Shown: piece after piece, positions 1-64,000 of the stretch
Layout of the letters: every line of letters starts with the position of its first letter
Position numbering within the stretch: position 1 is the first letter of the stretch
Assembly (NCBI GenBank): GCA_964600695.1
Contig: CAZRKK010000002.1
Location: 5,354 to 69,353 of the forward strand
Source of the DNA: an uncultured Candidatus Saccharibacteria bacterium
GTDB lineage: Bacteria; Patescibacteriota; Doudnabacteria; UBA920
Length of the DNA: 64,000 nt
Direction: 5' to 3'
The notes under the pieces: generated by a model
What the model was told of the DNA's origin: nothing
What the model saw: the letters and a program-made list of their open reading frames with translations, nothing else
The model's database searches: none
Made by a program: the position numbers and the translations under genes

Positions 1-1
1 T

Positions 2-183
2 CGAAGAAACCCAGATTACATAGGTAATATGAATGGTCCAGCGGGGAGTAGTTCAGTCTACGATATCTGTATCGATACAGATGGGAATATGTATTGGAAT
101 GAATGGCTTATTCGTGGGCAGATGTTTAATGATCCAAATTATCCTAATTTCCATCCAGGCTGGTTTTTCCCAGCAAATCAATA
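2..183 (+). CDS. 3' end of an upstream ORF (partial, ~60 codons). Hypothetical protein C-terminus (...DTDGNMYWNEWLIRGQMFNDPNYPNFHPGWFFPANQ*).
   Basis: Open reading frame runs from the window edge to TAA at 181-183. No recognisable family. The upstream part lies outside the window. Confidence 0.25.
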
Positions 184-279
184 ATGTCCAGATTTACTGA
201 TTTTGTTTGTGGATAACTTTTTTGGGAAATCTTAATAAACCACTATACTTATAGTAAGTAATTAAACTTTAGAAATAAA

Positions 280-564
280 ATGAAAATAGAGAAGCAGTCT
301 TTGTTTATTGGCTTAGCAATTGGAGCTGTTATGGGCGGGGCAATTATTGGTTATTTAGATGCCAATCGCCCAGAGCCGTTGTTTTCTTCGGCTGATGAAA
401 TGGGTAGTATTTGGATTCCATCTTTTGAATCATGCCCACAAGGATATTCACCAACAGGTGCTGTAAGAACGGTTAAGCGTGGTGGCATAGGTGGAAGTAA
501 TTTGACCCTAAAGGAATGCACAAACGAACCTCAAGAAGGTGGTGGACAACCCCTATTGGATTAG
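280..564 (+). CDS. Hypothetical small protein with one N-terminal hydrophobic segment (94 aa).
   Basis: ATG at 280. TM-like stretch LFIGLAIGAVMGGAIIGYL. Gly-rich C-terminus. No known family recognised. Confidence 0.4.
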   Translation: MKIEKQSLFIGLAIGAVMGGAIIGYLDANRPEPLFSSADEMGSIWIPSFESCPQGYSPTGAVRTVKRGGIGGSNLTLKECTNEPQEGGGQPLLD

Positions 565-683
565 TCTAAATAGTTAACAAAAACTCTCCTCTACACTTTA
601 AGTAAGGGGAGTTTTTGTATTATTGACTAATTCTTAAATATATCGTAAAATAAACGCATTGAAATTTTAGGAGGAATTTATCA

Positions 684-1406
684 ATGATCAGTAATGAAGT
701 TGTAGATGATTTGGAAGACCGGATCACCAGCGCTGTTGATATCCGAGAAAAGGGTAATCCATTGTTAGCAGCCGGCTTGTTAACCGAAATTATAAATTTT
801 TGTTATGACAATTGTCTTGATGTGATTTGTGCAAGCGCACTTGGTGAAAGAATTGTTTGTAGCAAGCACATGTTTCAAAAAGAAGGATTGCAAATATATC
901 TTAATCAGATGCTGGCTGATATCAAAAAAGGAAAGACTTTGAATATTTCCGAGTCAGATCATGCCGTATTCTACCTCCGTCATGGGGATGTTTGTGCGTC
1001 TCTTGGCGAGCATGCAGAAGCGGAGGGTCTGTACTATCAAGCACATTGTTTAGTTAACAAAGGTGGCAGGGAAGAGGCGGAATATCTTGGTCATTATGCC
1101 GAAGCTTTGGCTACCAACCCAGAAGCAACCGAAGAGAAATTAGAGAAAGCTATGGACTTGCTTCGCAAGGCCTTTTTGATTCTCGAGGATGTTCCAGAAG
1201 AGCAGCTCGATATTAAGTATCGTTTGATCATTCTTTCTGGATTACATGGACGCTTAGCAAAAGTTGCTGTTAAGTCACGGTGTTATATCTTAGCGTTTAG
1301 AGCATTAACTGAGTGTTGGCGAATGTCACGCGAGTTGGCTTATAAGCACAATTACCCAATGCGATTAGAGCAGTTTTGGCTTCGCGCGCGAGGTAGAGGA
1401 GCTTAG
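684..1406 (+). CDS. Hypothetical cytoplasmic protein (240 aa), helical-repeat-like.
   Basis: Strong SD AGGAGG 7 nt upstream of ATG 684. Followed by an intrinsic terminator at 1412-1442. No recognisable catalytic motif. Confidence 0.5.
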   Translation: MISNEVVDDLEDRITSAVDIREKGNPLLAAGLLTEIINFCYDNCLDVICASALGERIVCSKHMFQKEGLQIYLNQMLADIKKGKTLNISESDHAVFYLRHGDVCASLGEHAEAEGLYYQAHCLVNKGGREEAEYLGHYAEALATNPEATEEKLEKAMDLLRKAFLILEDVPEEQLDIKYRLIILSGLHGRLAKVAVKSRCYILAFRALTECWRMSRELAYKHNYPMRLEQFWLRARGRGA

Positions 1407-1411
1407 TTTTT

Positions 1412-1442
1412 ATCCCGGAACGTTGTTTCCGGGATTTTTTTG
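1412..1442 (+). terminator. Rho-independent terminator (atcccggaa / ttccgggat stem plus T-run).
   Basis: 9-bp perfect stem 1412-1420 / 1427-1435 followed by tttttt. Confidence 0.6.
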
Positions 1443-1516
1443 TACTAAAATTTTTCCTTTGACGACAGAATATTATTGAGTTAAAATCAGCGTAGTTTGA
1501 ATGGAGGTTAGATAAA

Positions 1517-1966
1517 ATGACTCAACCACAATGGAAAAGCGTAGATTCTATTTCGCGCATGTTAAATTCGGCTTCCGTAGTCACTAATATAGTAAATCAT
1601 GTTGCAGAGGAGCTTGTTCAGATACCTCAAGAAAAACTGGTGGAATTATACAGGTTTAGATCTGCTACCATTCCAATTAAAAACCGTCATTTAGAAATTA
1701 ATTTTTCTCAACTGAGTGATAGGCAGAAAGAGGCTGTGATCGAAGGCGTTGGTGCGTTGGGAAGCGAACTAGGTTTTGAAATTGGTATCGAAGCCTGTGA
1801 ATTAGGCAATCCGAATGATTTGGAGTATTGTTTAATAATCTCAGAACCCATTGATGATGTTATTGATGGAGGTGGCGATGATGATAGTGATAGGCGAGTT
1901 GATCTGCCAATCACATCTTCGCAAGATGAAATCCATGCCCCAAAAGTAATGGCAGCTCATGGTTGA
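1517..1966 (+). CDS. Hypothetical acidic protein (149 aa).
   Basis: SD GGAGG upstream of ATG 1517. Asp/Glu-rich C-terminus (IDDVIDGGGDDDSD). Own terminator downstream. Confidence 0.5.
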   Translation: MTQPQWKSVDSISRMLNSASVVTNIVNHVAEELVQIPQEKLVELYRFRSATIPIKNRHLEINFSQLSDRQKEAVIEGVGALGSELGFEIGIEACELGNPNDLEYCLIISEPIDDVIDGGGDDDSDRRVDLPITSSQDEIHAPKVMAAHG

Positions 1967-1996
1967 CGCATAGTTCAATTCAAAAACTGTATATTA

Positions 1997-2029
1997 AAAG
2001 AAGCGTAATCTCGCTTCTTTTTATTTTTG
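1997..2029 (+). terminator. Rho-independent terminator (agaagcg / cgcttct stem plus T-run).
   Basis: Hairpin 1999-2018 followed by ttttatttttg. Confidence 0.55.
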
Positions 2030-2155
2030 TAAACAATAATGCGAATGATGCAATACAATTAATTAACTTATGAGAAATATATTAGTCTAGCATTATGGAA
2101 TATATTGGCTAATATGTCAACAATAGGGAAAAACCCAAAATTTCCTCAATAAAAA

Positions 2156-2184
2156 CTTGACACTAACCAGAATATGGGATAAAA
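2156..2184 (+). promoter_or_regulatory. Candidate sigma70 promoter of the S10 ribosomal-protein operon (TTGACA-17-TAAAAT).
   Basis: ttgaca at 2156-2161, 17-nt spacer, taaaat at 2179-2184. Lies ~95 nt upstream of rpsJ. Confidence 0.5.
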
Positions 2185-2278
2185 TTTTGATTAAGTTCTA
2201 CTAGCAATAAAGCTAGTGGTTTTAATTGCTGTAAAGTCCCTTAAATAAGACAAAAACAGCATATTGTCAATCTATTTT

Positions 2279-2602
2279 ATGGAAAAGGCCGAACACAAGC
2301 CAAAAATTCGCATCAAGATTCGCGCATACGATCACAAGTTAATTGATCAAAGTGCAAAGCAAATCGTTGATACTGCCAAGAGAACTGGTGCCAGCGTTTC
2401 TGGTCCAGTACCTTTGCCTACCGCAAAGCGAAAGTACACAGTGCTTCGTTCTACTTTTGTACATAAAGATAGCCGAGAACAGTTCGAAATGCGTACTCAT
2501 AAGCGTATGATCGATATCCTCGACCCAACCCCTAAAACCATCGATTCTCTCACTAACTTGGCTTTACCAGCTGGAGTAGATGTAGAGATCAAAATGAGTT
2601 AA
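2279..2602 (+). CDS. rpsJ: 30S ribosomal protein S10.
   Basis: [17 protein letters not shown]...[35 protein letters not shown] matches the S10 family. The ORF track starts at TTG 2264. The first ATG is at 2279. Confidence 0.9.
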
Positions 2603-2731
2603 AGGCGTGCCGCAAAATATAGCGGCCGCTCGGTGTGAATCTGTTCTGAAATTTTAGAGTCCAAACAGCTCAAAACTTCAGATAACTATTCGCCAAATAC
2701 AAGCAAAGCATCCTAGATGATGAATTGTTTA

Positions 2732-2760
2732 TATGTGGTGATTAGCCACATTTTTTTATT
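2732..2760 (+). terminator. Terminator-like hairpin plus T-run inside the 200-nt rpsJ-rplC spacer (possible attenuator).
   Basis: atgtggtgattagccacat stem-loop followed by tttttttatt. Its position inside an r-protein operon suggests regulated read-through. Confidence 0.35.
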
Positions 2761-2806
2761 TAATAAGACGTGATGTCCACCACTTAAGTGGACCAATCAA
2801 AACCGT

Positions 2807-3478
2807 ATGAAATTTATTGTTGGAAAAAAGTTAAATATGACAACCTACTTCGCAGAAAATGGCGAAGTTATTCCTGCTACCGTAGTCAAAGCCCCAAACA
2901 TGGTGGTTACTCAGATTAAGACTGCAGACAGTAAAGATGGTTATAACGCTATTCAAGTTGGTATTAGCGCAGTTGTAGCTGGAAGTAAGAATTCAAACAA
3001 AGCAAAGACAGGTCACTCTAAAGATCTTGGTAAATTTGGAAAATTTGTTGAATTTCGTGTAGACAACCCTCAAGATTTTACTCTTGGTCAGAAGGTGGAA
3101 GTTTCTCAATTCGAAATTGGTGAAATGGTAGATGTAATTGGTGTGATGAAGGGACGCGGTTTCGCAGGTGCGATGAAGCGTCACGGTTTCCATGGATTCC
3201 CAATGAGTCACGGTCATAACCGTCCTCGTAGTGTAGGATCTATTGGTTCTCGTTACCCACAGCACGTTAACAAAGGCCGTCGTATGGCTGGTCATATGGG
3301 AACTCAACACGTTACTGTAAAAAATCTTCAAGTTGTTGATGTTGATGGTGGAAACGGTTTAATTTTAATCAAAGGTGCGGTTCCAGGAACTCGTAATGGC
3401 ATGGTTCGCATTTCTACAACTGGAGTAAAGAAGCCTTTGTTTGTAGCTGTTGTTGAAGATACTAAGAAAAAGAAATAG
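2807..3478 (+). CDS. rplC: 50S ribosomal protein L3.
   Basis: MKFIVGKKLNMTTYF... N-terminus and conserved L3 core. Position after rpsJ. Confidence 0.9.
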   Translation: MKFIVGKKLNMTTYFAENGEVIPATVVKAPNMVVTQIKTADSKDGYNAIQVGISAVVAGSKNSNKAKTGHSKDLGKFGKFVEFRVDNPQDFTLGQKVEVSQFEIGEMVDVIGVMKGRGFAGAMKRHGFHGFPMSHGHNRPRSVGSIGSRYPQHVNKGRRMAGHMGTQHVTVKNLQVVDVDGGNGLILIKGAVPGTRNGMVRISTTGVKKPLFVAVVEDTKKKK

Positions 3479-3490
3479 TCTAATATCTAT

Positions 3491-4240
3491 ATGAAGATTC
3501 AAGTTTACAATCAGAACGCCGAAGCCGTAGGTGAAATGGAAGTTAGCGACAGCATCTTTGCTGTTAAGCCATCTTTGCATTTAATGGCCGAAAGTGTCCG
3601 TGCTCAAGCTAACAACGCTCGTAAAGGTTTAGCTAATACCAAAACTCGTGGTGAAGTTAGTGGTGGCGGTAAGAAGCCTTGGAAGCAAAAGGGAACTGGT
3701 CGCGCTCGCGCAGGTTCTACTCGTAGTCCAATTTGGCGTCATGGTGGAGTAACCTTTGGTCCAACTTCTGATCGTAACTGGAGTGTGAAGATCAACAAGA
3801 AAGCCAAGACTAAAGCTTTATTCATGTCTTTGTCCGACAAAGCTCGTGATGGCAAATTTATTATCATCGAAGGTATCAACCTAGAAACTCCAAAGACTAA
3901 AGAATTCATCAAGGTTATGGAAGCTTTCCATTCTAAGCTTACTGTTTTAGGCAACAAGCAGATGATGGTTCTACCAAAGAAAGATGATTCCTTAATCCGT
4001 GCTTCTCGTAACCTTCAAGAAATTAACACAGCTTTTGCAACTAGTTTAAATATCACAGATATCCTAAAAGCAGATTCCATGCTTGTCATGAAAGACAGCT
4101 TGAAAGTTATCGAACGAACTTATTTAAAAGAAGCAGGCAAAGCAGTTAAAGAAGAAAAGGCAGTCAAAGAAGTTAAAGCAGAAGATAAAGAAAAAGCTCC
4201 TGCAAAATCTGAAGCTAAGAAAGAAGTAACTAAAGAATAA
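3491..4240 (+). CDS. rplD: 50S ribosomal protein L4 with a lysine/glutamate-rich C-terminal extension.
   Basis: KPWKQKGTGRARAGSTRSPIWRHGGVTFGP motif. ~40 extra C-terminal residues (KEAGKAVKEEKAVKEVKAEDKEKAPAKSEAKKEVTKE). Confidence 0.9.
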   Translation: MKIQVYNQNAEAVGEMEVSDSIFAVKPSLHLMAESVRAQANNARKGLANTKTRGEVSGGGKKPWKQKGTGRARAGSTRSPIWRHGGVTFGPTSDRNWSVKINKKAKTKALFMSLSDKARDGKFIIIEGINLETPKTKEFIKVMEAFHSKLTVLGNKQMMVLPKKDDSLIRASRNLQEINTAFATSLNITDILKADSMLVMKDSLKVIERTYLKEAGKAVKEEKAVKEVKAEDKEKAPAKSEAKKEVTKE

Positions 4241-4263
4241 TTATTCCCCCTAACACTAATTAA

Positions 4264-4692
4264 ATGGCAATTTTTTCTAAAAAAGAGAATACTGACGAAG
4301 TTGTAGTTGATGCTCCTGTAGCAGATCAACCAACATCTTCTAAAGATACAGCTGTAACAGCTGACTCTGAATCCCCAAAAGCAATGGCGGATGTTGTTAA
4401 TAGTGGAATCGGCACTAAGGGTTTAATTGTTCCTCGAATTTCCGAAAAGGCTGGATTTGTAGCTCGCTTTAACCAATACATTTTTACCATTCACGGTAAG
4501 CTTAATAAAATTGAAGTTAAGAATGCTGTGCAAAAAATGTATGGAGTTAAAATCGCTAACATTAATATGATCCAAGTTGCTGGCAAGGGCCGTCGTTTTG
4601 GTACTAAAAAAGGAATGCGCAGCGGTTTTAAAAAGGCAGTAATTACCTTAACCCCAGATAGTAAGAAAATTGATATAGTAGAACCTAACTAA
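4264..4692 (+). CDS. rplW: 50S ribosomal protein L23 with a possible 40-aa N-terminal extension.
   Basis: The L23 core begins at an internal Met (4384). The first ATG at 4264 adds an acidic/Ser-Thr-rich extension. Confidence 0.85.
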
Positions 4693-4696
4693 ATTT

Positions 4697-5542
4697 ATGG
4701 CAGTTAAAATTTACAAACCAACTACACCAGGCCGTCGTCAGACTAGCGTTATAGACTACGCTAAAGTCCTCAATAAAACCGAGAAAACTCCGAAGTTTTT
4801 GATTATGAGCAAGGCTAAGCAAGCTGGTCGTAATAATTCTGGAAAAATCACAGTTCGTCACCGTGGTGGTGGTGCACTTAAGAAAGTTCGTATCGTAGAT
4901 TTTATTCGTGCGGACCGAAAAGATATTCCTGGAACAGTTAAGACCATCGAATATGATCCAACTCGTACTTCATTTATTTCTCTAATCGATTACAATGATG
5001 GAGTAAAGCGTTTAATCATCACTCCGATTGGTTTAAAAGTTGGCGATAAAGTCATTTACAGCGAAACAGCAGAAATTCATCCTGGTAACCGATTGTCTAT
5101 TTCTAATATCCCAGTTGGTAGCTTAATCCACGATGTAGAATTAGTTCCTGGTCGCGGTGGTAAGCTTGCTCGAAGTGCTGGAAATAGCGTATTGTTACAG
5201 AACATCGAAGCTGGTTATGCCTTTCTAAAATTACCATCAGGTGAAATTCGTAAGGTTCGCGAAACATGTACCGCTAGCATTGGCCAAGTTTCTAATAATG
5301 ATTGGATGAATGTCCGAATCGGTAAAGCTGGTCGTAAGCGTCACATGGGTTGGAGACCTCAAGTCCGTGGTAAAGTTATGAACCCGGTAGATCACCCTCA
5401 TGGTGGTGGAGAAGGTAGTAACTCGATCGGTATGAAATATCCTAAGACTCCTTGGGGTAAGCATGCTCTCGGTGTAAAGACTCGTGATAAGAAAAAAGGC
5501 TCTTCCAAGTTTATTGTGAAGCGTCGAACTAAGAAGCGTTAA
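4697..5542 (+). CDS. rplB: 50S ribosomal protein L2.
   Basis: [16 protein letters not shown] motif. 281 aa. Confidence 0.95.
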
Positions 5543-5554
5543 TTAATATAATTT

Positions 5555-5842
5555 ATGTCTAGAAGTTTAAAAAAAGGTCCATTTATAGATCCTCGAGTGA
5601 TGAAGAAAGTTATCGCTGGTAAGCCTGGTGATAAAATCAAGACTTGGGCTCGCGATTGTGCTATCTCTCCAGAGATGGTTGGTTATACTTTTATGGTACA
5701 CAATGGCAAAACTCATCTCGAAGTATTCGTTACAGAGAACATGGTTGGACACAAACTTGGTGAATTTTCACCAACACGTAAATTTATTGGTCACGGTGGT
5801 AAACTTGCTAAAGAGCAAAAAGCCGAAGCTTCATCTAAATAA
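5555..5842 (+). CDS. rpsS: 30S ribosomal protein S19.
   Basis: [12 protein letters not shown]... NGKTH...GHKLGEF motifs. Confidence 0.9.
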
Positions 5843-5870
5843 TAATTTCCCGATATTTTAATCCCATTAT

Positions 5871-6524
5871 ATGGCAGAAAAAACTGTACAAAAGAATAAG
5901 AAGACCCCAGCGGCTAAGCCGTCTGTTAAGGCTGGATCTAAAACAGCAACTGCTGTTGTAGAAGCACCTAAGCAATTGGTACGTGCTCATGCTCGTAATC
6001 TTCGAATTTCCCCACGTAAATTACGCTTAGTTACAAACATGGTTAAGAACATGCGTGTTGGTGATGCTTTGGTACAGTTGCAATTTACCAATAAAAAAGG
6101 TGCACCGATGATCGCGAAGTTATTACAATCTGCTGTTGCTAACGCTGAACATAATTTTTCTTTAAATCGTGATGGGTTAATAATTAAGAGCATTACCTGC
6201 GACATGGGGCCAGTTCTCCAACGTGCCTTTCCGCGTGCCCGTGGTAGTGCTTTTGTAATCCGCCGTAAGATGAGCCATGTCAACGTCATCTTAGAAGAAA
6301 AGGCGATTAAGAAAACTGCTGGCGGCAAAAAGAAGCCAGCGGCAGCAAAAGTACCAAAGACTACTAAAGCAGATAAACCAGTACAAACAGTAGAAGGTTC
6401 AGCTGGCTTACCGGTCGAAAAAGTAACCAAGTTACCTAAAGAACAGAAAGTCAAAGAAGTTCATCACGAGAACGAAGGCAATCTAGTTGACCAAAAGACA
6501 GAACCAGAAAACTTAATAAAATAA
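5871..6524 (+). CDS. rplV: 50S ribosomal protein L22 with N- and C-terminal lysine-rich extensions (217 aa against a typical ~115).
   Basis: L22 core (AHARNLRISPRKLRLV...). ~35 aa N-terminal and ~70 aa C-terminal K/A/P-rich tails. Confidence 0.85.
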   Translation: MAEKTVQKNKKTPAAKPSVKAGSKTATAVVEAPKQLVRAHARNLRISPRKLRLVTNMVKNMRVGDALVQLQFTNKKGAPMIAKLLQSAVANAEHNFSLNRDGLIIKSITCDMGPVLQRAFPRARGSAFVIRRKMSHVNVILEEKAIKKTAGGKKKPAAAKVPKTTKADKPVQTVEGSAGLPVEKVTKLPKEQKVKEVHHENEGNLVDQKTEPENLIK

Positions 6525-6525
6525 T

Positions 6526-7182
6526 ATGGGAAATAAGATCAATCCAACTTCATTTAGACTTAAGATTACCGATACTTGGAAGTCCAAGTGGTACTCTAAA
6601 GGCAATTACGTAGAACAGCTTAAAGAAGATGTTGCTATTCGTGAATATCTCGAAAAGCATTTACGTAAGGCCGGTCTTGCTCGAATCGATATCGAACGTC
6701 TTAACGACGGTACTATCACTATCGTAATTCGTACTACTAAACCAGGTTTAATTATTGGTAAAGGTGGTGCGGGGATCGAAGAACTTAAGAAGCGCGTTAA
6801 GAAGCAACTTAAGATCAAGAGCGAACTCAAAGTTAACATCGAAGAAATTCGTGACGTTAACATGCATGCTCAAGTGATCGCTAACGGCATCGCCGAACAG
6901 ATCGAACGCCGTGTTGCATTCCGTCGTCTAATGAAGCAATCTCTAGAACAAATTATGCAGGCTGGTGCTAAGGGTGTAAAAGTAGCAATTGGTGGCCGTT
7001 TGAATGGAGCAGAAATTGCTCGTTCCGAACATTTGTCTAGTGGTAAGATTCCTCTTCATACACTTCGCGCAGATATTGATTACGCTAAAGCTACTGCTCA
7101 CACTACATATGGAACAATTGGTATTAAAGTGTGGATCTATCGAGGCGATGTGTTCTCCGAGAAAGCTAAAGAGATTAAGTAG
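6526..7182 (+). CDS. rpsC: 30S ribosomal protein S3.
   Basis: KH-domain motif IIGKGGAGIEELKK. Synteny. Confidence 0.9.
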   Translation: MGNKINPTSFRLKITDTWKSKWYSKGNYVEQLKEDVAIREYLEKHLRKAGLARIDIERLNDGTITIVIRTTKPGLIIGKGGAGIEELKKRVKKQLKIKSELKVNIEEIRDVNMHAQVIANGIAEQIERRVAFRRLMKQSLEQIMQAGAKGVKVAIGGRLNGAEIARSEHLSSGKIPLHTLRADIDYAKATAHTTYGTIGIKVWIYRGDVFSEKAKEIK

Positions 7183-7221
7183 TTAAATAAATTAAGTAAC
7201 GTTTAGTTTTATACAAAGATT

Positions 7222-7629
7222 ATGTTAATTCCAAAAAAGGTCAAACACCGCAAACACCATCGCGGTCATAACAAAGGTAAAGCAACTTCTGGTAATTTTA
7301 TTGCTTTTGGAAGCTTCGCTCTTAAGGCTATGGAAGGCAGTTTCGTAACTGCTCGCCAAATCGAAGCCGCTCGTCGAGCTATGACTCGTAGTGTTCAACG
7401 TGGTGGTAAAATCTGGATTCGTATTTTCCCAGACAAGCCAATGACTGATCACGGTAACGAATCTGTAATGGGTAGCGGTAAAGGTGCCGTATCTCACTTC
7501 GTAGCTGTAGTCAAATCTGGTCGCATCCTATTCGAAATGGATGGTGTCCCAGAAGTTGCTGCTCGCGAAGCGATGAGACTCGCTGCACACAAACTGCCTG
7601 TGAAGACTAAATTCCTAATCAAGCAATAA
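7222..7629 (+). CDS. rplP: 50S ribosomal protein L16.
   Basis: [15 protein letters not shown]... L16 N-terminus. Synteny. Confidence 0.9.
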
Positions 7630-7630
7630 G

Positions 7631-7825
7631 ATGAAATATACAGAAATCACCTCACAATCTATAGAGGCGTTACGCAAAGAGCTAACGACTTTACAAGAAA
7701 AACGCGAGAACCTCAAGATGAAAACTAAGCTTGGTCAGGTTAAGAACACCAACCAATTGTCTATGGTTAAAAAAGACATTGCTCGCATTATGACCTTTCT
7801 AAGATCTAGCCAAGGGGCTAAATAG
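7631..7825 (+). CDS. rpmC: 50S ribosomal protein L29.
   Basis: 64-aa helical protein located between L16 and S17. Confidence 0.8.
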
Positions 7826-7845
7826 AGCTAACTAATTATATTTAT

Positions 7846-8088
7846 ATGGAAAAGCAAGTTACAAAACAACAAATGTCCGGCACTGTAGTGTCAAATAAGA
7901 TGGATAAAACCGTTGTGGTTAAGGTTGATATTTTAAAACGTCACCCTAAGTATCACAAGAGTTACACAAAATCTTATCGCTACAAAGCACATGACGAAGA
8001 CAACAGTTGCCAGATTGGCGATAAGGTTGTAATCGAAGCTATTCGTCCTATGAGCCGCGACAAGAAGTTTACAGTTTTAAAGAGCTAA
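7846..8088 (+). CDS. rpsQ: 30S ribosomal protein S17.
   Basis: [18 protein letters not shown]...[18 protein letters not shown] motif. Confidence 0.9.
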
Positions 8089-8139
8089 GTCGCGGACAGC
8101 TAGTCGCAAATTACTCGTTACTAAATACTTAATAAATTT

Positions 8140-8511
8140 ATGTTACAAATAAGATCTTACATTAAAATCGCAGATAACACTGGCGCTAAAGTCGTCAACT
8201 TGTTCGCAGTGAACGGAAAAAACAAACGTCGCTTTGCACGAGTTGGGGATATTGTCGCTGGTTCAGTTCGCCAAGCTGCTCCTAATGGGCAGGTTAAGAA
8301 AGGTGATAAGATCTATGCAGTTATCGTTCGTACTAAAAAGGAAATTCGTCGTAAAGACGGTTCATACATCCGATTTGATGAGAACGCTGGCGTATTGGTA
8401 GATAAAGAAAAAGGTGAACCACGTGGTACTCGTATCTTTGGTCCAATCCCAAGAGAAGTCCGTGATGCTGGTTTTTCTAAAATCGCTTCATTGGCTCCAG
8501 AGGTTATCTAA
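8140..8511 (+). CDS. rplN: 50S ribosomal protein L14.
   Basis: [17 protein letters not shown] motif. Confidence 0.95.
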
Positions 8512-8534
8512 CGCGACAAGTAATTTATTTATAT

Positions 8535-8858
8535 ATGACACAGATCAAGTTAAAAATTAAGAAAGGCGATACCGTTAAAGTATTGTCCGGTAAAGACAAG
8601 GGTAAGACTGGTAAAGTATTACGTGTTCTTCCAACTATCCAAAAAGTAGTTGTAGAAAACGTTAATATGCACACTAAGTTCGAGCGTAGCCGCCGAGCTG
8701 GTCAGCCAGGTCAGAAGATTGTATTTGCTGGAGTAATGGCTTCCTCTAAGGTTCAATTAATTGACCCTCATTCTGGTAAACCAACTCGGGTTAGCTTCCA
8801 GACCTTAGAAAATGGCACTAAGCAACGAATAGCTAAGCAGAGCGGAAAGGCCATCTAA
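8535..8858 (+). CDS. rplX: 50S ribosomal protein L24.
   Basis: KIKKGDTVKVLSGKDKGKTGKV KOW motif. Confidence 0.9.
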   Translation: MTQIKLKIKKGDTVKVLSGKDKGKTGKVLRVLPTIQKVVVENVNMHTKFERSRRAGQPGQKIVFAGVMASSKVQLIDPHSGKPTRVSFQTLENGTKQRIAKQSGKAI

Positions 8859-8862
8859 TTAT

Positions 8863-9402
8863 ATGAACAGATTACAAACACAATATAATAAAGAGATTGT
8901 CCCTGCGCTTAAAGAAAAGTTTGGTTACACAAATGTAATGGCAGTACCAAAGATTAAGCAAGTTAACCTCAACATTGGTGTCGGACGTTTCCTTAAAGAC
9001 AACAAGTTTATGGAATCAATTAAAAAAGATTTCACAAAGTTGGCTGGTCAAGCTCCGGTAGAAACCATGGCTCGTAAGTCTGTCGCTGGATTCAAAGTTC
9101 GTGAAGGCCAACAAGTCGGTCTAACAGTAACTATCCGCGGTAACCGCATGTACGAATTTCTAGATAAGTTGATCAGTGTGGCTATGCCTCGTGTCAAAGA
9201 TTTCCGTGGTGTGTCTCGTAAAGGTTTCGACGGACGTGGTAACTATAACCTTGGACTTAAAGAACATCTCGTATTCCCAGAAATTTCCCAAGAAGCTCTC
9301 GAACACATCTTCGGTCTTCAAGTAACGATAGTAACAAGCGCAGGTAAAGATGAACCTGCATATGAATTATTAAAGCAGATGAAGTTTCCCTTCAAAGATT
9401 AA
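8863..9402 (+). CDS. rplE: 50S ribosomal protein L5.
   Basis: L5 family core. Synteny. Confidence 0.9.
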   Translation: MNRLQTQYNKEIVPALKEKFGYTNVMAVPKIKQVNLNIGVGRFLKDNKFMESIKKDFTKLAGQAPVETMARKSVAGFKVREGQQVGLTVTIRGNRMYEFLDKLISVAMPRVKDFRGVSRKGFDGRGNYNLGLKEHLVFPEISQEALEHIFGLQVTIVTSAGKDEPAYELLKQMKFPFKD

Positions 9403-9411
9403 TTAATAACA

Positions 9412-9606
9412 ATGGCTAAAAAATCTCTAATCGCAAAAGCTAATAGAAGTTTGATCAAACCGAAGTTTTCTACTCGGGTGATTCGTCGTTGTTTTAAGTG
9501 TGGTCGAAAAGCTGCTTTTATGAGAGATTTCTCTCTATGCCGTATTTGTTTCCGAGAACTAGCCAGCCGTGGAGAAATCCCTGGTGTATCTAAAGCCTCC
9601 TGGTAA
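9412..9606 (+). CDS. rpsN: 30S ribosomal protein S14, zinc-binding type Z (64 aa).
   Basis: C-x2-C ... C-x2-C motif (CFKCGRK...CRICF). Confidence 0.9.
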
Positions 9607-9623
9607 GAACTAATTAAACTACT

Positions 9624-10016
9624 ATGTACACAGATCCAATTTCAGACATGTTAACAAGAATCCGAAACGCGCTTGGGGCTTCCAAGCAGGATTTAGTTAT
9701 GCCTTACTCTAAGTTTAAACACAGCTTGGCTCAGGTTCTTTTAGAAGAAGGCTTTATTGCTGGCGTTAATGAACTTCCAGGTCGCATCAAGATGCTTCAA
9801 ATTAATTTAAAATATGATCAAACCGGTAATCCAGTAATCTCAGGTGTTAAGCGTGTTAGCACCCCAGGTCAAAGAATTTATATGCCTGTGACTAAAATTC
9901 CTCGTACTAATGGTGGATTTGGAATCACAATCGTATCAACTTCTAAAGGCTTAGTTACAGATAAGCGCGCACGTAAGGATCGTATTGGTGGAGAAGTAAT
10001 TTGCCAAGTCTGGTAA
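9624..10016 (+). CDS. rpsH: 30S ribosomal protein S8.
   Basis: TDPISDMLTRIRNA motif. Confidence 0.9.
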   Translation: MYTDPISDMLTRIRNALGASKQDLVMPYSKFKHSLAQVLLEEGFIAGVNELPGRIKMLQINLKYDQTGNPVISGVKRVSTPGQRIYMPVTKIPRTNGGFGITIVSTSKGLVTDKRARKDRIGGEVICQVW

Positions 10017-10034
10017 TTTTTAAAGAATAAATAT

Positions 10035-10616
10035 ATGAGCAGAATAGGAAAAAAACCAGTAATCTTAACTCAAGGCATCACCGCTGAGCTTAAGGATAAG
10101 CACCTCACTATCAAAGGTAGTAAAGGTACTTTAGAGTTGGATATTCACCCAAAAGTTTTAGTTGAAGTAAAAGATGGGGAAATCACTGTTGATGTTGCCA
10201 AGAAGGAAGACAAGCGCGAAAAAGCTCTTTGGGGCCTGTCTCGAGCTTTGGTACAGAATATGGTAGATGGATTAACAACTGGTTTTTCTAAGCAGTTAGA
10301 TATTGTTGGAGTTGGTTTTAAAGCAGAAATGCGTGGTCAAACTTTAGTTCTGAACTTAGGTTTTTCTCATGCTATTGATTTTGAAATTCCTGCCGGAATC
10401 GAAGTTAAAGTAGAAAAAGATCCTTCTAAAGTAACTATTGCTCAGTATCAAACAACTGTATCTCTTTCTGGAATCGATAAGCATTTAGTTGGTCAAGTTG
10501 CTGCTAATATCCGTGAGCTTAAAAAGCCAGAACCTTACAAAGGTAAAGGGATTCGTTATAGCGATGAAAATATCTTGCGTAAGGCAGGTAAGGTTGTTAA
10601 AGCAGTAGGAAAGTAA
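10035..10616 (+). CDS. rplF: 50S ribosomal protein L6.
   Basis: MSRIGKKPV... Two-domain L6 architecture. Confidence 0.9.
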   Translation: MSRIGKKPVILTQGITAELKDKHLTIKGSKGTLELDIHPKVLVEVKDGEITVDVAKKEDKREKALWGLSRALVQNMVDGLTTGFSKQLDIVGVGFKAEMRGQTLVLNLGFSHAIDFEIPAGIEVKVEKDPSKVTIAQYQTTVSLSGIDKHLVGQVAANIRELKKPEPYKGKGIRYSDENILRKAGKVVKAVGK

Positions 10617-10638
10617 CCTCTAATAGAGAAATAATTAT

Positions 10639-10992
10639 ATGAACAAACAAGAGCATAAAATTTTAAAGCACAAATTACGTAAGGGTCGTGTTCGAAGCCG
10701 CGTCAGCGGTACCGAAGCGAGACCTCGTTTAAGCGTGTTTCGTTCTAATTCTCAAATCTACGCTCAAGTAATAGATGATATTTCTGGTAAGACTGTAGCT
10801 GCTACTTCTAGCATCAATATCAAATCAGCAGGTAAGAAAGTTGATCAAGCCACAGCTGTTGGTAAAGAAATTGCTGCTAAGGCAATCGCCAAAGGTGTTA
10901 AAGCAGTAGTGTTCGATAGAGGCGGTTATAAGTATCATGGTCGTGTAAAAGCATTAGCAGAAAGCGCTCGTGAAGCTGGGTTACAATTCTAA
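10639..10992 (+). CDS. rplR: 50S ribosomal protein L18.
   Basis: L18 family ([18 protein letters not shown]...). Confidence 0.9.
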
Positions 10993-11005
10993 CTAATTTA
11001 AATAT

Positions 11006-11509
11006 ATGGAAAAAAGAACTCGTAGAAACAATTCAAGAGACGGCGGAGAAGCCCGTGAATTCGACCAAAAAGTGGTTGAGATTAAGCGTGTAACCCGTGT
11101 AGTTGCTGGTGGAAAACGTATGCGTTTTCGTGCACTTGTTGTAATTGGTGACCACAAAGGTAAAATCGGTATCGGTTTAAAGAAGGGGATGGATGTAACC
11201 GAAGCTGTAAACAAAGCTGTTAATGCTGCAAAGAAAAGCATGATCGTAGTACCAATTGTTAACGATACAGTTCCTCATCAAGTTAACATTAAGTATAAGT
11301 CTAGTAAGTTGTTAATGATGCCTGCTCGTCCTGGTACTGGTGTAATTGCTGGTGGTGCAGTTCGTAGCGTACTCGACCTTGCTGGTGTTAAGAATGTAAT
11401 CAGTAAAATGATTGGTTCTAACAACAAAACTAATAATGTCCGAGCCGCTTTCGAAGCTTTTAAAATGATGCGTAGTAAAGAAGAAATTTTAAAGAGCCGC
11501 GCAAAATAG
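11006..11509 (+). CDS. rpsE: 30S ribosomal protein S5.
   Basis: VVEIKRVTRVVAGGKRMRFRALVVIGD motif. Confidence 0.9.
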   Translation: MEKRTRRNNSRDGGEAREFDQKVVEIKRVTRVVAGGKRMRFRALVVIGDHKGKIGIGLKKGMDVTEAVNKAVNAAKKSMIVVPIVNDTVPHQVNIKYKSSKLLMMPARPGTGVIAGGAVRSVLDLAGVKNVISKMIGSNNKTNNVRAAFEAFKMMRSKEEILKSRAK

Positions 11510-11536
11510 TTCTCAGTTAAATTTAATTTCAATTAT

Positions 11537-11971
11537 ATGATCAAACTTCATCAATTAAAACGTCATCCAAAAGCTACAAAGCGCCGCAAAGTTGTCGGTC
11601 GTGGTATTGGTAGTGGTCACGGTACTTACTCTACTCGTGGTGCTAAGGGACAAAAGTCTCGTACAGGTCACTCTAAGTCTCCGGCACGTTTTGAAGGTGG
11701 TCGCCAACCATTGATTCGTCAAATTGGTAAACTTCGTGGATTCAAGAGCTTAGCTCCGAATGCATTTGCAGTTAAGTTGGATTTGTTAAACTCATTACCT
11801 GATGGTACAGAGGTTACATTAAATAGCTTAAAGGCACACGGCATCATTGATACTGGTGTTAAGAAGGTAAAGATTCTAAAAGGCGAACTTAAGCGAAAGC
11901 TAGTGGTTGCTGTTCCTGTTTCTGCTACTGCTAAGGCTTCTATTGAAGCTGCAGGCGGTAGTATCAAATAA
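11537..11971 (+). CDS. rplO: 50S ribosomal protein L15. Follows rpsE directly, with no rpmD (L30) between them.
   Basis: RRKVVGRGIGSGHGTYSTRGAKGQKSRTG motif. Only 27 nt separate rpsE and rplO. Confidence 0.9.
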   Translation: MIKLHQLKRHPKATKRRKVVGRGIGSGHGTYSTRGAKGQKSRTGHSKSPARFEGGRQPLIRQIGKLRGFKSLAPNAFAVKLDLLNSLPDGTEVTLNSLKAHGIIDTGVKKVKILKGELKRKLVVAVPVSATAKASIEAAGGSIK

Positions 11972-11981
11972 ACTTATTAAG

Positions 11982-12095
11982 AGCCTATGGCAATTATTAA
12001 TTCCTGTCGCTAAACTGCTACGTCTGCTAAAAATTTCTTCGAAACTTTTGCATACTGGGCAGTGATGCTCCTTGAATCAACAATTGCCATAGGCT
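11982..12095 (+). promoter_or_regulatory. Long-range 14-bp perfect inverted repeat (AGCCTATGGCAATT ... AATTGCCATAGGCT) spanning the rplO-secY spacer. Candidate structured RNA or processing element.
   Basis: Arms at 11982-11995 and 12082-12095. They would enclose an ~86-nt domain in the transcript. Confidence 0.4.
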
Positions 12096-12142
12096 TTAAA
12101 GTTTAATTAGACCTGATTTGAGGATTAAAGTATAATACAAAT

Positions 12143-13420
12143 ATGAATAAATTAAGCTTAATTTGGAAAACTAAAGATTTGCGTTGGAAGATCTTCATGG
12201 TCATGATGTTGCTTTTAGTGACTCGTGTTTTGGCTCATGTCCCAATTCCTGGGATTAGCGTCACTGGCTTGAAGGCTTTCTTCGAAAGCAATCAATTTTT
12301 AAACTTATTGAACGTTTTTTCTGGTGGTGGACTAAGTAACTTTTCTATCGCTATGCTTGGTGTTGGACCATACATCACAGCATCTATTATTATGCAGTTG
12401 TTGGTCATGATTGTTCCTTCACTTACAGAACTACAGAAAGAAAGTGGAGAAGCTGGTCGAGTTAAAATCAACCAGTACACTCGTTTTTTGACTTTGCCAT
12501 TAGCAGTTTTGTCTGGTTTCGGAACTATTCGATTATTACAAAGCCAAGGTGGGGCAGAGTTACTTGGAACTTTCTCTCCTTTCCAGTGGTTCCTAACTTT
12601 GTTAACAGTTACCGCTGGTACAATGTTGGTTATGTGGATCGGTGAAATCATTTCCGAATACGGAATTGGTAATGGTGTATCTTTAGTAATTTTCGCCGGT
12701 ATCGTTTCTCAGTTACCTAAGAGCGTTGGTTCGTTGGTTCAGTTATATGATCCAAGCCAATTACCAACCATTATTGGATTTGCTATTGTCGCTTTGATCG
12801 TTATCGCCAGTGTAGTATTTGTGACTGAAGCTCAGCGCAATGTCCCGGTTACGTATGCAAAGCGGGTGAGTGGAGATAAACAAGTTGGTGGAGTTAACTC
12901 ATTCTTACCGTTACGTCTTAACCAAGCAGGTGTTATTCCAATCATCTTCGCAATTTCATTATTGTTGTTCCCAGCGATTATTGCTCAGTTCTTCTTAAAT
13001 GCCAAGACTCCTTTGATTGCTGAATATGCCCAAAAAGCTATTGATTTTACAAATAATCAAGGCGTTTGGTATGGCGTATCTTACTTCCTATTAGTTGTTA
13101 TATTCACTTATTTCTACACTAATATTGTTGTAAATCCAGATGAAGTTTCCGAAAACATGCAACGCAGTGGTGGCTTTGTTCCTGGTATTCGCCCCGGGAA
13201 GCAGACTGCTGATTACTTATACAAAGTTTTGAACCGCATCACTTTGCCTGGATCCTTATTCCTTGGTTTAATCGCTATCCTGCCTTTCATCTTACAAACA
13301 TGGACAGGAACCCGAGCATTAACATTTGGTGGTACTGGATTGCTGATTGTAGTAGCGGTAGTAATTGAAAGTATCAAGCAAGTCGAGGCTCAGCTAACTA
13401 TGCACGACTATCAAAAATAA
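12143..13420 (+). CDS. secY: Preprotein translocase subunit SecY.
   Basis: 10-TM SecY family (MLGVGPYITASIIMQLL, GNGVSLVIFAGIV). TATAAT at 12131-12136 ends 6 nt before the ATG, so a leaderless transcript is possible. Confidence 0.95.
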   Translation: MNKLSLIWKTKDLRWKIFMVMMLLLVTRVLAHVPIPGISVTGLKAFFESNQFLNLLNVFSGGGLSNFSIAMLGVGPYITASIIMQLLVMIVPSLTELQKESGEAGRVKINQYTRFLTLPLAVLSGFGTIRLLQSQGGAELLGTFSPFQWFLTLLTVTAGTMLVMWIGEIISEYGIGNGVSLVIFAGIVSQLPKSVGSLVQLYDPSQLPTIIGFAIVALIVIASVVFVTEAQRNVPVTYAKRVSGDKQVGGVNSFLPLRLNQAGVIPIIFAISLLLFPAIIAQFFLNAKTPLIAEYAQKAIDFTNNQGVWYGVSYFLLVVIFTYFYTNIVVNPDEVSENMQRSGGFVPGIRPGKQTADYLYKVLNRITLPGSLFLGLIAILPFILQTWTGTRALTFGGTGLLIVVAVVIESIKQVEAQLTMHDYQK

Positions 13421-13426
13421 ATTATT

Positions 13427-13461
13427 AACTCCCTCTAGTAATTAGGGGGAGTTTTTTTATT
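13427..13461 (+). terminator. Rho-independent terminator after secY.
   Basis: aactccctc...gggggagtt hairpin plus ttttttt. Confidence 0.6.
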
Positions 13462-13481
13462 GGTATTTATTAGGAGTTTTG

Positions 13482-13490
13482 TGGTATAAT
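13482..13490 (+). promoter_or_regulatory. Extended -10 promoter element (TGgTATAAT) 9 nt upstream of ATG 13500.
   Basis: tggtataat at 13482-13490. Implies a leaderless or near-leaderless mRNA for the downstream acidic protein. Confidence 0.35.
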
Positions 13491-13499
13491 ATTCATATT

Positions 13500-13874
13500 A
13501 TGGCAGAAGAAATAAGAAAAATTCCTGGATTCGAATCAGAGCAATCTGCGGAACCAAATAGCAACGAGTCCCCAGAATCAGAACAGACTGAATCTCTAGA
13601 AGCATCGTCTTCGGAAACTCTGAGTGATAATAACTTAGACCAGCAGGATTTGAACGAGACACCAATTGAAGAAGAAGTCGATACATCTAACTTATCGATC
13701 GAATCAGCTTTAGAGCCCAAATCAGGAGTGACTGCTTCTGATTCTATTGCTTCCGAAAGTAACGATGAAGTTCTTTCTGAAAGATTGTTAGCCGACAGTA
13801 AAGAATTAGAGACTGCCACCGAAGCCCGTAAACTTTTAAATGATATCTTAGGCACAACCGAAACTAAAAACTAG
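13500..13874 (+). CDS. Hypothetical highly acidic, Ser/Glu-rich, likely disordered protein (~125 aa).
   Basis: The ORF track begins at TTG 13479. The ATG at 13500 (MAEEIRK...) fits the promoter geometry. Composition is dominated by E/S/D. Confidence 0.45.
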   Translation: MAEEIRKIPGFESEQSAEPNSNESPESEQTESLEASSSETLSDNNLDQQDLNETPIEEEVDTSNLSIESALEPKSGVTASDSIASESNDEVLSERLLADSKELETATEARKLLNDILGTTETKN

Positions 13875-13909
13875 GTTTGTAAAATAAAAGCAAAAAATAA
13901 AAATTATCA

Positions 13910-16468
13910 ATGCCTTTTGGATTTGAACTCAATACTGTAATTTATGCATCACTACTACTAGGAATTTTAGTAGTAGTGTTTTTGCTTGTCGCTGCTTATT
14001 ATATTCACAGGCATTGGTATTACAGTCATGTCATTTTACCCCGCACTAAAGAGTGGGTGTTTTTGGAAATTCAAATGCCAAAAGACAACAGCGAGGATAA
14101 AGAAAAATATCAACGCGATGAAGAAAAAAAATTACTAATTGGTATTGCCGAGCAATTATTCACAACTTTATCAGGAATTAGTCACACTAATTGGTTTTGG
14201 CAACCTAAAGAATATATAAGTTTTGAAATTGCGTGTACAGACAAAAAGATTTCCTTTTATATCAATTGTCCGCGTAAGCTTCAGGAGCTAATAGAAAAAC
14301 AAGTTCAAGCTCAGTACCCTCACGCTTTTATCGAGGAGATTAAAGGCTATAATCCCTTTCCAGAAACTGGGGAGATCGAAGCTACCGAGTTAAGATTGAC
14401 CAAGCCTTATATGTATCCTTTTCGTACTTACAAGAGTATGGAAACAGATCCATTGAATGCGTTAACAAACGCTATGTCAAAACTGAGCGATGGTGATGGG
14501 GCGGTTATTCAAATGATTTTGTATCCAGCAGGGGATCACTGGCAGCATCGTCCGCGGCACATGGCTTTAGAAATTCAGCAAGGTAAAAATCCGAACATTG
14601 TTGCCAAGAGTGCGTTTGGAAGATTTGCGCGCGAGGTAGGAAGCACAGCTAAGGATGGTGTCTTAGGTGGAACTCAGTTAAGTAAAGATCAAATGCAACA
14701 ACGTACCGATTTGTCGGGACGTTATTCGGCCATCAACTTAACTCCGATGCAACAAGACATGGTTAAGCGTTTCGAAGAAAAAGCTAGCCGCCCAGGCTTC
14801 TATACCAACATTCGTATTGTCACAGCATCACCAACTCCTGGAACAGCTAAAGTGAATATGCATAATTTAGTGTCTTCATTTTTGCAGTACAACATGCCGC
14901 CGTTTAATGGTTTTAGAGTTAAGCGTCGTGCTAAGAAGCGTATTATTAAAGATTATATTTTTAGAATTTATCGCCGCTACGGACGTAAGTCTATTTTAAA
15001 TACCGAAGAATTAACTAGTATTTGGCATCTTCCGACTCCATTTTTGGAAACACCTAATATTAAATGGTTGTTATCTAAAAAAGCTCCACCACCTATAAAC
15101 TTGCAACCAGAAGGAATATTACTAGGCCGAAATATATATCGTGGGCAGGAGACACCAATTCATATGGCACGTGATGATCGTCGTCGTCACATGTATATTT
15201 TGGGACGTACTGGTGTGGGTAAAACCGAAATCATGAAATACATGTCCGTTCAAGATATCAAGAACGGTGATGGAATTTGTATTATCGATCCTCATGGTGA
15301 TTTTATTGAAGATGTTTTACCTCACATTCCAAAAGAACGAGCCGAAGATGTAATCTTATTTGACCCATTCGATACCGACAGGCCGATGGGTTTGAACATG
15401 CTCGAAGTCACTAGTGAAGGTCAAAAAGATTTTGCTGTTCAAGAAATGATCTCTATCTTTTATAAATTAGTTACAGATCCTGCGATGCTTGGACCTATGT
15501 TCGAGCACAACATGCGTAATGCCATGCTAACCTTAATGGCTGACGAAGAAAATCCTGGAACTATTGTTGAAGTCCCACGTATATTTACGGACACTGAATT
15601 CCAAAAGTATAAAGTCTCTAAATTAAATGATCCTGTGGTAAGAGCATTTTGGGAGAAAGAAATGGCCAAGACTTCCGATTTTCATAAGTCGGAAATGTTA
15701 GGTTACTTAGTTTCTAAAGTAGGCCGCTTTGTAGAAAATTCCATGATGCGAAATATTGTTGGTCAACCAAAGAGTTCTTTTAACTTCCGTGATATCATGG
15801 ATAACAAAAAAATTCTTTTGGTGAATTTAGCAAAGGGTAAAGTAGGGGAGGTGAACGCAAAATTAATTGGCTTAATTTTAGTGAGTAAAATTCAAATGGC
15901 GGCATTGTCCCGTGCAGATATTCCAGAAAGCGAACGCCAAGATTTCTATTTATATGTTGATGAATTCCAAAACTTTATTACCGATGCTTTTTCTTCTATT
16001 TTGAGCGAAGCCCGTAAGTATCGATTGAATTTGATTATTGGTCATCAGTTCTTAGCTCAGTTGGGGCAAGCAGCTGGTGCGCAAGGTGCAGCTAGTAACG
16101 ATTTACGTGATGCTGTGTTTGGTAATGCTGGTAGTATGGTAACTTTCCGTATTGGTGTAGAAGATAGTGAAGTTATGGCAAAGGAGTTTGCACCAACTTT
16201 TAATGAGTTTGATTTATTAAATGTCGATAGATTTAATGCTTTTGTAAAGTTGATGATTAATGGAACAGCCAGCAAACCATTTAACATGGCCACATACCCC
16301 TTAGCTAAACCAACTGAAGATCAAAAGAAGACAGGGGATGCTATTCGACAGTTATCAAGGTTAAAATTTGGTCGTCCACGGGCCGAAGTTGAAGCAGAAA
16401 TCCTAGAAGCCAGCCAAGTTGCTGATATGATGGCGGCTGGTCCAGGGAGTATCGAGAAAACGGTTTAA
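13910..16468 (+). CDS. N-terminally membrane-anchored P-loop NTPase (852 aa). Most similar in motif pattern to conjugative coupling proteins (TraD/TrwB/VirD4, AAA_10 / T4SS DNA-binding type) or HerA/DUF87-like ATPases.
   Basis: One N-terminal TM helix. Walker A ILGRTGVGKTE (~aa 432). ICIIDPHGDF motif. Walker B-like LYVDEFQNF (~aa 680). C-terminal region Gln/Ala/Gly-rich. Confidence 0.55.
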   Translation: MPFGFELNTVIYASLLLGILVVVFLLVAAYYIHRHWYYSHVILPRTKEWVFLEIQMPKDNSEDKEKYQRDEEKKLLIGIAEQLFTTLSGISHTNWFWQPKEYISFEIACTDKKISFYINCPRKLQELIEKQVQAQYPHAFIEEIKGYNPFPETGEIEATELRLTKPYMYPFRTYKSMETDPLNALTNAMSKLSDGDGAVIQMILYPAGDHWQHRPRHMALEIQQGKNPNIVAKSAFGRFAREVGSTAKDGVLGGTQLSKDQMQQRTDLSGRYSAINLTPMQQDMVKRFEEKASRPGFYTNIRIVTASPTPGTAKVNMHNLVSSFLQYNMPPFNGFRVKRRAKKRIIKDYIFRIYRRYGRKSILNTEELTSIWHLPTPFLETPNIKWLLSKKAPPPINLQPEGILLGRNIYRGQETPIHMARDDRRRHMYILGRTGVGKTEIMKYMSVQDIKNGDGICIIDPHGDFIEDVLPHIPKERAEDVILFDPFDTDRPMGLNMLEVTSEGQKDFAVQEMISIFYKLVTDPAMLGPMFEHNMRNAMLTLMADEENPGTIVEVPRIFTDTEFQKYKVSKLNDPVVRAFWEKEMAKTSDFHKSEMLGYLVSKVGRFVENSMMRNIVGQPKSSFNFRDIMDNKKILLVNLAKGKVGEVNAKLIGLILVSKIQMAALSRADIPESERQDFYLYVDEFQNFITDAFSSILSEARKYRLNLIIGHQFLAQLGQAAGAQGAASNDLRDAVFGNAGSMVTFRIGVEDSEVMAKEFAPTFNEFDLLNVDRFNAFVKLMINGTASKPFNMATYPLAKPTEDQKKTGDAIRQLSRLKFGRPRAEVEAEILEASQVADMMAAGPGSIEKTV

Positions 16469-16509
16469 GTAGCTGTAAGCAGCCATAATTAGTAATAAGT
16501 CAGTGGGTA

Positions 16510-16538
16510 TTGACAAAATCAACTATTTGTGATATTAT
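16510..16538 (+). promoter_or_regulatory. Consensus sigma70 promoter TTGACA-17-TATTAT with an upstream TG (extended -10) for GC-rich cassette 1.
   Basis: ttgaca at 16510-16515, 17-nt spacer ending gtga, tattat at 16533-16538. Confidence 0.5.
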
Positions 16539-16593
16539 ATTCGCAGTAGTTTTTTTGTAGTTTAAATCAATTTAGTTGGAGGACTTTGTTAAT

Positions 16594-17064
16594 ATGTATA
16601 AAAACTCGTTGGTCATGAAGATGATCCTAACGTTTGCGGCCTTTAGCGCCGTCGTTGTATTCCTGAACTACGTGGTCGGCATGCCGACTACTAAGCGCAT
16701 GAACTTCGTCTTGATGAGCTATGGTGTTGGTTCGGCCACCATCTTGGCTCTCGCGGCCGTTTTTCCGAGCCGTCTGACATCGGCGCTGTGCCGTCTTGTG
16801 CAGATTGGTTGGGCAGTGGCCATCGTTCTCGGTGGTTTTGCTATGATTATTATCATTGTGGTTGGTTTGGGGCAGTTTAACCTGCCGTTCCTATCGCTAC
16901 AGTGGTATAGCCTGTTCATGGCTTTAGGAATCTTGGGGGCCAGCGTGTTCATGTTTGTCAACGACTCGTATTTTGAAGTCGTTAACGAATATGAAAGCAA
17001 AGCTGGGAAGCCTAAGGTGGTGACACCGCCGGCAAACAGCACTTCGTCGAGCGTTTCGGCATAG
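16594..17064 (+). CDS. Small 4-TM integral membrane protein (157 aa) encoded with atypical GC/CpG-rich codons.
   Basis: SD GGAGGA at 16578-16583. Four hydrophobic helices. Hydrophilic Ser/Thr/Pro tail. Codons tcg/ccg/gcg/ctg dominate, unlike the rest of the window. Confidence 0.5.
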   Translation: MYKNSLVMKMILTFAAFSAVVVFLNYVVGMPTTKRMNFVLMSYGVGSATILALAAVFPSRLTSALCRLVQIGWAVAIVLGGFAMIIIIVVGLGQFNLPFLSLQWYSLFMALGILGASVFMFVNDSYFEVVNEYESKAGKPKVVTPPANSTSSSVSA

Positions 17065-17091
17065 AAACTCCGCACAAGGGTTAGAAGTATT

Positions 17092-17128
17092 GGGTAAGAG
17101 CGAAAATATTCGCTTTTACCCTTTTTTT
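17092..17128 (+). terminator. Rho-independent terminator after cassette 1.
   Basis: gggtaagagcgaa aatatt cgcttttaccc hairpin plus ttttttt. Confidence 0.55.
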
Positions 17129-17169
17129 ATTGCCTAAAATTGCCATTTTAAAATTTCTGTTATCAGCTA

Positions 17170-17198
17170 TTGACAAAACATCAAAAATAGTGTATACT
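17170..17198 (+). promoter_or_regulatory. Consensus sigma70 promoter TTGACA-17-TATACT with an extended-10 TG for GC-rich cassette 2.
   Basis: ttgaca at 17170-17175, 17-nt spacer ending agtg, tatact at 17193-17198. Confidence 0.5.
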
Positions 17199-17233
17199 GT
17201 TACTTAAACTAAATATTGGTTAGAAAGTGAATT

Positions 17234-17277
17234 ACCTTCAGAAATTCAGATTTATCGAGATATGGTTTTCTGAAGGT
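17234..17277 (+). promoter_or_regulatory. 11-bp perfect inverted repeat (ACCTTCAGAAA / TTTCTGAAGGT) forming a stem-loop in the ~185-nt 5' leader of cassette 2.
   Basis: Arms at 17234-17244 and 17267-17277 with a 22-nt loop. Three further short hairpins follow (17276-17293, 17303-17326, 17331-17346) before SD AAGGAGG at 17366-17372. Confidence 0.35.
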
Positions 17278-17385
17278 CATGCACGTGTATGACTGTTGTA
17301 GCGCTGTAAATAAAAAAACAGCATTGTAACGGTCAATCACATGACCAAGTTTTCAAAAACAGCCTAAGGAGGGCTAATCAATACT

Positions 17386-18102
17386 ATGCAGAAATTCATT
17401 ATTTCGTTCGTTTTTGTCGCAATGTCACTTATGGCTGTTTCGTCGGCCTCGGCCCAGAATCCGGACTTGAACGTTCCGGTGCCTTCGGGAAAGACGCAGA
17501 CCACGAAGAGCCCGGACTTGAACGTTCCGGTGCCTAACAAGTCGGTTCAAAGTTCGGCTAACGTCTATAGGACGTACCGCAACACTACGGTCGTTAAGAA
17601 GTATTCCATGAACGGCGTCGACAAAGACGCTCGTGAAGTGAATGTCGCTCAGGACATTCGTATAAAAAAACTGGAAGACGGCAAGGCTAACTCGTCGGAC
17701 GTCGAAGCAGGATTTAAGTCGGTTGACGATCGTTTCGCGGCTAAGGATCAGGTGGATGCACGACAGGACCGAGAGCTCGGATATACTTTCTGGGCTTTCA
17801 TAATCATCCCGGTAGTCTTTCTGGTTCTGGCGTTGTTGTACTTCATGTTTGGAGGCAACAATAATAACGTTCAGGTTAACGGTGGTGGACATGCACCGGC
17901 ATACGTACCTCAGGCCCAGCCTGCAGTACAGCCGATACCATACTACCAGCCTATTCCTGCACAACCCGTTCCTGCGGCACAACCGGTTCCTGCAGCCAAC
18001 CAACAGCCAAGCGTAAATGTTCCGATCAATATTGCGGTCGAGCCGATTCAGATCGATCTCCGACCGTCGTTGCGTGGAACACCGCCGGCACCCGCTCAGT
18101 AG
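17386..18102 (+). CDS. Secreted or bitopic membrane protein (238 aa): signal peptide, duplicated PDLNVPVP motif, one TM helix, proline/glutamine-rich C-terminal tail. GC/CpG-rich codon usage.
   Basis: MQKFIISFVFVAMSLMAVSSASA-QN signal peptide with an AxA site. TM FWAFIIIPVVFLVLALLYFMF. Tail is PAxQP repeats. Confidence 0.55.
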   Translation: MQKFIISFVFVAMSLMAVSSASAQNPDLNVPVPSGKTQTTKSPDLNVPVPNKSVQSSANVYRTYRNTTVVKKYSMNGVDKDAREVNVAQDIRIKKLEDGKANSSDVEAGFKSVDDRFAAKDQVDARQDRELGYTFWAFIIIPVVFLVLALLYFMFGGNNNNVQVNGGGHAPAYVPQAQPAVQPIPYYQPIPAQPVPAAQPVPAANQQPSVNVPINIAVEPIQIDLRPSLRGTPPAPAQ

Positions 18103-18120
18103 TGAGCATCTCTCTTACAG

Positions 18121-18150
18121 AGAGCAAGGTAAAACTTGCTCTCTTTTTTC
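18121..18150 (+). terminator. Rho-independent terminator after cassette 2.
   Basis: agagcaagg taaaa cttgctct hairpin plus ttttttc. It is preceded by a ctctct tac agagag hairpin. Confidence 0.55.
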
Positions 18151-18212
18151 ATTTTTATAAAAAATAGTGGTATAATTAAAACAACTTTAAATTGTTAATT
18201 CGAAACAAAAAT

Positions 18213-21200
18213 ATGGCTAAAGCCGAAATGGCTCGTCAACCAGATCAAGGTCCAGAACCGGCAATTGACTTGTCGAAAACACTCAAAACCAGTGTAGATG
18301 ATGCTAAAAATAGAGCACGACCACGAGGCCGTGATGTTGATTTTGCTATCCAGCAGAATGATATGCGCGAAGCTAATTTAAGACAGGGTCATCCAGACAT
18401 ATCTGATAAAAAAGAGTTTATTCGACGGGAAAAGGCAAAGAACGAGGCGCGTAGTAAGTCTAAATCTGAAAAGGGACCTAAAAAGAATGAAGTAATTCTT
18501 CAACCTATAGCTCCGGCAGAAAAATTAAAAGCTGTAGTTAACCAAGAAAAAGCCGCGCAGAAACAAAAACCAGAGCAAAAGCCGGAAACACAGCCAGAAC
18601 AAAAGATAGCTCAACAAGAACAAAAAGCAGCCCAAGAAACCAGTAAAGTTGTAGAAAGTGTAGTTCAGGAAAGCACTAAAGAGATGTCCGCAGAAGTGGA
18701 CAAGGCACTTGCCGTACATGCAATTAGTCCAGAACATGCTCAGCAAGCCAAAGCAGTTATAAACAATGAACAGGTAAAGCAAGGAGTTTTTTCTAGAGCT
18801 TTTGGTGCTATAAAAGACAAAGCAGTGGGTGTTAAAGAGTGGTTTGCAGATAGTCCTAGGTTAACTTCACTTTTGGTTGGTGCGGGTACTGGTATGGGTG
18901 TTCGTTACGCTGTTAAGGCTGGGTTTATTGCTGCATTTGGAGCAAACTTACCTTGGTTGGTTGCCGCAGGTGCCACTGCAGGTGGTTTACTAGAAGGTGG
19001 GCGTTCATTTTGGCGTGAATCAAAATCCTATCAATCTAAAGAGATTATGGATCGGTTCAGAAGCGCGGATTATCTAGAAAAGGCAGCCATGCTTTCTAAG
19101 CTTGAGGAAGCATACAAAACCCAAAGATTTGATGCGTCTCCAGAAGGTTACCAAGAAATTGGTACAGCTTTGGCTCATGCTCGAACAGAAATGCAACTTG
19201 AATTAGACAAAAAGGATGGCAAGTTTGCTAATCATTCCGATCGAGATAAAATTCAATATATTTTAAATTTATCACAAGGTATTAAGGGTGAAATTCATAA
19301 AGATAATCGTGGTAAGGAAGCCAGAAAGCTTATTCGTGACATCGAAAAGAGCTTAGAGTACAAGCGTGATTTTAAAGGTGTCTTACAGAACAAAAAGATG
19401 GTAGTTGCCAAGGCAGCTCTTAAAGGTGCAGCTTATGGTGGGCTGGGTTCATTAATCGGTGGGGCAGTATCACACTATTTCTTCGAAAGTGGAACAACTC
19501 AAACTGTCAGCCATGTTGTCGAGAACAGACCTACTGTGGCAGATCATTTTACAAAACATTTAGATCATCGAGGTTTAACCGGTGGTGCTCGTGATTCATT
19601 GCATGATTTGATAGAAGAACAAAGAGGTATTGATCCTAATTTTGCCGAAGGAGTCACTGTAGAGCAACTAGTTTATGCAGAAGACACTCTCGCTAAAGAG
19701 GCTATTAAAAATGGCGTTAAGTCTGGCGTTTCGGAGCATACTTGGACTCATGATGAGTTGATGCGAGCCTTAGAAAAATCTGGAGCGGTTGGAGATAGTT
19801 CTACGCTTACTGAAGCAGGAGAAAGGAATATCGGACGATTGATTTCGCATCGACCTCATTTCTTGTCCGAAGCTACCAAAGAGAAAATGCTTGATTTTAC
19901 ACCTAAAGATTTTAATGTAGTTGTTGAGCAAATTACTTCTCAACCAGAAAATATCGTTCTCTCAAACGAAGATTATGCAGCTATTATTGGTGCACTAACC
20001 CTAGTAGCGGCTTCAGAAGTGGCTAGTGCCGCCGACAGAAGAATCGCTAAGAATCGGCTTGAACAAATGCAAGCGAATCCTCCAACTGGCCAGCCAGGGG
20101 ATGGTGTAGAAACAGCTCCAGCTAATAATGTTGTATGGCCTACAGAAGGTGTTCTTACTGCAGAAGAAGCACGTGTGGATAATAGAAAATTCCCTAATGG
20201 CCCACCACCGTCACCATTTGATGGTAATGTAGAAACTACTCCTACACCTAAACCAGAGGGTAGTCCTTTTGATGACGAAAAAAAGCAAAATGCAGAGTCG
20301 ACTACTAATAAAGCAGGTAAGGTTGAGGAAATTGACGAAGATGTTGAAGCTCAAGTGGATGTACAAGATTTGCCTGGTGTAGAAAAAATCAAAGACTCGG
20401 AAGTTACTCCCGATGCAATTAATCGAAAACTGAAGAGTGCAAAAGTTAATGCAGAAGTAGTACCATGGCCTTTAGAAAAGATTACCAACAAACAGAAAGG
20501 ACAAATTAACAGATTAACTGATTTATATATTTCTTCGGCACGCAAGTTAAACGCCTTAAATATTACAAATAAGGTTGTCTTGAATTTTTATCCAACAGGT
20601 TCAAGAGAGTTAGATTTTACAGATTCTGAATTTACCGCTGGTATTCCTCTTAGTGATAAAACTTATAATAAAAAGAGCTTCGAGAGCTTAGTAGATAGGA
20701 TGATTGAAACTAAGATTTCCGAAAAGTTTGCTGAAATACAAAATAACTATGCATTTCAAACAGAGATGCCTGTCATAGGAAATTCAGAGGATGATCAAGC
20801 TGTTGAACAGTATAAAGCTTTAGATAAATTCCAGCGAAACATGGAAGCAATCGACGCAAAAGAATTAAAACGACTAACTTCTGGACTTAAGAAAGTTACA
20901 ATTGGTGACTATTCATTTATAGGTACTGATGAGGTGGTTCTACCAATGTTTATTAGAGACAACAGGGGTTATCATTATAAATCTTTCAAGCCTAACCAAT
21001 TAAAGGGTATGTTGAAAGAGTATTCCAAAGATCGGTTTGCGTTAAAGCCGATGGATTTAAAAGAGCAGAATGATAAATATCCAAATATTGGAGCAGATAA
21101 AAACTTTTACGATAATATCGAGGAAGCTGAGAGGATAAAAGCAGAAGAATTAGTATACAGTGTTATTGAAAATGAATTCAAAGATGGTTTTCCACCAAAC

Positions 21201-21806
21201 GTAAAGGTATTGTTTTCGGATAGATTCCAGTCAAAGCCAGGTGTCTTATACCTCGACATGTCAAAGTTTGACCAAGCATATATTAGTCGTCAGCTTCACC
21301 AAGGATTGCGTCGTTCTGCGCCAGATCGTTTACAGCGCACTCCTGGTCCTGTTAAAGAGCGTTTAAAGCGGGTTTCTCCTGATTATGGGAATAAAAAGTC
21401 TGACCAAGACAAAGCCATTGAAGCAGCTGTTGATAGAATAATTCGACCCGAAGATTGGGAGAAAAAAGAAACTGGGCCAGCTAATTTAAACCATATTGAA
21501 GAACAGAACGGAGAAGATGAGCTCTATAGTTTACTTGGAGACATAGATAAGAAATATCCAGGGTCTATCTCCGAAAGCATGCAAAAAAAGATCTCTAGTT
21601 ACTTAAAAGACAATAATTTATCAGCAGAGGATTTACTAACCGCCGATAAATTACCTAAAATTACGAGTGTTCTTCCTAAAAAACTTGAGCAGTACATAGC
21701 CGAAGAGTCGTTTGCTAAACTAGAAAAACTGGCAATGGCCGACGAGGATTATACTGACGAAGGCATTAGATTAAAAAATCAGTTAGAAGAATTCATCAAA
21801 AAATAA
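18213..21806 (+). CDS. Giant hypothetical protein (~1198 aa from ATG 18213; the ORF track starts at TTG 18192). K/Q/E-rich low-complexity N-terminus, a Gly/Ala-rich amphipathic membrane-hairpin-like segment, then a long hydrophilic charged body.
   Basis: TGgTATAAT at 18168-18176 upstream. Segment LTSLLVGAGTGMGVRYAVKAGFIAAFGANLPWLVAAGATAGGLL. No recognisable catalytic motifs. Confidence 0.6.
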   Translation: MAKAEMARQPDQGPEPAIDLSKTLKTSVDDAKNRARPRGRDVDFAIQQNDMREANLRQGHPDISDKKEFIRREKAKNEARSKSKSEKGPKKNEVILQPIAPAEKLKAVVNQEKAAQKQKPEQKPETQPEQKIAQQEQKAAQETSKVVESVVQESTKEMSAEVDKALAVHAISPEHAQQAKAVINNEQVKQGVFSRAFGAIKDKAVGVKEWFADSPRLTSLLVGAGTGMGVRYAVKAGFIAAFGANLPWLVAAGATAGGLLEGGRSFWRESKSYQSKEIMDRFRSADYLEKAAMLSKLEEAYKTQRFDASPEGYQEIGTALAHARTEMQLELDKKDGKFANHSDRDKIQYILNLSQGIKGEIHKDNRGKEARKLIRDIEKSLEYKRDFKGVLQNKKMVVAKAALKGAAYGGLGSLIGGAVSHYFFESGTTQTVSHVVENRPTVADHFTKHLDHRGLTGGARDSLHDLIEEQRGIDPNFAEGVTVEQLVYAEDTLAKEAIKNGVKSGVSEHTWTHDELMRALEKSGAVGDSSTLTEAGERNIGRLISHRPHFLSEATKEKMLDFTPKDFNVVVEQITSQPENIVLSNEDYAAIIGALTLVAASEVASAADRRIAKNRLEQMQANPPTGQPGDGVETAPANNVVWPTEGVLTAEEARVDNRKFPNGPPPSPFDGNVETTPTPKPEGSPFDDEKKQNAESTTNKAGKVEEIDEDVEAQVDVQDLPGVEKIKDSEVTPDAINRKLKSAKVNAEVVPWPLEKITNKQKGQINRLTDLYISSARKLNALNITNKVVLNFYPTGSRELDFTDSEFTAGIPLSDKTYNKKSFESLVDRMIETKISEKFAEIQNNYAFQTEMPVIGNSEDDQAVEQYKALDKFQRNMEAIDAKELKRLTSGLKKVTIGDYSFIGTDEVVLPMFIRDNRGYHYKSFKPNQLKGMLKEYSKDRFALKPMDLKEQNDKYPNIGADKNFYDNIEEAERIKAEELVYSVIENEFKDGFPPNVKVLFSDRFQSKPGVLYLDMSKFDQAYISRQLHQGLRRSAPDRLQRTPGPVKERLKRVSPDYGNKKSDQDKAIEAAVDRIIRPEDWEKKETGPANLNHIEEQNGEDELYSLLGDIDKKYPGSISESMQKKISSYLKDNNLSAEDLLTADKLPKITSVLPKKLEQYIAEESFAKLEKLAMADEDYTDEGIRLKNQLEEFIKK

Positions 21807-21809
21807 GCC

Positions 21810-22124
21810 ATGATTAAAGATACAATAGACAAGGTTCTTAAAGAGTTAAACGTCAACAATCTATCTGATGATGATAAGTTTGCGGTGATGGAGCAACTTA
21901 CAGAGCACTTTAACAAAATCATTCTAGACACAGTACTAGCTAATCTTAATGACGAGCAACTCCTCGAGTTTAAGAATATGGTTGATCTGGAGGATTTAGA
22001 TAAAATGGAAGAAGGAATTGCTCTTATTGTAGCCAAAATTCCCGCAATAAACTTTAAAATCGAAGAAGCCATTAATAATGAAATCGCTCATATTAAAGAA
22101 TCCAAAGCGATAATCGATCGATAG
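21810..22124 (+). CDS. Small acidic all-helical protein (104 aa), translationally adjacent to the giant protein (3-nt gap). Candidate partner or chaperone.
   Basis: ATG 21810 follows the TAA at 21804-21806. pI is clearly acidic (D/E-rich). Leucine-rich heptad-like pattern. Confidence 0.5.
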   Translation: MIKDTIDKVLKELNVNNLSDDDKFAVMEQLTEHFNKIILDTVLANLNDEQLLEFKNMVDLEDLDKMEEGIALIVAKIPAINFKIEEAINNEIAHIKESKAIIDR

Positions 22125-22234
22125 TTACTTTCTTTTTAAACATAGTTGTGGTATAGTTCTGGTAACTGTCTAGGACTGAATTTATTGCGGAAACAGAAAT
22201 CAAAATTTAAAAATCAAAGAAAACCAAAAACAAA

Positions 22235-22882
22235 ATGGATAAATCAGCAAATTTTGCTTTGATCGTGCAAATGATCGAAGCTGCAGAAAAGAATATTCAA
22301 TCGGCTAAGCATTTATTGCGAGAAATGGCCGGTGGAACTGTATCTAAATCTTCCACTAACTTTTTAGAAAAGGCTAGTGGTCTTGATGTTAGTCAAGGTG
22401 GTAAAGTTGTCGAGGGTGTGTTTGATGGACAAAACATGATTGGTCCGGATAGCAAACAGTACCCAGTTCCAGCTAATTATGCATCCAAATCCAAATTAGT
22501 TGAAGGTGATGTGCTTAAATTAACAATCGCAGATGACGGCTCGTTTATTTATAAGCAGATTGGGCCAGTTGAGCGTCGCAAGTTGATTGGTGTGTTAATG
22601 CAGGACGAAAATGGTGATTATAAAGTTATCGCAGATGGCAAAACTTTTCGGGTTTTATTGGCTTCACTTACTTATTTTAAAGCTCAGGGTGGTGACGAAG
22701 TAACTATTGTTGTCCCTAGTGAAGGTGATACTCAATGGGCTGCAGTAGAAAATGTGATCAAGCATTTAGGTGGTGACGGAAGTTCCGACGGGGAATTTAG
22801 TGCATCCGCTGGGCTGCAAGACCAAAAAGATGAAGACATGGAAGCTGAGGGTTTAGCCTCTGGCGAGACAGAAGAATTTTAA
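22235..22882 (+). CDS. Hypothetical protein (215 aa) with an acidic C-terminal tail.
   Basis: Clean ORF with an A-rich leader. No family recognised. Confidence 0.5.
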   Translation: MDKSANFALIVQMIEAAEKNIQSAKHLLREMAGGTVSKSSTNFLEKASGLDVSQGGKVVEGVFDGQNMIGPDSKQYPVPANYASKSKLVEGDVLKLTIADDGSFIYKQIGPVERRKLIGVLMQDENGDYKVIADGKTFRVLLASLTYFKAQGGDEVTIVVPSEGDTQWAAVENVIKHLGGDGSSDGEFSASAGLQDQKDEDMEAEGLASGETEEF

Positions 22883-22909
22883 TTTTTAATCTTAATTAGG
22901 ATTAGTTTT

Positions 22910-23578
22910 ATGGAAGGTCAGTTGCTTACATTCAATCAAAAACTAACTCAATTGCTGGCAAATAAACCAGTTATTTTGCAAATTCTAAAATTTGCTGCTA
23001 TAGGTGCTCTTAACACAGCTTTAGATTTTATTATTCTCAATTATGTTACTAAAGCTTTTGGTGTGGAATCAGGACTTAATTTAGGCCTTTTAAATGTCAT
23101 TAGTTTTGGAGCAGCAATGATTCAGAGCTACTTATGGAATCGGGCATGGACCTTTGCAGCATCTAATTCTTCTCCTTTATCTAATCTATTTCGGTTGATA
23201 GTTGTTGGTGGTTTGGGGTTTGTTAGCTTTTTATTGGTGGTTATAGGTGGAATTTACAGCGTAGTCGATACCTATTACTTATTCATTTTAATAGTATTTT
23301 TAATTGCAGAAATCTTGATTTGGTATGGTTTTAACCTTAATTTAGGTAGTGATTCCAGTGTTGGTGTCGGTCATCAGTTTGGAATATTCATGATTGTTAG
23401 TTTAATTGGGTTATTGATAAATAGCGGAATTGTAGTAATTGCTTCTATGGCTCTAGCCCCGACATTATCTAATTTAATTAATGTGGATTCTGTAAAGAAT
23501 GTAGCTAAGATCCTGGCAACCATGGTTTCTTTGATCTGGAATTTTGTAGGTTATAAGCTATTTGTGTTCAAGAAATAA
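22910..23578 (+). CDS. GtrA-like polytopic membrane protein (222 aa). Apparent tandem GtrA-type halves.
   Basis: KFAAIGALNTALDFIILNYV...SYLWNRAWTF and a C-terminal NFVGYKLFVFKK pattern, typical of the GtrA family (polysaccharide/lipid-linked glycan translocation). Confidence 0.45.
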   Translation: MEGQLLTFNQKLTQLLANKPVILQILKFAAIGALNTALDFIILNYVTKAFGVESGLNLGLLNVISFGAAMIQSYLWNRAWTFAASNSSPLSNLFRLIVVGGLGFVSFLLVVIGGIYSVVDTYYLFILIVFLIAEILIWYGFNLNLGSDSSVGVGHQFGIFMIVSLIGLLINSGIVVIASMALAPTLSNLINVDSVKNVAKILATMVSLIWNFVGYKLFVFKK

Positions 23579-23612
23579 TTTTTAAAAAAGTAGCATAATT
23601 AAGCTAAATTTT

Positions 23613-23637
23613 ACTGGCGTATAGCCAGTTTTTTTAT
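23613..23637 (+). terminator. Rho-independent terminator after the GtrA-like gene.
   Basis: actggc gtata gccagt plus ttttttt. Immediately followed by a TGgTATAAT promoter (23637-23645) for dnaX. Confidence 0.5.
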
Positions 23638-23722
23638 GGTATAATATAAGGAGCAAAGACAGTGATTTACTCAGCAAAACACTAGCAAATCTGGTATCAA
23701 AATAAATTAGAAACAAATTTAA

Positions 23723-25273
23723 ATGGCAGTATTTTACCAAACATATCGACCACAAAATTTTTTGGAAGTCATTGGCCAAGAGGCGATTGTTAAAACCCTT
23801 CAACAAGCTGTTGCAAGCGGGAAGATTGGTCATGCTTATTTGTTTACCGGCAGTCGTGGTATAGGAAAAACTACACTAGCAAGGATACTGGCTAAGGCCG
23901 CTAACTGTAATACTCTTAAAGATGGTAACCCTTGTGGGATTTGTGATATTTGTTTAAATATCGCCAATGGTTCCTTCTTGGATGTAATAGAAATTGACGC
24001 TGCATCTCATACTGGTGTAGATAACATCCGCGAACTCATCGAACATATTAGATTTCAACCTTCACAGGGTAGAACTAAAGTTTTTGTAATAGACGAAGTA
24101 CATATGCTTTCCAAAGCAGCCTTTAATGCTTTACTCAAAACTTTAGAAGAACCACCATCACATGTCTTGTTCATTTTAGCTACTACTGACATAGAAAAAG
24201 TTCCGGATACGATTATTTCTCGAACTCAGCGATTTGATTTTAGAAAGATTACTACCGATCAAATTAAAAAAGCTTTGCAACAAATTGTTAAGGTAGAAAA
24301 ATTATCTTTGCCAGAAGAGGCTATTGATGTCATTGTCGAAAATAGTGAAGGTGGTTTACGAGATGCTTTATCTCAATTATCATTAGCTGCTCATTTAGAT
24401 AGCTCTGCAAAGGCAGAAGACATTCATTTGTTGTTGGGAACAACATCACGGTCATCAGTTTTGGAGTTGTTGAATTTAATTTCCGAAGGTAAGACTTATG
24501 AGTTAAACGCTTTTTTTAACAAATTAACTCAAGCTAATTTTGATGCTGTTTCTTTTGCCAGAAAGACTTTAGTTATTTTACAGGAGCATTTAGAGGCAAA
24601 TCTTTCTGCTTCGAGTGACGGTAAAAATGGCGCTAATGATTTGATTGCAAGTCTTAGCCTTGCTCAGTTACTTTACATTATTCGATTGTTTATGCGAGCT
24701 TACAAAGAGATTGATAAAGCCTTAACTCCAGAACTTCCCTTGCTAATGGCTAGTATCGAAGCGGCGTTATTTATTAAACCTAACTCGACAATTTCTGTGG
24801 AAAAAGGCCGAAGTGAGCAAAGTAGCTCCGCGGCTACAGCATCGATAATTTCTACAAGTGAATTAGTGGATATACCAATTCAAAAGCAACCAGTTTTTGC
24901 TACAGAAAATATCGAGCCCGAGCAGGATAGTGATTTAAATTTAACAGCTGAACAGGTTAAAGAGTGGTGGCCTGGTCTTGTAGCAGAAGTGAAGGCAGTG
25001 AACAGCCCTTTGTCTACTTTGTTAAAAAATTCTCCTATCCATGAGGTTTCCGGTAATCGAGTCAGTGTAATGGTTAGATACCTTTTCCATAAAGAACATT
25101 TAGAAAATGCCAAGATTCGCGTGATGATTTCCAATTATCTAGGCGAAAAAGCTGGTGGAAACGTAGAATTTAGAGTAGTGATCCAAAAAGATTCGGTTGG
25201 AGAACAAATCGTTGATACGGCCTCTGCTGTATCTGATGCAATAAAAATATTCGGTGGCGAATTGGTGGAGTAA
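23723..25273 (+). CDS. dnaX: DNA polymerase III subunit gamma/tau.
   Basis: Walker A GSRGIGKTT. Zinc module CGICDIC. VFVIDEVHML. Sensor motifs. Confidence 0.9.
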   Translation: MAVFYQTYRPQNFLEVIGQEAIVKTLQQAVASGKIGHAYLFTGSRGIGKTTLARILAKAANCNTLKDGNPCGICDICLNIANGSFLDVIEIDAASHTGVDNIRELIEHIRFQPSQGRTKVFVIDEVHMLSKAAFNALLKTLEEPPSHVLFILATTDIEKVPDTIISRTQRFDFRKITTDQIKKALQQIVKVEKLSLPEEAIDVIVENSEGGLRDALSQLSLAAHLDSSAKAEDIHLLLGTTSRSSVLELLNLISEGKTYELNAFFNKLTQANFDAVSFARKTLVILQEHLEANLSASSDGKNGANDLIASLSLAQLLYIIRLFMRAYKEIDKALTPELPLLMASIEAALFIKPNSTISVEKGRSEQSSSAATASIISTSELVDIPIQKQPVFATENIEPEQDSDLNLTAEQVKEWWPGLVAEVKAVNSPLSTLLKNSPIHEVSGNRVSVMVRYLFHKEHLENAKIRVMISNYLGEKAGGNVEFRVVIQKDSVGEQIVDTASAVSDAIKIFGGELVE

Positions 25274-25360
25274 ATATTCTTCAAAATTCCAAGGCTCATA
25301 AGCAACTTAGATCAATCATAAAAATAAAGTTAAAATCTAAATTAAAATAAAAATATTAAA

Positions 25361-26995
25361 ATGTTTACTAACCCAGAACAAAAAAATAAAAAGATTACCT
25401 TTGCAGTAATAGCGATGGCGGTCGTTGCTTTGGCCGTGGTAACAATATGGCAACCAGGAGAGTTAAGCTTCACGGATAAAACAGATTACAATGCTGAGAC
25501 ACAAAGAGCTCAGGCTGAATTAGCACAATACAAAGCCTTTTTAGCGGAACTTGAACCAAATTACGAAGCTAGTCAACAGTTATTAAAAAAGATTGCTAGT
25601 GCAGATGTAGTTCGTGCAGAAGTTGAGCAGACTTTACAGACAAAGCAGAAAATTGTTATTCCACAAATCGCCAACTCCGAATTAAATATCAGCGATCGTA
25701 AGGATAAAGACTTTGTTTTAAATTATTTGAACACAGTTAGTTCCATGGTGGCTAATTACAAAAATGCAGTTCAACCCGGAACTAATGATTTATTTGTTGA
25801 TAATGCCAACTCTGCTAGTTTGGCTAGGGCTAAGTCGGAAACCGATAGATTTTTAGCAAATTTACGCGGTGTGTCTGTGCCTGCTAGTTTAGTTGAATTA
25901 CACAAAGCTAATATTGTTTCTTTTCAAAAGTACGGACAAATTTTTAATGATGCAGCAAGTTATAGCGAGGGAAGTAACATCGATCCATGGCCAAGTTTCT
26001 ACCAGAGTTACGCTGTGATCGATAATAGATTAGCTGTAGTAAGTAACGAATTAACAAAAGTTGGAAATCAGTTTGCTTTAGCCGAAGAGTTAGAGCGCGC
26101 AACAGGGCCACCATTTATTAAAGTAGCTCAAGCTCAATTAGGTGGTGTGGTAGTAGTTTCTACAGATTTAAAGCGTGATATTTTGGAAGGCATTAAAGAA
26201 GGTTTGGCTAAGTCTTTTGCAAACTTTTCCATGAAGATGCTAGATAAATTAGTCTCTCATATCGAAAAAAGTTTTGCTATTGCTAGTCAACTATATTATT
26301 CCAATGAGCTTGGTAGGTTCTATTCTGTTGAGTATATGAAGAAATTTGTTTCTGATCCACTGGACCAAAGTATTATCCAAAAGTTTTTACCCGAATACTT
26401 TTGTATCGCGCCAAACAAAAAAGATTTGAATAAAATCTTTGTAGCCAAGGCAGCCGAAAATGTGGGTAATGATATAACCATTAATCCGAATGATCCAGAC
26501 TTTGTAGAAAAACTAGCACGGTTGGGAAGTGATGAAAAAAATTATCCACAATGGTGGGAAGGTTACTATCAAGGTTTGGCAGCACAAACAAAGGCAGAGG
26601 CCGAAAGTGCTTCTACTAAAGAAGTTTTGAGCCCTGGAGTAAAAACCGGGAGAGACATAATTACTAACCAAGTTAACAAAACAGTTTCGGCAATTTTCAG
26701 TGTACAAGAAGCGGCAATTTCTGGAGCAATTAACTTAGGAACCAATAACACAGGTAGCCCTGTGAGTCAGTTAGTTTCTGGTGTGGTAGAAGGCTTGGTT
26801 AATAAATTTGTGTTTACCCCAATAAGTGGTGGAGCTTCTAGTGGCGGTGGGATTGGCGTTATCCAAGAAAAAAATGTTTGTCTACAAACTCAAGAGATTA
26901 AGCCTTTGATTCCATTACCTTCATCGGAATACGAAACACCTACAGGAACAACTACAGCTCCAGTTACATCACCACCGTTTGTACCACGTAATTAA
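25361..26995 (+). CDS. Hypothetical N-terminally membrane-anchored extracytoplasmic protein (544 aa) with a Gly/Ser/Thr/Pro-rich C-terminus.
   Basis: TM ITFAVIAMAVVALAVVTIW. No known domain recognised. Confidence 0.5.
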   Translation: MFTNPEQKNKKITFAVIAMAVVALAVVTIWQPGELSFTDKTDYNAETQRAQAELAQYKAFLAELEPNYEASQQLLKKIASADVVRAEVEQTLQTKQKIVIPQIANSELNISDRKDKDFVLNYLNTVSSMVANYKNAVQPGTNDLFVDNANSASLARAKSETDRFLANLRGVSVPASLVELHKANIVSFQKYGQIFNDAASYSEGSNIDPWPSFYQSYAVIDNRLAVVSNELTKVGNQFALAEELERATGPPFIKVAQAQLGGVVVVSTDLKRDILEGIKEGLAKSFANFSMKMLDKLVSHIEKSFAIASQLYYSNELGRFYSVEYMKKFVSDPLDQSIIQKFLPEYFCIAPNKKDLNKIFVAKAAENVGNDITINPNDPDFVEKLARLGSDEKNYPQWWEGYYQGLAAQTKAEAESASTKEVLSPGVKTGRDIITNQVNKTVSAIFSVQEAAISGAINLGTNNTGSPVSQLVSGVVEGLVNKFVFTPISGGASSGGGIGVIQEKNVCLQTQEIKPLIPLPSSEYETPTGTTTAPVTSPPFVPRN

Positions 26996-27017
26996 GGAAT
27001 TAATTTTTAGTTTAACC

Positions 27018-28238
27018 ATGAATGATTTAGAAACTCAACAATCAAATAATAATTCAGAAATCACCGGCCAAAAACTTGGTATCGTTGTGTTGGCTCTGGT
27101 GTTTGGTATTGTCGGAGGGTTATACGGATCATTAGATTTAGCTCGTCGACCATTTTTCCAAAAGATATTTGGTGGAAATAATTCAACCAATTCTGGATAC
27201 ACTCAAAATTTAGTTTTAAACGAACAATCAGCTACAACCGATGTTGTAAAAAAGGCTGGTCCAGCAGTGGTCTCGATAGTAGTTTCCAAAGATATTAGTC
27301 AATCACAGCAATTTAGGTTTGACCCATTTAACTTTTTTGGGCAGATGCCTAACCAAAATTTACCTAAAACACCAAATGTTCAAGAAGTGGGTGCTGGGAG
27401 TGGGTTTTTTGTTAGCAGTGATGGGATGATTATGACTAATAAGCATGTGGTCAGTGATACATCGGCAAAGTATTCTGTAATTACTAACGATGGAAAATCT
27501 TATGATGCCACGGTATTATCTTTAGACCCAACAAATGATATCGCCATTATAAAAATTGATATTAAAGACGCACCATTTTTGGAGTTAGCAGATTCTAGTC
27601 AATTGCAGTTAGGTCAACATGTTATAGCAATCGGAAATTCTTTAGGTCAATATCAAAACACTGTAACTACTGGAATTATCTCCGGTATTGGTAGAAGTAT
27701 TACCGCAGGTGGAGCAGGGGAATTGGAACAGCTAGATGGTGTTATCCAAACTGATGCTGCGATAAACTCTGGTAATTCTGGTGGGCCTTTACTTGATCTT
27801 GCTGGAAGAGTTGTGGGTATCAACACCGCTGTTGACCAACAGGGCCAATCTATTGGTTTTGCTTTACCTGCTAATGATGTAAAAATTGCTCTAGAGAGTT
27901 ATAAGAAAGACGGCAAGATTACTCGACCATATTTGGGAGTTAGATATTTTATGATCACTGATGCCATTGCGAAGACAGAAAAGTTACCTAAAGATTATGG
28001 TGCATTTATAGTCGGTGGTAATAATGCAGACGCCGCTGTTGTACCTGGTAGTCCAGCCGATCAAGCAGGTCTTAAAGAGAATGATATTATTTTAGAAATT
28101 GAAGGAAATAAGTTAACAGATAATTATTCATTATCTAGAGCAATGAAGAAGTATCGACCTAACGATCAGGTGAGTATAAAAATTTTTAGAGATGGTGAAG
28201 AAAAAAATGTAACAGTAACATTAGGCGAAACTAAATGA
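27018..28238 (+). CDS. htrA: HtrA/DegP-family periplasmic serine protease with a PDZ domain.
   Basis: Catalytic His (TNKHVV), Asp, and Ser in GNSGGPLLD. C-terminal PDZ-like (GAFIVGG...GLKENDIILEIEG). The ORF track starts at TTG 26979. The ATG at 27018 precedes the TM anchor. Confidence 0.85.
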   Translation: MNDLETQQSNNNSEITGQKLGIVVLALVFGIVGGLYGSLDLARRPFFQKIFGGNNSTNSGYTQNLVLNEQSATTDVVKKAGPAVVSIVVSKDISQSQQFRFDPFNFFGQMPNQNLPKTPNVQEVGAGSGFFVSSDGMIMTNKHVVSDTSAKYSVITNDGKSYDATVLSLDPTNDIAIIKIDIKDAPFLELADSSQLQLGQHVIAIGNSLGQYQNTVTTGIISGIGRSITAGGAGELEQLDGVIQTDAAINSGNSGGPLLDLAGRVVGINTAVDQQGQSIGFALPANDVKIALESYKKDGKITRPYLGVRYFMITDAIAKTEKLPKDYGAFIVGGNNADAAVVPGSPADQAGLKENDIILEIEGNKLTDNYSLSRAMKKYRPNDQVSIKIFRDGEEKNVTVTLGETK

Positions 28239-28639
28239 AGATATTAGGAATGGATTATGGTACTAAACGAATTGGCTTAGCTATTTCGGACGAGACTCAT
28301 ACTTTGGCTAGGGAATATGCCATTTGGCCAGCAGTAGAAGTTGATGATGAGTTCTGGAAAAAACTTGCTGAGCTTATAGAAGCCGAAGATATAGAAAAAA
28401 TTGTTCTAGGGATGCCACTGAATATGTCTGGTGAGTCAACTCAAAAATCTGAAGAGGTCCAAAAGTTTAATCAAGTTTTACAAGAGCAAGTAAGTGTACC
28501 AGTGGAATTAGTTGATGAAAGACTCTCGAGTGTGATGGCCGAAAACTTATCTGGGCAAATGTCCGGCCAGCACCATCAAATAGATAGCTTAGCCGCTCAA
28601 ATCTTCTTACAAAATTATTTAAACCAAAATAAAAAATAA
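28235..28639 (+). CDS. ruvX: Putative Holliday-junction resolvase / pre-16S rRNA nuclease YqgF (RuvX).
   Basis: MKILGMDYGTKRIGLAISD N-terminal RNase-H-fold motif. 4-nt ATGA overlap with htrA. Confidence 0.8.
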   Translation: MKILGMDYGTKRIGLAISDETHTLAREYAIWPAVEVDDEFWKKLAELIEAEDIEKIVLGMPLNMSGESTQKSEEVQKFNQVLQEQVSVPVELVDERLSSVMAENLSGQMSGQHHQIDSLAAQIFLQNYLNQNKK

Positions 28640-28641
28640 CA

Positions 28642-29664
28642 ATGTCACAATTTAGACGCAATCCAATCAATAAACAGTGGGTATTAATTGCCCCAGGTCG
28701 CGGCAAACGACCTGAGGATTTTCGAACATACAGTGTAAGTTATGGGCTTCCAGAGCTTGACCCGACTTGTATTTTTTGTCCAGGAAATGAAGGAAAAAAC
28801 CCAGACTTGTCAACTGATTCTAGTCGAATTCCAAATAATAAGGATTGGCAATTGCGTGTGATTCCTAATAAGTTCCGGTCGTTGGAGCAGACTAAAGTTT
28901 ATAGTAATAAGGATTTTTATGAATCTCGCTCTGGTTATGGTGATCACGAAGTAATTATTACTCGTAAACATAATGAACCACCGGCTTTGCAATCCGCAGT
29001 GCTTGTTCAACAAAGTTTGAAGTTATTCCAGGATCGGATTAAAGAAATTCAAAAAGACCCAGAGATAAATTATGTTCAAATATTCCACAATCATGGTCGT
29101 GATGCTGGGGCTTCGTTGGTTCATCCTCATTACCAAATTTTAGCGACTCCAATGGTGCCTCCTCATGTACATGAGGAACTTCGTGGTTGTTACCATCATT
29201 ATCAAGAGACTGGTAAGTGTTTGTATTGCGAGATAGTCAAAGAAGAGCTTAAGCATAAAGATCGAATCGTTTATGAAGATGATTATTTTGTAGTCATGTC
29301 TGCTTATGCATCTCGTAGTCCGTTTGAGACTTGGATTTTGCCAAAACGTCATCATTCCAGATTCGAAACAACTTCTGATGTGGAATTACTTCACTTAGCT
29401 CATGTCTTAAAAAAAGTACTCGGTACATTATATGTGAAGCTTGCTGACCCCCCTTTGAATTATTATATTCATACTATGCCTCGCTCGAGTGATAAGCATT
29501 TAGTGCACGAAGAGAAAAGTTACCACTGGCATTTAACAGTATTCCCACGTTTAACTATTTGGGCAGGCTTTGAATATGGAACAGGGATTCCTGTAAACCC
29601 AATGCCTCCAGAAGAGACAGCTAAGTTTTTAAGAGGGGATGCAAATCTTGGGAGGTCTAACTAA
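28642..29664 (+). CDS. GalT-family nucleotidyltransferase (galactose-1-phosphate uridylyltransferase-like / HIT-superfamily branch).
   Basis: N-terminal Cys motif CIFCPG and active-site HPHYQ (H-x-H-x-Q). Duplicated half-barrel length of 340 aa. Confidence 0.7.
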   Translation: MSQFRRNPINKQWVLIAPGRGKRPEDFRTYSVSYGLPELDPTCIFCPGNEGKNPDLSTDSSRIPNNKDWQLRVIPNKFRSLEQTKVYSNKDFYESRSGYGDHEVIITRKHNEPPALQSAVLVQQSLKLFQDRIKEIQKDPEINYVQIFHNHGRDAGASLVHPHYQILATPMVPPHVHEELRGCYHHYQETGKCLYCEIVKEELKHKDRIVYEDDYFVVMSAYASRSPFETWILPKRHHSRFETTSDVELLHLAHVLKKVLGTLYVKLADPPLNYYIHTMPRSSDKHLVHEEKSYHWHLTVFPRLTIWAGFEYGTGIPVNPMPPEETAKFLRGDANLGRSN

Positions 29665-30347
29665 TGTCAAAAATAATTATTGCTAACTGGAAGCTGAATC
29701 CTATGACTGCTCGCGAGGCTACAGATTTAGCAAGAAAAATTGATGTAGTTTCTAAATATGAAGTTGTGTTATGTCCACCAACTCCATTTTTGGGAGTGAT
29801 TGAATATATGCACAAAGGAGCTCAAGATGTCAGCTCTCAAATTAAAGGACCCTACACTGGTCAAATTTCGAGTGCCAACCTAGCAAGCCTTGGAGTGACT
29901 TATTGCATAGTTGGTCATAGTGAAAGAAGAGCTTTAGGCGAAACCGACACACAAATCAACGAAAAAATTCATGCTTTGCTAGATTATAAAATTACTCCAA
30001 TTTTGTGTGTTGGCTATGGCACAGCAGTGAATCAGGACGAACTAGAAGTTACAGATGTATTAGCTTCTCAACTCCGACAAGATTTAGATGAAGTTGATGT
30101 TAAAAAAGTTATTGTCGCTTACGAACCAGTATGGGCAATCGGTTCTGGAAGGCCAGCTACACCAGATCACGCCGAGCAAATTGCTTTGTATATCAGTACA
30201 AAGTTTGGAGTACGGTCTGTGATATATGGTGGTAGTGTAAATAGTACTAATAGCGCTAACTTTTTAAGTCAGCATAATGTTGGCGGTCTATTGGTTGGTG
30301 GAGCTTCATTGCTTGCCGACGATTTTAATAAAATTATTCAGTCATAA
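29664..30347 (+). CDS. tpiA: Triosephosphate isomerase.
   Basis: IIANWKLN, GHSERR, AYEPVWAIGSG, YGGSV motifs. TAATG overlap with the upstream gene. Confidence 0.9.
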   Translation: MSKIIIANWKLNPMTAREATDLARKIDVVSKYEVVLCPPTPFLGVIEYMHKGAQDVSSQIKGPYTGQISSANLASLGVTYCIVGHSERRALGETDTQINEKIHALLDYKITPILCVGYGTAVNQDELEVTDVLASQLRQDLDEVDVKKVIVAYEPVWAIGSGRPATPDHAEQIALYISTKFGVRSVIYGGSVNSTNSANFLSQHNVGGLLVGGASLLADDFNKIIQS

Positions 30348-30370
30348 CGCGGCTCAGCCGCAATACAAAA

Positions 30371-30841
30371 ATGATTTACATTGGAGCCGATCACGGCGGA
30401 TACAAATTAAAGGAACATATTAAAAAGTTTTTAGTTAAAGAGTGGAACCGAGAGTCTGGTGGCCAACAGCTCGAACTAAAGGATCTTGGAGCAAGCAAGT
30501 TTAAAGATGGGGATGATTACCCTGATTATGCTGCCAGAGTAGCTAAGCAGGTTTCCGCAAATCCTTTAGCTAATTTAGGAATCTTGATTTGTCGCAGTGG
30601 GCAAGGTGTATGCATAGTGGCTAATAAGTTTAAAGGGGTTCGAGCAGTATTAGTATGGAACGAACTCGAAGCCAAAATGAGTAGAAATGACGATATGAGC
30701 AACGTGTTATGTTTGCCAAGTGATTATATAGATACAAAGATGGCAGAAAAGATTGTTAAGGCGTGGCTCGAGACGCCATTTTCGACGGAGCAGAGGCATA
30801 TGCGACGTGTGAAGAAGATCAGTGCTTTAGAAAATAATTAG
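30371..30841 (+). CDS. rpiB: Ribose-5-phosphate isomerase B (RpiB/LacAB family).
   Basis: IGADHGGYKLKE, CRSGQGVCIVANKFKGVRA, QRHMRRV motifs. Confidence 0.85.
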   Translation: MIYIGADHGGYKLKEHIKKFLVKEWNRESGGQQLELKDLGASKFKDGDDYPDYAARVAKQVSANPLANLGILICRSGQGVCIVANKFKGVRAVLVWNELEAKMSRNDDMSNVLCLPSDYIDTKMAEKIVKAWLETPFSTEQRHMRRVKKISALENN

Positions 30842-30850
30842 AAAACATAA

Positions 30851-31489
30851 ATGCTTATTCCGGCAATATTAGAAAATAATAAAAAGAAATATTTAGAAAA
30901 TCTAAAAGCAGTTTTAGCATTGAAGAATATCAAGTCTATACAAATAGATTTTGCCGATGGGGAATTTGTGGCCACTAAAACTTTACCAATCGCCGAGATA
31001 GAACTTCCTGCAAGGTCTAAAATTTTGTTCGAAGCACATTTGATGGTTAAAGAACCCAAGGATTTTGTTTTGTATCAAAAGGCTGGGTTTAAAAAAATCA
31101 TCGTTCATTACGAAGCTTTTAAAAGTGAACTTGATTTAGAAGCAGCTATAGAAGAAATAAAAAAGTTAAAAATGATTCCTGCAATAGCCATTTCTCCAAC
31201 TAGTGAAATTTCTGTAATTCGTTATCATACTGATACAATCAAGGACTTCACTTTGTTGGCTGTGGTTCCGGGTAGGCAAGGACAAAAAATGTTACCAGAA
31301 ACTTTTGATCGACTTCGAGAATTAAGAGATCATGCCCCAGGTGCAAATATCGAGATAGATGGCGGAGTTGATGGTAAAAATATTGCTTCTTTAATAGACG
31401 CCGGCGCAACAGATTGCGTAGCAGGTTCAAGTTTACTAAGAGGTGATATTAAAGAGAATTATAAAGTGCTTATGGAGGCTTTAAAATAA
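30851..31489 (+). CDS. rpe: Ribulose-phosphate 3-epimerase-like TIM-barrel enzyme.
   Basis: IDFADGEFV, HLMV, VVPGRQGQKM, IDGGV...AGSSLL pattern matches the Rpe family. Confidence 0.75.
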   Translation: MLIPAILENNKKKYLENLKAVLALKNIKSIQIDFADGEFVATKTLPIAEIELPARSKILFEAHLMVKEPKDFVLYQKAGFKKIIVHYEAFKSELDLEAAIEEIKKLKMIPAIAISPTSEISVIRYHTDTIKDFTLLAVVPGRQGQKMLPETFDRLRELRDHAPGANIEIDGGVDGKNIASLIDAGATDCVAGSSLLRGDIKENYKVLMEALK

Positions 31490-32340
31490 TGTCAAAACTT
31501 TCATCAACAGATTTACAACTAACTGCTAATAAAATTCGAGAAGATATTATCAGTATGTTAGTGGAGGCGGGGAGTGGTCACAGCGCCGGACCTTTAGGTA
31601 TGGCTGATGTTTTCACTGCTTTGTATTTTGAAGTCATGAATATTAATCCTCATGACCCTAATTGGGAAGAACGTGATTGGTTAATTTTATCGTGTGGCCA
31701 TATTTGTCCAGTGTTGTACGCAACAATGTCTGAACGTGGCTATTTCCCAGCGTCAGAATTAAAATCGCTTCGCAAGCTTGGTACTCGTTTGCAAGGACAT
31801 CCTCATAACTTATCTTTACCTGGCATAGAAACAACTAGCGGACCCTTAGCACAGGGTGCTTCTCAGGCTGTGGGAGTAGCTTTAGCAATGCGGATGAGTG
31901 GTAAAAAGAATCGTGTTTATTTAGTGATGTCGGATGGTGAGCAAAATGAAGGTCAGATTTGGGAAGCTGTTATGTTGGCTGGCAAAGAAAAACTTCATAA
32001 TCTTACTGCCATTATAGACCGCAATAATATTCAAATTGATGGTTATACAGAAGATGTTATGCCTTTGGACAATTTGAAAGCAAAGTACGAAGCCTTTAAT
32101 TGGCACGTTATAGAAGTTGATGGACACAATATTCAGGCAGTGATTAATGCCTATCGTGAAGCAGAGGCGGTGTATGAAAAACCAACAGTCATTATTGCGC
32201 ATACCATTCCAGGGAAGGGCGTGGACTTTATGGAGGGTAAGTTTGAATGGCATGGTAAACCACCAAAAGCTGACGAAGCCAAATTAGCTCTGCAAGAGCT
32301 ACGTACATTGCAAGGAAAAATTAAAAGTGAACATGAATAA
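31489..32340 (+). CDS. Transketolase, N-terminal (TPP-binding) subunit of a split enzyme.
   Basis: GSGHSAGPLGMADV, GHPH, LVMSDGEQNEGQIWEA motifs. TAATG overlap with rpe. Confidence 0.85.
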   Translation: MSKLSSTDLQLTANKIREDIISMLVEAGSGHSAGPLGMADVFTALYFEVMNINPHDPNWEERDWLILSCGHICPVLYATMSERGYFPASELKSLRKLGTRLQGHPHNLSLPGIETTSGPLAQGASQAVGVALAMRMSGKKNRVYLVMSDGEQNEGQIWEAVMLAGKEKLHNLTAIIDRNNIQIDGYTEDVMPLDNLKAKYEAFNWHVIEVDGHNIQAVINAYREAEAVYEKPTVIIAHTIPGKGVDFMEGKFEWHGKPPKADEAKLALQELRTLQGKIKSEHE

Positions 32341-32367
32341 TTTTATTAATATAATTAACCAAAAATC

Positions 32368-34125
32368 ATGACAATTCTAATAGGGCTTATTGTAATAATA
32401 TTTTTAATTACTTTAAGCAGAAGAGTTTCTAAAATTGAAGATGCTCTTAAAATCAATCCTGCATTAGGTCGGGCTGTACAACAGCCAGTACCACAGCCAC
32501 AAACCGCACAACCATTACAAGTTGCTCAAACAGCAAAGGTTGCCCAAAAAGCTAGTGCTACTCAACCGGTTGTTGTTGAAACTAATCATCTTGATTCAAA
32601 ATCTTTTGTTAATGCCTTGCCAAAAATTGGGGTCATTGCTCTAGTATTTGGTTTAGCATTTTTCCTAAAATATGCGATTGATCAAGGATGGATTAGTGAA
32701 TCTTTGCGTTTGGGTTTGGGTGCAGTGGTTGGTGGATTGTTATTGGTTCTATTTTATTTATGGAAAGAAAAATATGCTAAGTATGCCTTAGTCTTGGCTG
32801 GTGGAGGATTAGCTATTTGGTATTTAACAATTTTTGCAGCAGTAGAAATGTATGCCATGTTGAGCATGAATGGTGGATTAATCATTTTGTCGATAGTTAC
32901 TATAATCGGTTTATTGCTGGCATATAAAACAAAGTCTCCGAGTTTATCAGCTTTGGCTTGGGGAGGCGCATTTTTATCTCCAATCATATTGTCGTTTAAT
33001 TCCAGTTCTTATAGTTTAATGTTGATTTATATCAGCATCGTCGTGTTGGGATTACTAACATCTATTGTTTATACGAAGTCTTACAAATTATTTGCACTTA
33101 TAATTGCTGGAACTGCCGTTAACTTATTATTCGGGTTGTTCGCAGGATTGTTCACAGAAGAATATTATATTAGAACTCTAATCTTTTTAATAATCCATCT
33201 ATGTGCTAATACGTTTGTAATTACTAATCTTATTCGATCCGATAAAGCAGAGAATAAAGAAATAAATCAAACAGAGTTCGGGCTTTTATTAGTTTTGATA
33301 TTTGCAATTTTTGTGTTGCCAACAGCGTTGATTGCATACTTTAAGTTTAATGATTACTCTACACTTATCATGACTGCTTTGGCTGTTTGGACTTTCCTAA
33401 TTTATGCATTTATTGATCGATTAGAGCTCACTAAGCTTAATTATTTGTTGTCTGGGTTTGGCACATCTCTTTTAGTAATTAGTGTGATTTGGCAGTTTGG
33501 TGATAATTCTCAAGTAGTTATGTTTTATATTCTGGGTTTGGTGGGGATTATCGTTGGTTATATTCAAAAACGAGCGGAACTTCGAGCGTGGGGAGTTTCT
33601 ACAGTTATGGTTGGTCTAGTCTCAGCTTGTTTGGTTAGTTATGGTTCTGTTCCACAGTTGATTGTCACTCAAAAATTTGGTCTCGAAATGCTCGGGTTGG
33701 TAGCATTGGGTGTCGCATATATTTTCTTTAAGGAAGATCAACTCTCAGAATTCGAACATGATATTCATTTAGCAATTCAGTATCTCATAGCTGGATTTGC
33801 ATGGTTCTTTATTTCTTGGGACTTGTATAACTACTATTCTGCTTTCGACCAAGTTAATCAAAGAAATCTATCCTTAAGTTTGTGGTGGTTGGTTTATGCA
33901 ACACTCTTACTTGGAGCTTCTGTTACTCACGTTCTTAAACCTTTAAGAAAAGTAGGTTTGTTGCTATTTGGTTTAGTAATTATCAAAGTGTTTCTTTATG
34001 ACGTGCAGAGTCTAGATATGGTTTATAGAATAATTTCATTTATCAGTTTAGGTGTAATTCTGTTGGTGGTCTCATTTATCTATCAACACAACAAAGAAAA
34101 AATTATCAAATATATTGAATCTTAA
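32368..34125 (+). CDS. Polytopic membrane protein (585 aa, at least 12 predicted TM), DUF2339-like. Inserted between the two transketolase subunit genes.
   Basis: Pro/Gln-rich linker after the first TM. FFLKYAIDQGWI motif. Many hydrophobic helices. Stop overlaps the tkt-C start (TAATG). Confidence 0.5.
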   Translation: MTILIGLIVIIFLITLSRRVSKIEDALKINPALGRAVQQPVPQPQTAQPLQVAQTAKVAQKASATQPVVVETNHLDSKSFVNALPKIGVIALVFGLAFFLKYAIDQGWISESLRLGLGAVVGGLLLVLFYLWKEKYAKYALVLAGGGLAIWYLTIFAAVEMYAMLSMNGGLIILSIVTIIGLLLAYKTKSPSLSALAWGGAFLSPIILSFNSSSYSLMLIYISIVVLGLLTSIVYTKSYKLFALIIAGTAVNLLFGLFAGLFTEEYYIRTLIFLIIHLCANTFVITNLIRSDKAENKEINQTEFGLLLVLIFAIFVLPTALIAYFKFNDYSTLIMTALAVWTFLIYAFIDRLELTKLNYLLSGFGTSLLVISVIWQFGDNSQVVMFYILGLVGIIVGYIQKRAELRAWGVSTVMVGLVSACLVSYGSVPQLIVTQKFGLEMLGLVALGVAYIFFKEDQLSEFEHDIHLAIQYLIAGFAWFFISWDLYNYYSAFDQVNQRNLSLSLWWLVYATLLLGASVTHVLKPLRKVGLLLFGLVIIKVFLYDVQSLDMVYRIISFISLGVILLVVSFIYQHNKEKIIKYIES

Positions 34126-35135
34126 TGTTTAACCCAACGCAAAAACTTAATCCCAAACTTAGCGTGATGAGCGCAAGCGATCTGGACAACCTAATAGAGC
34201 AAAAACCGACTCGGGATGGTTTTGGCGAAGCTTTGTTGCGTCTAGGTGAGCAAGACGAACGAATTGTTGTTCTAACCGGCGACTTAAAAGAAAGTACGCG
34301 CGTGCAAGCTTTTGCAGATAAATTTCCTGATAGATTTGTAGAATGTGGGGTTGCAGAACAAAATATGATGGGTGTGGCGGCAGGACTAGCGCTTGCAGGA
34401 AAAATCCCTTTTGCTGCTAGTTACGCTACTTTTAGCCCTGGACGTAATTGGGATCAATTTCGAGTCTCGGTTTGTTATAGCAAGGCTAATGTGAAGGTAA
34501 TAGGTGCTCATACAGGGGTTTCTGTGGGCCCTGACGGTGCAACTCATCAAGCTCTAGAAGATATAGCTATTACCCGTGTGCTTCCAAATTTAACTGTACT
34601 GCAACCAATCGACGCCATCGAAGCCTCAAAAGCAGTGATCGCGATGAGTGATATAGATGGGCCAGTGTATATTCGATTAACTAGAGAAAAAAGTCCTGTT
34701 ATTACAACGCCGGATTCTCCATTCGAAATTGGGAAAGCAAATATATTAAGAGATGGTACGGATGTAGCGATAATAGGGTGTGGCCCAATACTGTATAATG
34801 CTATTAAGGCCGCAGTAGAGTTAGAGAAACAAAATATTAGTGTTTTGATAATCAACAACCATACTATCAAGCCAATCGATAAAAATACTATTCTGTGGGC
34901 AGCTAAGTTAACTAAGGCGGTTGTGACAGTAGAAGAGCACCAAATAGATGGTGGCTTGGGAAGCGCAGTGGCAGAAGTCTTAGCCAGAAATTACCCTGTG
35001 CCTGTCGAGATGGTGGGGATGCCAAATACTTTTGGTGAAAGTGGAACCCCAGAAGAATTATTCGAAAAATATGGCATGGGTGTACAGTCTATAGTTAAGT
35101 CAATAAAGAAAGCGATATCTAGAAAACAAAGTTAA
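34125..35135 (+). CDS. Transketolase, C-terminal (pyrimidine-binding plus C-terminal domain) subunit.
   Basis: FGEALLRLGEQDERIVVLTGDL, ECGVAEQNMMGVAAGLA motifs. Confidence 0.85.
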   Translation: MFNPTQKLNPKLSVMSASDLDNLIEQKPTRDGFGEALLRLGEQDERIVVLTGDLKESTRVQAFADKFPDRFVECGVAEQNMMGVAAGLALAGKIPFAASYATFSPGRNWDQFRVSVCYSKANVKVIGAHTGVSVGPDGATHQALEDIAITRVLPNLTVLQPIDAIEASKAVIAMSDIDGPVYIRLTREKSPVITTPDSPFEIGKANILRDGTDVAIIGCGPILYNAIKAAVELEKQNISVLIINNHTIKPIDKNTILWAAKLTKAVVTVEEHQIDGGLGSAVAEVLARNYPVPVEMVGMPNTFGESGTPEELFEKYGMGVQSIVKSIKKAISRKQS

Positions 35136-35155
35136 AGAAATTATTAAAATAAATT

Positions 35156-36181
35156 ATGCCGAAAACCAAATTTGATTTAATCGCCATTGGTGATCCTACA
35201 ATAGATACTTTTTTGTTGGTCGATGATATTGAAGTAAAAAAAATTAACGGACAACTAAAAGCTATTATAAGCTGGGGTGATAAACTGCCAGTGCAAAAAT
35301 TTTATCGTACAGTTGCTGGGAATGCTGCTAATAATGCTGTTGGAAGTAGTCGATTGGGTCTTAAAACGGCTTTCTATACAGTTCTCGCTCATGATGCAGG
35401 TGGAAGAGAGATTATTCACAAAATGCAAAAAGAAAAAGTTGTTACAGATTATATTGTCATCGATGACAAGCACCCAACTAACGCATCTACAGTACTAAGC
35501 CATAACGGCGAACGGACTATCTTTGTATATCATGAGCATCGAAAATATGTTTTGCCAAAATTGGCACCAGCAAAATGGGTTTACTTAACAAGCTTGGGTG
35601 ATGGCTTCGAAAAAATTTATAAAGATTTGGCTAAGTATTTAGATAAGAATAAAGTCGAGCTAGCTTTTAATCCGGGAACATTTCAACTTCGTAAAGGCCC
35701 TAAGTTTAATAAATTAATGCTCGAAAGAACTTCTGTATTGTCATTAAATAAAGAGGAAGCGCAAAGCTGGGTAGGGAATAGTGAAGATATCGAAGTCTTG
35801 GCGAAAAAATTACAGAAACTTGGGCCAAAGTGTGTAGTAATTACAGATGGTCGTAAAGGTGCTTATAGTTATAGTAACGAAGGTTATTTTTATATCACAG
35901 AATTTCCTGGACCACGCATAGATGCAACAGGGGCAGGTGATAGTTTTACCACTGCGTATGTCGCAGCTTTGGCAAGTGGGCAATCTCATAAGGAGGCCTT
36001 ACGGTGGGGTCCTGTGAATGCTGCTAGTGTCGTTAATAAAATTGGTCCACAGGAAGGCCTGCTCACTAAGAAGGAACTAGCAGGAAAACTTTCTAGAAGT
36101 AAAAGTTATCAGGCCACAGAAATGAAAGACGAAAAAATTAAATCTAAGATTGCTGCTATGGTAGGAAAGATGAAGGATTAA
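35156..36181 (+). CDS. PfkB-family carbohydrate/sugar-phosphate kinase (ribokinase superfamily).
   Basis: N-terminal glycine motif IAIGDPTIDT and C-terminal DATGAGDSFTTAYV anion-hole motif. Confidence 0.75.
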   Translation: MPKTKFDLIAIGDPTIDTFLLVDDIEVKKINGQLKAIISWGDKLPVQKFYRTVAGNAANNAVGSSRLGLKTAFYTVLAHDAGGREIIHKMQKEKVVTDYIVIDDKHPTNASTVLSHNGERTIFVYHEHRKYVLPKLAPAKWVYLTSLGDGFEKIYKDLAKYLDKNKVELAFNPGTFQLRKGPKFNKLMLERTSVLSLNKEEAQSWVGNSEDIEVLAKKLQKLGPKCVVITDGRKGAYSYSNEGYFYITEFPGPRIDATGAGDSFTTAYVAALASGQSHKEALRWGPVNAASVVNKIGPQEGLLTKKELAGKLSRSKSYQATEMKDEKIKSKIAAMVGKMKD

Positions 36182-36182
36182 A

Positions 36183-37049
36183 ATGTTAGTTCATATCAAA
36201 GAACTTTTCAACTCAGAAGTTAGGGGAAAGTTTGCTTACCCAGCCTTCAATACTATGAATCTCGAAATAACTCGAGGTATTATTGAAGCTGCCGAGGAAT
36301 TAAATACTCCAATTATTATAGAGACAAGTGAAGGAGCCATTAAGTATGCTGGGCTTGAGCCTATGTTCGAAATAATTGCTAGCCTTGCAATTAAAGCCAA
36401 GATTCCAGTAGCTTTGCATATGGATCATGGTAAAGATATGGAACAGTTGCAGAGAGGTATTGAACTCGGATATTCTTCAGTGATGATTGATCATTCTTCT
36501 TTACCTATTAATGAGAATATAAAGAACACCAAAGCAATGGTTGAATTTGCACATAAGGAAGGCGCTTGGGTTCAGGGTGAAGTGGGCCGTATCCGTGGAA
36601 GTGAAGACTGGGTGTCTGTATCTGAGAGTGAAAGTTTGCTGACTGAGCCCCAAGAAGCTTTAAAATTTTGGCAGGACACCAATGTTGATAGTTTAGCTTG
36701 TTCTTTTGGTACAATTCACGGTATTATTAAGATGAGTGGAAAGGCTGAAGCTAATGTAGACATCGACCGCATTAAACAGGTGTCTGAACTAGTTCCAGTT
36801 CCTTTAGTGTTACATGGTGCAAGCGGTGTACCTGATGATGTGATCGCCAATGCAATTAAAGCCGGCATCAGTATTATTAATATTGATACGGAGTTAAGGA
36901 TAGGGTTCACTAAAAATTTAAGACAGGCGTTATTAGAGCATCCTGATGAAGTTGACCCAAGAAAATATTTAACACCGGCAATTGAAGGTGTTAAGGATGC
37001 AGCAAAAAAGAAGTTATTAGCATTTAAAACAATTAATCAACTTAATTAA
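36183..37049 (+). CDS. fba: Class II fructose-bisphosphate aldolase.
   Basis: ALHMDHG, zinc-ligand His residues, GEVGRIRGSED motifs. Confidence 0.85.
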   Translation: MLVHIKELFNSEVRGKFAYPAFNTMNLEITRGIIEAAEELNTPIIIETSEGAIKYAGLEPMFEIIASLAIKAKIPVALHMDHGKDMEQLQRGIELGYSSVMIDHSSLPINENIKNTKAMVEFAHKEGAWVQGEVGRIRGSEDWVSVSESESLLTEPQEALKFWQDTNVDSLACSFGTIHGIIKMSGKAEANVDIDRIKQVSELVPVPLVLHGASGVPDDVIANAIKAGISIINIDTELRIGFTKNLRQALLEHPDEVDPRKYLTPAIEGVKDAAKKKLLAFKTINQLN

Positions 37050-37050
37050 T

Positions 37051-37284
37051 ATGGGAATGGCTGGTTCCGGTTTATCGGACAAAAATGTAAGGTTACGTTT
37101 TTTAATCTATATTTTCATGGGGGTAATTGCTCTCGGTTCTGTGATGTATTGGAAAGTTAAACTTTTTGAGAATTCAGAATATGTAGAACTGACTTTCGGT
37201 ACTCATAAAGAAAAAGATCCATCACTCTTACAATCAGAAAATTATCAAATCGAAACATTCGAGACTTCACCAAGTGTAAAGTAG
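37051..37284 (+). CDS. Small hypothetical membrane protein (77 aa).
   Basis: One TM (FLIYIFMGVIALGSVMYW). Start codon abuts the fba stop. Confidence 0.3.
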   Translation: MGMAGSGLSDKNVRLRFLIYIFMGVIALGSVMYWKVKLFENSEYVELTFGTHKEKDPSLLQSENYQIETFETSPSVK

Positions 37285-37334
37285 TTATACGTAGCAACGC
37301 AAATAGACCGTAGTATTGAAATAAAAATAATAAA

Positions 37335-38366
37335 ATGCAAAATAAAATTAAAATTGGTATCAATGGATTTGGTCGTATAGGGCGACAGGCTTTTAAAATT
37401 GCTTTAGATAAACCAGAAATCGAGATTGTGGCGATAAATGATTTAACTAGCCCAGCAAGTTTGGCTCATCTTTTAAAATACGATAGTAACTATGGGAAGT
37501 TTGATCATACTATAGAGTCAAACGAAACTCATTTAATTGTAAATGGTAAAAGTTATTTAGTGACTGCAGAAAAAGATCCCGCTAACTTGCCTTGGGGCAA
37601 GCTTGGTGTAGATGTAGTTATCGAAAGTACAGGTAGATTTACAAGTGGAGAAAAGGCTAGTGGTCATTTAGCTGCGGGCGCGAAGAGGGTAATTATTTCT
37701 GCTCCAGCTAAAGATGAAGGTATTACTAAGACATATGTTTTAGGGGTAAACGAAGATGCTTATACCGACGAGGCTATCATTAGCAATGCCTCTTGCACCA
37801 CAAACTGTATTGCTCCTGTAGCGGCTGTTATGCATGCAAAGTTTGGAATCGAGAAAGCTATGATGACTACCATTCATAGTTACACAGCCGAACAAAACTT
37901 AGTAGATGGTCCTCCTCCAGGAGGGCACTCCGAAGATTTTCGTAGAGCACGAGCAGCAGCGGTAAATATTGTACCAACTACCACTGGGGCAGCTATTTCT
38001 GCCACAGAAACAATTCCAGAATTAAAAGGTTTGTTTGATGGTATGGCTATTCGCGTGCCTACTCCTGTTGGAAGTTTAACCGATTTTACCATGTTGTTAA
38101 AAAAAGATGTTACGGTCGAGGAAGTTAATCAAGCGTTTATAGATGCAACTACTCATCCTTTATACAAAGGCGTGTTAGTAGTAACAGATGAACAATTGGT
38201 TTCTTCTGATATCGTTGGTAACCCTGCTTCGGCTATTGTAGATTTATCTTTAACTAAAGTTACTGCCGGTAATTTTGTAAAAGTAATTGCTTGGTATGAT
38301 AATGAATTTGGTTATTCCAATAGACTTGTCGAACAAGTAATTTTAGTTGGCCAGAGTATTAAGTAG
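37335..38366 (+). CDS. gap: Glyceraldehyde-3-phosphate dehydrogenase.
   Basis: INGFGRIGR, ASCTTNCIAPV motifs. Confidence 0.95.
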   Translation: MQNKIKIGINGFGRIGRQAFKIALDKPEIEIVAINDLTSPASLAHLLKYDSNYGKFDHTIESNETHLIVNGKSYLVTAEKDPANLPWGKLGVDVVIESTGRFTSGEKASGHLAAGAKRVIISAPAKDEGITKTYVLGVNEDAYTDEAIISNASCTTNCIAPVAAVMHAKFGIEKAMMTTIHSYTAEQNLVDGPPPGGHSEDFRRARAAAVNIVPTTTGAAISATETIPELKGLFDGMAIRVPTPVGSLTDFTMLLKKDVTVEEVNQAFIDATTHPLYKGVLVVTDEQLVSSDIVGNPASAIVDLSLTKVTAGNFVKVIAWYDNEFGYSNRLVEQVILVGQSIK

Positions 38367-38373
38367 GTAAAGT

Positions 38374-38404
38374 GTAAAAAAAAAGAGCAGAAATTTCTGC
38401 TCTG
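38374..38404 (-). terminator. Intrinsic terminator for a minus-strand micro-gene. On the minus strand the hairpin gagcagaaa/tttctgctc is followed by a U-run.
   Basis: The plus-strand A-run at 38375-38384 becomes a T-run on the minus strand directly after the hairpin. Confidence 0.45.
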
Positions 38405-38422
38405 GATGAGGTGTAATTTGTT

Positions 38423-38509
38423 TTAGTTAGGGAGAAAGCTTATCCCTACGGCAAGAATTACAATCCCAAATAAGTAAGCGATGATTAAAATTTTAATATC
38501 TTTTCTCAT
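38423..38509 (-). CDS. Candidate 28-aa hydrophobic micro-protein (MRKDIKILIIAYLFGIVILAVGISFLPN) on the minus strand between gap and pgk.
   Basis: SD GGAGG 6 nt upstream of the ATG (minus strand). Single TM helix. Own intrinsic terminator. Confidence 0.4.
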   Translation of the reverse strand: MRKDIKILIIAYLFGIVILAVGISFLPN

Positions 38510-38574
38510 TTGTCCTCCAGTCGATCGATGTAATAATTGATGTAGCACTAGTATTAAATCATAAATTATCAATT

Positions 38575-39822
38575 TTGTCAATAGAAAGCTTAACAAATAT
38601 TCTTAAAAAAGATGCAAAATCTCTCAAAAATAAGAGAGTTTTGTTAAGATTAGATTTAAACGAAGAGATATCCACAACTGGTAAGTTGCTAGATAATTTT
38701 AGGATTCAGTCGGCAATACCTACAATAAAAATTTTGCGTTCTGCTGGTGCAAAAATCATTATCGTCTCTCATTTGGGTCGGCCAGAAGGGAAGTGGGGTA
38801 CTAGCTTGTCCTTAAAACCAATCGCTAATTGTTTAGCAGAGATGTTGGATTATAAGTACGTAGAGACTGATGGTAAGTTACCGACATATTCAATTCCACA
38901 TCTCGTACTTTTTAAAAATGATATTACCAAGCCTGAGTCTTTAGAATTTCTAAATGATCAGTCAGCTCAGGATATTGTGATGTTAGAAAATATTCGCTTT
39001 TACGAAGGCGAAGATCTAAACTCAGATATTTTTTCGGAACAACTTTCTAAGACAGCTGATTTATTTGTTAATGATGCGTTTAGTGTTTGTCATAGAGCAG
39101 CTGCTTCTGTAGTTGGGGTTACTAAATACCTACCTAGTAGTGCAGGGCCCTTACTAGAAAAAGAAATTAAAGCACTAGAGTTCATGCTTTCTAATAAAGT
39201 TGCAAAACCATTTGTTCTTATGATGGGCGGAATTAAGATTGCCGACAAAGAACAAACTTTGCGTAACCTTGGTAAGCGAGCCGACAAGATTTTACTTGCC
39301 GGTGGTTTGGCTAATTTGTTTTTAAAAGCTCAGGGTTATGATGTTGGTGTTGATGTTGCAGATAAAAAAAGCCTGGCTTTAGCCAAAGAGTTATTACTAA
39401 ATTTTAAATCAAAACTAGTATTACCTTCTGATGTTGCAGTTAAAACTATCAAAGCCCCAAATCAGGCACAAGCTAAACAGTTATCAGAAATTGTGGCTAC
39501 AGATAAACTTTATGATATTGGTCCGCAATCAATTTTGGCTTTTAGCAAGATATTAAAAACTGCTGGAACAATTTGTTGGAATGGCCCACTAGGGTATTTT
39601 GAGGATAAGTCTTTTCGGGCGGGGACAATGGCTATCTCCAATGTTATAGGTGGTTTAGGTAAACGCAAAGCTTACGTATTGGTAGGTGGTGGTGAAACCG
39701 TTGCCTCTGTTAGGTTGGCTGGCCAGTTAGAACACATTGACCATGTGTCTACAGGTGGTGGTGCTATGCTAGAATTTTTAGCCGGTGCTAAACTTCCTGG
39801 AATTGAAGCCTTAAGAAAATAA
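38575..39822 (+). CDS. pgk: Phosphoglycerate kinase.
   Basis: KRVLLRLDLN, SHLGRPEG motifs. Apparent TTG start, with no in-frame ATG before the conserved N-terminus. Confidence 0.9.
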   Translation: MSIESLTNILKKDAKSLKNKRVLLRLDLNEEISTTGKLLDNFRIQSAIPTIKILRSAGAKIIIVSHLGRPEGKWGTSLSLKPIANCLAEMLDYKYVETDGKLPTYSIPHLVLFKNDITKPESLEFLNDQSAQDIVMLENIRFYEGEDLNSDIFSEQLSKTADLFVNDAFSVCHRAAASVVGVTKYLPSSAGPLLEKEIKALEFMLSNKVAKPFVLMMGGIKIADKEQTLRNLGKRADKILLAGGLANLFLKAQGYDVGVDVADKKSLALAKELLLNFKSKLVLPSDVAVKTIKAPNQAQAKQLSEIVATDKLYDIGPQSILAFSKILKTAGTICWNGPLGYFEDKSFRAGTMAISNVIGGLGKRKAYVLVGGGETVASVRLAGQLEHIDHVSTGGGAMLEFLAGAKLPGIEALRK

Positions 39823-39833
39823 TTTTTCTCTAT

Positions 39834-41087
39834 ATGATTTCCAAAATTAGCAAAATTACTGCTCGCCAAATTTTAGATAGCAGAGGCAATCCAACCTTAG
39901 AGGTTAGTGTGTATGCCGGTAAATCTTTTGCTGTGGCGTCTGTACCAAGTGGAGCCTCGACAGGAAGTCACGAGGCAGTAGAATTACGCGATGGCGGCAA
40001 AGCTTGGCGCGGTTTAGGGGTGCAAAAAGCAGTAAAAAACGTCGAGAAAATCATCACTCCCTTATTAAAAAATATTTCGGTTTTTGACCAAATGGAAATT
40101 GATAGACTAATGTTGGCTAAAGATAATACACCCGACAAGCGACGCTTAGGAGCCAATGCAATATTAGGAGTATCGTTGGCGGTATCACGCTTAGCTGCGC
40201 AATTAAAAAATCAAACTTTATATAATTATTTAGCTAAGACCTATCAGTTTAAAAAACCTTCCTCTCTACCAACACCTTTACTAAATGTTTTAAATGGAGG
40301 ACTTCATGCTGATTCTGGCACAGACGTGCAGGAGTTCTTCTTTATTCCAAAGCGGGGAAAATTTGCCCAAAAGTTAGAAATTGGTAGCCAAGCTATATCT
40401 GCATTAAAACAACTAATAAAAAAGAAAAAACTTTCTGTTGGTTTAGGTGACGAAGGTGGATTTGCTCCTAAGGTTCATTCTAACGAGAAGGCTTTACGTT
40501 TATTACTGGCTGCTGTGCATAAAGCTAAGTTTCGTTTAGGGAAAGATATCGCCTTAGGTATCGATGCTGCTGCCAGTGAATTTTTTGATGCCGAGAGAGA
40601 AGTCTATAATTTTAGTTCTGATAACAAACATTACAAACCTGCAAGTGTTTATAAGTTATATGCAAGTTGGGTAAAACGATTTGGTTTAGAAATAATCGAA
40701 GACGGATGCGCCGAGGATGATTTTGCGGGTTGGCAAAAGTTAACTTCAGCTTTAGGGGATAATATAACTCTGGTAGGTGATGATTTGTTTGTAACAAACC
40801 CTGCACGACTACAGGCTGGAATAATTTCTGGAATAGCTAACAGTGTACTAATTAAACCAAACCAAATTGGATCGGTGTCGGAAACAATGGCAACGATTAA
40901 GTTGGCCAAAAAGTTTAATTATAAAGTTGTCATTTCACATCGAAGCGGGGAAACGGCCGATGATTTTATTGCCGATTTAGCAGTTGCGGTTGGCGCGGAT
41001 TATATCAAGGCAGGTAGCTTAGCTCGAGGGGAGCGTTTAGCAAAGTATAATCGATTATTAAAAATTGCCGACGAACTTAAGCAGTAG
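39834..41087 (+). CDS. eno: Enolase.
   Basis: ILDSRGNPTLEV, SHRSGETAD motifs. Confidence 0.95.
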   Translation: MISKISKITARQILDSRGNPTLEVSVYAGKSFAVASVPSGASTGSHEAVELRDGGKAWRGLGVQKAVKNVEKIITPLLKNISVFDQMEIDRLMLAKDNTPDKRRLGANAILGVSLAVSRLAAQLKNQTLYNYLAKTYQFKKPSSLPTPLLNVLNGGLHADSGTDVQEFFFIPKRGKFAQKLEIGSQAISALKQLIKKKKLSVGLGDEGGFAPKVHSNEKALRLLLAAVHKAKFRLGKDIALGIDAAASEFFDAEREVYNFSSDNKHYKPASVYKLYASWVKRFGLEIIEDGCAEDDFAGWQKLTSALGDNITLVGDDLFVTNPARLQAGIISGIANSVLIKPNQIGSVSETMATIKLAKKFNYKVVISHRSGETADDFIADLAVAVGADYIKAGSLARGERLAKYNRLLKIADELKQ

Positions 41088-41115
41088 AGCTTAGTTACGG
41101 GAACTTAATTTATAA

Positions 41116-42735
41116 ATGAAAAGAGTTTACAAAAAAATTGTCTTGGTGGTCTTAGATGGATTTGGTGTGGCTACATACAGTCACGGTAATGCCATTGCTT
41201 TGGCTAATCCAGAGGCGATGAACGATCTCATTGCTCACTATCCATCGTTAACTTTATTGGCTTCTGGTCCAGTGGTTGGTTTGCCGTGGGGTGAAGTAGG
41301 TAACTCTGAAGTTGGTCATTTGAATATGGGAGCTGGTAGGGTTGTTGGCCAAGATTTGCCGCGTATTAATGCGGCAATTTCGGACCATTCATTTTTAAGC
41401 AACCCAGTCTTTTTAGAAGCAATTGAGCATGCTCGAAAAAATAACTCAAAACTACATTTAGTTGGGTTGGTGAGTGACGGTGGTGTTCACAGTAGTTGTG
41501 AGCATTTATACGCGCTATTGGGTGTGGCAGCCGAGCAACAGTTTAATGAGGTTTATATCCATATGTTTACTGATGGACGTGATACAGGGCCAAAAGTCGC
41601 CTTAGAAAGCATTGCTAAACTCAAAGACACAATTGCGAAATTAGGTGTAGGGAAAATTGCTACAATCGCTGGGCGATTTTATGGCATGGACCGTGGTAAG
41701 CATTGGGATCAAACTGAAGCTATGTATAGAGCAATGGTTAAAGGCGCAGGTGCTGCTGCGGACTCTGCAGAAGATGCAATTTTAAATAACTATAATCAAA
41801 ATATTTTTGATGAAATGATTCCACCTACGGTAATTGTTTCTAGGGGTGAAGATGGAAGTATTAAACCTACTGGTGTTGTTTCTAGTAATGATGCAATAAT
41901 ATTTTTTAATTTTCGATCTGATCGAGCTATTCAGTTAACTAAAGCATTTGTGGTCCCACAGGATATGGATATCGAAAAAAAGCACCCTCCTTTGGATAAT
42001 TTATATTTTGCCACTATGACTGAGTATCTTAGTAACTTGCCGGTTCATGTGGCTTTTGCTCAACAGAATCTAAAAAATAATTTGGCCGAAGCTTTATCTA
42101 CCAGAGGAATTCGTCAGTATCACATTGCGGAAAGCGAAAAATTTGCTCACGTCACTTCATTCTTCAATGGGGGAGTAAGTGAGCCGTTTGCGGGTGAGGA
42201 GCGTACTATTGTGCAAAGCCCTATCAATGATAAGAATTATGTGGATCGACCTCAGATGTCGGGAATCGAAGTTGCAGACAAGTTAGTTCATAAGATTATG
42301 GAAGAAGACTTTCAATTCTATTTAGCTAACTTTGCAAACTCAGATATGGTTGGTCATACAGGGAATATTACTGCTGGGATTAAGGCTGTGCAGTATCTAG
42401 ATCGTTTCTTAGAACAAATTCGTAAGGCTGTGCTAAGTGTTGATGGTTTATTAATCATTAGTGCCGACCATGGTAACATCGAAGAAATGATCGACCGTAA
42501 GACTGGTGATATAAACACAGAGCATAGTACTAGCCCAGTTCCATTTATTGCCATGGCTAAAGACTTAGCTTTTCCTGTAGCTAAGAATCGTAACTATTTA
42601 TCATTATCCAGTATGATGCCTTCTGGGGTAGTTTCTGATATTGCGCCAACCATCCTAGAATTTTTTGGTATTCCTAAGCCAGCAGAGATGACTTCTGTAA
42701 GTTTAGTGGATCAAATCGAGGCCCAGCTAAAATAG
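41116..42735 (+). CDS. gpmI: 2,3-bisphosphoglycerate-independent phosphoglycerate mutase.
   Basis: VLVVLDGFG, SEVGHLNMGAGR, ADHGN motifs. Confidence 0.9.
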   Translation: MKRVYKKIVLVVLDGFGVATYSHGNAIALANPEAMNDLIAHYPSLTLLASGPVVGLPWGEVGNSEVGHLNMGAGRVVGQDLPRINAAISDHSFLSNPVFLEAIEHARKNNSKLHLVGLVSDGGVHSSCEHLYALLGVAAEQQFNEVYIHMFTDGRDTGPKVALESIAKLKDTIAKLGVGKIATIAGRFYGMDRGKHWDQTEAMYRAMVKGAGAAADSAEDAILNNYNQNIFDEMIPPTVIVSRGEDGSIKPTGVVSSNDAIIFFNFRSDRAIQLTKAFVVPQDMDIEKKHPPLDNLYFATMTEYLSNLPVHVAFAQQNLKNNLAEALSTRGIRQYHIAESEKFAHVTSFFNGGVSEPFAGEERTIVQSPINDKNYVDRPQMSGIEVADKLVHKIMEEDFQFYLANFANSDMVGHTGNITAGIKAVQYLDRFLEQIRKAVLSVDGLLIISADHGNIEEMIDRKTGDINTEHSTSPVPFIAMAKDLAFPVAKNRNYLSLSSMMPSGVVSDIAPTILEFFGIPKPAEMTSVSLVDQIEAQLK

Positions 42736-42771
42736 TGTTGTCGAGTTGGGAGGTTGTGTTATGATGCCTAT

Positions 42772-44667
42772 ATGGCAAAATACTGGCAATTAAAACAACC
42801 TGTTCCACCGGCAATTTTGGAACAATTTCCAGAAATTTCTACACTGCAAGTGCAGTTGCTTTATAATTTGGGCTTATCCGATCCAGATCGTGTGGATTGG
42901 TTTTTAAATCCTGATTATCATAATCTATACGACCCATTTTTATTCGGACAAATGCAGACTGCAGTCGACAGGACTTGGGAGGCTATAGAAAAAGGCGAAA
43001 AAATCCTAATTTATGGAGATTATGACGCCGACGCTGTGACTGCCAATGCCGTTCTTCAACAAACTTTTCGATATTTAGGTATAAATGATGTAGAAAGTTA
43101 TATCCCAGACCGTTTTTCTGAAGGATATGGGCTTAACTTAGAGGCTTTTCAAAAAATTAAGGACATGGGGGTAAAGTTAGTAATTACGGTTGATTGTGGG
43201 ACAAACTCTGTTGAAGAAGCCAAATTTTGCAAAGCTAATGGCATTGATTTAATTATCACCGATCATCACGAAATTACTGGGGATATCCCGGACAGTTTTG
43301 CTTTGGTTAATCCAAAAAACCCAGAAGAACTTTATCCAGATAAACAGGTAACTGGTGTGGGGGTGGCCTATAAATTTGCTAAGGCTCTATTAAGTAATCA
43401 TGAAAAAGTTATTGCTCAAAAGAAAATTGAACCAGACCAACATAATCCGGAATGGGATAAATGGTTATTAGATTTAGTTGCTATTGGTACCGTTGCAGAT
43501 TGTCATTCTTTACTTGGAGAAAATAGAATCTTAGTAAAGTTTGGATTAAAGGTTTTACAAAAGACTCGCTGGTTAGGCCTTCGTTTATTAATAGAGAATG
43601 CAGGCTTAGATTTTCGTAAGAAAACTCCCGACTCAATCACAATTGGTTTTAATATTGCACCGCGTATCAATGCCGCAGGACGTTTAGAACATGCCGACAT
43701 TGCGTTAAAATTACTTACCACTACCGATTATGCAGAGGGTATTGATCTTGCCAATCGTATCGAAGAAATTAACCGTCGACGTCAAGATATTACCGCGCGG
43801 ATAGTTTCTGAGGCAAAAGAAAAAGCGGCATTAATATCTGATCGAAAAATTTTAGTGTTAGCCGATGAGGCTTGGCCAAAAGGAGTTGTAGGGATTGTTG
43901 CCGGAAAATTAGCCGACCATTATAAGAAACCAGTTATTGTAATGCAAAAGGGCGAAACTGAATCTACAGGATCCGCTCGCACAGCTCGCGGGTTTGATAT
44001 TGTTTCGGCTCTTATTGCTTGTCGAGAAAAGATTAAAAAATTTGGTGGTCACAAGGAGGCCGCTGGTCTGACAGTGGAGAACGATAAGATGGATGAGTTT
44101 TACATGGAGCTGCTTAAATATACAGAACTTCATTGGCCAGAAGAATTACCTCCAGCTATTTTAGAACTAGATGCTGAATTATCAGAAACAGATTTATCTT
44201 TTGATCGATATGCTGAAATCGAAGCCTTAGAACCCTATGGAGCAGGAAACCCTAAACCAAAGTTTATTTTGGCAGAAAGCACTGTAATTTCTCATCGATT
44301 GGTTGGGGCTACTAGTCAGCATTTGCAGTTACAAGTATTATGCGGCGAAACTTTACTAGAAACTATTGGTTTTAGTATGGCGTACGCGGCAATTGGTTTA
44401 GAAGCTGGGAAGGAAGTCTCTCTTGCTGGAGAGCTAATGGTCGACAGTTGGAATGGAACAAAAAAGTTAAAAATGCGCCTAATTGATGTTAAACTTAAAG
44501 AGGCTCTGGAAGAGGCAGAAGCCATTGCAGTGCCGGACGTAGAAGTAGTCTCGGGCGTAGAAGTAGCCTCGGAAGCAGTTGAAGCGCCGATCGCCGTAGC
44601 GCCGGCAGCGTCAGAGTCAAATTTAGAAACAATAACCTTAAAACAAAATGAAGAAATTACAGCTTAG
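42772..44667 (+). CDS. recJ: Single-stranded-DNA-specific exonuclease RecJ (DHH/DHHA1).
   Basis: GDYDADAVTA, ITVDCGT, ITDHHE motifs. The C-terminal ~35 aa is a repetitive Val/Glu/Ala tail encoded by GC-rich repeats. The start could alternatively be TTG 42754. Confidence 0.85.
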   Translation: MAKYWQLKQPVPPAILEQFPEISTLQVQLLYNLGLSDPDRVDWFLNPDYHNLYDPFLFGQMQTAVDRTWEAIEKGEKILIYGDYDADAVTANAVLQQTFRYLGINDVESYIPDRFSEGYGLNLEAFQKIKDMGVKLVITVDCGTNSVEEAKFCKANGIDLIITDHHEITGDIPDSFALVNPKNPEELYPDKQVTGVGVAYKFAKALLSNHEKVIAQKKIEPDQHNPEWDKWLLDLVAIGTVADCHSLLGENRILVKFGLKVLQKTRWLGLRLLIENAGLDFRKKTPDSITIGFNIAPRINAAGRLEHADIALKLLTTTDYAEGIDLANRIEEINRRRQDITARIVSEAKEKAALISDRKILVLADEAWPKGVVGIVAGKLADHYKKPVIVMQKGETESTGSARTARGFDIVSALIACREKIKKFGGHKEAAGLTVENDKMDEFYMELLKYTELHWPEELPPAILELDAELSETDLSFDRYAEIEALEPYGAGNPKPKFILAESTVISHRLVGATSQHLQLQVLCGETLLETIGFSMAYAAIGLEAGKEVSLAGELMVDSWNGTKKLKMRLIDVKLKEALEEAEAIAVPDVEVVSGVEVASEAVEAPIAVAPAASESNLETITLKQNEEITA

Positions 44668-45058
44668 TACAGATGGTGGAGCAAGGGGTAACCCTGGTCC
44701 GGCAGGTGCTGGTTTAGTTATAAAAGATGAGAATGGCAATATACTTCTTGAGCACGGTCAGTACTTAGGAGAGACTACTAATAATGTAGCCGAGTATTCT
44801 GCGCTAATAGAGGCTCTGAAGTTTGCAAAAACACTAGGCGGCACCGACTTGGAAATTTTTATGGATTCCGAGTTGATTGTTAAGCAAATGTTGGGTCAGT
44901 ATAAAATAAAACAGCCTCATCTGCAGGAATTGGCTGTTAAGGTTAAAGCTTTGCTAGCGGAATTTGATAGCTATACTTTTAAACATATTTTGCGTGAGTA
45001 TAACAAGGAAGCCGATCGAATGGTTAATCAAGCTATCGATCAAGCATTGGGGCTCTGA
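44648..45058 (+). CDS. rnhA: Ribonuclease HI-like protein (RNase H type 1).
   Basis: TDGGARGNPGPAG, TNNVAEYSALI, DSELIV, NKEADR motifs. 20-nt overlap with recJ. Confidence 0.8.
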   Translation: MKKLQLSTDGGARGNPGPAGAGLVIKDENGNILLEHGQYLGETTNNVAEYSALIEALKFAKTLGGTDLEIFMDSELIVKQMLGQYKIKQPHLQELAVKVKALLAEFDSYTFKHILREYNKEADRMVNQAIDQALGL

Positions 45059-45061
45059 GTT

Positions 45062-46360
45062 TTAATTAACAATAATTGAATACAATTTTTGGCCAGCTAG
45101 AACAACTAGCTGGTTTTCATTTCCAGAAAGTTGCATCATTGAAGGGGTGTTGTTTTCGAGTAGGGAGTATCTGTTCTGTCCATTGCGGTTGTCTATTTCT
45201 ACTGCTGTAACGTCTTTTGTAGTCGACACAAAGCCGTAACCCAACTCCGGTACAACTACTGCTTGAGTTAATGTTTGGCTGTTGCGATAGAATAATTCGG
45301 TTTTGCTAGAAATAAAATTATAGAAATAAATTTCTGTAGGAGTGGTAAATGTGAGTTCCTGCCGTGTTGAATTAAAATTAACTAATTGAACCTGGTTGTT
45401 TAGTAATTCTGGTTGGCTGTTGATTCTAAATAAAGAAGAATCTACTAACAGAAACAATTCTTTATGGTCTGTTAAGAATAATTGAGTGGACTTTCCCTTT
45501 AATATTTCTCCAGAGAATAGAACACCTTGCTTGGTTAAGGTTTTGCCATCCCAGTAGTAAGTTTGTAAACTGTCTGTTCCAGACTTTGCAGCATAGATAA
45601 TATTATCGCTAAGAGTAAACCCTCTCACATCATCTAGAATAACTTTGGCTGTTCCCTTGGTTTTTAAATTATACGAATAAATGGAGTTATCTTTTAAGGC
45701 AACAATAATATTTTCGGAAATTATATTAATATTGGAGCTATCTTTAAATTGAGTTGGCAAGTCGATTAGTTTTAAATTGCCAACATCTAGTAAGGATAAT
45801 TTTCCAGAGCTAGAAGTTGTTATAACAAAATTGTTAGATTGCGTCTCTTTAAACTTAATAATTTCTTCTGGTAAGGCATTGCTTTGATTAACAACTTTTT
45901 TCTGGCTTAAGTCGTAGAGTGTTATGGTTTTATCAGCACTGCTAAATAAAACTTGGTTGTTAATTACCAAAGCACTGCTTACGATCTTGTCAGTAAAGTT
46001 AATAGGGGTCGAATCTGGTAACAAAATGATTGCCTCGTCGAGACTACCCGCATAGGTTACTTTACCAGCTTCAATAAATAAACTTTTGGACCAGCTTCGA
46101 TAACCGTCTTTTTTTATTTCAATTTGATAGGTACCCTGTTTAACAAAACGCATTGTAGCTGGGGTGGTATCGGATTTCTTTCCATTTAAGTATACTTGAG
46201 CGCTGCTAGGGTCTGTCTGCACATCTAAGATACCAGTGCCATTAGTAGAGTCACTAAAGTTGAGTCCTTTACCGCTCACATAAATTACAATCAGTGGAGC
46301 TAAAGCAAAGAACACTATACAGATAAATAAGAGAATTAAATAACGAGTAATTTTGTCCAT
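45062..46360 (-). CDS. N-terminally anchored PEGA-domain protein with a long beta-rich extracytoplasmic region (432 aa).
   Basis: TM then AQVYLNGKKSDTTPATMRFVKQGTYQIEIKKDGY (PEGA signature). TGgTATAAT lies ~10 nt upstream of the ATG on the minus strand. Confidence 0.55.
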   Translation of the reverse strand: MDKITRYLILLFICIVFFALAPLIVIYVSGKGLNFSDSTNGTGILDVQTDPSSAQVYLNGKKSDTTPATMRFVKQGTYQIEIKKDGYRSWSKSLFIEAGKVTYAGSLDEAIILLPDSTPINFTDKIVSSALVINNQVLFSSADKTITLYDLSQKKVVNQSNALPEEIIKFKETQSNNFVITTSSSGKLSLLDVGNLKLIDLPTQFKDSSNINIISENIIVALKDNSIYSYNLKTKGTAKVILDDVRGFTLSDNIIYAAKSGTDSLQTYYWDGKTLTKQGVLFSGEILKGKSTQLFLTDHKELFLLVDSSLFRINSQPELLNNQVQLVNFNSTRQELTFTTPTEIYFYNFISSKTELFYRNSQTLTQAVVVPELGYGFVSTTKDVTAVEIDNRNGQNRYSLLENNTPSMMQLSGNENQLVVLAGQKLYSIIVN

Positions 46361-46462
46361 TTGTCTATTAATTATACCAAATTTAGCTTAGTTAATAAAT
46401 CAATTTAGTCACTAGTTTTACTGATTGATGATTTTGGTCGAAACAGCTAGAATATAAGGACT

Positions 46463-47785
46463 ATGTCGGATCAAAAACAAACCCACGGCTCTTCTGATAA
46501 TGACAAGTTTATCATTACCGGAGGACAAAAATTAGAAGGAAATATCTCGGTTCGAGGTGCAAAAAACGCTGCTTTAAAGGCTTTAGCAGTGAGTTTAATT
46601 TTAGACGAACCTTCAAAGATTTTAAATGTTCCAGAAATCGAAGATATTAGTCGGTTGGTAGAAATTATGGAAGATCTTGGAGTAGAAATTAATAAACTCG
46701 ATCAAGGCACAGCCCTTGAACGTGGTTACGAAATAAAAAATCCTCGTATTCAGAAAAATAGTATTGCTCCTCATCTGCATCAGAAGACTCGGTCATCAAT
46801 GATGTTAGCTGCACCAATTTTGCTTCAGCACGGCGAAGTAACTTTTGCTTATCCAGGTGGTTGTGTTATTGGGAATCGACCCATAGATTTTTTCTTACAA
46901 GGTTTTAAGGAATTTGGAATCGAAGTTGAAGATCATGATAATGGTTATACTTTGCGAACTGGTGGTAAATTGCATCCAGCTAAAATTGTTTTTTCTCGTA
47001 TAAGTGTCACAGGAACAGAAGCCATGATGATGGTTGCTTGCAAAGTTGCTGGTCGTAGTGAAATTATAAACGCCGCCATGGAACCAGAAGTAGTTGCATT
47101 AGCAGAATTTTTGAATTCATGTGGTGCAAAAATTTCTGGAATTGGTTCGCCTCATTTAGTAATCGAAGGAGTGGAAAAATTAAGAGGGGGAGTTTACACC
47201 ACTATTTCAGATCGAATTGAAGCTGGTACTTTTGCAATTATGGCAGCAGCAACGAATTCTAATCTTACAGTGATGGGGATTGTCCCAGAGCATTTAGAGG
47301 TCTTATGGCAGTTCTTTAACCAGATTGGTGTTAACTATGAGCTAGGCGAAAATAGTGTTACGATAAAGCCATCAGGACAGTCGCTAAAAGCTGTAGCAAA
47401 AGATATAATTACGCATGAATATCCGGGTTTTCCGACAGACCTTCAGGCTCCAATGACAATTCTGATGACTCAAGCTCACGGTTCGTCCCTAATTTTTGAG
47501 ACCATTTATGAAGGCCGATTATTCTATATCGACAAGTTAAACTCGATGGGAGCAAATATATTTATGGCTGATCCACATCGGGTAATGGTAAATGGTCCAA
47601 CAAAATTAGTCGGTAAAAAAATTGCTTCACCAGATATTCGAGCAGGTATGGCGATGGTTATCGCTGGGTTAATAGCAGAAGGCGAGACAGAAATAGACAA
47701 TATTTATCAGATTGACCGAGGTTACGAACGAATCGAAGAACGTTTACAAGCTATCGGTGCAAAAATTAAAAGGGTGCAAGATTAA
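46463..47785 (+). CDS. murA: UDP-N-acetylglucosamine 1-carboxyvinyltransferase.
   Basis: KLEGNISVRGAKNAALK motif. EPT fold. 440 aa. Confidence 0.9.
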   Translation: MSDQKQTHGSSDNDKFIITGGQKLEGNISVRGAKNAALKALAVSLILDEPSKILNVPEIEDISRLVEIMEDLGVEINKLDQGTALERGYEIKNPRIQKNSIAPHLHQKTRSSMMLAAPILLQHGEVTFAYPGGCVIGNRPIDFFLQGFKEFGIEVEDHDNGYTLRTGGKLHPAKIVFSRISVTGTEAMMMVACKVAGRSEIINAAMEPEVVALAEFLNSCGAKISGIGSPHLVIEGVEKLRGGVYTTISDRIEAGTFAIMAAATNSNLTVMGIVPEHLEVLWQFFNQIGVNYELGENSVTIKPSGQSLKAVAKDIITHEYPGFPTDLQAPMTILMTQAHGSSLIFETIYEGRLFYIDKLNSMGANIFMADPHRVMVNGPTKLVGKKIASPDIRAGMAMVIAGLIAEGETEIDNIYQIDRGYERIEERLQAIGAKIKRVQD

Positions 47786-47811
47786 GGTTACACAGCATTA
47801 AGTTTAAGTTT

Positions 47812-48819
47812 ATGTTTCAAAGTAAAATTGGTATCGATTTGGGAACTGCAAATGTATTAGTTCATGTTCCTAAGCGAGGTATTATCATAAATGAACCAAC
47901 AGTAGTTGCTATCTCTGTGGATGACAATCGCGTTTTAGCGGTTGGTCAAGAAGCTAAAGAGATGTTGGGTCGCACTCCCGAAACTATTATTGCTAATCGG
48001 CCGATGCGAGATGGAGTAATTGCAGACTACAGAGTTACAGAGGCTATGCTTCGTTATTTTATTAACAAAGCTTTAGGTAAGGTTCGCTTTTTTCGTCCAG
48101 AAGTAATGATTAGTGTTCCTGGTGGGATCACTTCAACAGAAAGACGTGCGGTTATCGATGCGGCTCGTAGTGCTGGTGCAAAAACTGCCTTTGTAATTAA
48201 AGAAACCGTTGCGGCGGCGATTGGGGCAGGTATTCCTATTTCTTCGGCAAGCGGAAATTTGATTATTGATATGGGTGGTGGCACAACCGATGTGGCAGTA
48301 CTGTCGCTTGGTGGAATTGTAAATTCAACTTCAGTGCGTGTTGCAGGAAATAAAATTGACGCAGCCATCATTGAATACATTCGCAAGAAACATAGTTTAG
48401 CTGTAGGGGAGAGAACTGCCGAAGAAATAAAGATTAATATTGGCAGTGCTTTAGCTTTACCAGAAGAAGAAGTCATGGAAATTAAAGGCCGCGACAACAT
48501 TAGTGGTCTTCCAAAAACTGTAACAATTTCTACTAACGAAGTAGTAGAAGCTATTCAAGAAGAAATTAAAGAAATTGTGAAAGCTGTTAAAACTGTATTA
48601 CAAGATACTCCACCAGAACTAGCCAGTGATATTATTGATAAAGGCATGATTATGACCGGTGGTACTGCGATGCTTCGAAACCTGGATCAGTATATTTCTA
48701 AAGCTGTGGGAGTGCCGTGTTATGTAGCCGAAGAACCTTTGTTGTGTGTGGCTAAGGGCACAGCTATTGCGCTTGAACATCTAGACAGTTACAAGAAGAG
48801 TATTTTGAGTATAAAATAA
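47812..48819 (+). CDS. mreB: Rod-shape-determining actin homologue MreB.
   Basis: IGIDLGTAN, DMGGGTTDVAV motifs. Confidence 0.9.
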   Translation: MFQSKIGIDLGTANVLVHVPKRGIIINEPTVVAISVDDNRVLAVGQEAKEMLGRTPETIIANRPMRDGVIADYRVTEAMLRYFINKALGKVRFFRPEVMISVPGGITSTERRAVIDAARSAGAKTAFVIKETVAAAIGAGIPISSASGNLIIDMGGGTTDVAVLSLGGIVNSTSVRVAGNKIDAAIIEYIRKKHSLAVGERTAEEIKINIGSALALPEEEVMEIKGRDNISGLPKTVTISTNEVVEAIQEEIKEIVKAVKTVLQDTPPELASDIIDKGMIMTGGTAMLRNLDQYISKAVGVPCYVAEEPLLCVAKGTAIALEHLDSYKKSILSIK

Positions 48820-48831
48820 TTTCAAAAATAA

Positions 48832-48854
48832 AAACGGTTGCGGCCGTTTTTTAG
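48832..48854 (+). terminator. First of two tandem terminators after mreB.
   Basis: aacgg ttgcgg ccgtt hairpin plus tttttt. Confidence 0.45.
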
Positions 48855-48863
48855 GTAAAAAAG

Positions 48864-48893
48864 AGACGACCGAATTCGGTCGTCTTTATTTTC
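48864..48893 (+). terminator. Second, strong terminator after mreB. It has a 11-bp perfect palindromic stem.
   Basis: agacgaccgaa ttcggtcgtct followed by ttattttc. Confidence 0.6.
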
Positions 48894-49062
48894 AGGTAAA
48901 CAGAATGTTCTTTAGAAATTTTTTACACTTATTAAAAAGTATAGGAATATAACCCTAAGTATGGTATAATTTATTTAAAGAAAGCTCTGTGAGTTGAAGC
49001 TCTGTCTTAGATATAGACTCAGGCTCAGCAAGCAAACACAGAAGAAATAAATACAAAAAATT

Positions 49063-49632
49063 ATGACTAATGCAAAACGTAAGGCGTTATATTTGTTTTT
49101 GACATCACTGTTAGGGATTTTATTATTACTGATGTTCCATAGATCTCTATTTGTAATCTATGATATCCTCGGTGGATTTTTCCCAACAAACCCATTTTTT
49201 AATGTTCGTTCGGAAGTGGTATTCACTTTAGATTTCTTCACTATGATAATAGCTATGTTTTTGGGTGGATGGTACGGAGTGTGGCTTGGTTTAGATTGGT
49301 ATAAGATGATTTATGAAGAACGTGAAAGCCGAGAATGGTTCCATGGTTTCTTACCTCATCATTGGAGAGGTTATCATGCTCGCAAGCACAAAACACAAAA
49401 AAATTCTGAACCAGAGTTCGAAAAGTTAGATGCAATGTCTAGCCCAAAACGTATTGTGGTAAAAGGACCTGTGGCTGCTTCTCGCCGAGTAGAAAGCTTT
49501 GCCTCTTTTAAAACTGCGCCAGCAGACACCGCTTGGAGCTTTGACGATGTAGCTGCTCCTTCGGAAACTGCTAAGCCAAAACGCAAAGCCGTTGCTAAAA
49601 AACGAGTTGTCAAAAAGAAGGTTGCTAAATAG
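49063..49632 (+). CDS. Hypothetical membrane protein (189 aa) with a basic Lys-rich C-terminal tail.
   Basis: Three predicted TM helices. TGgTATAAT at 48962-48970 upstream. Confidence 0.45.
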   Translation: MTNAKRKALYLFLTSLLGILLLLMFHRSLFVIYDILGGFFPTNPFFNVRSEVVFTLDFFTMIIAMFLGGWYGVWLGLDWYKMIYEERESREWFHGFLPHHWRGYHARKHKTQKNSEPEFEKLDAMSSPKRIVVKGPVAASRRVESFASFKTAPADTAWSFDDVAAPSETAKPKRKAVAKKRVVKKKVAK

Positions 49633-49650
49633 TATATCTAAAATATTCGT

Positions 49651-50025
49651 ATGAAGTTAGATCAGTTAATACTCAAGACAATCATTGTTCAAGTTTTATT
49701 AATGATCACAAAGGTCATATTTTTTAGGTTTCTAAATACAGACTTGTTGCCAATATTGATTTTGTATTATTTAATTCTGGCCGCGATTTCGATTGCAATA
49801 GTCAGAAGGATGGGTGTTTTAAATTATTTTGAAGGTATTCTAGTTACCATAATTTGGTTAGTCTTGAATATTTTAATTGATTTACTAATTACTCAAGCTA
49901 TAATCGATAATGGTGTATTCTCCAATGGTCATTTCTGGATATCTTATTTAGTTTTACCTTTAGCTGTTTTAATTTTCCATAAGAAGGCCCATGTTGAAAC
50001 TAGAAAAGCCTTAAGAAATAGCTAG
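49651..50025 (+). CDS. Hypothetical small membrane protein (124 aa).
   Basis: Three to four hydrophobic helices. Confidence 0.4.
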   Translation: MKLDQLILKTIIVQVLLMITKVIFFRFLNTDLLPILILYYLILAAISIAIVRRMGVLNYFEGILVTIIWLVLNILIDLLITQAIIDNGVFSNGHFWISYLVLPLAVLIFHKKAHVETRKALRNS

Positions 50026-50114
50026 GACCAACGAACGTAGTTAAAACTTCACCTTTAAATAAGGTGATTTTTATTTAAATTGACTTTAGGTGAACGATTG
50101 TATACCATAACAAT

Positions 50115-51431
50115 ATGCAACCAATCATCGCTCATATTGATATGAATTCGTATTTCGCCACAGTGGAACAGCAGGATAACCCTGCTTGGCGTGGTCATCC
50201 TGTGGCAGTGTGTGAGCACTTGGGTGGAATTATTATTGCCGCCAGTGTAGAAGCCAAAAGATGGGGGATTAAAACCGGTACTCCTGTATGGAAAGCTCGC
50301 CGCATTTATCCAAAAATTATTTTAACTAAAACTAGCCCAGAGAGGTATAGATTTTATACGGCAAGGTTTTTAAAAGTATTTGAAGATTATACAGATAGAG
50401 TCGAAAAATATAGTATTGATGAAGCTTTTTTAGATTTAACTAAGTCTTGTAATATCCGTGGTTACAAAGATGGGATTTTACAAAAGTTGGACCCATGGCA
50501 AGAAGCCGCGCGAGTGATTAATGAAATTAAAACTCGCATGAAGACCGAAGTCGGAGATTGGATTACTTGCAGTGCCGGTGTCTCTTATTCAAAGTTAGTT
50601 GCTAAAATTGCTTCGGATTTGCAAAAGCCAGACGGCTTAGTAATTGTTCGTTCCGAGGACAAAGCCGCTCTGTATGATCGCCTTGCCTTAACAGATATTC
50701 CAGGTATTGGATCTCGCATGGAGATTCGTTTAAATAAGTTGGGTGTTAAAACTTTGTCGGAGTTGCGCGATTTTCCACTAACAAAGTTAGTAAGCTATTT
50801 TGGAATTCAAGGTTATCATTTACATAGCATGGGTCAATTAGAGGGGAGTTGGAAAGAAGAATTTGCAGATAACGATGACCAACCAGAAACTGCTTCCATG
50901 AAGTCTATTGGTCATATGTATACTATTCCGCAAGAGTTCCGTAAACAAAAAATTATGAAGCCGGTGTTGTATAAGTTATCAGAGATGGTTGGGGCTCGAT
51001 TGCGGGTTAATGGTTTAGCCGGTGGTGTTGTACATGTTCACGTGCACGACCCAGAGCGGTTGTGTGCCAATCGTGGTGGTAAAATTGGTTATTCCGTGCA
51101 AGATGGCCGCGATATATATTTAGAATGCCTAGCATTGTTAAAGCAAACCGGTATTAGTATGGAGGAGTTAGAAAGTAAGAGTTACTTAGTTGGTGTAACT
51201 GTGGCAGGTTTACAGCCCGTTATAGAGCAACCAAGCTTATTTAAAACTAAGCGCCATACCGGTAAATTAATGGAAGCACTCGATATTATAAACCAAAAAT
51301 ATGAAGATTTTACCATCGCTCGCGTACCAGCGTTCTTAGCCCGCGACATTATCCGTGACTCAATTGGTTTTGGCCGAATGAAAGAATTTAAAACCACTTT
51401 TATGCGAGGTGGGCAAGGCGGTTTTAAATAA
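50115..51431 (+). CDS. dinB: Y-family translesion DNA polymerase (DinB/ImpB type).
   Basis: IAHIDMNSYFATVEQ, IDEAFLDLT motifs. 438 aa with a C-terminal extension. Confidence 0.85.
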   Translation: MQPIIAHIDMNSYFATVEQQDNPAWRGHPVAVCEHLGGIIIAASVEAKRWGIKTGTPVWKARRIYPKIILTKTSPERYRFYTARFLKVFEDYTDRVEKYSIDEAFLDLTKSCNIRGYKDGILQKLDPWQEAARVINEIKTRMKTEVGDWITCSAGVSYSKLVAKIASDLQKPDGLVIVRSEDKAALYDRLALTDIPGIGSRMEIRLNKLGVKTLSELRDFPLTKLVSYFGIQGYHLHSMGQLEGSWKEEFADNDDQPETASMKSIGHMYTIPQEFRKQKIMKPVLYKLSEMVGARLRVNGLAGGVVHVHVHDPERLCANRGGKIGYSVQDGRDIYLECLALLKQTGISMEELESKSYLVGVTVAGLQPVIEQPSLFKTKRHTGKLMEALDIINQKYEDFTIARVPAFLARDIIRDSIGFGRMKEFKTTFMRGGQGGFK

Positions 51432-51472
51432 AATAAAAAACGCTTCATTCAAGGAACAAAGCGTTGGGAATT

Positions 51473-52006
51473 TTAACTACTTGCTGTAACTGCATGAGTT
51501 TCTTTAACTGCAAAAAAGTTTTCAGCCCACTTTTTTATACGGCTCTTTTGCGGTGGCAATGGGGTGCAGGCTAGTAAGATCCAAAATAAAGTATAGGCAA
51601 TATGTTCGACTAATCTTGCTGCACTGACGGGGGTAATAATCCTTGTTAGATATTCATAAATTACAGAATAAGCAAAGTATAATGTCATTCCGTAAAGGAA
51701 AATCCTAACAAATTTATGAAATGAATCGATGCGGTTAGGGTTACAGGTGTTGCTTACTGGTTTTATAGTTTCATCGACTTTATCCGCCCACCATACCAGA
51801 ATTAAAGGGAATAAGAAGATAAATATCGTAAAAATTCCTGTCGAAAGGTCTAAGCCTTTGATCATTATCTTATCTACTGCAACGACACAGGATGCAACTG
51901 CATAAACTAAGATTGCCGCATATTTAATTAACTTTAGACTGATTCCAAAGTTTCTTTGTAATCGATGGCAGGTTTTTTCGACTTTATCACAAATCCAGTC
52001 ATCCAT
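51473..52006 (-). CDS. Hypothetical membrane protein (177 aa).
   Basis: SD AAGGAGG 6 nt upstream of the ATG on the minus strand. Four hydrophobic segments. Confidence 0.45.
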   Translation of the reverse strand: MDDWICDKVEKTCHRLQRNFGISLKLIKYAAILVYAVASCVVAVDKIMIKGLDLSTGIFTIFIFLFPLILVWWADKVDETIKPVSNTCNPNRIDSFHKFVRIFLYGMTLYFAYSVIYEYLTRIITPVSAARLVEHIAYTLFWILLACTPLPPQKSRIKKWAENFFAVKETHAVTASS

Positions 52007-52181
52007 ATTAATTCCTCCTTTTGAAAAATAAGATTACCTCAAAATTTGGGTTTTGTCAATGGTTTGTGGTATAATTAGCTTACAAAATATAGTAAATGAA
52101 AGTGTGGAAGGTGATTTTTTCGCACCTTCTTCCTAGCATTCTGAAATCAAAATTCAAACTAAAAATAGATAACAAAACAAA

Positions 52182-52505
52182 ATGGTTGCGATTCAATTTT
52201 ATAGAAAGTTTATAACCGAATTTGTTCGAGAACAGATGATTGTTCTCGGTCCAAATTTAGCTGTCGACACAGCGAACCGTGCCGAAGGTATAACGATTAA
52301 TAATCGTGGACAGGTTGTAGAAATCGTAGGTGATGGGAGCCAGGTTTTGTATTTGGTCGTGCAGGAGTATTTAAAACTTTCACCACAGCTAACTAACCAT
52401 TCAATCCATTCATTATTCGTTAAATATCCAGACATTGCAGAAGAATATCCAGAACATTTTACAAAAGTTAGCTTAATTTGTCCGTTAATGATTCCTGAAG
52501 CATGA
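52182..52505 (+). CDS. Hypothetical protein (107 aa) translationally coupled to the downstream histidine kinase.
   Basis: ATGA overlap with the kinase start. TGgTATAAT and a leader hairpin upstream. Confidence 0.4.
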   Translation: MVAIQFYRKFITEFVREQMIVLGPNLAVDTANRAEGITINNRGQVVEIVGDGSQVLYLVVQEYLKLSPQLTNHSIHSLFVKYPDIAEEYPEHFTKVSLICPLMIPEA

Positions 52506-54169
52506 TCATAGAATTATTATTACTTGCTGATTTTGCGGTTTTAGGAGTAGTCTTAGCTATCTATTTAAGACGTATTTATCGTGAGCGAAATAAGTTGGTT
52601 GGAGAAGCTAGCCGAACTTTAGAGCTACAGCAGAGAATGTATCAGATTCAGGTGCTTCAGGAGATCAGCGAAAGAATCGGTTACTCATTAGAAGGTAGTA
52701 AGATAATTGAAATCATTACCAACAGTATCGGGAACTTGCTCGAATATGAAACAGTATCATTCATGCTGTACAGCAAGAGTGATTCTGTAGTATTTAAGTG
52801 CCATGTTCATAAAGAAGTTAATCATCGGTTCATTCTTCAGGTCAAAGACCATATGATGGCCGCCACTAACGCTTTGTGTCGTCCTAAAAATCTAAATATA
52901 AAATTGGATGAAAGAATCGGCGGGGCAATTTTAGATGATCAACTTCAAGTTGATGTTAAATCATTTGTAAACATTCCTGTAATTATCGGAACGGAATTAC
53001 TTGGTTTGATAAATATTTCGTCATCTAAACCTGGTTTGTTCGGTTGGCAGCAAGCAGCAGTTTTGTTTACGATTACAAACCAAGCAGCGGTTGCAGTGTC
53101 TCAACTGCAAACCATGTTGGAAAGCGAAAAGGGAAAACTCACAGGGGTAATTTCTGCTATGACAGACGGGGTTTTGATGCTCGATTTAAATAATCAACTT
53201 CAGATTTATAATCCCGCAGTTGTGGATTTACTCGATTTGCCGGTGGGTAGAAAAATTACCATGTTTGATATAGTCGATAGCTTAGCCGGAAAAGTAGATT
53301 TGCGAACTAAAATTGACGAGTCATTAGTTAAGGGAATCCCTATTGAAATAAAAGAATTGTTTGTTCATGATAAAGCTTTAGAGATTACTATCACACCAGT
53401 GCGGGATCATTCCGGGGAGCATCGAGGAGTAGCTGTAATTTTGCATGATGTCACTTCTGATAAAGCTTTAGATAAACTCAGGCAGGAATTTACCGCCATG
53501 ATGGTCCATGAATTACGAGCTCCTCTTACAGCGGTTAGATGGTCAAGCGAAGCGTTGCTTAAAAACTTATCTGGTGCACAACAACAGTTGGAAGCAGTAA
53601 AAGTAAAGGACAGTGTTACCAATATTGATATTGCAGCAACCAACATGCTAGAGCTGGTAAATGATTTGTTAGATGTTGCAAAGATTGAAGCTGGGAAGTT
53701 TGATTTAAATATTCAGGAGTATGATTTGTCGGATGTTATCAATCAAGAGATTCAAACTTTTACACCTCAAGCAGAAGGCAAACACTTAGCTTTGAATTTT
53801 ATTACACCTGGGGTAACGAAAGTAAAGTTTGATAAAGTTCGCATCGGACAAGTATTAGGTAACTTGTTGAGTAATGCTATCAAATATACTGACAGTGGGC
53901 AGATAGATGTAAATTTAACCGTAGATTCTTCTAAAGATGAAGTCGTGATTGCGATAAAAGATACAGGTTTGGGTGTAAGTAGAGAAGATCTCTCTGTATT
54001 GTTTTCTAAATTTAAACAACTGAAAACCTTTGACCGCTCACGCAAAGGCACAGGATTAGGCTTGGTAGTTTCGAGGGGAATTATTGAAGCTCATAAAGGT
54101 AGAATTTGGGCAGAGAGTGCTGGTGAGAACTTAGGGTCCACTTTTTCGTTCAGCTTGCCGATGAAGTAA
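52502..54169 (+). CDS. Sensor histidine kinase (TM anchor, GAF/PAS-like sensor region, HisKA, HATPase_c).
   Basis: H-box MMVHELRAPLTAV. N-box LLSNAIKYT. G-boxes DTGLGV, GTGLGL. Confidence 0.85.
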   Translation: MIIELLLLADFAVLGVVLAIYLRRIYRERNKLVGEASRTLELQQRMYQIQVLQEISERIGYSLEGSKIIEIITNSIGNLLEYETVSFMLYSKSDSVVFKCHVHKEVNHRFILQVKDHMMAATNALCRPKNLNIKLDERIGGAILDDQLQVDVKSFVNIPVIIGTELLGLINISSSKPGLFGWQQAAVLFTITNQAAVAVSQLQTMLESEKGKLTGVISAMTDGVLMLDLNNQLQIYNPAVVDLLDLPVGRKITMFDIVDSLAGKVDLRTKIDESLVKGIPIEIKELFVHDKALEITITPVRDHSGEHRGVAVILHDVTSDKALDKLRQEFTAMMVHELRAPLTAVRWSSEALLKNLSGAQQQLEAVKVKDSVTNIDIAATNMLELVNDLLDVAKIEAGKFDLNIQEYDLSDVINQEIQTFTPQAEGKHLALNFITPGVTKVKFDKVRIGQVLGNLLSNAIKYTDSGQIDVNLTVDSSKDEVVIAIKDTGLGVSREDLSVLFSKFKQLKTFDRSRKGTGLGLVVSRGIIEAHKGRIWAESAGENLGSTFSFSLPMK

Positions 54170-54239
54170 TTAGTATTTCTGTGGATAACTTTTTTTTGCT
54201 CAGAGAGGTATAATATATTTATATTAGTAACTTAAAAAA

Positions 54240-54614
54240 ATGCTGAAAATTGTTTGTGCGGAAGATGACAAAATGATAGCAACTTCTTTGACAGAAGGCT
54301 TTAAAACCGGGGGTTTCGAAGTAACTCCAGCTTATGACGGAGAAGAAGCTTTAGCCAAGATTAAACAAGTTAAGCCTGATGTGGTGCTTTTAGATATTAT
54401 GATGCCAAAGCTTGACGGTATAGGTGTAGTTTGGGAAATGAAGGCAGATTCAGAAATAGCCGACATCCCAGTTGTAATGCTTACTAACTTAAGTGATCCT
54501 GCTACTGTTAGTAAAATTTTAGAAGCCGGTGTTACTGATTATCTTTTGAAGAGTGAACAGACTATAGATCAGATTGTAGAGAAGGTTCATGAAGTAATGA
54601 ACCGCGGGAAATAA
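54240..54614 (+). CDS. Stand-alone response-regulator receiver domain (CheY-like, no output domain).
   Basis: Acidic pocket EDD, phospho-acceptor LLDIMMP, conserved T and K (LKSE). Confidence 0.85.
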   Translation: MLKIVCAEDDKMIATSLTEGFKTGGFEVTPAYDGEEALAKIKQVKPDVVLLDIMMPKLDGIGVVWEMKADSEIADIPVVMLTNLSDPATVSKILEAGVTDYLLKSEQTIDQIVEKVHEVMNRGK

Positions 54615-54625
54615 ATATTATCTAA

Positions 54626-55249
54626 ATGGATGTAATAGCCCATACACTGTGGACAAACGCAGTTTTTCATTTTAAGTATAAGAATCAACGCAGAATGCGG
54701 TATCTTGCCGCTTTTTTTGGTGTTGCTCCGGACTTAGTAGGCTTTACGCCACTCTTTATTTACTTAATTATTTCCGGACGAGTCTTTAATGGAGAAAGAC
54801 TTTCGTTTTTGTATCAAACTCATTGGACTTTCCGATTTGCAGAGGAGGCTTATAACTACACTCATAGCTTAGTTATTTTCGGAATTTGTTTTTTATCAGT
54901 TTTAATACTAGGTAATTTATACAAACATTTAAAGCGTGGTTCTTTGCAAAGCTTTTCTTGGCGGAAGGCATGGTTTTTTTGGCCAATGTTAGGCTGGGCT
55001 TTGCATATCTTGATTGACATACCAACTCATCCAGATTTTTACTCTACGCCTTTCTTGTACCCAATTTCTAGTTTTGAGAATCATCATGGTATGCCCTGGA
55101 GTCATCCAGTATTTATGGTAGTAAATTACACTTTGCTGGCAATGGCTTACGCAGCAATTTCTGTTTACCATCGCCGTCGCCGCAATGCAAAAATCTTAAG
55201 TAAAAGTTTAAATAAAGATGGCAAAAAAAATCACTCGAACAATAAATAA
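54626..55249 (+). CDS. Membrane-bound metal-dependent hydrolase-like protein (DUF457/YdjM-like), hypothetical.
   Basis: N-terminal MDVIAHTLW. Several His and TM segments. Confidence 0.4.
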   Translation: MDVIAHTLWTNAVFHFKYKNQRRMRYLAAFFGVAPDLVGFTPLFIYLIISGRVFNGERLSFLYQTHWTFRFAEEAYNYTHSLVIFGICFLSVLILGNLYKHLKRGSLQSFSWRKAWFFWPMLGWALHILIDIPTHPDFYSTPFLYPISSFENHHGMPWSHPVFMVVNYTLLAMAYAAISVYHRRRRNAKILSKSLNKDGKKNHSNNK

Positions 55250-55745
55250 TCGACCAATAAATAACCAGCCCACAAATAATCACCTGTATGTAATTGCTCA
55301 TAACATTCGGTCTTTGCATAATGTGGGATCGATTTTTCGTACAGCAGATAGTTTTGGGGTAGATAAAGTCTATCTAACTGGTTACACTGGAGCACCAGTT
55401 GATAAAAATGCAGACAAAATTTCGAAAGTTGCACTTGGGGCAGAAAAGTTTGTGCCGTGGGAGCAATCTAAATCTTTGTTAAGAGTGGTAAAAAAGCTTA
55501 AATTAGCCGGAGTCAGGATTATAGCTTTAGAGAATAATGTAAAGTTTAAGACCACTGCTTTAAATAAATATAAACCGCAGTTTCCGTCGGCTTTGATCTT
55601 AGGTGAAGAAACCAAAGGTCATACTAAAAAAACCTTAGAATTAGTTGATGATATTGTGGAAATTCCCATGCATGGCCAAAAAGAAAGCTTGAATGTCTCT
55701 GTGGCTTGTGGTGTTGCATTGTATGGTTTGCGGTCAAACGATTAG
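55218..55745 (+). CDS. SpoU/TrmH-family RNA 2'-O-methyltransferase (SPOUT).
   Basis: HNIRSLHNVGSIFRTADSFG, LILGEETKGH, NVSVACGVALY motifs. Confidence 0.8.
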   Translation: MAKKITRTINNRPINNQPTNNHLYVIAHNIRSLHNVGSIFRTADSFGVDKVYLTGYTGAPVDKNADKISKVALGAEKFVPWEQSKSLLRVVKKLKLAGVRIIALENNVKFKTTALNKYKPQFPSALILGEETKGHTKKTLELVDDIVEIPMHGQKESLNVSVACGVALYGLRSND

Positions 55746-55751
55746 TAAAAT

Positions 55752-55794
55752 AAAAAATACCGAACCCAAATAAAAATAGGTTTCGGTATTTTAA
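55752..55794. terminator. Bidirectional intrinsic terminator between convergent genes.
   Basis: ataccgaacc ... ggtttcggtat hairpin flanked by an A-run on one side and a T-run on the other. Confidence 0.5.
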
Positions 55795-55795
55795 T

Positions 55796-56602
55796 TTAGC
55801 TACGAGCTAAATTAATAGTATCTGTGGCAGCTTTTAGATAGTTTTTACATCTGTTTAAGCTTAGCTCACCGGTTTCTGGATCGTGCAGATTTCCTTCCGC
55901 ATCAAAGCTGAATGGCTTGTATGATCGATTCCATTTAAGGAAGGGAAGTAATTCTGGGAAGTTATTTGCCGACAATCCTCCTGCGAACCCAAGTCCAAAC
56001 AGTGTCGGTAAATGCAGTTCGTCGAAGGCGGAGATGTATTCGTTTGCTTCATCTGTGTTCAACAATTTTCCTTGACCAGCCGATTTATCAAATAGTAAGT
56101 AATTGGTTATCCCAGCATATTGCCGTAGTCTTTTGGCCAATGATGTAGGGGTTTTAAATCTGTTGATTACTTTGCTATTCAACTGAATGACGATCTTTAA
56201 GTCTGGATTTGAATCTCTGATCTCAAATAAGTCTTCTGGATCTGGGAGATTCATATTGAGTTGAAAACCATCCAGTCTAACATTGGCCTCGCGACAAATT
56301 TGAATGTAGTTATAGATTAGAACGTACATATCACTCGCGTGGTTGGCATTGTCAGGGACATGAAGATGGATTAAATTCAAACATCTCTCGTCATCAATAA
56401 AGATTTTCGGTAGGTCTATTGTTTTAGGATGCCGGGGTGGTTTTTTATCTTCACCTCGGCCATCTTTGTCAAAATAATGGCCGCCGTGGGCTAGGCCTCC
56501 TACCATTAGTTTATAACCTGGTGGTAATGATAAATCCATGAGCACGGATTCAACTTGTTCTCGTTTCATAAACCCTGTAATCCCGATATAAGGTGTTTCC
56601 AT
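55796..56602 (-). CDS. Hypothetical protein (268 aa).
   Basis: SD GGAGG upstream on the minus strand. No confident family assignment. Confidence 0.45.
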   Translation of the reverse strand: METPYIGITGFMKREQVESVLMDLSLPPGYKLMVGGLAHGGHYFDKDGRGEDKKPPRHPKTIDLPKIFIDDERCLNLIHLHVPDNANHASDMYVLIYNYIQICREANVRLDGFQLNMNLPDPEDLFEIRDSNPDLKIVIQLNSKVINRFKTPTSLAKRLRQYAGITNYLLFDKSAGQGKLLNTDEANEYISAFDELHLPTLFGLGFAGGLSANNFPELLPFLKWNRSYKPFSFDAEGNLHDPETGELSLNRCKNYLKAATDTINLARS

Positions 56603-56684
56603 AATTCCTCCGTATTAACTTGGTAGAATAACAGCTGTGCAGGGAAGAGTCAAAAAAAAGAGGCACGGCCTCTTTTAATTAGAC

Positions 56685-56912
56685 TTAATTGAAGAATGAT
56701 AAAACTTTGTCCAACATTGTTCTAAGCTTTTTCTTGAGATTATTTCTCAGCTTCATTTCCTCCGGAATATGATAGTACTTACTATTTTTAACTGCTCGAT
56801 CAAACGCAACCTTGAAGGGGATCCCTTCTTCTTTTGCTTTGTCGAAGATAGAGCGGGTATCGGCAGCTTTTCTAAGTGGTTCTTGCGAAAAAATATTCCC
56901 TAGATCTGACAT
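56685..56912 (-). CDS. Hypothetical small protein (~75 aa).
   Basis: The internal Met (MSDLGNIF) is preceded by AAGGAGG at 7-nt spacing. The longer ORF start at 56933 would place this SD inside the coding sequence. Confidence 0.4.
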   Translation of the reverse strand: MSDLGNIFSQEPLRKAADTRSIFDKAKEEGIPFKVAFDRAVKNSKYYHIPEEMKLRNNLKKKLRTMLDKVLSFFN

Positions 56913-57077
56913 TATATCTCCTCCTTTTCTCATTAGTATTATACCAAAACCTACTTAACTTAACAAAAGATAACTAGTATTTTGCTGTACTGTGGATAGC
57001 TGGGAAACATCCTTGCGAAACATTTAAATCTCCTTTAAATACAAGGAGTTTTTTAATTTTTTATGTTTGTGGAACCT

Positions 57078-57106
57078 TTGCTAGATGGGGGAATGTGGGT
57101 TATAAT
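57078..57106 (+). promoter_or_regulatory. Candidate mraZ promoter TTGCTA-17-TATAAT.
   Basis: ttgcta at 57078-57083, 17-nt spacer, tataat at 57101-57106. Confidence 0.45.
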
Positions 57107-57112
57107 GAATTC

Positions 57113-57161
57113 AAGTGGTGAGGAGTGGGGACAAGTGGGGACAAGTGGGTGGATAAGTGGA
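57113..57161 (+). promoter_or_regulatory. MraZ-box-like array: direct GTGGG repeats at exact 10-bp phasing immediately downstream of the -10 element.
   Basis: GTGG at 57115, GTGGG at 57125, 57135, 57145, GTGG at 57157. TGGG also at 57086 and 57096 in the same phase. Confidence 0.5.
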
Positions 57162-57289
57162 TAACTCAAAACCATGAATTGCGAATTTCCTAACAAATAT
57201 TAAAATTTGGCTACTAGAATGTGAGTTGGTGTTTACTGCTAAGGAATCACAAACTAACGTTCTACTAGCTCAAGCTGGTAACGTACATT

Positions 57290-57721
57290 ATGTTCATTGG
57301 AGAATACAACGCATCAATCGATGATAAAGCTCGGGTAATTATCCCGGCTAAGTTTCGATCTGATTTAAAAAATAAAGTTGTAGTTACTCGTGGTTTAGAT
57401 AATTCGTTGGTTCTGTATACATTAGACGAATGGAAGAAGCTTGCAGAAAAATTGGCTAGTCTCCCAATTTCTACTGCCAACACACGTGCTTTTTCTCGTC
57501 TAATGCTTGCAGGAGCAATGGACTGCGAAATCGATAAGCAGGGCCGAATCATCTTGCCGGGGTACTTAAAACAGTATGCCAAGATCAACAAAAAAATGGT
57601 CTTCGCTGGTCTTTATTCCCGCATTGAATTGTGGAGTGAAGAACTCTGGACTAAGTACAAGACACAAACAGAAAAACAAAGTAATCAAATTGCAGAACAG
57701 TTAGGTGACTTAGGGGTATAA
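57290..57721 (+). CDS. mraZ: Transcriptional regulator MraZ.
   Basis: Duplicated MraZ fold (DDKARVIIPAKFR / DKQGRIILPGYL). Confidence 0.85.
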   Translation: MFIGEYNASIDDKARVIIPAKFRSDLKNKVVVTRGLDNSLVLYTLDEWKKLAEKLASLPISTANTRAFSRLMLAGAMDCEIDKQGRIILPGYLKQYAKINKKMVFAGLYSRIELWSEELWTKYKTQTEKQSNQIAEQLGDLGV

Positions 57722-57723
57722 AC

Positions 57724-58698
57724 ATGACACCTAAGAAATACACCCATATCCCAGTTCTTTTAAATGAAGTACTCGAGCTATTAGATCCTAAACAAAATAA
57801 AAATTATGTGGATTCAACTTTGGGCGGCGGCGGTTACACAGAGAAGTTACTTGAAGCTAATGCCCCGAATGGCAAAGTACTATCGATTGACCTTGACCAA
57901 GCGGCGCTAGACAATGCTAAAGAAAGATTTTCTAAAGCAGGGGATAGGCTGACATTGGTTCATGGAAACTTTAGAGATTTTGATAAGTTGATCAATCATC
58001 ACGAATTTAGCGGGATTGCAGGAATAGTAGCCGACATAGGATTATCTAGCTATCAGTTAGATGAATCCGAGCGGGGGATATCTTTCCAAAAGAAAGAATT
58101 ACTCGATATGCGGTTTGATAGTTCTAGTGATCAACCAGATGCTAGATTTTTACTTCACCATCGTTCTGTAGAAGAGTTAACCAAAATATTCCGAGATTAT
58201 AGCGAAGAAAAGCATAGCTACAAGATTGCTCAGAATATAGCAAAAGCCTTGGATAAAGCTCGAAGCGAGCATGGAAATACTAACGAAGTTCTAAAGTATA
58301 CAACTGACTTAGTAGAAATTATTCAAGATTCGCTCCCAAAGCCAGAAAAACATCGATGGACAGATACCGCTCGCAGAATTTTTCAGGCCTTAAGGATAGA
58401 AGTTAATCATGAGCTGGTTAACCTCGAGACATTTCTCCCCAAAGCTTTCGCTTTATTAGAACCAGAGGGTAGGCTGGCAGTAGTAACCTTTCATTCCTTA
58501 GAAGATAGAATAGTAAAAAAGTATTTTAAAGAATTAGCCACTGGATGTATTTGTCCGCCAGAATTTCCAATTTGCAAATGTGGATTAACTCCTCAAGGAA
58601 AAATATTAACCAAAAAAGCAGTTACAGCAACCGAGGAAGAACTAGAGCATAATCCACGGGCTAAATCTGCCAAGCTCCGAGTAGTCCAAAAATTGTAA
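57724..58698 (+). CDS. rsmH: 16S rRNA (cytosine1402-N4)-methyltransferase RsmH (MraW).
   Basis: HIPVLLNEVLELL, DSTLGGGGYT motifs. Confidence 0.9.
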   Translation: MTPKKYTHIPVLLNEVLELLDPKQNKNYVDSTLGGGGYTEKLLEANAPNGKVLSIDLDQAALDNAKERFSKAGDRLTLVHGNFRDFDKLINHHEFSGIAGIVADIGLSSYQLDESERGISFQKKELLDMRFDSSSDQPDARFLLHHRSVEELTKIFRDYSEEKHSYKIAQNIAKALDKARSEHGNTNEVLKYTTDLVEIIQDSLPKPEKHRWTDTARRIFQALRIEVNHELVNLETFLPKAFALLEPEGRLAVVTFHSLEDRIVKKYFKELATGCICPPEFPICKCGLTPQGKILTKKAVTATEEELEHNPRAKSAKLRVVQKL

Positions 58699-58739
58699 AC
58701 AAAAATCTAAAACCTAAATAAAAATTTAAATCAAAACAA

Positions 58740-59159
58740 ATGTTCAAATCCGCAGCCTTATCTTTTATAGCCCCCCGCGTTAGTTCAAAAATAAAAACTC
58801 AAACCACACCTACTGTTAAAGCCGCAACCATTACTTGGGCAGGTACACGTACTAAGTCCAAATCTGTGGATGTTTTGTCTGGTAATGTAGTTCCTTTAAC
58901 CGCGGTCTTGTTAGTTGTTGCTATTGGTGGAATGATGGCTCTGCATTTATTTTGGATCAACACTTATTCATCTAAAGGTGCTCAATTGAAAAAAGTTCAG
59001 ACTTCCATAGCCGAACAGACAGAAATTCAAAAGAAATTACTAGTTAAGCAATCCTTATTAAACTCTACTGTAAGTTTGAGTGATTTAGAAAATACCGGTT
59101 TGGTTCCTGTAACCGAAGCGGAAAATTTAGTTAGTAATACTTTTGCACAGGCCAAATAA
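58740..59159 (+). CDS. ftsL: FtsL-like bitopic cell-division protein (single TM plus coiled coil).
   Basis: Position between rsmH and ftsI. TM LTAVLLVVAIGGMMALHLFWI followed by a helical periplasmic segment. Confidence 0.5.
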   Translation: MFKSAALSFIAPRVSSKIKTQTTPTVKAATITWAGTRTKSKSVDVLSGNVVPLTAVLLVVAIGGMMALHLFWINTYSSKGAQLKKVQTSIAEQTEIQKKLLVKQSLLNSTVSLSDLENTGLVPVTEAENLVSNTFAQAK

Positions 59160-59186
59160 TAGGCCATATCACTAAAATAATTTATC

Positions 59187-60917
59187 ATGGTTGCAGCGCA
59201 AGCTTCATTTGAAAAAGTTTTTAAAAAGAGAATAGTCTTCCTGGCTGTTTTTTTCATTTTCTGCTTGTTACTGATAATTGCGCGATTAGCTTACATGCAA
59301 CTTTTCCGCCAATCATACTACAAGGCGATGGCGAATAATCAGCATTTAGGTGAACAGACCATTTTACCAACTAGGGGTGAGATTTTAATACAAGACAGTT
59401 TCACTGGCCAACCATACACAGTCGCGACATCAGACGAAAAAATTCTAGTGTATGGCAATCCGAGTGAGATTACAGACATGGGAGCGGTTCTCGATAAGCT
59501 TTCGCAGATTTTAAAAATTGATCGAGCTGTATTAGAAGAAAAATTAAAAGATTCTGAAAAACACTACATTGTTCTAAAGAAAGATTTGAGCGAAGAGGAA
59601 GAACAGCAGATTAAAGATGCCAAGCTTGCAGGTGTAAATTTTGATAAAGAAACTTCACGCTTATATCCAGAAAGTACGATGTTGGCCCAATTGTTAGGAT
59701 TCGTAGGTTATAAGGGTGATCAGAAACAAGGTGTTTATGGCTTAGAGTCCGCCTACGATAAAGAATTGGCTGGATCGGCTGGGACTTTGTTGCAAGAAAA
59801 AGATAATAGCGGCAGTTGGATTTTTGGAGGGAAGAGAGATCGGATCCCTGCTAAAGATGGGGATTCACTCCTTTTGACAATTGATAAATCTATTCAGTTA
59901 AAGGTGGAGGCTGTTCTTAAAGAGACTGTCGAAAAACATGGAGCAGATAGTGGAAGTGTGGTAGTTATGGATCCTAAGACAGGCGCGATTCTGGGAATGG
60001 CTACATATCCAACCTTTGATCTAAACACTTTTTCTAAGGTCAGTGACCCAGAGATTTATAACAATCAAGTTGCTTTGGGAGCTTATGAGCCAGGTTCAAT
60101 TTTTAAACCATTAACAATGGCTGCTGGAGTTAATGAAGGGTTGGTTTCGGCTAGTACCACTTTCGTTGATACTGGTGAGGTTAATGTTGATGGCTACACA
60201 ATTAAAAACTCTGACGAAAAAGCCCATGGTACTCAGACAATGAGTCAGGTTTTGGAGGAGTCATTGAACACAGGTACTGTGTTTGTTCAAGATAAAGTTG
60301 GAAACAAAAAGTTTTTAGAATATATTAACAATTTTGGATTTGGAAAGAAGACTGGCTTTGAAACTCCAGAAAGCGCTGGAGACTTAGGAAATTTAAAAGG
60401 TAATATCCAAGTCAACTATGATACCGCTAGTTTTGGACAGGGGATTAGTGTAACTCCACTGCAGTTAGTTCAAGCTTTTTCTAGTTTAGCTAATGGCGGT
60501 GTTATGACTAAGCCTTATGTTGTTAAGCAAATTATCAGAGAGAATGGAAAAGTGGAAGACGTTGCAAAGACCGAAAAGAAACAAGTTATTTCTGCTAAAG
60601 CGGCTAGTGAAGTTGCGGCAATGATGGTCAATGTGGTAGAAAAAGGCCATGGTAAAAAAGCCGCCGTATCTGGGTATTATGTAGCAGGAAAAACTGGAAC
60701 AGCTCAAGTGCCATTGAAGAATGGAAAAGGTTATGACCCAAATAATAATATTGGTTCCTTTATTGGATTTGCTCCTGTAGAAGATCCTAAATTTGTAATG
60801 TTAGTTAGGGTCAATCATCCGCGCAGTGTTAAATTCGCAGAGAGTACAGCCGCACCAGCGTGGGGTTCTATCGGTGCATTTTTACTCCAGTATTTTAAAG
60901 TGCCACCAACTCGTTAA
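59187..60917 (+). CDS. ftsI: Class B penicillin-binding protein (FtsI/PBP2 transpeptidase).
   Basis: SIFKP (SxxK), SLN-like SxN, KTGTA motifs. N-terminal TM anchor. Confidence 0.85.
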   Translation: MVAAQASFEKVFKKRIVFLAVFFIFCLLLIIARLAYMQLFRQSYYKAMANNQHLGEQTILPTRGEILIQDSFTGQPYTVATSDEKILVYGNPSEITDMGAVLDKLSQILKIDRAVLEEKLKDSEKHYIVLKKDLSEEEEQQIKDAKLAGVNFDKETSRLYPESTMLAQLLGFVGYKGDQKQGVYGLESAYDKELAGSAGTLLQEKDNSGSWIFGGKRDRIPAKDGDSLLLTIDKSIQLKVEAVLKETVEKHGADSGSVVVMDPKTGAILGMATYPTFDLNTFSKVSDPEIYNNQVALGAYEPGSIFKPLTMAAGVNEGLVSASTTFVDTGEVNVDGYTIKNSDEKAHGTQTMSQVLEESLNTGTVFVQDKVGNKKFLEYINNFGFGKKTGFETPESAGDLGNLKGNIQVNYDTASFGQGISVTPLQLVQAFSSLANGGVMTKPYVVKQIIRENGKVEDVAKTEKKQVISAKAASEVAAMMVNVVEKGHGKKAAVSGYYVAGKTGTAQVPLKNGKGYDPNNNIGSFIGFAPVEDPKFVMLVRVNHPRSVKFAESTAAPAWGSIGAFLLQYFKVPPTR

Positions 60918-61001
60918 AGTTAAGCATTCTTCCTATTTGACAATATTGCTAGATTCGATACAGTATAGGCGTCAGACTATTCTAAAATAAGGAGGTTGAT
61001 T

Positions 61002-61319
61002 ATGAATAGTACCGAAATTGCTAGGGTCAAAAGGCGTTTTGATAAGAAGAGAGTAAGACATCACAAACCTTTGTTGATGGTAACCAGGGAAGATTTGAGG
61101 TCTGTGAGGATCATTGGTAACGAAGTTATTCATCTAACTGATTTACCCGAAGGTGTTTACGAGGTTAGGGTTATAGCCAATCCAGATCGTTCTAAGCGTC
61201 GCAGAGGAACGAGTTGGGTGGTTACTCTCAGAAATAAACGGCTAATCGGAGCCGCAAAAAGCTACTTTAAGAGTTTAGTTCGAGATGGGGTAATCGAATT
61301 TTATGTCGAGAAGCGGTGA
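61002..61319 (+). CDS. Hypothetical basic protein (~105 aa).
   Basis: SD AAGGAGG 6 nt upstream of ATG 61002 (the ORF track starts at TTG 60996). Arg/Lys-rich. Confidence 0.45.
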   Translation: MNSTEIARVKRRFDKKRVRHHKPLLMVTREDLRSVRIIGNEVIHLTDLPEGVYEVRVIANPDRSKRRRGTSWVVTLRNKRLIGAAKSYFKSLVRDGVIEFYVEKR

Positions 61320-61394
61320 GCATGAAGGAATTATAAACTTCATGCTTTTTCTATTTCCACAAGTTGAGTTTTTAAGCTAAAATGGAGTAAAGAG

Positions 61395-63521
61395 ATGAAC
61401 TTCAAAAATATTTTTTACTGGGTCAGAAAATCAACTTTGCTGTTAGTTGTAACAGTGATTTTTGGATTTGGTTCGGTGTTCTTAGTTATCGGCTTAGCCT
61501 CTGGTGCCTACCTGATTGCTGTGAATTCATCTTTGCCAAACTATCAAGAAATCGAAAATCGTAACGTACCAGAATCAAGTAAATTATATTCACGTGACGG
61601 AACTTTATTGTATGAGTTTTACGGTGAGTACAAACGTTCTAAAGTTTCTTTGGATAAAATTTCCCCAACACTAAAAAATGCTACCATCGCTATAGAAGAT
61701 AAAGATTTTTACAATCATGGAGCTATTTCTTTACCATCGATTGCCAGAGCCATGCTTGCGAACTCTAAGTCCGGTGCTGTTTCTCAAGGGGGAAGCACTA
61801 TCACTCAACAGTTTGCTAAGAATGCTTTATTAGATAGGCAAAAACTATACAGTCGCAAAGTCCGCGAAGTTTTACTTGCCTATAAAATTGAATCACATTT
61901 TAGTAAAGATGCTATTTTAGAATTATATTTAAATGAAATTCCTTACGGGCGTAATAGCTATGGCGCCGAAGCTGCAAGTAAAACTTATTTTGGAAAATCT
62001 GCCACCGAGTTAAGCTTAGCCGAAAGTGCTTACTTAGCTGCATTACCTCAAGCTCCAAGTTTCTATAGTCCAACCGGTGCGAACACAGAAGCATTGGATA
62101 ATCGTAAGGATTTGGTTTTACAAAAAATGTTTGAGCAGGGCTATATCTCCGAACAAGATATGTATCAAGCTAAAACAGCTCAAGTGGCTTTCTTGCCAGC
62201 AACTAATAAAATGATTGCCCCATATTATGTGTCTTGGGTTCGTAACTATTTAGTAGATAAGTATGGAACAGAATTCTTAAAAGAAGGTGGTCTAAAAGTA
62301 TATAGTTCCTTAGATTTAAATTTACAAAAATTAGCCGAACAAGTTGTTAAAGAAGGAGCAGAAATCAACAAAACTAAATATCGAGCTTACAATGCTGCTA
62401 TCGTTGCCGTTGATCCTGTCACTAACAAGGTCGTGGCTATGGCCGGTGGAAAAGATTATTTTGGTGAAGCCGAACCTAGTGGTTGTAAAGTAGGGAAGAA
62501 TTGTAAATTTGAACCTAATGTTAACGTTGCATCGAGTATGCGTCAGCCGGGGAGTAGTTTTAAGCCTTACGCTTATTTAACTGCTTTCAAACCAGAATTT
62601 GGTTACACACCACTATCAAAAGTTTTGGATGTACCAACATCTTTTGGAACAGCTGGTGGACGACCATATATTCCACGAAACTATGATGGTTCTTCTCATG
62701 GTTTGATTACAATTCGAAAAGCATTGGCTGGGAGTTTGAATGTTCCTGCTGTTCGTACGTTGGCTGCTGTGGGAGTAGAAAATGTTGTGGCTACCGCAAA
62801 AAGTCTAGGCATCACATCACCCTTAAAGAATTGTGGATTGTCTTTGGTTTTGGGTGGATGCGAGGTTCAACTAGTTGATCATGTCACAGCATTCTCTGTG
62901 TTAGCTAATGGTGGAAAAGGGGATCTTAGTAGTCCATTTATCAGAATCGAAGACAAACACGGCAAAACTTTAGAGTCATCAAGTGGTAATCCAGAGCAGA
63001 TTGTAAATCCAGAAGCAGTATATGAATTAATAAGTATTATGACGGATGATCTATCACGTCAATATGTTTTTGGAAAGAAAAACCCTTTAACTTTACCAGA
63101 TCGAGTTGTTGCGGCTAAGACTGGAACTACTCAAAATTGGAAAGATGGATGGACATTAGGTTTTACTCCTCAATTAGCAGTTGGTGTTTGGACTGGTAAC
63201 AACGATAGTTCCTTAATGCGCGCTGGGGCTGATGGGGTATTTACTGCAGCACCTATTTGGCATAAATTTATGGAAGCTGCTATGGCTGGTCAGCCTGTGA
63301 AGGATTTTGAAGTTCCTGCTGGAGTTATTCAAGTAGCGTATGATATTTATTCTAATAAACCAGTTTCGAAGGATTCAAAAAATGTACGCATGGAGCCAGT
63401 GCCTTGGTACGCTTTACCAAAGGATATTCAAATTTCTGCTGCTCCAAAGAATTTACAGAAATCTTTAATAGGCCCAATTGGTCAAGTTGCAGGTGCAGTT
63501 ACTACCGAGCCTTCTCAGTAA
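61395..63521 (+). CDS. Class A penicillin-binding protein (bifunctional glycosyltransferase GT51 plus transpeptidase, PBP1A-type).
   Basis: GT51 motifs EDKDFYNHGAIS and GGSTITQQ. TP motifs SSFKP, SxN, KTGT. N-terminal TM. Confidence 0.85.
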   Translation: MNFKNIFYWVRKSTLLLVVTVIFGFGSVFLVIGLASGAYLIAVNSSLPNYQEIENRNVPESSKLYSRDGTLLYEFYGEYKRSKVSLDKISPTLKNATIAIEDKDFYNHGAISLPSIARAMLANSKSGAVSQGGSTITQQFAKNALLDRQKLYSRKVREVLLAYKIESHFSKDAILELYLNEIPYGRNSYGAEAASKTYFGKSATELSLAESAYLAALPQAPSFYSPTGANTEALDNRKDLVLQKMFEQGYISEQDMYQAKTAQVAFLPATNKMIAPYYVSWVRNYLVDKYGTEFLKEGGLKVYSSLDLNLQKLAEQVVKEGAEINKTKYRAYNAAIVAVDPVTNKVVAMAGGKDYFGEAEPSGCKVGKNCKFEPNVNVASSMRQPGSSFKPYAYLTAFKPEFGYTPLSKVLDVPTSFGTAGGRPYIPRNYDGSSHGLITIRKALAGSLNVPAVRTLAAVGVENVVATAKSLGITSPLKNCGLSLVLGGCEVQLVDHVTAFSVLANGGKGDLSSPFIRIEDKHGKTLESSSGNPEQIVNPEAVYELISIMTDDLSRQYVFGKKNPLTLPDRVVAAKTGTTQNWKDGWTLGFTPQLAVGVWTGNNDSSLMRAGADGVFTAAPIWHKFMEAAMAGQPVKDFEVPAGVIQVAYDIYSNKPVSKDSKNVRMEPVPWYALPKDIQISAAPKNLQKSLIGPIGQVAGAVTTEPSQ

Positions 63522-63529
63522 ATTTTTTA

Positions 63530-63560
63530 AAAACCACCGTATTGAGCGGTGGTTTTTTGT
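63530..63560. terminator. Bidirectional intrinsic terminator.
   Basis: accaccg tattgag cggtggt hairpin with an A-run upstream and a T-run downstream. Confidence 0.55.
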
Positions 63561-64000
63561 TTAAACTGATTTACGATATAGATAAACTGCCAAAGGCACA
63601 AAGACTACCAGAATTGCATCAATCCAAATAATTGAGTACCAGATATCCGGTGTAGATGGTAAGCCTAATGTTAGGTTGCGCACAGCATTTACGGTTACTG
63701 TGATAGGGCTGATTTTAGCAAAAGTTTGTAGCCAGTTTGGCATCGAGCTAATTGGCACAAAAATAGAACTTGCAAAAACTAAAGGAAACACCCAAATGAA
63801 TCCTGCTACTTGGGCAGTTTCAACATTTTTTACTAATAAGCCAATTGTGGCCGAGATCCAAGAAAAAGCGAATCCAAAAGCTAAAGTTAAACCAATTGCT
63901 GCTAAGGCTGCGCCAATTCCTTGGTTAAATCGATAGCCAATTAATAGTCCCACACCAACCATTAAGAACATGGTAAATAGATTGCGAGCCGTGTCAGATA
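63561..64000 (-). CDS. ABC-2-type transporter permease, C-terminal portion. The ORF continues beyond the window edge.
   Basis: ABC-2 signature PISSMPNWLQTFAKISPITVTVNAVR. Hydrophobic helices. No stop codon between 63971 and 64000 in frame. Confidence 0.5.
   Translation of the reverse strand, partial: SDTARNLFTMFLMVGVGLLIGYRFNQGIGAALAAIGLTLAFGFAFSWISATIGLLVKNVETAQVAGFIWVFPLVFASSIFVPISSMPNWLQTFAKISPITVTVNAVRNLTLGLPSTPDIWYSIIWIDAILVVFVPLAVYLYRKSV

Follow-up and report, generated by a model that had tools for sequence, protein, structure and literature searches.

A putative orphan VirD4/TrwB-type coupling ATPase between secY and dnaX of a Patescibacteria chromosome adjoins a lineage-specific gene slot

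Results

Gene order and transcription signals downstream of secY

The region described here lies in a 64-kb window, i.e., the whole stretch of 64,000 nucleotides analyzed from a contig of an uncultured Candidatus Saccharibacteria bacterium (Doudnabacteria lineage in GTDB), and all of its reading frames were found where they had been predicted earlier, without exception on the + strand. The secY gene (12143-13420, + strand; Pfam SecY, 357 bits) is followed by the predicted intrinsic terminator (13427..13453, + strand; a 12-bp stem with 5 G-C pairs, then a T-run), which marks the end of the ribosomal-protein/secY operon. The ribosomal operon is indeed interrupted after secY, as proposed: neither the window nor related loci gave a Pfam match to adk, map, infA or rpsM, and phmmer searches, run without a positive control, gave no match either. 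The idea that adk or map fills the gap between secY and the ATPase gene in other genomes was rejected, as reading of the sequences revealed unrelated genes there, encoding a Zn-peptidase-like protein with a HEIGHH motif and dCTP-deaminase-, CYTH- and HAD-like proteins.

The predicted signals depict the region as a mosaic of at least six promoter/terminator-bounded transcription units. The exact extended -10 motif TGGTATAAT, of which the window holds 7 copies against 0.67 expected, precedes the unit of p131 and the ATPase gene (13482..13490), that of the giant gene and p104 (18168..18176), and that of dnaX at the end of the region (23637..23645; dnaX itself, identified by Pfam, at 23723-25273), all on the + strand. 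A -10-like box read from the sequence, TGGTATAGT (22149..22157, + strand; one mismatch to the enriched motif), lies 5' of p215 and the GtrA-family gene, after which a terminator is found (23613-23629). The intervening p162 and p238 genes had been described as two cassettes of anomalous G+C content, and this description holds, since the G+C content of their stretch is raised (0.43-0.46 versus about 0.34-0.42 elsewhere) and each has its own strong promoter-like site and terminator. The site of p162 (16510..16538, + strand) reads TTGACA-17-TATTAT with a TG extension and 11 of 12 consensus matches, and its terminator spans 17092-17121; the promoter of p238 is predicted at 17170 and its terminator at 18119-18144. 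Around the slot between the ATPase gene and p215, tRNA genes, Rfam matches and flanking repeats were all absent as signatures of insertion; apparent repeats at its borders were rejected as insertion marks, being only promoter boxes.

The small acidic ORF upstream of the ATPase gene

The first of these units opens with p131 (13500..13874, + strand), a small acidic low-complexity protein that probably starts at ATG 13500 and from there comprises 124 aa, with 32 D/E against 8 K/R residues. The original prediction of a leaderless p131 transcript is plausible, because the TGGTATAAT box lies only nine bases 5' of this ATG. The gene is a positional partner of the ATPase gene: in nearly all of 60 loci an acidic ORF of 110-156 aa stops approximately 13-50 nt 5' of the ATPase start, and distant lineages likewise have a small acidic ORF upstream of the ATPase gene. 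The sequences of these ORFs diverge fast; a candidate C-terminal motif common to them was rejected as weak, the alignment being too loose.

Family assignment of the 852-aa ATPase

The second gene of the unit (13910..16468, + strand) encodes a protein of 852 aa in which a DUF8128 N-domain precedes a P-loop motor. The motifs GRTGVGKT, IIDPHGD and YVDEFQ are all present, and 38 homologues share the residues of Walker A and Walker B without exception, as in a nucleotide-binding P-loop domain of FtsK/HerA-superfamily type in which both Walker motifs are intact. In Pfam, TrwB_AAD_bind (41.3 bits, cut-off 20.5; residues 419-729) and T4SS-DNA_transf (27.7 bits, cut-off 20.1) matched above their cut-offs, as did DUF87, but the latter over residues 425-479 only. 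The best match among solved structures is TrwB (E 5e-8, residues 417-727); the DUF8128 N-domain had no match among solved structures, and a literature search on PF26449/DUF8128 found no papers. A single strongly hydrophobic segment (residues 1-37, maximal Kyte-Doolittle mean 2.98) would anchor the protein in the membrane at its N terminus, and the AF2 model, which is of moderate confidence only (mean pLDDT 66), places an all-helical stretch (residues 503-617) between Walker A and Walker B. The protein therefore combines the family profile and all-alpha insert, the N-terminal anchor, and the homology to proteins of conjugation clusters (see below) by which type IV coupling proteins (T4CPs) were recognized.

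None of the neighboring families provided a comparable fit. For VirB4/TraC, the combination of an AAA_10 or CagE_TrbE_VirB profile with a VirB4 N-domain was not found; for FtsK/SpoIIIE, the combination of an FtsK_SpoIIIE motor profile with a best structural match to the FtsK motor was missing; and of the marks of HerA (full profile, HAS-barrel N-domain and NurA partner), the full profile scored 16 bits against the NCBIfam HerA cut-off of 970, and no NurA-like neighbor was seen. Judged by sequence, the ATPase is a relative of VirD4/TrwB/TraD-type coupling proteins and not an FtsK/HerA housekeeping enzyme. The resemblance to coupling proteins noted in the original prediction is thereby borne out by the TrwB_AAD_bind score, by TrwB as the top solved match and by the Embleya homology described below, and the accompanying question of VirD4/TrwB versus HerA/FtsK is answered in favor of the former.

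Origin and genomic context of the ATPase

TrwB has two N-terminal TM helices. It lacks a large N-domain, whereas the window ATPase has one TM helix followed by the DUF8128 domain of about 370 aa; TrwB of R388 (PDB 1e9r/1gki), DotL and Cag-beta were the systems taken for comparison. Almost full-length homology (BLASTP 2e-68, residues 74-798) was found with the Embleya coupling protein WP_331738717.1, and a profile of the N-domain matched the B. subtilis plasmid protein WP_213380696.1 (NRS6107_2) at 99.6% in hhalign. Both plasmid proteins adjoin a replication-relaxation protein, and the same plasmid clusters encode a separate AAA_10 VirB4, PrgI, TcpE and NlpC/P60. Like the ATPase, these Gram-positive-type plasmid coupling proteins join a DUF8128-like N-domain to a T4CP motor; the ATPase differs from them in having no replication-relaxation protein, VirB4, PrgI, TcpE or cell-wall hydrolase nearby and in sequence, with 23-25% identity to the plasmid proteins compared with 66-93% inside its own clade.

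The proposed search for VirB4/VirB6-type partners came back empty, as no VirB4, VirB6/PrgH, PrgI, TcpE or relaxase gene was detected in the 64-kb window or within approximately 5-10 kb in about 170 loci, and a complete T4SS (VirB4 together with VirB3/PrgI, VirB6/PrgH and VirB8/PrgL) is absent from the window and related loci. Linkage to a relaxase and/or VirB4 cluster, a further mark of coupling proteins, was thus not observed within this scope, and the protein is classed as an orphan T4CP; a VirB4 cluster may exist elsewhere in the genome and cooperate with it. Orphan T4CPs of Patescibacteria have already been published (Microb Genom 2025; PMC12102498). The passages of that paper drawn on here report 5,713 VirD4-type homologues in 2,918 Patescibacteria genomes, just 148 of them near virB4, and a near absence of relaxases (109 in 103 genomes), and they raise the possibility of exaptation. 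The orphans they treat resemble the window ATPase in being VirD4-like, chromosomal and remote from virB4 and relaxase genes, and occur at about two copies per genome; in the same passages, no mention is made of a DUF8128 N-domain, a small ORF 5' of the ATPase gene, a neighborhood with p215 and dnaX, conservation at the level of SecY or an adjoining hypervariable slot.

The conserved p215 and GtrA-family genes

Downstream of the slot lies p215 (22235..22882, + strand), the product of which is highly conserved and widespread in Patescibacteria, has no family annotation and gave no Pfam, NCBIfam or PDB sequence match. It is built from a helix at the N terminus, a pair of small beta-barrels and a tail rich in acidic residues. 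The barrels appear OB/S1/CSD-like; hhalign comparison with MraZ and AbrB was not significant, despite a motif of similar look to the eye (FDG...VPANYASKSKLVEGD). Within the window clade, the tail ends in an SSB-like acidic tip (EEF or EEL), and outside this clade the acidic tail is not kept. The protein was not found among 72,556 plasmids and 50,697 phages. In five distant lineages, where the N-domains of the ATPases are approximately 29-37% identical to that of the window, p215 lies 0-1.3 kb 3' of the ATPase gene; viewed from p215, the main link is to dnaX, and of the 39 metagenome loci that extend 3 kb or more upstream, only 5-8 include the ATPase gene. The next gene (22910..23578, + strand) encodes a small polytopic protein with several TM segments that is indeed a GtrA-family member, as had been suggested (GtrA_DPMS_TM, 59.7 bits; cut-off 26.1). 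Its gene comes after p215 in the majority of Doudnabacteria-type loci and also in L172.

Conservation across related genomes

Synteny was compared in 80 related Patescibacteria genomes (approximately 170 loci overall in the partner search), a set of limited independence, as the loci were picked for carrying the ATPase or p215 and include many close relatives. Co-conservation of position in these 80 genomes is confined to the small acidic ORF and the genes for the ATPase, p215, GtrA and DnaX; p162, p238, the giant gene and p104 were found in roughly 4-10 genomes, all among the closest. The expected co-conservation was observed for the former genes and not for the latter. Median identity in 34 loci amounted to 70.9% for the ATPase, 69.2% for SecY, 68.2% for p215, 61% for L15 and 42% for DnaX, and by this measure the ATPase is as conserved as SecY. 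The slot between the ATPase gene and p215 varies from approximately 0.1 to more than 10 kb among relatives, and most genomes with an ATPase of 66-80% identity lack all four genes that occupy it here; the arrangement in which the ATPase gene is directly followed by p215 is the ancestral one.

Contents of the variable slot

The first slot gene, p162 (16576..17064, + strand), encodes a polytopic membrane protein with 4-5 hydrophobic segments that matched no family in profile searches and has homologues in L002, L006 and L015 only. The second, p238 (17386..18102, + strand), encodes a protein with a signal peptide, one TM segment (the hydrophobic segments being N-terminal and central), a duplicated PDLNVPVP sequence and a Pro-rich tail, with homologues in L002 and L015 only. 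The third encodes a giant lineage-specific protein (18213..21806, + strand) that most likely starts at ATG 18213, because its homologues begin with MAK or MAN, and from there would comprise 1197 aa. Only 11 homologues were found among 5.8 billion clusters, always in the same slot between ATPase and p215, and conservation centers on residues 225-570 or thereabouts. Profile searches gave no Pfam, NCBIfam or PDB match, and hhalign detected no homology with the slot giants of L004, L040 and L088. The earlier description of the giant as secreted or surface-exposed was not substantiated: a signal peptide is absent, the segments rich in Gly and Ala are only weakly hydrophobic (maximal 19-residue Kyte-Doolittle mean 1.4-1.75), and the protein could not be recognized as an adhesin by export signal, cell-wall or membrane anchor, repeats or domains. 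Inspection, by eye only, revealed no C-terminal signal common to different slot giants.

The last slot gene, p104 (21810..22124, + strand), starts 3 nt past the stop codon of the giant gene, in agreement with the translational adjacency proposed before, and encodes a small acidic helical protein that is considered a divergent DUF5663-like partner of the giant. The window protein itself had no match to DUF5663 (PF18908) at E<=1, alongside a precomputed weak match; its orthologues scored 18.7-21.5 bits, just below the cut-off of 23.7, and its relatives in L004 and L003 scored 47.1 and 31.9 bits, respectively. A custom HMM unites p104, its orthologues and the L003/L004 relatives (E 1e-29 to 1e-39). 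In the loci studied, which were chosen for the ATPase or p215, every DUF5663-like small protein detected lies beside a DUF8128 ATPase. Four gene orders occur (the window clade, L003/L004, L088 and L128/L145), and in three of these four the small proteins adjoin unrelated large proteins (approximately 950-1500 aa). A second family of small helical proteins (93-99 aa) follows large acidic proteins directly 3' of the ATPase gene in seven loci. With such small-protein families recurring, the genes in the slot may be more than chance neighbors of the ATPase.

Counterparts in S. epibionticum

According to the supplement of PMC10633639, the T4CP-like SEML1_0142, which has the same layout, is essential in Tn-seq of S. 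epibionticum; the 139-aa SEML1_0141 lies 13 nt 5' of it, with gyrB nearby, and a second paralogue, SEML1_0293, is non-essential. In both paralogues, as in the ATPase family, the P-loop domain begins at approximately residue 380-400, after a TM segment, and the spacing of the SEML1_0141-0142 pair recalls the small upstream ORF of the ATPase loci. Locus L086 of the ATPase family has the same gyrB neighborhood as SEML1_0142, and SEML1_0293 lies beside a sigma-factor-like gene (SEML1_0294), comparable to the Sigma70_r4/HARE-HTH neighbor in L088. Both would represent paralogue types other than the p215-linked 852-aa type of the window. The types outlined for this family are one linked to p215/dnaX (about 850 aa), one linked to gyrB (about 1020-1120 aa) and one linked to a sigma-factor-like gene (about 920-1080 aa). 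On the grounds of layout and context, as distinct from sequence, we infer that SEML1_0142 is homologous to the window ATPase family, including its N-domain. The passages of PMC12102498 considered here treat the S. epibionticum homologue as non-essential, whereas the paralogue SEML1_0142 scores essential; the likely counterpart of p215 in this organism, SEML1_0404, scores essential as well.

Discussion

Taken as a whole, the region is probably a composite of three layers and not one machine. The first would be a vertically inherited housekeeping backbone (rplO-secY ... p215-GtrA-dnaX-p544-htrA-ruvX). The second would be a domesticated coupling ATPase that became fixed in this backbone with the small acidic ORF before it; composed of one TM helix, DUF8128 and a VirD4/TrwB-type motor with its all-alpha insert, it would derive from coupling proteins that belong to conjugation systems of the Gram-positive type, having lost its linkage to relaxase and VirB4 while evolving as slowly as SecY. 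Presumably still active as an ATPase, hexameric and essential, it would serve a core cellular role as a membrane-anchored NTP-driven translocase or substrate receptor, most likely either as the coupling ATPase of an unlinked T4SS or as a stand-alone translocase of nucleic acids or proteins. The third layer would be a hypervariable insertion slot from the ATPase to p215, filled here by four lineage-specific genes in three transcription units (p162; p238; the giant with DUF5663-like p104), the connection of which with the ATPase is conjectural.

It is possible, though on balance unlikely, that the ATPase simply serves, like any other coupling protein, a complete T4SS whose genes lie elsewhere in the genome, and that its position after secY and its neighbors are incidental. 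Coupling-protein genes are often distant from virB4, nearly all of them in Patescibacteria according to the counts cited above from PMC12102498, and the T4SS cluster of Saccharibacteria has no recognizable coupling protein, yet both this T4SS and SEML1_0142 are essential (PMC10633639). The scarcity of relaxases noted in the same passages of PMC12102498 speaks against this explanation, and conservation at the level of SecY at a fixed chromosomal site is unusual for conjugative coupling proteins. Moreover, a conserved upstream ORF and a recurring p215 are not features of known coupling-protein loci, and p215 is absent from the plasmids and phages searched.

The descent of the ATPase from proteins that move DNA, along with its retention of the all-alpha region with which TrwB binds DNA, could also point to a DNA translocase that was exapted to handle the chromosome or other DNA, for instance in uptake, transfer or segregation, and that cooperates with a nucleic-acid-binding p215. 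We regard this as rather unlikely; a functional tie to the adjoining replication genes appears similarly doubtful. The OB/S1/CSD-like barrels and clade-specific SSB-like tip of p215, its proximity to the ATPase gene in five distant lineages, and the recurrence of dnaX, gyrBA, dnaB and ruvC as neighbors are consistent with such a role. However, p215 is linked mainly to dnaX, its acidic tail is not conserved beyond the clade, and housekeeping synteny in small genomes can last without functional coupling.

The original prediction, in which ATPase, giant, p104 and membrane proteins make up a single module for export or attachment, akin to a degenerate T4SS, is improbable, and equally little credence is given to its proposed workings, by which the ATPase would recognize the giant through the DUF5663-like partner and drive it to the surface; the giant lacks a Sec signal and would need another export route, and the pairing of small DUF5663-like or ~95-aa helical proteins with unrelated large proteins beside the ATPase fits this proposal, but most genomes with the ATPase lack the slot genes, the ancestral state is ATPase followed by p215, the at least six units have separate promoters and terminators, VirB4, VirB6 and PrgI channel components are not found nearby, and nothing places the giant outside the cell. 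The notion of the whole 10-kb stretch, with its ten genes, as one new secretion system is thereby removed. The narrower idea of cargo proteins with p104-type adaptors is weakened rather than discarded, because all DUF5663-like proteins detected adjoin DUF8128 ATPases. In an extended form, the small acidic ORF and the DUF8128 ATPase (with p215 in many lineages) would be an ancient essential translocation module for which the slot is a cargo bay, large Sec-less proteins being exported via DUF5663-like or 95-aa adaptors; this is a speculative proposal to which we attach a low probability, as we do to its corollary that such a module, derived from Gram-positive conjugation machinery, became fixed in Patescibacteria chromosomes. 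If true, it would constitute a new route by which episymbiotic bacteria deliver giant effectors or surface proteins.

Patescibacteria depend on other cells, and their transport of macromolecules is largely obscure; the only cultured models have an essential T4SS, seemingly without a coupling protein. To this picture, the composite reading of the locus adds one class of conjugation-type coupling ATPase that appears to be fixed in the chromosome and kept as tightly as SecY, has a small partner ORF of its own, and is accompanied by p215 beside dnaX in several deep lineages. As concrete candidates for testing, the locus offers the ATPase and its small ORF, p215, and the DUF5663 partners.

Gene organization of the region downstream of secY

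The window represents a segment of a Patescibacteria chromosome, in which secY (12143-13420) ends the ribosomal-protein operon, and the gene order past the secY region continues via dnaX, htrA, and ruvX to glycolysis and pentose-phosphate genes, and subsequently to cell-wall genes. The ORFs named in the original prediction were all present at the positions given there, as were the features described for them. These include a strong terminator directly 3' of secY (13427-13453), an acidic first gene product (p131, 13500-13874, + strand; 32 D/E versus 8 K/R in 124 aa) starting only 9 nt 3' of the extended -10 box TGGTATAAT, and the motifs GRTGVGKT, IIDPHGD, and YVDEFQ in the 852-aa ATPase (13910-16468, + strand). 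Moreover, G+C content was raised in the stretch encoding p162 (16576-17064) and p238 (17386-18102), the start of p104 (21810-22124) was located 3 nt past the stop of the ORF encoding a giant protein (18213-21806), and the GtrA-like identity of the last gene (22910-23578, + strand) was recovered at 59.7 bits. The genes adk, map, infA, and rpsM were not found in the window or in any related locus, and a phmmer search with unverified query sequences and no positive control likewise detected none. No tRNA genes, and no Rfam families at the gathering threshold, were detected in the whole 64 kb (1-64000).

Terminator and promoter signals split the region into at least six transcription units, with terminators 3' of secY, p162, p238, and the GtrA-like gene, and near-consensus promoters 5' of p162 and p238. 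The exact TGGTATAAT box was found 7 times in the window (13482, 18168, 23637, 48962, and 52067 on the + strand; 46371 and 56938 on the - strand) versus 0.67 expected, and it precedes p131, the giant gene, and dnaX (23723-25273), while a copy with one mismatch precedes p215 (22235-22882, + strand). This box appears to be the principal promoter signal in the genome, and may yield near-leaderless transcripts. In the studied region the boxes are intergenic, just past terminators.

Elsewhere in the window, two genes share the coding of transketolase, one for its N-terminal part (31489-32340) and one for its pyrimidine-binding/C-terminal part (34125-35135), separated by a gene for a 585-aa DUF2339 membrane protein (32368-34125), an order shared by locus L083. 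The product of one of the few minus-strand genes (45062-46360) is 432 aa long and has a PEGA domain, with weak hints of a beta-propeller.

Coupling-protein affinity and core-like conservation of the ATPase

The ATPase matched the Pfam families TrwB_AAD_bind, T4SS-DNA_transf, and DUF87, each above cut-off, and TrwB was its top solved relative by sequence. Its N-terminal 400 residues comprise one TM helix followed by DUF8128 (PF26449), a domain represented in 2,123 clusters (50% identity clustering, E≤1e-3), for which a search for a solved structural relative returned none; among 150 listed matches, full-length DUF8128 proteins are mostly 800-1,130 aa. The combination of DUF8128 and motor is also encountered in plasmids of Bacillus, Streptomyces, Embleya, Clostridium, and archaea. 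The homologue from an Embleya plasmid aligned with the ATPase over residues 74-798 (BLASTP 2e-68), and hhalign matched the N-domain to a B. subtilis plasmid protein at 99.6%. In the B. subtilis and Embleya plasmids the homologue is encoded directly 5' of a replication-relaxation protein gene, in clusters that also encode a separate AAA_10 VirB4, PrgI, TcpE, and a cell-wall hydrolase. On basis of the Pfam matches, the TrwB match, and the plasmid homologues, the choice between VirD4/TrwB and HerA/FtsK falls to VirD4/TrwB of the monoderm conjugation type, and in sequence and fold the ATPase groups with the coupling proteins, as a relative of Gram-positive type.

Median identities to the window were determined for 34 loci holding secY, the ATPase gene, p215, and dnaX, and amounted to 70.9% for the ATPase, 69.2% for SecY, 68.2% for p215, 61% for L15, 57% for HtrA, 54% for RuvX, 45% for GtrA, and 42% for DnaX. 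The ATPase thus evolves as slowly as SecY and behaves like a core gene rather than an accessory conjugation gene. In nearly all loci an acidic ORF of 110-156 aa ends ~13-50 nt 5' of the ATPase start, an arrangement also found in distant family members. The sequence of this ORF diverges fast, and a common C-terminal motif could not be established by alignment.

A conserved backbone flanks a variable slot

Window proteins were located in 80 genome loci with ATPase relatives (59-99% identical) and their 10-kb flanks. The order rplO-secY-[gap of 0.5-4.4 kb]-small acidic ORF-ATPase-[slot]-p215-GtrA-dnaX-p544-htrA-ruvX was kept. The slot measures just 100-1,500 bp in most genomes, which is likely the ancestral state, and in these it often contains two short ORFs (77 and 148 aa); in the subclade of the window it has grown to 4 to >10 kb with varying contents. 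The giant-p104 pair occurs in 7 analysed loci including the window, and in 3 more reached via homologues of the giant, while p162 and p238 occur in 4 and 3 loci, respectively. Elsewhere the slot holds unrelated giants (1,163 or ~1,500 aa), 360-495-aa acidic proteins, or membrane proteins of polytopic type, a few of them similar to glycosyltransferases.

Among 5.8 billion clusters, 11 homologues of the giant were found, with conservation limited to a core at residues ~225-570. Searches for a known-family match and for a signal peptide in this protein were negative, and its Gly/Ala-rich segments are only weakly hydrophobic. In p238, a 51-nt tandem duplication (17456-17535) repeats a ...PDLNVPVP... 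motif just past the signal peptide, and the C-terminal third is a low-complexity Pro/Gln/Ala-rich tail.

A second variable slot (0.47-4.4 kb in L020-L080) separates secY from the acidic ORF. It is empty in the window (13421-13499), whereas its occupants in other genomes are a conserved zinc-peptidase-like protein of 121 aa with a HEIGHH motif and various enzymes of 180-250 aa. The 544-aa p544 (25361-26995) has no family beyond a weak CcmI/TPR hint, and directly follows dnaX in many related genomes, mostly at just 27-34% identity.

A search with an HMM of p104 and related proteins, covering the ORFs called in the loci sampled for it and in the window, matched 15 ORFs, each with a DUF8128 ATPase no more than a few genes away. 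Four arrangements were seen: these DUF5663-like ORFs follow the giant in the clade of the window, directly follow the ATPase and precede an unrelated ~1,500-aa protein in L003 and L004, stand between a giant and a 351-aa protein 5' of the ATPase in L088, and directly precede the ATPase in L128 and L145. A second family (93-99 aa) follows large acidic proteins right behind the ATPase in 7 loci. Such a pattern would be expected of a cargo-plus-adaptor arrangement and lends the original prediction some residual support, but the sample is biased to ATPase-containing loci and related genomes, and that reading seems unlikely. For the ten genes, the original prediction of a single secretion or host-attachment module fails on the varying slot contents across the 80 loci and the separate transcription units, whereas its assignment of the ATPase to the coupling proteins stands. 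No VirB4-, relaxase-, PrgI-, or TcpE-like ORF was found in any of the ~170 loci collected.

Association of p215 with the ATPase and dnaX

The p215 family (the window; L087-L089, L091-L172) is very large in Patescibacteria (>8,000 clusters), carries no annotation and no Pfam or NCBIfam model, and contains the almost invariant motif GVFDG...VPANYASKSKLVEGD..LKL. Its members are encoded just 5' of dnaX in most lineages. Homologues lie 0-1.3 kb 3' of DUF8128 ATPases in L087, L088, L089, L171, and L172, of which the ATPase N-domains are just ~29-37% identical to that of the window; dnaX follows p215 in 3 of these. A p215-seeded search retrieved dnaX downstream in ~55 of 80 metagenome loci, while the ATPase was upstream in just 5-8 of the 39 loci whose 5' flank was long enough. 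The p215-dnaX pair is therefore the more general partnership, and the ATPase-p215 adjacency is ancient, not universal.

Orphan coupling proteins in Patescibacteria

A 2025 survey reports 5,713 VirD4-type homologues in 2,918 Patescibacteria genomes, only 148 of them near virB4, with only 109 relaxases in all, and its authors raise exaptation as possible (PMC12102498). Orphan coupling-protein genes are thus an already published class in this phylum. The same survey names a single non-essential t4cp homologue in the S. epibionticum strain (PMC12102498). The S. epibionticum Tn-seq tables contain two T4CP-like genes with a P-loop domain from residue ~380-400 (PMC10633639 supplement), which were compared with the DUF8128 loci by layout and context. 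SEML1_0142 is essential, with the 139-aa SEML1_0141 13 nt upstream and gyrB nearby (PMC10633639 supplement), a layout matching that of L086; SEML1_0293 is non-essential and lies beside a Sigma70_r4/HARE-HTH gene (PMC10633639 supplement), as in L088. On the same basis, SEML1_0404, a 171-aa hypothetical protein encoded two genes 5' of dnaX and essential at later time points (PMC10633639 supplement), is a plausible p215 counterpart.

A DUF8128 paralogue of greater length (1,019-1,116 aa), also preceded by a small ORF, adjoins gyrB-gyrA in L086 (7572-15914), and in the SEML1_0141-0145 region both ATPase and small ORF score essential. L088 (3558-11237) carries two near-tandem DUF8128 ATPases with a p215 homologue and the Sigma70_r4/HARE-HTH gene in between; the pairing of sigma-like gene and ATPase recurs in SEML1_0293-0294, of which only the sigma-like gene is essential.

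The DUF8128 architecture, the SecY-level conservation, the p215/dnaX neighbourhood, and the slot with DUF5663-linked large proteins appear to be without prior description in the literature searched. The ATPase is best described as a domesticated coupling protein of orphan, core-like character that is accompanied by a small partner ORF and resides in a housekeeping backbone beside a hypervariable slot.

Follow-up and report, generated by a model that had tools for sequence, protein, structure and literature searches.

The window, that is, the whole 64,000-nucleotide stretch of DNA analysed here, is chromosomal DNA of a Patescibacteria/CPR bacterium with a GC content of about 39%. It carries a ribosomal-protein cluster, SecY, a VirD4/TrwB-like ATPase (13910-16468), a 162-aa membrane protein, a leader-bearing gene for a 238-aa protein, a 1204-aa protein, GtrA, and DnaX. 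The leader-bearing gene, which evolves fast and encodes a secreted protein, adjoins the type IV coupling-protein (VirD4-like) gene region.

The gene for the 162-aa membrane protein lies upstream and ends in an intrinsic terminator on the + strand (17092..17128, comprising 17092-17121 and a T-run). This terminator has a 13-bp stem and a T7 run, is kept in the related loci L001-L003, and sets the leader's transcription unit apart from the membrane-protein gene. The + strand promoter of the leader (17170..17198) contains a -35 element TTGACA (17170-75), a 17-nt A-rich spacer, and a TG-extended -10 element (GTG)TATACT (17193-98), and TTGACA-17-TATACT has 11 of 12 consensus matches. From the position of this promoter, transcription is predicted to start at about 17205. 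A first-pass annotation had drawn a leader of about 180 nt from this start to ATG 17386; the interval is indeed about 181 nt long and follows a near-consensus promoter placed after a strong terminator. The string TTGACAAAA-N4-6-A.ATAGTGTATACT precedes 14 of the 15 homologous leaders, which are all those whose contigs extend there (L088 is left out of the count, as its contig begins inside the string). A predicted terminator 3′ of the 238-aa gene (18119-18144 within 18119..18152, + strand) closes a monocistronic unit. Because of the promoter and the flanking terminators, the 238-aa gene is read as a separate transcription unit whose leader is about 181 nt long.

No + strand terminator was found inside the leader (17199-17385), so transcription should continue into the gene. 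A terminator-like site on the minus strand (17376-17360) is the mere reverse complement of the Shine-Dalgarno (SD) hairpin, and its T-run is lost in L006. The leader had also been called atypically long, which holds against the other strong promoter matches in the window, as these give leaders of 0-72 nt, but not against two weaker ones that give 177-204 nt.

The product of the gene itself (17386..18102, + strand) is 238 aa long, has a signal peptide, a single TM helix, and a tail rich in Pro and Gln, and is predicted to be a secreted, membrane-anchored envelope protein. The protein contains a conserved VVKKYxMNGxDxxAR segment and, in a low-confidence model, a long helical region running into the TM helix; the AlphaFold model (pLDDT 48.8) is too poor for fold searches. 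No Pfam domain was found in it, and searches with the single sequence and with a profile returned only 8 relatives. In L089 the gene looks split, but this comes from the gene caller, and the ORF is intact.

The transcription unit has two oddities, namely an SD site of a kind that is rare in the window and a GC3-rich coding sequence. GC3 of the gene is 0.56, compared with about 0.3 in the rest of the window; taken together, this gene and the upstream gene have GC3 of 0.56-0.64, compared with 0.25-0.40 elsewhere. Of 10 homologous loci examined, 8 also have raised GC3 (the rise is weaker in L006 and absent in L010), though at synonymous sites that are saturated. Such enrichment would be in line with selection against AU-rich cleavage sites and for a more durable mRNA, and other explanations exist.

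Predicted fold and ribosome-binding site

The leader contains a perfect 11-bp inverted repeat, ACCTTCAGAAA (17234-17244) and TTTCTGAAGGT (17267-17277), with a 22-nt loop, which can be read directly from the sequence where the first-pass annotation had placed it. The same annotation listed three further hairpins, and the repeats behind them are likewise present: GTCAT (17276-80) and ATGAC (17289-93), GCTGT (17303-07) and ACAGC (17318-22) with an A-rich 10-nt loop, and GGTCA (17331-35) and TGACC (17342-46). The 11-bp repeat and the GTCAT/ATGAC repeat overlap by 2 nt, and therefore full formation of both is impossible. The fold supported by MFE and covariation consists of two hairpins, P1 and P2, and not of four separate ones. 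Counted with the 11-bp repeat as the first, the second and fourth of the listed hairpins can pair, but as an alternative pairing of bases that are used in the fold of P1 and P2.

RNA folding, which had been proposed as a check, finds the leader far more stable than shuffled sequence. The MFE of 17205-17400 is -55.3 kcal/mol, compared with -34.5 +/- 3.6 kcal/mol in dinucleotide shuffles (z = -5.77), and 0 of 200 shuffles equal it. The MFE fold comprises an extended P1 (17227-17284), a long P2 (17290-17335), an outer helix UUGGUUA/UGACCAA, and a small SD hairpin.

P1 (17227..17284, + strand) is a 19-pair hairpin, GUGAAUU-ACCUUCAGAAA-UUCA ... UGG-U-UUUCUGAAGGU-CAUGCAC, which includes the 11-bp repeat and has an apical loop that varies in length and sequence. 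P2 (17290..17335, + strand) is a long hairpin, UGACUGUUGUAG-C-GCUGU (loop) ACAGC-A-UUGUAACGGUCA, and its tip (17303-17322), here termed P3, is the third hairpin of the first-pass annotation. This tip is replaced or deleted in L006, L087, L092, and L010, in which the base GAYYG/CGGUC is retained.

Upstream of P1 lies a conserved 5′ motif, AAACTAAATATT (17206..17217, + strand; consensus AAAYURAAUAUK), which stands 7-8 nt past the -10 box in 13 of 15 members and takes a looser form only in L004 and L095. The segment UUGGUUAG (17216..17223, + strand) occurs in the window's close relatives only and is not a family-wide feature. It has three pairing options: UGACCAA (17342-48), which yields the outer helix P0 of the MFE fold, the 5′ motif, or the SD-AUG spacer (17374-83). 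In the window, about 22 nt separate the predicted 5′ end from P1, which starts at about +23. Only some members are predicted to form helices nearer the 5′ end, either P0 or a hairpin with the 5′ motif, and the start position is itself a prediction.

A predicted A/U-rich single-stranded linker, AAGUUUUCAAAAAC (17347..17360, + strand), separates the folded domain from the ribosome-binding site. It leads to the SD hairpin AGCCU-AAGGA-GGGCU (17361..17375, + strand; -5.2 kcal/mol), which covaries among homologues and has 4-6 bp and a stability of -3.6 to -6.9 kcal/mol across members. The SD itself, AAGGAGG (17366-72), displays AAGGA in the loop and has its last two G paired. The predicted probability that AAGGA is unpaired is about 0.9-1.0 in most members and about 1.0 in the window, and that for the window's AUG is 0.79. 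The ribosome-binding site is thus accessible in the predicted fold, and the predicted SD hairpin is identical in all alternative folds. Because both SD and AUG are accessible, the default state looks ON, as is expected of a stabiliser and not of a repressing switch.

A clear SD precedes only about 3 of the 62 + strand genes of the window, and the ribosomal-protein genes lack one, which makes a perfect, loop-displayed SD exceptional in this genome. The spacing of 13 nt between GGAGG and ATG 17386 is real, as is its unusual length; across the family the spacing ranges from 5 to 15 nt and is not fixed.

Homologous leaders, selection and covariation

Homologous leaders were sought in contigs that encode a relative of the 238-aa protein or of its 1204-aa neighbour, and in 80 loci with a VirD4-like gene. 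Fifteen distinct leaders were obtained (the window, L089, L001, L088, L002, L003, L004, L006, L087, L092, L019, L096, L094, L095, and L010), all of one lineage and seven of them close relatives. The related contigs are MAGs labelled Candidatus Saccharibacteria, Candidatus Doudnabacteria, or the Patescibacteria group.

The leader is specific to one gene. Copies had been sought before other genes, as the first-pass annotation advised, and all 15 leaders lie directly upstream of the 238-aa protein family. Promoter, leader, and gene travel as a unit, since L095 has a different upstream neighbour. About 70 other VirD4-like loci have different downstream genes and lack the leader. A covariance-model search of the window and about 1 Mb of related loci found no second copy, and the covariance models R1 and R2 found no members besides the syntenic ones among the 80 VirD4-like-gene loci. 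A marginal match in L022 is a different, shorter leader that has only the promoter type and the 5′ motif in common with the family. Collection scans were confined to exact patterns: in JGI metagenome contigs they gave no true match, as two pattern matches showed no similarity beyond the pattern and were attributed to chance, and in IMG/VR they gave no match. BLAST against phage records was empty, and relatedness of the leader to phages was rejected. Among the 4227 models of Rfam 15, none matches the window or 10 homologous loci at gathering score; at permissive thresholds, the best sub-threshold hits in the window are unrelated miRNA and snoRNA models of about 20 bits.

Leaders are conserved well beyond the synonymous sites of their neighbours. 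Leader identity to the window is 0.90 in L002, 0.96 in L003, and 0.80 in L004, compared with four-fold-site identities in the flanking genes of 0.54-0.61, 0.60-0.64, and 0.43-0.53, respectively. Proteins of the 238-aa family are only about 47-56% identical between L004 and the window. In the closer relative L001, the product of the leader's gene is 91% identical to that of the window, and the neighbour proteins are 97-100% identical. As leader identity exceeds four-fold-site identity, the leader is under purifying selection while its gene evolves fast.

Covariation was assessed in two alignments. In a structure-blind MAFFT alignment of 11 leaders, 93.4% of cells in P1, P3, and the SD hairpin are paired, 10 of 22 pairs are changed on both sides, 0 of 500 shuffles are as good, and slid controls reach 36-49%. 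A model-fitted alignment of 14 leaders, which is biased toward the model by construction, has 94.4% of cells paired, compared with 35-44% in slid controls; 17 of its 44 pairs (52 cells) are changed on both sides, including 7 of the 19 pairs of P1. Within P1, CCUUCAG/CUGAAGG of the window becomes CCUACAG/CUGUAGG in L004 and CCUGAGG/CCUCAGG in L094 and L095. Within P3, GCUGU/ACAGC becomes GUCAU/AUGAC in L004. Within the SD hairpin, AGCCU/GGGCU becomes GGCCU/GGGCC in L006, GGCU/GGCC in L087, and GGCC/GGCC in L094. Compensatory changes thus support three helices, P1, P2 (whose tip is the third hairpin), and the SD hairpin.

The helix tips are variable or deletable, and the helix bases and the junction are near-invariant (GUGAAUU, AGGUCAUGCAC, UGAYCG...CGGUC, GACY). 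The junction is near-invariant even in primary sequence (GUGAAUU, GGUCAUGCAC). Many pairs are G-U wobbles, and scores on the reverse strand are 33-34 bits compared with 217-235 bits on the forward strand, which points to the + strand RNA as the conserved element. The proposal of a structured leader had depended on conserved structure or covariation in homologous leaders, and both were found. Because homologues exist, conservation exceeds that of synonymous sites, and compensatory changes occur, the leader is a functional structured RNA. It is a real, evolutionarily maintained folded RNA that is specific to one gene.

The conserved bases include four mutually complementary tetramers on the + strand, which are present in 15 of 15 sequences. 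X1 (17275..17278) and X2 (17331..17334) are both GGUC in all 15. X1′ (17291..17294) is GACU in the window and GACC or GAUC in other members, giving GA(C/U)(C/U), and X2′ (17343..17346) is GACC in the window, GACU in L087, and GGCC in L096, giving G(A/G)C(C/U). Every substitution in X1′ and X2′ keeps pairing through G-U wobble. X1′ can pair with X1, which is the second hairpin of the first-pass annotation, or with X2, which forms the base of P2; X2′ can pair with X2, which is the fourth hairpin, with X1, or with a 5′-terminal GGUC or GGUU. A fifth complementary segment near the 5′ end is able to close the folded domain and reads GAGGUCA in L019 and L096, GGGUC in L006, GGUCA in L092, and UUGGUUA in the window clade.

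These pairings define three folds: fold A has two small hairpins (the second and fourth of the first-pass annotation), fold B has the long P2, and fold C has X1:X2′ formed around P2. The three differ by 0-6.6 kcal/mol in every member, and the MFE topology differs among members. Four near-invariant complementary tetramers suggest a domain that can refold, and because they hardly vary, covariation is unable to separate the alternative folds. In addition, UAUUGGUUAG (17213-22) pairs with X2′ or with the SD-AUG spacer CUAAUCAAUA (17374-83; -9.9 kcal/mol). For the spacer, 1.3% of shuffles pair as well, and the pairing is limited to the window's close relatives. Pairing between the 5′ motif and the start codon region was rejected as a family feature, as it is significant only in the window's closest relatives.

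Candidate functions of the leader

The reading that we prefer, at a confidence a little short of even, is that the leader acts in cis on this one gene, stabilises the mRNA of a strongly expressed envelope protein, and sets efficient initiation. The interval 17205-17385 would be the 5′ untranslated leader of a monocistronic mRNA begun at the near-consensus promoter. Its folded 5′ domain would consist of two hairpins of about 20 pairs, P1 and P2, sometimes closed by the outer helix, and would shield a heavily used mRNA from nucleases that depend on the 5′ end or act at AU sites. The linker and the loop-displayed SD would give an efficient, fixed translation start. The leader would act in cis and largely constitutively, and a regulatory input may be superimposed through refolding of the domain by the four complementary tetramers. 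Here we infer high expression, mRNA stabilisation, and any switching. A constitutive role in stabilisation and translation setting fits the data at least as well as a riboswitch, a thermometer, or protein binding, the three functions originally suggested for the leader.

Two observations speak against a stabiliser. Classical mRNA stabilisers require a stem no more than a few nt from the 5′ end; in the window P1 would lie further in, and a 5′-proximal helix is predicted only through weaker, non-conserved pairings. The near-invariant junction, tetramers, and 5′ motif fit specific recognition or refolding better.

The latter observation leads to a rival that is possible but doubtful, a regulated conformational switch in which a factor binds the conserved junction, picks a tetramer pairing, and so alters translation or decay. 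Such a switch explains the sequence invariance better than a stabiliser does. It accounts for GGUC in X1 and X2 of every member and for X1′ and X2′ changes that all preserve pairing, it agrees with the small energy differences among folds A, B, and C and with their varying MFE topologies, and it matches the placement of the conserved core at helix bases and junction with variable tips, which is typical of aptamers. The pairing of UAUUGGUUAG with X2′ or with the spacer would be a possible relay to translation in the close relatives, but pairing between the 5′ end and the start region is not kept beyond the closest ones. An expression platform is not evident either, because the predicted SD hairpin is unchanged across the alternative folds and the leader has no terminator. 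The suggestion of a riboswitch also has against it that the leader belongs to no Rfam family and serves one gene family in a narrow lineage, and that neither the window nor about 1 Mb of related loci yielded another copy; the gene is non-metabolic, and no ligand suggests itself.

An improbable extension of the switch would make the leader a new class of regulatory RNA of this Patescibacteria lineage. Its junction would bind a metabolite, a protein, or a small RNA, and its tetramers would re-pair to tune a fast-evolving cell-surface protein encoded beside a VirD4-like gene. Cultivated relatives of these ultrasmall bacteria are epibionts on other microbes, and such a switch could possibly link host contact or nutritional state to surface remodelling.

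An RNA thermometer, in which the SD hairpin melts with temperature and gates translation, is very unlikely. A conserved, covarying 4-6-bp hairpin does overlap the SD and lies in a weak range of stability (-3.6 to -6.9 kcal/mol), but pairing involves just 2 of the 7 SD bases, and AAGGA, with a probability of being unpaired of about 1, lies open in the loop and is not buried. Neither ROSE nor fourU matches, the conserved upstream domain of 140 nt is left unexplained, and the sequences come from environmental MAGs in which the gene is neither a heat-shock nor a virulence gene.

Very little probability also attaches to a DNA element, in which a dimeric transcription factor would bind the palindromes as operators and form a roadblock past the promoter. 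Such operators would be in keeping with the perfect 11-bp inverted repeat, the repeated GGTCA..TGACC half-sites, and the conserved motif at +2 to +13, which keeps a fixed distance from the -10 box. The stems nevertheless vary by compensatory substitution and do not keep their sequence, the GGTC-GACC spacers are of uneven length, at 8-13 nt for the first pair and 4-8 nt for the second, a large number of G-U pairs can form only in the + strand RNA, and the reverse strand scores far lower.

Least credible is an attenuator or leader peptide, or an independent small RNA gene that happens to sit upstream. Small ORFs are present (MVF* at 17262, one of 16 codons at 17280, and one of 43 codons on the minus strand), but L003 has ATA in place of a start codon, the frame is broken among close relatives by indels of 2, 4, and 10 nt, which exclude a leader peptide or an antisense ORF, no small ORF is conserved on either strand, and no + strand terminator lies within 17199-17385.

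A covarying leader gives a concrete handle on post-transcriptional control in Patescibacteria. Full-text literature yielded no report of a described cis-acting RNA regulator in this group, and a 2024 review names riboswitches only as a possible future genetic tool for Patescibacteria. If the leader is only a stabiliser, it would represent an ordinary solution in an unusual organism and a possible strong expression cassette for the emerging genetics of CPR bacteria. If it is a switch, it would represent a new class of regulatory RNA.

Comparison with known leaders and regulatory RNAs

ROSE and fourU thermometers resemble the leader in having a short, weak hairpin over the ribosome-binding site. 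Unlike them, the leader holds its SD core in the loop, has no U-rich partner strand, has a large extra upstream domain, and matches neither family.

A GGA in a 5-nt hairpin loop on a short stem at the SD is the canonical shape of a CsrA site, and the SD hairpin of the leader, whose short stem carries A-AGGA in a loop of 5 nt, resembles CsrA/RsmA sites in this respect. CsrA targets usually carry at least 2 GGA motifs; unlike them, the leader has a single GGA, in the SD loop. Autogenous control of the ribosomal-protein type, in which an RNA-binding product acts on its own leader, does not fit the product, a signal-peptide/TM protein without a Pfam domain. Attenuators and leader-peptide systems differ in that the leader contains neither a terminator nor a conserved small ORF.

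With translational riboswitches and orphan cis-regulatory motifs of Rfam, the leader shares a multi-helix, structured 5′ UTR domain with covariation, variable tips, a conserved junction, and alternative folds that are close in energy. A generic riboswitch would also be expected at several linked genes or across a wide phylogeny; this leader occurs at one gene family in a narrow lineage. It further differs from these classes in having no match among 4227 Rfam models, no visible link between the fold and the SD or a terminator, and no candidate ligand.

Two cases of stabilising leaders are also among the nearest known systems, of which the second is the 5′ UTR of E. coli ompA. In the first, Lactobacillus S-layer mRNAs owe half-lives of 14-15 min to their long structured 5′ UTRs (PMC3666127). 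The leader is unrelated to those of slpA and ompA by sequence or in Rfam, its first stable stem is predicted to lie off the very 5′ end in the window, and its junction and tetramers are conserved beyond the needs of a passive stabiliser. Like the leaders of slpA (Lactobacillus acidophilus/crispatus; PMC3666127) and ompA, it is long (130-200 nt in this type), strongly folded, and placed after a strong promoter; it stands before a gene whose product is a secreted protein of the surface or envelope, has an accessible SD past the folded domain, and is gene-specific with no regulon. The window matches this type with an 11/12 promoter, a 181-nt leader (z = -5.8), a product with a signal peptide and a TM helix, and presumably strong expression. 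By analogy, the element may be classed as a structured cis-acting 5′ leader that lies outside any described RNA family and probably works like the known leaders of envelope-protein mRNAs.

Shine-Dalgarno use in the window

Shine-Dalgarno (SD) sequences are nearly missing from the plus-strand gene starts of the window, and none was found among the starts of its ribosomal-protein genes on that strand. A clear, plausibly spaced GGAGG precedes only the genes starting at 684, 1517, and 17386, the last being the secreted-protein gene directly downstream of the structured leader (~17205-17385, plus strand). The other two, the sole clearly SD-led genes besides it, adjoin each other (684-1406 and 1517-1966, plus strand). 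They are of unknown function and lack any Pfam domain, and each has its own promoter and a short leader (~25 nt) with a canonical SD at 9 nt.

Within the leader, UAUUGGUUAG (17213-17222) shows 10-bp complementarity to CUAAUCAAUA (17374-17383), which lies in the spacer between the SD and the AUG. This pairing has an energy of -9.9 kcal/mol, and 1.3% of shuffles pair equally well. Among the window's close relatives, it is retained with wobbles in L088 and weakened in L001, L002, and L003; among the homologous leaders compared, none beyond these closest relatives has it.

Composition and divergence of the secreted-protein gene

The secreted-protein gene (17386-18102) has a third-position GC content (GC3) of 0.56, and the membrane-protein gene immediately upstream (16594-17064) has a GC3 of 0.64. 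All remaining window genes checked, including those for ribosomal proteins, fall between 0.25 and 0.40. When 10 homologous loci were examined, 8 showed the same rise, despite saturated synonymous sites; it is weaker in L006 and absent from L010, and the homologues named for it are L002, L004, L019, L092, L094, L095, and L096. Selection on mRNA stability, tuning of translation speed, or a foreign origin could each account for the high GC3 of both genes. This enrichment also gives rise to long, spurious antisense ORFs on the minus strand at 16719-17075 and 17425-18003.

The secreted protein is evolving more rapidly than the proteins encoded next to it. Between the window and L001, it retains 91% amino acid identity, compared with 97-100% for the VirD4-like, membrane, and 1204-aa proteins, and identity at four-fold sites is 0.81 in its gene and 0.92-0.94 in the neighbouring genes. 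The difference suggests diversifying selection or recombination acting on a surface protein.

Gene calls and gene content around the leader

The leader misleads public gene calls. In the homologous locus L087, the call starts at 1278, within the leader, and in L089 (1555-2374), L090, and L091, an intact 238-codon ORF is broken into pieces of 84 and 164 aa.

Downstream of the conserved VirD4-like ATPase, gene content is variable: across loci L007-L084, wholly different gene sets occupy this slot from relative to relative. In the more distant relative L022, the segment 8640-8795 directly follows the VirD4-like gene. It carries a promoter of the same type as the leader's, a 5′ motif (GTTATTTCAAAATAAATATTGG) closely resembling that of the leader, a single hairpin, and GGAGGG, and the gene downstream is an unrelated one of 306 aa. 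The promoter-proximal 5′ motif may be of more general occurrence than the leader.

Follow-up and report, generated by a model that had tools for sequence, protein, structure and literature searches.

The window analysed here, a stretch of 64,000 nt, carries at positions 28642-42735 fourteen open reading frames (ORFs), all on the plus strand, for enzymes of sugar-phosphate metabolism and two membrane proteins (Table 1). The positions and enzyme families proposed for them in an earlier sequence-only reading proved exact and agree with the Pfam and NCBIfam profile searches on which the family calls are based. That reading placed the whole cluster on one strand, which holds for the fourteen ORFs, but it overlooked a minus-strand ORF of 28 codons between gap and pgk.

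Table 1. Genes and other features of the array and its immediate neighbours.
Feature	Position	Strand	Family match or remark
HtrA-like protease and RuvX	26979..28639	+	Co-oriented, tightly packed, syntenic upstream neighbours
GalT-family HIT nucleotidyl-transferase/phosphorylase (galT-like)	28642..29664	+	Pfam PF01087, PF02744, DUF4921
Triose-phosphate isomerase (tpiA), 227 aa, bacterial type	29664..30347	+	PF00121, 210 bits
Ribose-5-phosphate isomerase B (rpiB)	30371..30841	+	PF02502; TIGR00689 and NF004051 above cutoffs
Ribulose-phosphate 3-epimerase (rpe), divergent	30851..31489	+	PF00834, 107 bits
Transketolase N-terminal (ThDP-binding) half (tktN)	31489..32340	+	PF00456, 205 bits
DUF2339 polytopic membrane protein	32368..34125	+	Occupies the slot between tktN and tktC; stop overlaps tktC start
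Transketolase C-terminal half (pyrimidine-binding + C; tktC)	34125..35135	+	PF02779, PF02780
PfkB-family sugar kinase, ribokinase-like fold (pfkB)	35156..36181	+	PF00294, 137 bits; catalytic motifs intact
Class II ketose-bisphosphate (fructose-bisphosphate) aldolase (fba)	36183..37049	+	PF01116, 300 bits
77-aa single-pass membrane protein	37051..37284	+	No Pfam or NCBIfam match; directly upstream of gap
Glyceraldehyde-3-phosphate dehydrogenase (gap)	37335..38366	+	PF00044, PF02800
Intrinsic terminator of the antisense mini-gene	38375..38403	-	Stem AGAGCAGA/TCTGCTCT, then T8-9; 9 nt from the gap stop codon
Antisense 28-codon ORF, small hydrophobic peptide MRKDIKILIIAYLFGIVILAVGISFLPN	38423..38509	-	GGAGGA ribosome-binding site 3 nt upstream of ATG
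Divergent spacer, antisense gene to pgk	38510..38574	+	Promoter-like TTGTCC-16-(TG)AATAAT (pattern match only)
Phosphoglycerate kinase (pgk)	38575..39822	+	PF00162, 377 bits
Enolase (eno), variable member	39834..41087	+	PF03952, PF00113
2,3-bisphosphoglycerate-independent phosphoglycerate mutase (gpmI)	41116..42735	+	PF06415, PF01676
recJ and RNase H (rnhA)	42754..45115	+	Co-oriented syntenic downstream neighbours; terminator-like site 45091-45115 included

The product of the first array gene has visible CxxC and HPH-x-Q motifs and scores above the NCBIfam galT cutoff (TIGR00209, 126 bits vs. 102), and the gene lacks galK and galE neighbours. Its best PDB match, and best solved homologue, is the ADP-glucose phosphorylase At5g18200 of Arabidopsis (1z84, 212 bits over residues 3-331, vs. 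89 bits for E. coli GalT), to which it is closest in sequence. At5g18200 is described as acting as an ADP-Glc phosphorylase in a passage of PMC6329318 that cites McCoy et al. 2006; it is a plant enzyme, whereas the galT-like protein is bacterial and a putative nucleotidyl-transferase or phosphorylase. The rpe product stays below the cutoffs of the NCBIfam rpe models.

Nine of the thirteen junctions within the array measure 23 nt or less. TAATG stop/start overlaps occur at galT-like/tpiA, rpe/tktN and DUF2339/tktC, three instead of the four previously claimed, and a single nucleotide separates pfkB from fba (2 nt had been given) as well as fba from the 77-aa ORF. The description of the cluster as tightly coupled fits these junctions but not the gap-pgk spacer, which spans 208 nt. 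Tight same-strand junctions extend into non-metabolic genes: htrA and ruvX overlap by 4 nt, ruvX stops 2 nt short of the galT-like start, gpmI and recJ lie 18 nt apart and recJ overlaps rnhA. Positions 280-45058 form one continuous plus-strand run, GC skew is positive over the whole window, and the intergenic distances of the array (median 11 nt) are not significantly shorter than those of the rest of this run (median 27 nt; Mann-Whitney p=0.065). The tight same-strand packing probably reflects a genome-wide leading-strand, compact architecture.

A terminator scan of 27000-46500 ranked the site at 45091-45115, after rnhA, highest on the plus strand, and the remaining plus-strand matches are weaker and all lie within ORFs. 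Promoter-like patterns, one of which (TGAACA-16-TATAAT, 32328-32355) precedes the DUF2339 gene, showed no enrichment relative to shuffled sequence (65 vs. 58.4), and the comparison of relatives revealed no conserved promoter motif upstream of gap or pgk.

The same gene order recurs in 80 species-level related loci, which served as the comparison set; denominators below are the loci reaching a given slot. The galT-like gene (52/52 assessable loci), tpiA (59/59), rpiB (59/59), rpe (61/61), pfkB, gap (76/76), pgk (69/69) and gpmI (63/63) are present in all of them. The two transketolase halves occur together in 56 of 63 loci, eno in 50 of 69, fba in 33 of 78 and DUF2339 in 14 of 57, tkt, fba and eno being scored at the locus only, with copies elsewhere in those genomes possible. 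The slot upstream of gap holds a small membrane ORF in 56 of 78 loci by ORF scan, and the 77-aa ORF itself was recovered by tblastn in at least 51 of 78. Nearly all these small ORFs share the pattern ...GsGvxDxNxRLRF-TM-YWR...EY.E, and the 77-aa protein is, on sequence grounds, a member of a conserved clade-specific small-protein family.

Clustering of these genes is far beyond chance; the co-localisation of the sugar-phosphate genes is real and ancient, and their order is shared throughout one class of very small CPR/Patescibacteria bacteria with reduced metabolism. The physical consolidation of non-oxidative pentose-phosphate pathway (PPP) enzymes with lower glycolysis, as originally proposed, is supported, and so is the rearrangement of the gap-pgk-tpiA order: tpiA is displaced and sits beside the galT-like gene in 59 of 59 loci. 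In relatives, unrelated co-oriented genes have also entered the array, at almost all junctions and most frequently between gap and pgk; these encode pilin-like, PD-(D/E)xK GxxExxY-like, GIY-YIG, DUF559-like and 23S-IVP-like proteins and an ABC1-like kinase, names based partly on sequence motifs. Across the clade, gap-pgk is the most widely spaced of the junctions, with a median of 291 nt and more than 250 nt in 39 of 76 loci.

In the present genome this junction houses the antisense mini-gene, whose start region reads GGAGGAcaaATG. The fold of its terminator (38403-38384 with a T-run; -11.6 kcal/mol, z = -6.4) was matched by 0 of 200 shuffles, and the plus-strand version of the same hairpin lacks a U-tail. 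The antisense ORF is found in L005, the related locus in which 23 of 28 residues are identical, and in L006, where it encodes 27 aa and again has a ribosome-binding site and a terminator of its own. L008-L013, L016, L018, L021, L036 and L041 each contain one or two analogous antisense ORFs for small membrane proteins, mostly with a GGAGG-type ribosome-binding site in front and a terminator at the end; the hairpins of relatives at this position differ in sequence, position being kept and sequence not. The TTG start of pgk is conserved in L005-L007, and a block just upstream of it, with a predicted role only, in L005 and L006. The peptide presumably resembles type I toxin-like or small hydrophobic membrane peptides whose genes lie antisense to adjacent ones. 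The likeness consists of its 28 aa, basic N-terminus, one transmembrane segment, strong ribosome-binding site and own terminator, and of a site where read-through from gap would yield a fully complementary antisense RNA.

These observations favour, with a probability of roughly 0.7, the view that this part of a Doudnabacteria-like CPR/Patescibacteria genome is a co-oriented gene array for sugar-phosphate metabolism, conserved as a synteny block across the class, and not a dedicated 14-gene operon. Its invariant backbone comprises the GalT-like NDP-sugar enzyme, TIM, RpiB, Rpe, the orphan PfkB kinase, GAPDH, PGK and iPGM, and its variable slots are here filled by the split transketolase, DUF2339, the class II aldolase, the 77-aa membrane protein and enolase, with the antisense micro-gene between gap and pgk. 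At least two plus-strand units are predicted, ...ruvX-galT...gap and pgk...gpmI-recJ-rnhA, which the convergent/divergent mini-gene would separate. Because its hairpin has no U-tail on the plus strand, read-through across the mini-gene is possible; likewise, as the best plus-strand terminator match lies at 45091 and the weaker ones inside ORFs, long polycistronic transcripts crossing the antisense gene may form.

A single dedicated operon running from the galT-like gene to gpmI, with one promoter and translational coupling throughout, is improbable. The co-orientation of all fourteen genes, the short junctions and the three TAATG overlaps speak for it, as do the scan, which detected no plus-strand site within the array as strong as that at 45091, and the 19 of 76 relatives with a gap-pgk spacer of 60 nt or less. 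The 208-nt spacer, however, harbours an opposite-strand gene that has a ribosome-binding site and a terminator to itself, an arrangement also kept in relatives, and this terminator is, in structural terms, the kind of internal element that the sequence-only reading had itself regarded as incompatible with one transcription unit. The boundaries are also arbitrary, given the closeness of ruvX and recJ and their synteny in relatives, and the insertions at nearly all junctions and the packing, no tighter by the statistic above than that of the flanks, point the same way. The claim of one transcription unit is thus unsupported, and the proposed ends of the operon are functional labels, not transcriptional boundaries.

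The DUF2339 protein, for which Pfam and NCBIfam gave no family annotation beyond the DUF label, is an accessory occupant of the slot between the transketolase halves. A role as the array's importer of pentoses, nucleosides or sugar phosphates would account for its translational coupling to tktC, and the gene does recur, in the same slot or, in three loci without tkt, between rpe and pfkB. Such a role is nevertheless very improbable: the gene is an indel between genomes about 97% identical and is missing from the ten next closest species too, and is therefore dispensable; its structure model matches generic helical repeats only, with no known transporter fold among the matches listed; and a more distant homologue sits in an unrelated context, beside DUF3999.

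The orphan PfkB kinase, ribokinase-like and universally retained, anchors the conserved block. Its relatives are 58-100% identical among the matches listed, its best NCBIfam match is ribokinase (TIGR02152, 112 bits vs. a cutoff of 300), and Foldseek with the AF2 model (pLDDT 89) places ribokinases and a nucleoside kinase on top. The large shortfall from that cutoff speaks against a ribokinase, as does a manual alignment with E. coli RbsK, in which Lys43 and Asn14, which we take to be sugar-contact positions, correspond to Asn56 and Thr15. Our tentative choice, at somewhat less than even odds, is a ribokinase-like pentose/sugar kinase with a putative substrate. The Pfam scan of window ORFs (most, not all, of those of at least 90 aa) revealed no pyk, pfkA, pgi, zwf, gnd or tal, in keeping with the earlier remark that pyruvate kinase, PfkA and oxidative-PPP genes are absent from the cluster. 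That the PPP set is without transaldolase was a point absent from that reading.

As transaldolase is not encoded in the window, the PfkB-FBA pair may also close the PPP via sedoheptulose-1,7-bisphosphate. The kinase would then be a ketose-phosphate kinase that, with the class II aldolase, replaces transaldolase (S7P + ATP to sedoheptulose-1,7-bisphosphate, then E4P + DHAP, the latter funnelled onward by the TIM of the same array), and the two enzymes may in addition provide the PFK step that is "missing" from CPR glycolysis (F6P to FBP to DHAP + GAP). The order tktC-pfkB-fba agrees with this, as does the position of fba directly 3' of pfkB in 33 of 33 loci having it. The aldolase exceeds the cutoff of the generic ketose-bisphosphate model (TIGR00167, 280 bits vs. 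216) but not those of the FBA equivalog models, its best PDB matches being class II FBAs. In cellulolytic clostridia experiments have established that the SBP pathway replaces transaldolase, but its kinase is a PPi-PFK of the PfkA, not the PfkB, family (PMC7029132); a CPR survey considered ROK-family and ADP-dependent kinases as PFK alternatives, PfkB-family enzymes not being among those mentioned (PMC7304191). Several features make this reading rather unlikely. At the locus fba is missing in 45 of 78 related species and tkt in 7 of 63, and the kinase is still intact, with the same 104 invariant positions and no group-specific substitutions seen between loci with and without these genes. HMM and fold comparisons place it among ribokinase, nucleoside kinase, IolC and KDG kinases, and it reaches only 17-61 bits on Pfk-2, 1-PFK and LacC-type models, none of which appears in the Foldseek top 50.

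With the ribokinase-like assignment, scavenged pentoses or sugar phosphates would enter via the PfkB kinase, or possibly via the NDP-sugar phosphorylase-like enzyme. From established enzyme functions, RpiB, Rpe and Tkt would interconvert pentose phosphates, and TIM, GAPDH, PGK, iPGM and Eno would lead from triose phosphate to PEP, PGK yielding ATP by substrate-level phosphorylation.

The central glycolytic operon of Bacillus and other Firmicutes has the order cggR-gapA-pgk-tpiA-pgm-eno. It shares with the array the co-oriented, adjacent gap, pgk, iPGM and eno genes; unlike it, the array has no CggR-type regulator, carries tpiA about 7 kb upstream beside the galT-like gene, follows the order gap-pgk-eno-gpmI with an antisense gene interrupting gap-pgk, and includes PPP genes, the PfkB kinase and membrane-protein genes. 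A description of the B. subtilis operon (PMC6079084) misprints pgk as pykA. The SBP pathway found in cellulolytic clostridia (Koendjbiharie et al. 2020, PMC7029132) resembles the array in having no transaldolase (here, in the window) and a kinase candidate and FBP/SBP-type aldolase beside transketolase; the clostridial kinase, however, is PPi-dependent with measured S7P activity, whereas the ribokinase-like PfkB-family enzyme has a predicted function.

Another parallel is the glycolysis of CPR bacteria, which runs without PFK through a non-oxidative PPP shunt and likewise has no PfkA, hexokinase or oxidative PPP. The reduced, scavenging metabolism already suggested for this organism fits the gene content and this published picture (PMC7304191; PMC7143001). 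Both papers report which genes are present or missing; neither describes this 14-gene order, the small membrane-protein genes or the antisense gene. Ca. Chazhemtobacterium also lacks transaldolase, and its aldolase gene comes after tkt within a single operon (PMC7143001), although that aldolase is class I, whereas here it is class II and preceded by the PfkB kinase. Across CPR bacteria TIM, GAPDH and PGK form a universal core, FBA and enolase are patchy and PFK is largely absent (Jaffe et al. 2020, PMC7304191), patterns that the invariant (TIM, GAPDH, PGK) and variable (FBA, ENO) sets of the array match.

The 14 genes that run from a GalT-like enzyme to gpmI constitute a conserved synteny block of Doudnabacteria. 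Homologous loci were collected from 80 species, one genome per species, anchored on PfkB homologues of 58-97% identity, and synteny was scored by tblastn with all window proteins. Order and orientation are conserved in the 80 loci, the block genes always lie on one strand, and the backbone is present in 100% of assessable loci. With variable members in brackets, the common order is x544 - htrA - ruvX - galT - tpiA - rpiB - rpe - tktN - [DUF2339] - tktC - pfkB - [fba] - [77-aa] - gap - [variable] - pgk - [eno] - gpmI - recJ - rnhA - PEGA(-). In the window itself, the ORF listing reproduced exactly the coordinates that the sequence-only reading had assigned to the 14 plus-strand genes (Table).

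Table. Features of the window and occurrence of the array genes at the related loci (loci with the gene/assessable loci).
Feature	Position	Strand	Assignment	Occurrence
GalT/HIT-family enzyme (galT-like)	28642-29664	+	Pfam, NCBIfam	52/52
Triose-phosphate isomerase (tpiA)	29664-30347	+	Pfam, NCBIfam	59/59
Hairpin in tpiA/rpiB spacer	30348-30370			
RpiB	30371-30841	+	Pfam, NCBIfam	59/59
Rpe	30851-31489	+	Pfam, NCBIfam	61/61
Transketolase, N half (tktN)	31489-32340	+	Pfam, NCBIfam	56/63 (both halves)
DUF2339 polytopic membrane protein	32368-34125	+	Pfam, NCBIfam	14/57 in the tktN/tktC slot; plus three tkt-less loci, between rpe and pfkB
Transketolase, C half (tktC)	34125-35135	+	Pfam, NCBIfam	56/63 (both halves)
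PfkB-family kinase	35156-36181	+	Pfam, NCBIfam	all loci (served as anchor)
Class II ketose-bisphosphate aldolase (fba)	36183-37049	+	Pfam, NCBIfam	33/78
77-aa ORF	37051-37284	+	no family (Pfam, NCBIfam)	51/78 by tblastn; 56/78 by ORF scan
GAPDH (gap)	37335-38366	+	Pfam, NCBIfam	76/76
Terminator-like structure	38403-38384	-		
28-codon antisense mini-gene	38509-38423	-		
PGK, TTG start (pgk)	38575-39822	+	Pfam, NCBIfam	69/69
Enolase (eno)	39834-41087	+	Pfam, NCBIfam	50/69
iPGM (gpmI)	41116-42735	+	Pfam, NCBIfam	63/63
852-aa ORF, just downstream of the ribosomal-protein/SecY region	13910-16468		TrwB/TraG-type type IV coupling protein-like	
1204-aa ORF	18192-21806		no Pfam match	
544-aa ORF	25361-26995		no Pfam match	syntenic with the block in relatives
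PEGA/beta-propeller-like ORF, first convincing minus-strand gene of normal size	45062-46360	-		

The division of the array into invariant and variable members matches the pattern reported across the CPR, where TIM, GAPDH and PGK are near-universal and FBA and enolase patchy (PMC7304191). Almost every slot holds unrelated, co-oriented genes in other species. As labelled from sequence motifs and a search, these include type IV pilin-like proteins in the tktC/pfkB slot, PD-(D/E)xK 'GxxExxY'-like (~130 aa), GIY-YIG (~97 aa) and DUF559-like proteins, 23S-rRNA-IVP four-helix proteins, HicAB-like pairs and an ABC1-type kinase. The loosest junction is gap/pgk: its median length is 291 nt, and 39 of 76 loci have more than 250 nt there. 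By comparison the window's copy of the block is 'clean'; that the junctions elsewhere accept insertions is not expected of an obligatorily coupled operon. As a separate observation, the gap/pgk, galT/tpiA, tktC/pfkB and rpe/tktN slots behave in the relatives (L008-L083) as a landing pad for co-oriented small genes, which are possibly selfish or accessory.

The sequence-only reading had presented the array as one tightly coupled super-operon with four 1-nt overlaps, an observation that was largely correct apart from small errors and one significant omission. Three TAATG overlaps were counted (galT/tpiA, rpe/tktN and DUF2339/tktC), and the spacer between pfkB and fba, put there at 2 nt, is 1 nt long, as is that between fba and the 77-aa ORF; the other gaps measure 9-50 nt. 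Tight coupling does not extend to gap/pgk, where 208 nt separate the two genes, nor does it distinguish the array from its flanks. Non-metabolic neighbours adjoin it just as closely, with 2 nt between ruvX and galT, 18 nt between gpmI and recJ, and overlaps at htrA/ruvX and recJ/rnhA; relatives show the same neighbours in synteny. Intergenic distances had a median of 11 nt in the cluster against 27 nt in the rest of the plus-strand run, a difference that was not significant (p = 0.065). This run extends uninterrupted over ~45 kb (280-45058) and encodes ribosomal proteins, SecY, a T4SS coupling-like ATPase, DnaX, HtrA, RuvX, the 14 array proteins, RecJ and RNase H; because it reaches far past the cluster, shared orientation is a property of the replichore and not of the cluster. 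Across the window GC content is ~38% and GC skew is positive throughout, which together with ~45 kb on one strand amounts to an extreme leading-strand bias. As genome organisation the array is ordinary, a conserved metabolic cluster in a compact strand-biased genome.

The omission concerns the gap/pgk spacer: the 14 genes do share a strand, as had been claimed, but an opposite-strand gene lies between them. This 28-codon mini-gene encodes a hydrophobic peptide (MRKDIKILIIAYLFGIVILAVGISFLPN), carries GGAGGA 3 nt upstream of its ATG and is followed by a terminator-like structure (stem AGAGCAGA/TCTGCTCT plus a T-run), the top-ranked minus-strand site of this kind in the scanned region, which folds at -11.6 kcal/mol (z = -6.4) and leaves 9 nt to the stop codon of gap. 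Taken on the plus strand the palindrome lacks a U-tail, and the hairpin therefore looks like the terminator of the mini-gene rather than of gap. Its conservation in relatives argues that the ORF is real. The ~97% identical locus L005 retains it with 5 conservative substitutions, and in L006, where PfkB identity is 84%, a homologue of 27 codons (MRSETKILILANIIGLLILVIGLNLCP) comes with its own GGAGGAG and a terminator at the same place but of different sequence. One or two analogous antisense ORFs for small membrane proteins, mostly with a GGAGG-type ribosome-binding site upstream and a terminator at the end, occupy the same spacer in L008-L013, L016, L018, L021, L036 and L041; altogether such mini-genes, some in tandem pairs, are found in at least 14 related species, with terminator hairpins that differ in sequence. 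Transcription continuing past gap would yield an antisense RNA perfectly complementary to the mini-gene, an arrangement resembling type I toxin or regulatory micro-protein genes.

With an antisense gene and terminator inside it and no distinct boundaries, the array is not supported as a single transcription unit in the form proposed; it is probably transcribed as at least two plus-strand units, possibly joined by read-through. The consensus scan gave no enrichment of promoter-like sites, and the top-ranked plus-strand terminator-like site lies at 45091, after rnhA. Upstream of gap and pgk, the search for a promoter motif conserved across relatives returned only A/T-rich sequence and a short block shared by the three closest genomes, which is unconvincing. 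The start codon of pgk is TTG both in the window and in L005-L007, the closest relatives, and a short conserved A/T-rich block precedes it. Shine-Dalgarno sequences are absent from most plus-strand cluster genes, GGAGG being seen at the antisense mini-gene, tpiA and recJ. A small GC-rich hairpin in the tpiA/rpiB spacer (GCGGC-TCA-GCCGC, -8.6 kcal/mol, z = -2.9, no U-tail) could be a processing element, a stability element or chance. When the complete window was scanned against Rfam at the gathering threshold and for tRNAs, no family and no tRNA came up, and with no Rfam match no riboswitch or leader element is indicated.

The kinase shared by all loci belongs to the PfkB carbohydrate kinase family: it scores 137 bits on PF00294, for which the gathering cutoff is 25.8, and both catalytic motifs, NxxE and GAGD, are intact. 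Its conservation is exceptional, with 104 invariant positions in an alignment of 77 PfkB sequences, N198..E201 and G259-A-G-D262 among them. Apparent stops in the L079 and L080 copies were a natural stop and an assembly N-run, and neither copy is a pseudogene. No curated equivalog cutoff is reached, the top model being ribokinase: TIGR02152 and NF008353 were missed (112.5 bits vs 299.65 and 79.8 vs 341), and the protein is ribokinase-like in fold only. A place in the 6-phosphofructokinase II, 1-PFK or tagatose-6-P kinase branch was likewise rejected, with scores below the cutoffs of TIGR03168, TIGR03828 and NF007632 (61.5 vs 216.4, 58.5 vs 292 and 17.6 vs 353) and none of these in the Foldseek top 50. 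By sequence, the PDB entries that match best are an IolC-like kinase, fructokinase, YdjH and ribokinases; the structure model, a confident one (pLDDT 89), is nearest to ribokinases and to the nucleoside kinase of M. jannaschii. The adjoining aldolase matches PF01116 (300 bits) and passes the subfamily model TIGR00167 (280 vs 215.6), falling below both FBA equivalogs (310 vs 343 and 311 vs 423); its substrate may be FBP, TBP or SBP.

The most likely role of the kinase, at a probability of roughly 0.4, is that of a ribokinase-like entry kinase, as suggested by its HMM and fold affinity and by its independence from tkt and fba. It persists unaltered where the locus has no fba (45/78) or no tkt (7/63), and no group-specific PfkB residues separated loci with these genes from loci without them. 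A doubtful alternative is that the missing transaldolase is bypassed through sedoheptulose-1,7-bisphosphate by the kinase together with the aldolase, whose gene begins 1 nt after pfkB, the pair possibly also substituting for PFK; the adjacency of the two genes and the precedent of such a bypass in clostridia speak for it, whereas the clostridial kinase is a PfkA-family PPi-PFK (PMC7029132). Less probable again is that the kinase is an ATP-dependent ketose-phosphate (S7P/F6P) kinase and supplies the long-sought phosphorylation step missing from CPR central metabolism; with the aldolase and TIM it would convert pentose phosphates into triose phosphates independently of transaldolase and PfkA. 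On this reading the clade-specific small membrane proteins, namely DUF2339, the 77-aa protein upstream of gap and the 28-aa peptide encoded antisense, may link these reactions to uptake or to the membrane. The alternatives that a CPR survey reports having checked are ROK-family proteins and ADP-dependent kinases, PfkB-family kinases not being mentioned (PMC7304191).

Scavenged pentose or sugar phosphates would pass through RpiB, Rpe and Tkt to GAP, and from there through TIM, GAPDH, PGK, iPGM and Eno to PEP. The array encodes Rpi, Rpe and a split Tkt, and no transaldolase family match was obtained among the window ORFs scanned; a complete non-oxidative pentose-phosphate pathway in the window was accordingly rejected. 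The same ORFs contained no pgi, PfkA, pyk, zwf or gnd; from the sequence, the cluster had been noted to lack pyruvate kinase, a classical PfkA and oxidative pentose-phosphate genes. Both transketolase halves are absent from the locus in seven species (L046, L055, L060, L063, L079, L081 and L082), all without fba and three with DUF2339 instead; rpiB, rpe, pfkB and gap are kept, which hints at another exit from the pentose-phosphate pool, e.g., a phosphoketolase elsewhere. None of the FBA homologues listed (at least 67% identity) was traced to the large contigs of fba-less loci.

The GalT-like enzyme exceeds the cutoff of TIGR00209 (126 vs 102 bits), falls below that of the uridylyltransferase equivalog NF008724 (143 vs 448) and is far nearer to PDB 1z84 (212 bits), its closest solved homologue, than to E. 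coli GalT (89 bits). 1z84 is Arabidopsis At5g18200, for which PMC6329318, citing McCoy 2006, reports demonstrated ADP-glucose phosphorylase activity. Neither galK nor galE turned up among the window ORFs scanned. An NDP-sugar phosphorylase that releases sugar 1-phosphate with phosphate, in a scavenging role, is plausible.

Two membrane proteins accompany the enzymes. The 77-aa ORF belongs to a conserved family of unannotated single-pass membrane proteins; at least 55 of 78 species, with or without fba, encode a member immediately before GAPDH (consensus ...G(S/T)G(L/V)xDxNxRLRF-TM-YWR...(S/A)(E/D)Y(V/Q)E). DUF2339 is a presence/absence polymorphism between genomes ~97% identical in flanking proteins (window 32341-34127 vs L005:8964-8970): in L005, 2 nt separate the stop of tktN from the start of tktC (GAATAAtaATG), and the window has a 1.79-kb insertion at exactly this point, ending in the TAATG overlap, with tktN stop and tktC start intact in both. 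It is also missing from the ten next-closest species; more distant species have copies in the same slot (26-51% identical), and a still more distant homologue adjoins DUF3999 in an unrelated context. This patchy occurrence and varied context point to an accessory membrane protein. Lateral acquisition was set aside, the identities to relatives of 26%-67% (the 67% value from a truncated gene) being compatible with gain or loss. A transporter role had nothing in its favour; the matches listed included no structural similarity to a solved transporter, and exact look-up of the protein returned no record. Among the matches listed, the nearest homologues of DUF2339, the PfkB kinase and the aldolase come from MAGs labelled Candidatus Doudnabacteria or Patescibacteria. 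Contigs nearly identical to the window are present in SRR31893918, SRR28822690, SRR12404957 and DRR623197, an NCBI contig of 190 kb carries the locus, and related genomes provide the large contigs CAYYWQ010000001.1 (1.21 Mb), CAVYGQ010000001.1 (0.95 Mb) and CAWINB010000001.1 (0.70 Mb).

The reduced, pentose-scavenging metabolism proposed from the sequence is reasonable and already the standard view of the group; the metabolic picture is the published one (PMC7143001, PMC7304191), and the meaning of the array largely repeats these CPR reconstructions. No description of this cluster was found in the literature on Doudnabacteria or Patescibacteria. CPR bacteria lack PFK, hexokinase and often transaldolase, and how they nevertheless carry carbon through upper glycolysis has yet to be explained (PMC7304191). 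Here the array offers a conserved candidate list: an orphan PfkB kinase that each related locus examined contains, an enzyme that resembles NDP-sugar phosphorylases and is coupled to TIM, and a small membrane protein adjoining GAPDH. It also identifies FBA, enolase and transketolase as steps dispensable at the locus within one class. The parts worth an experiment are the kinase/aldolase hypothesis and the conserved small membrane proteins. In its lower half the array resembles the gapA operon of Firmicutes, from which it differs in the displaced tpiA, the swapped eno and gpmI and the lack of CggR.
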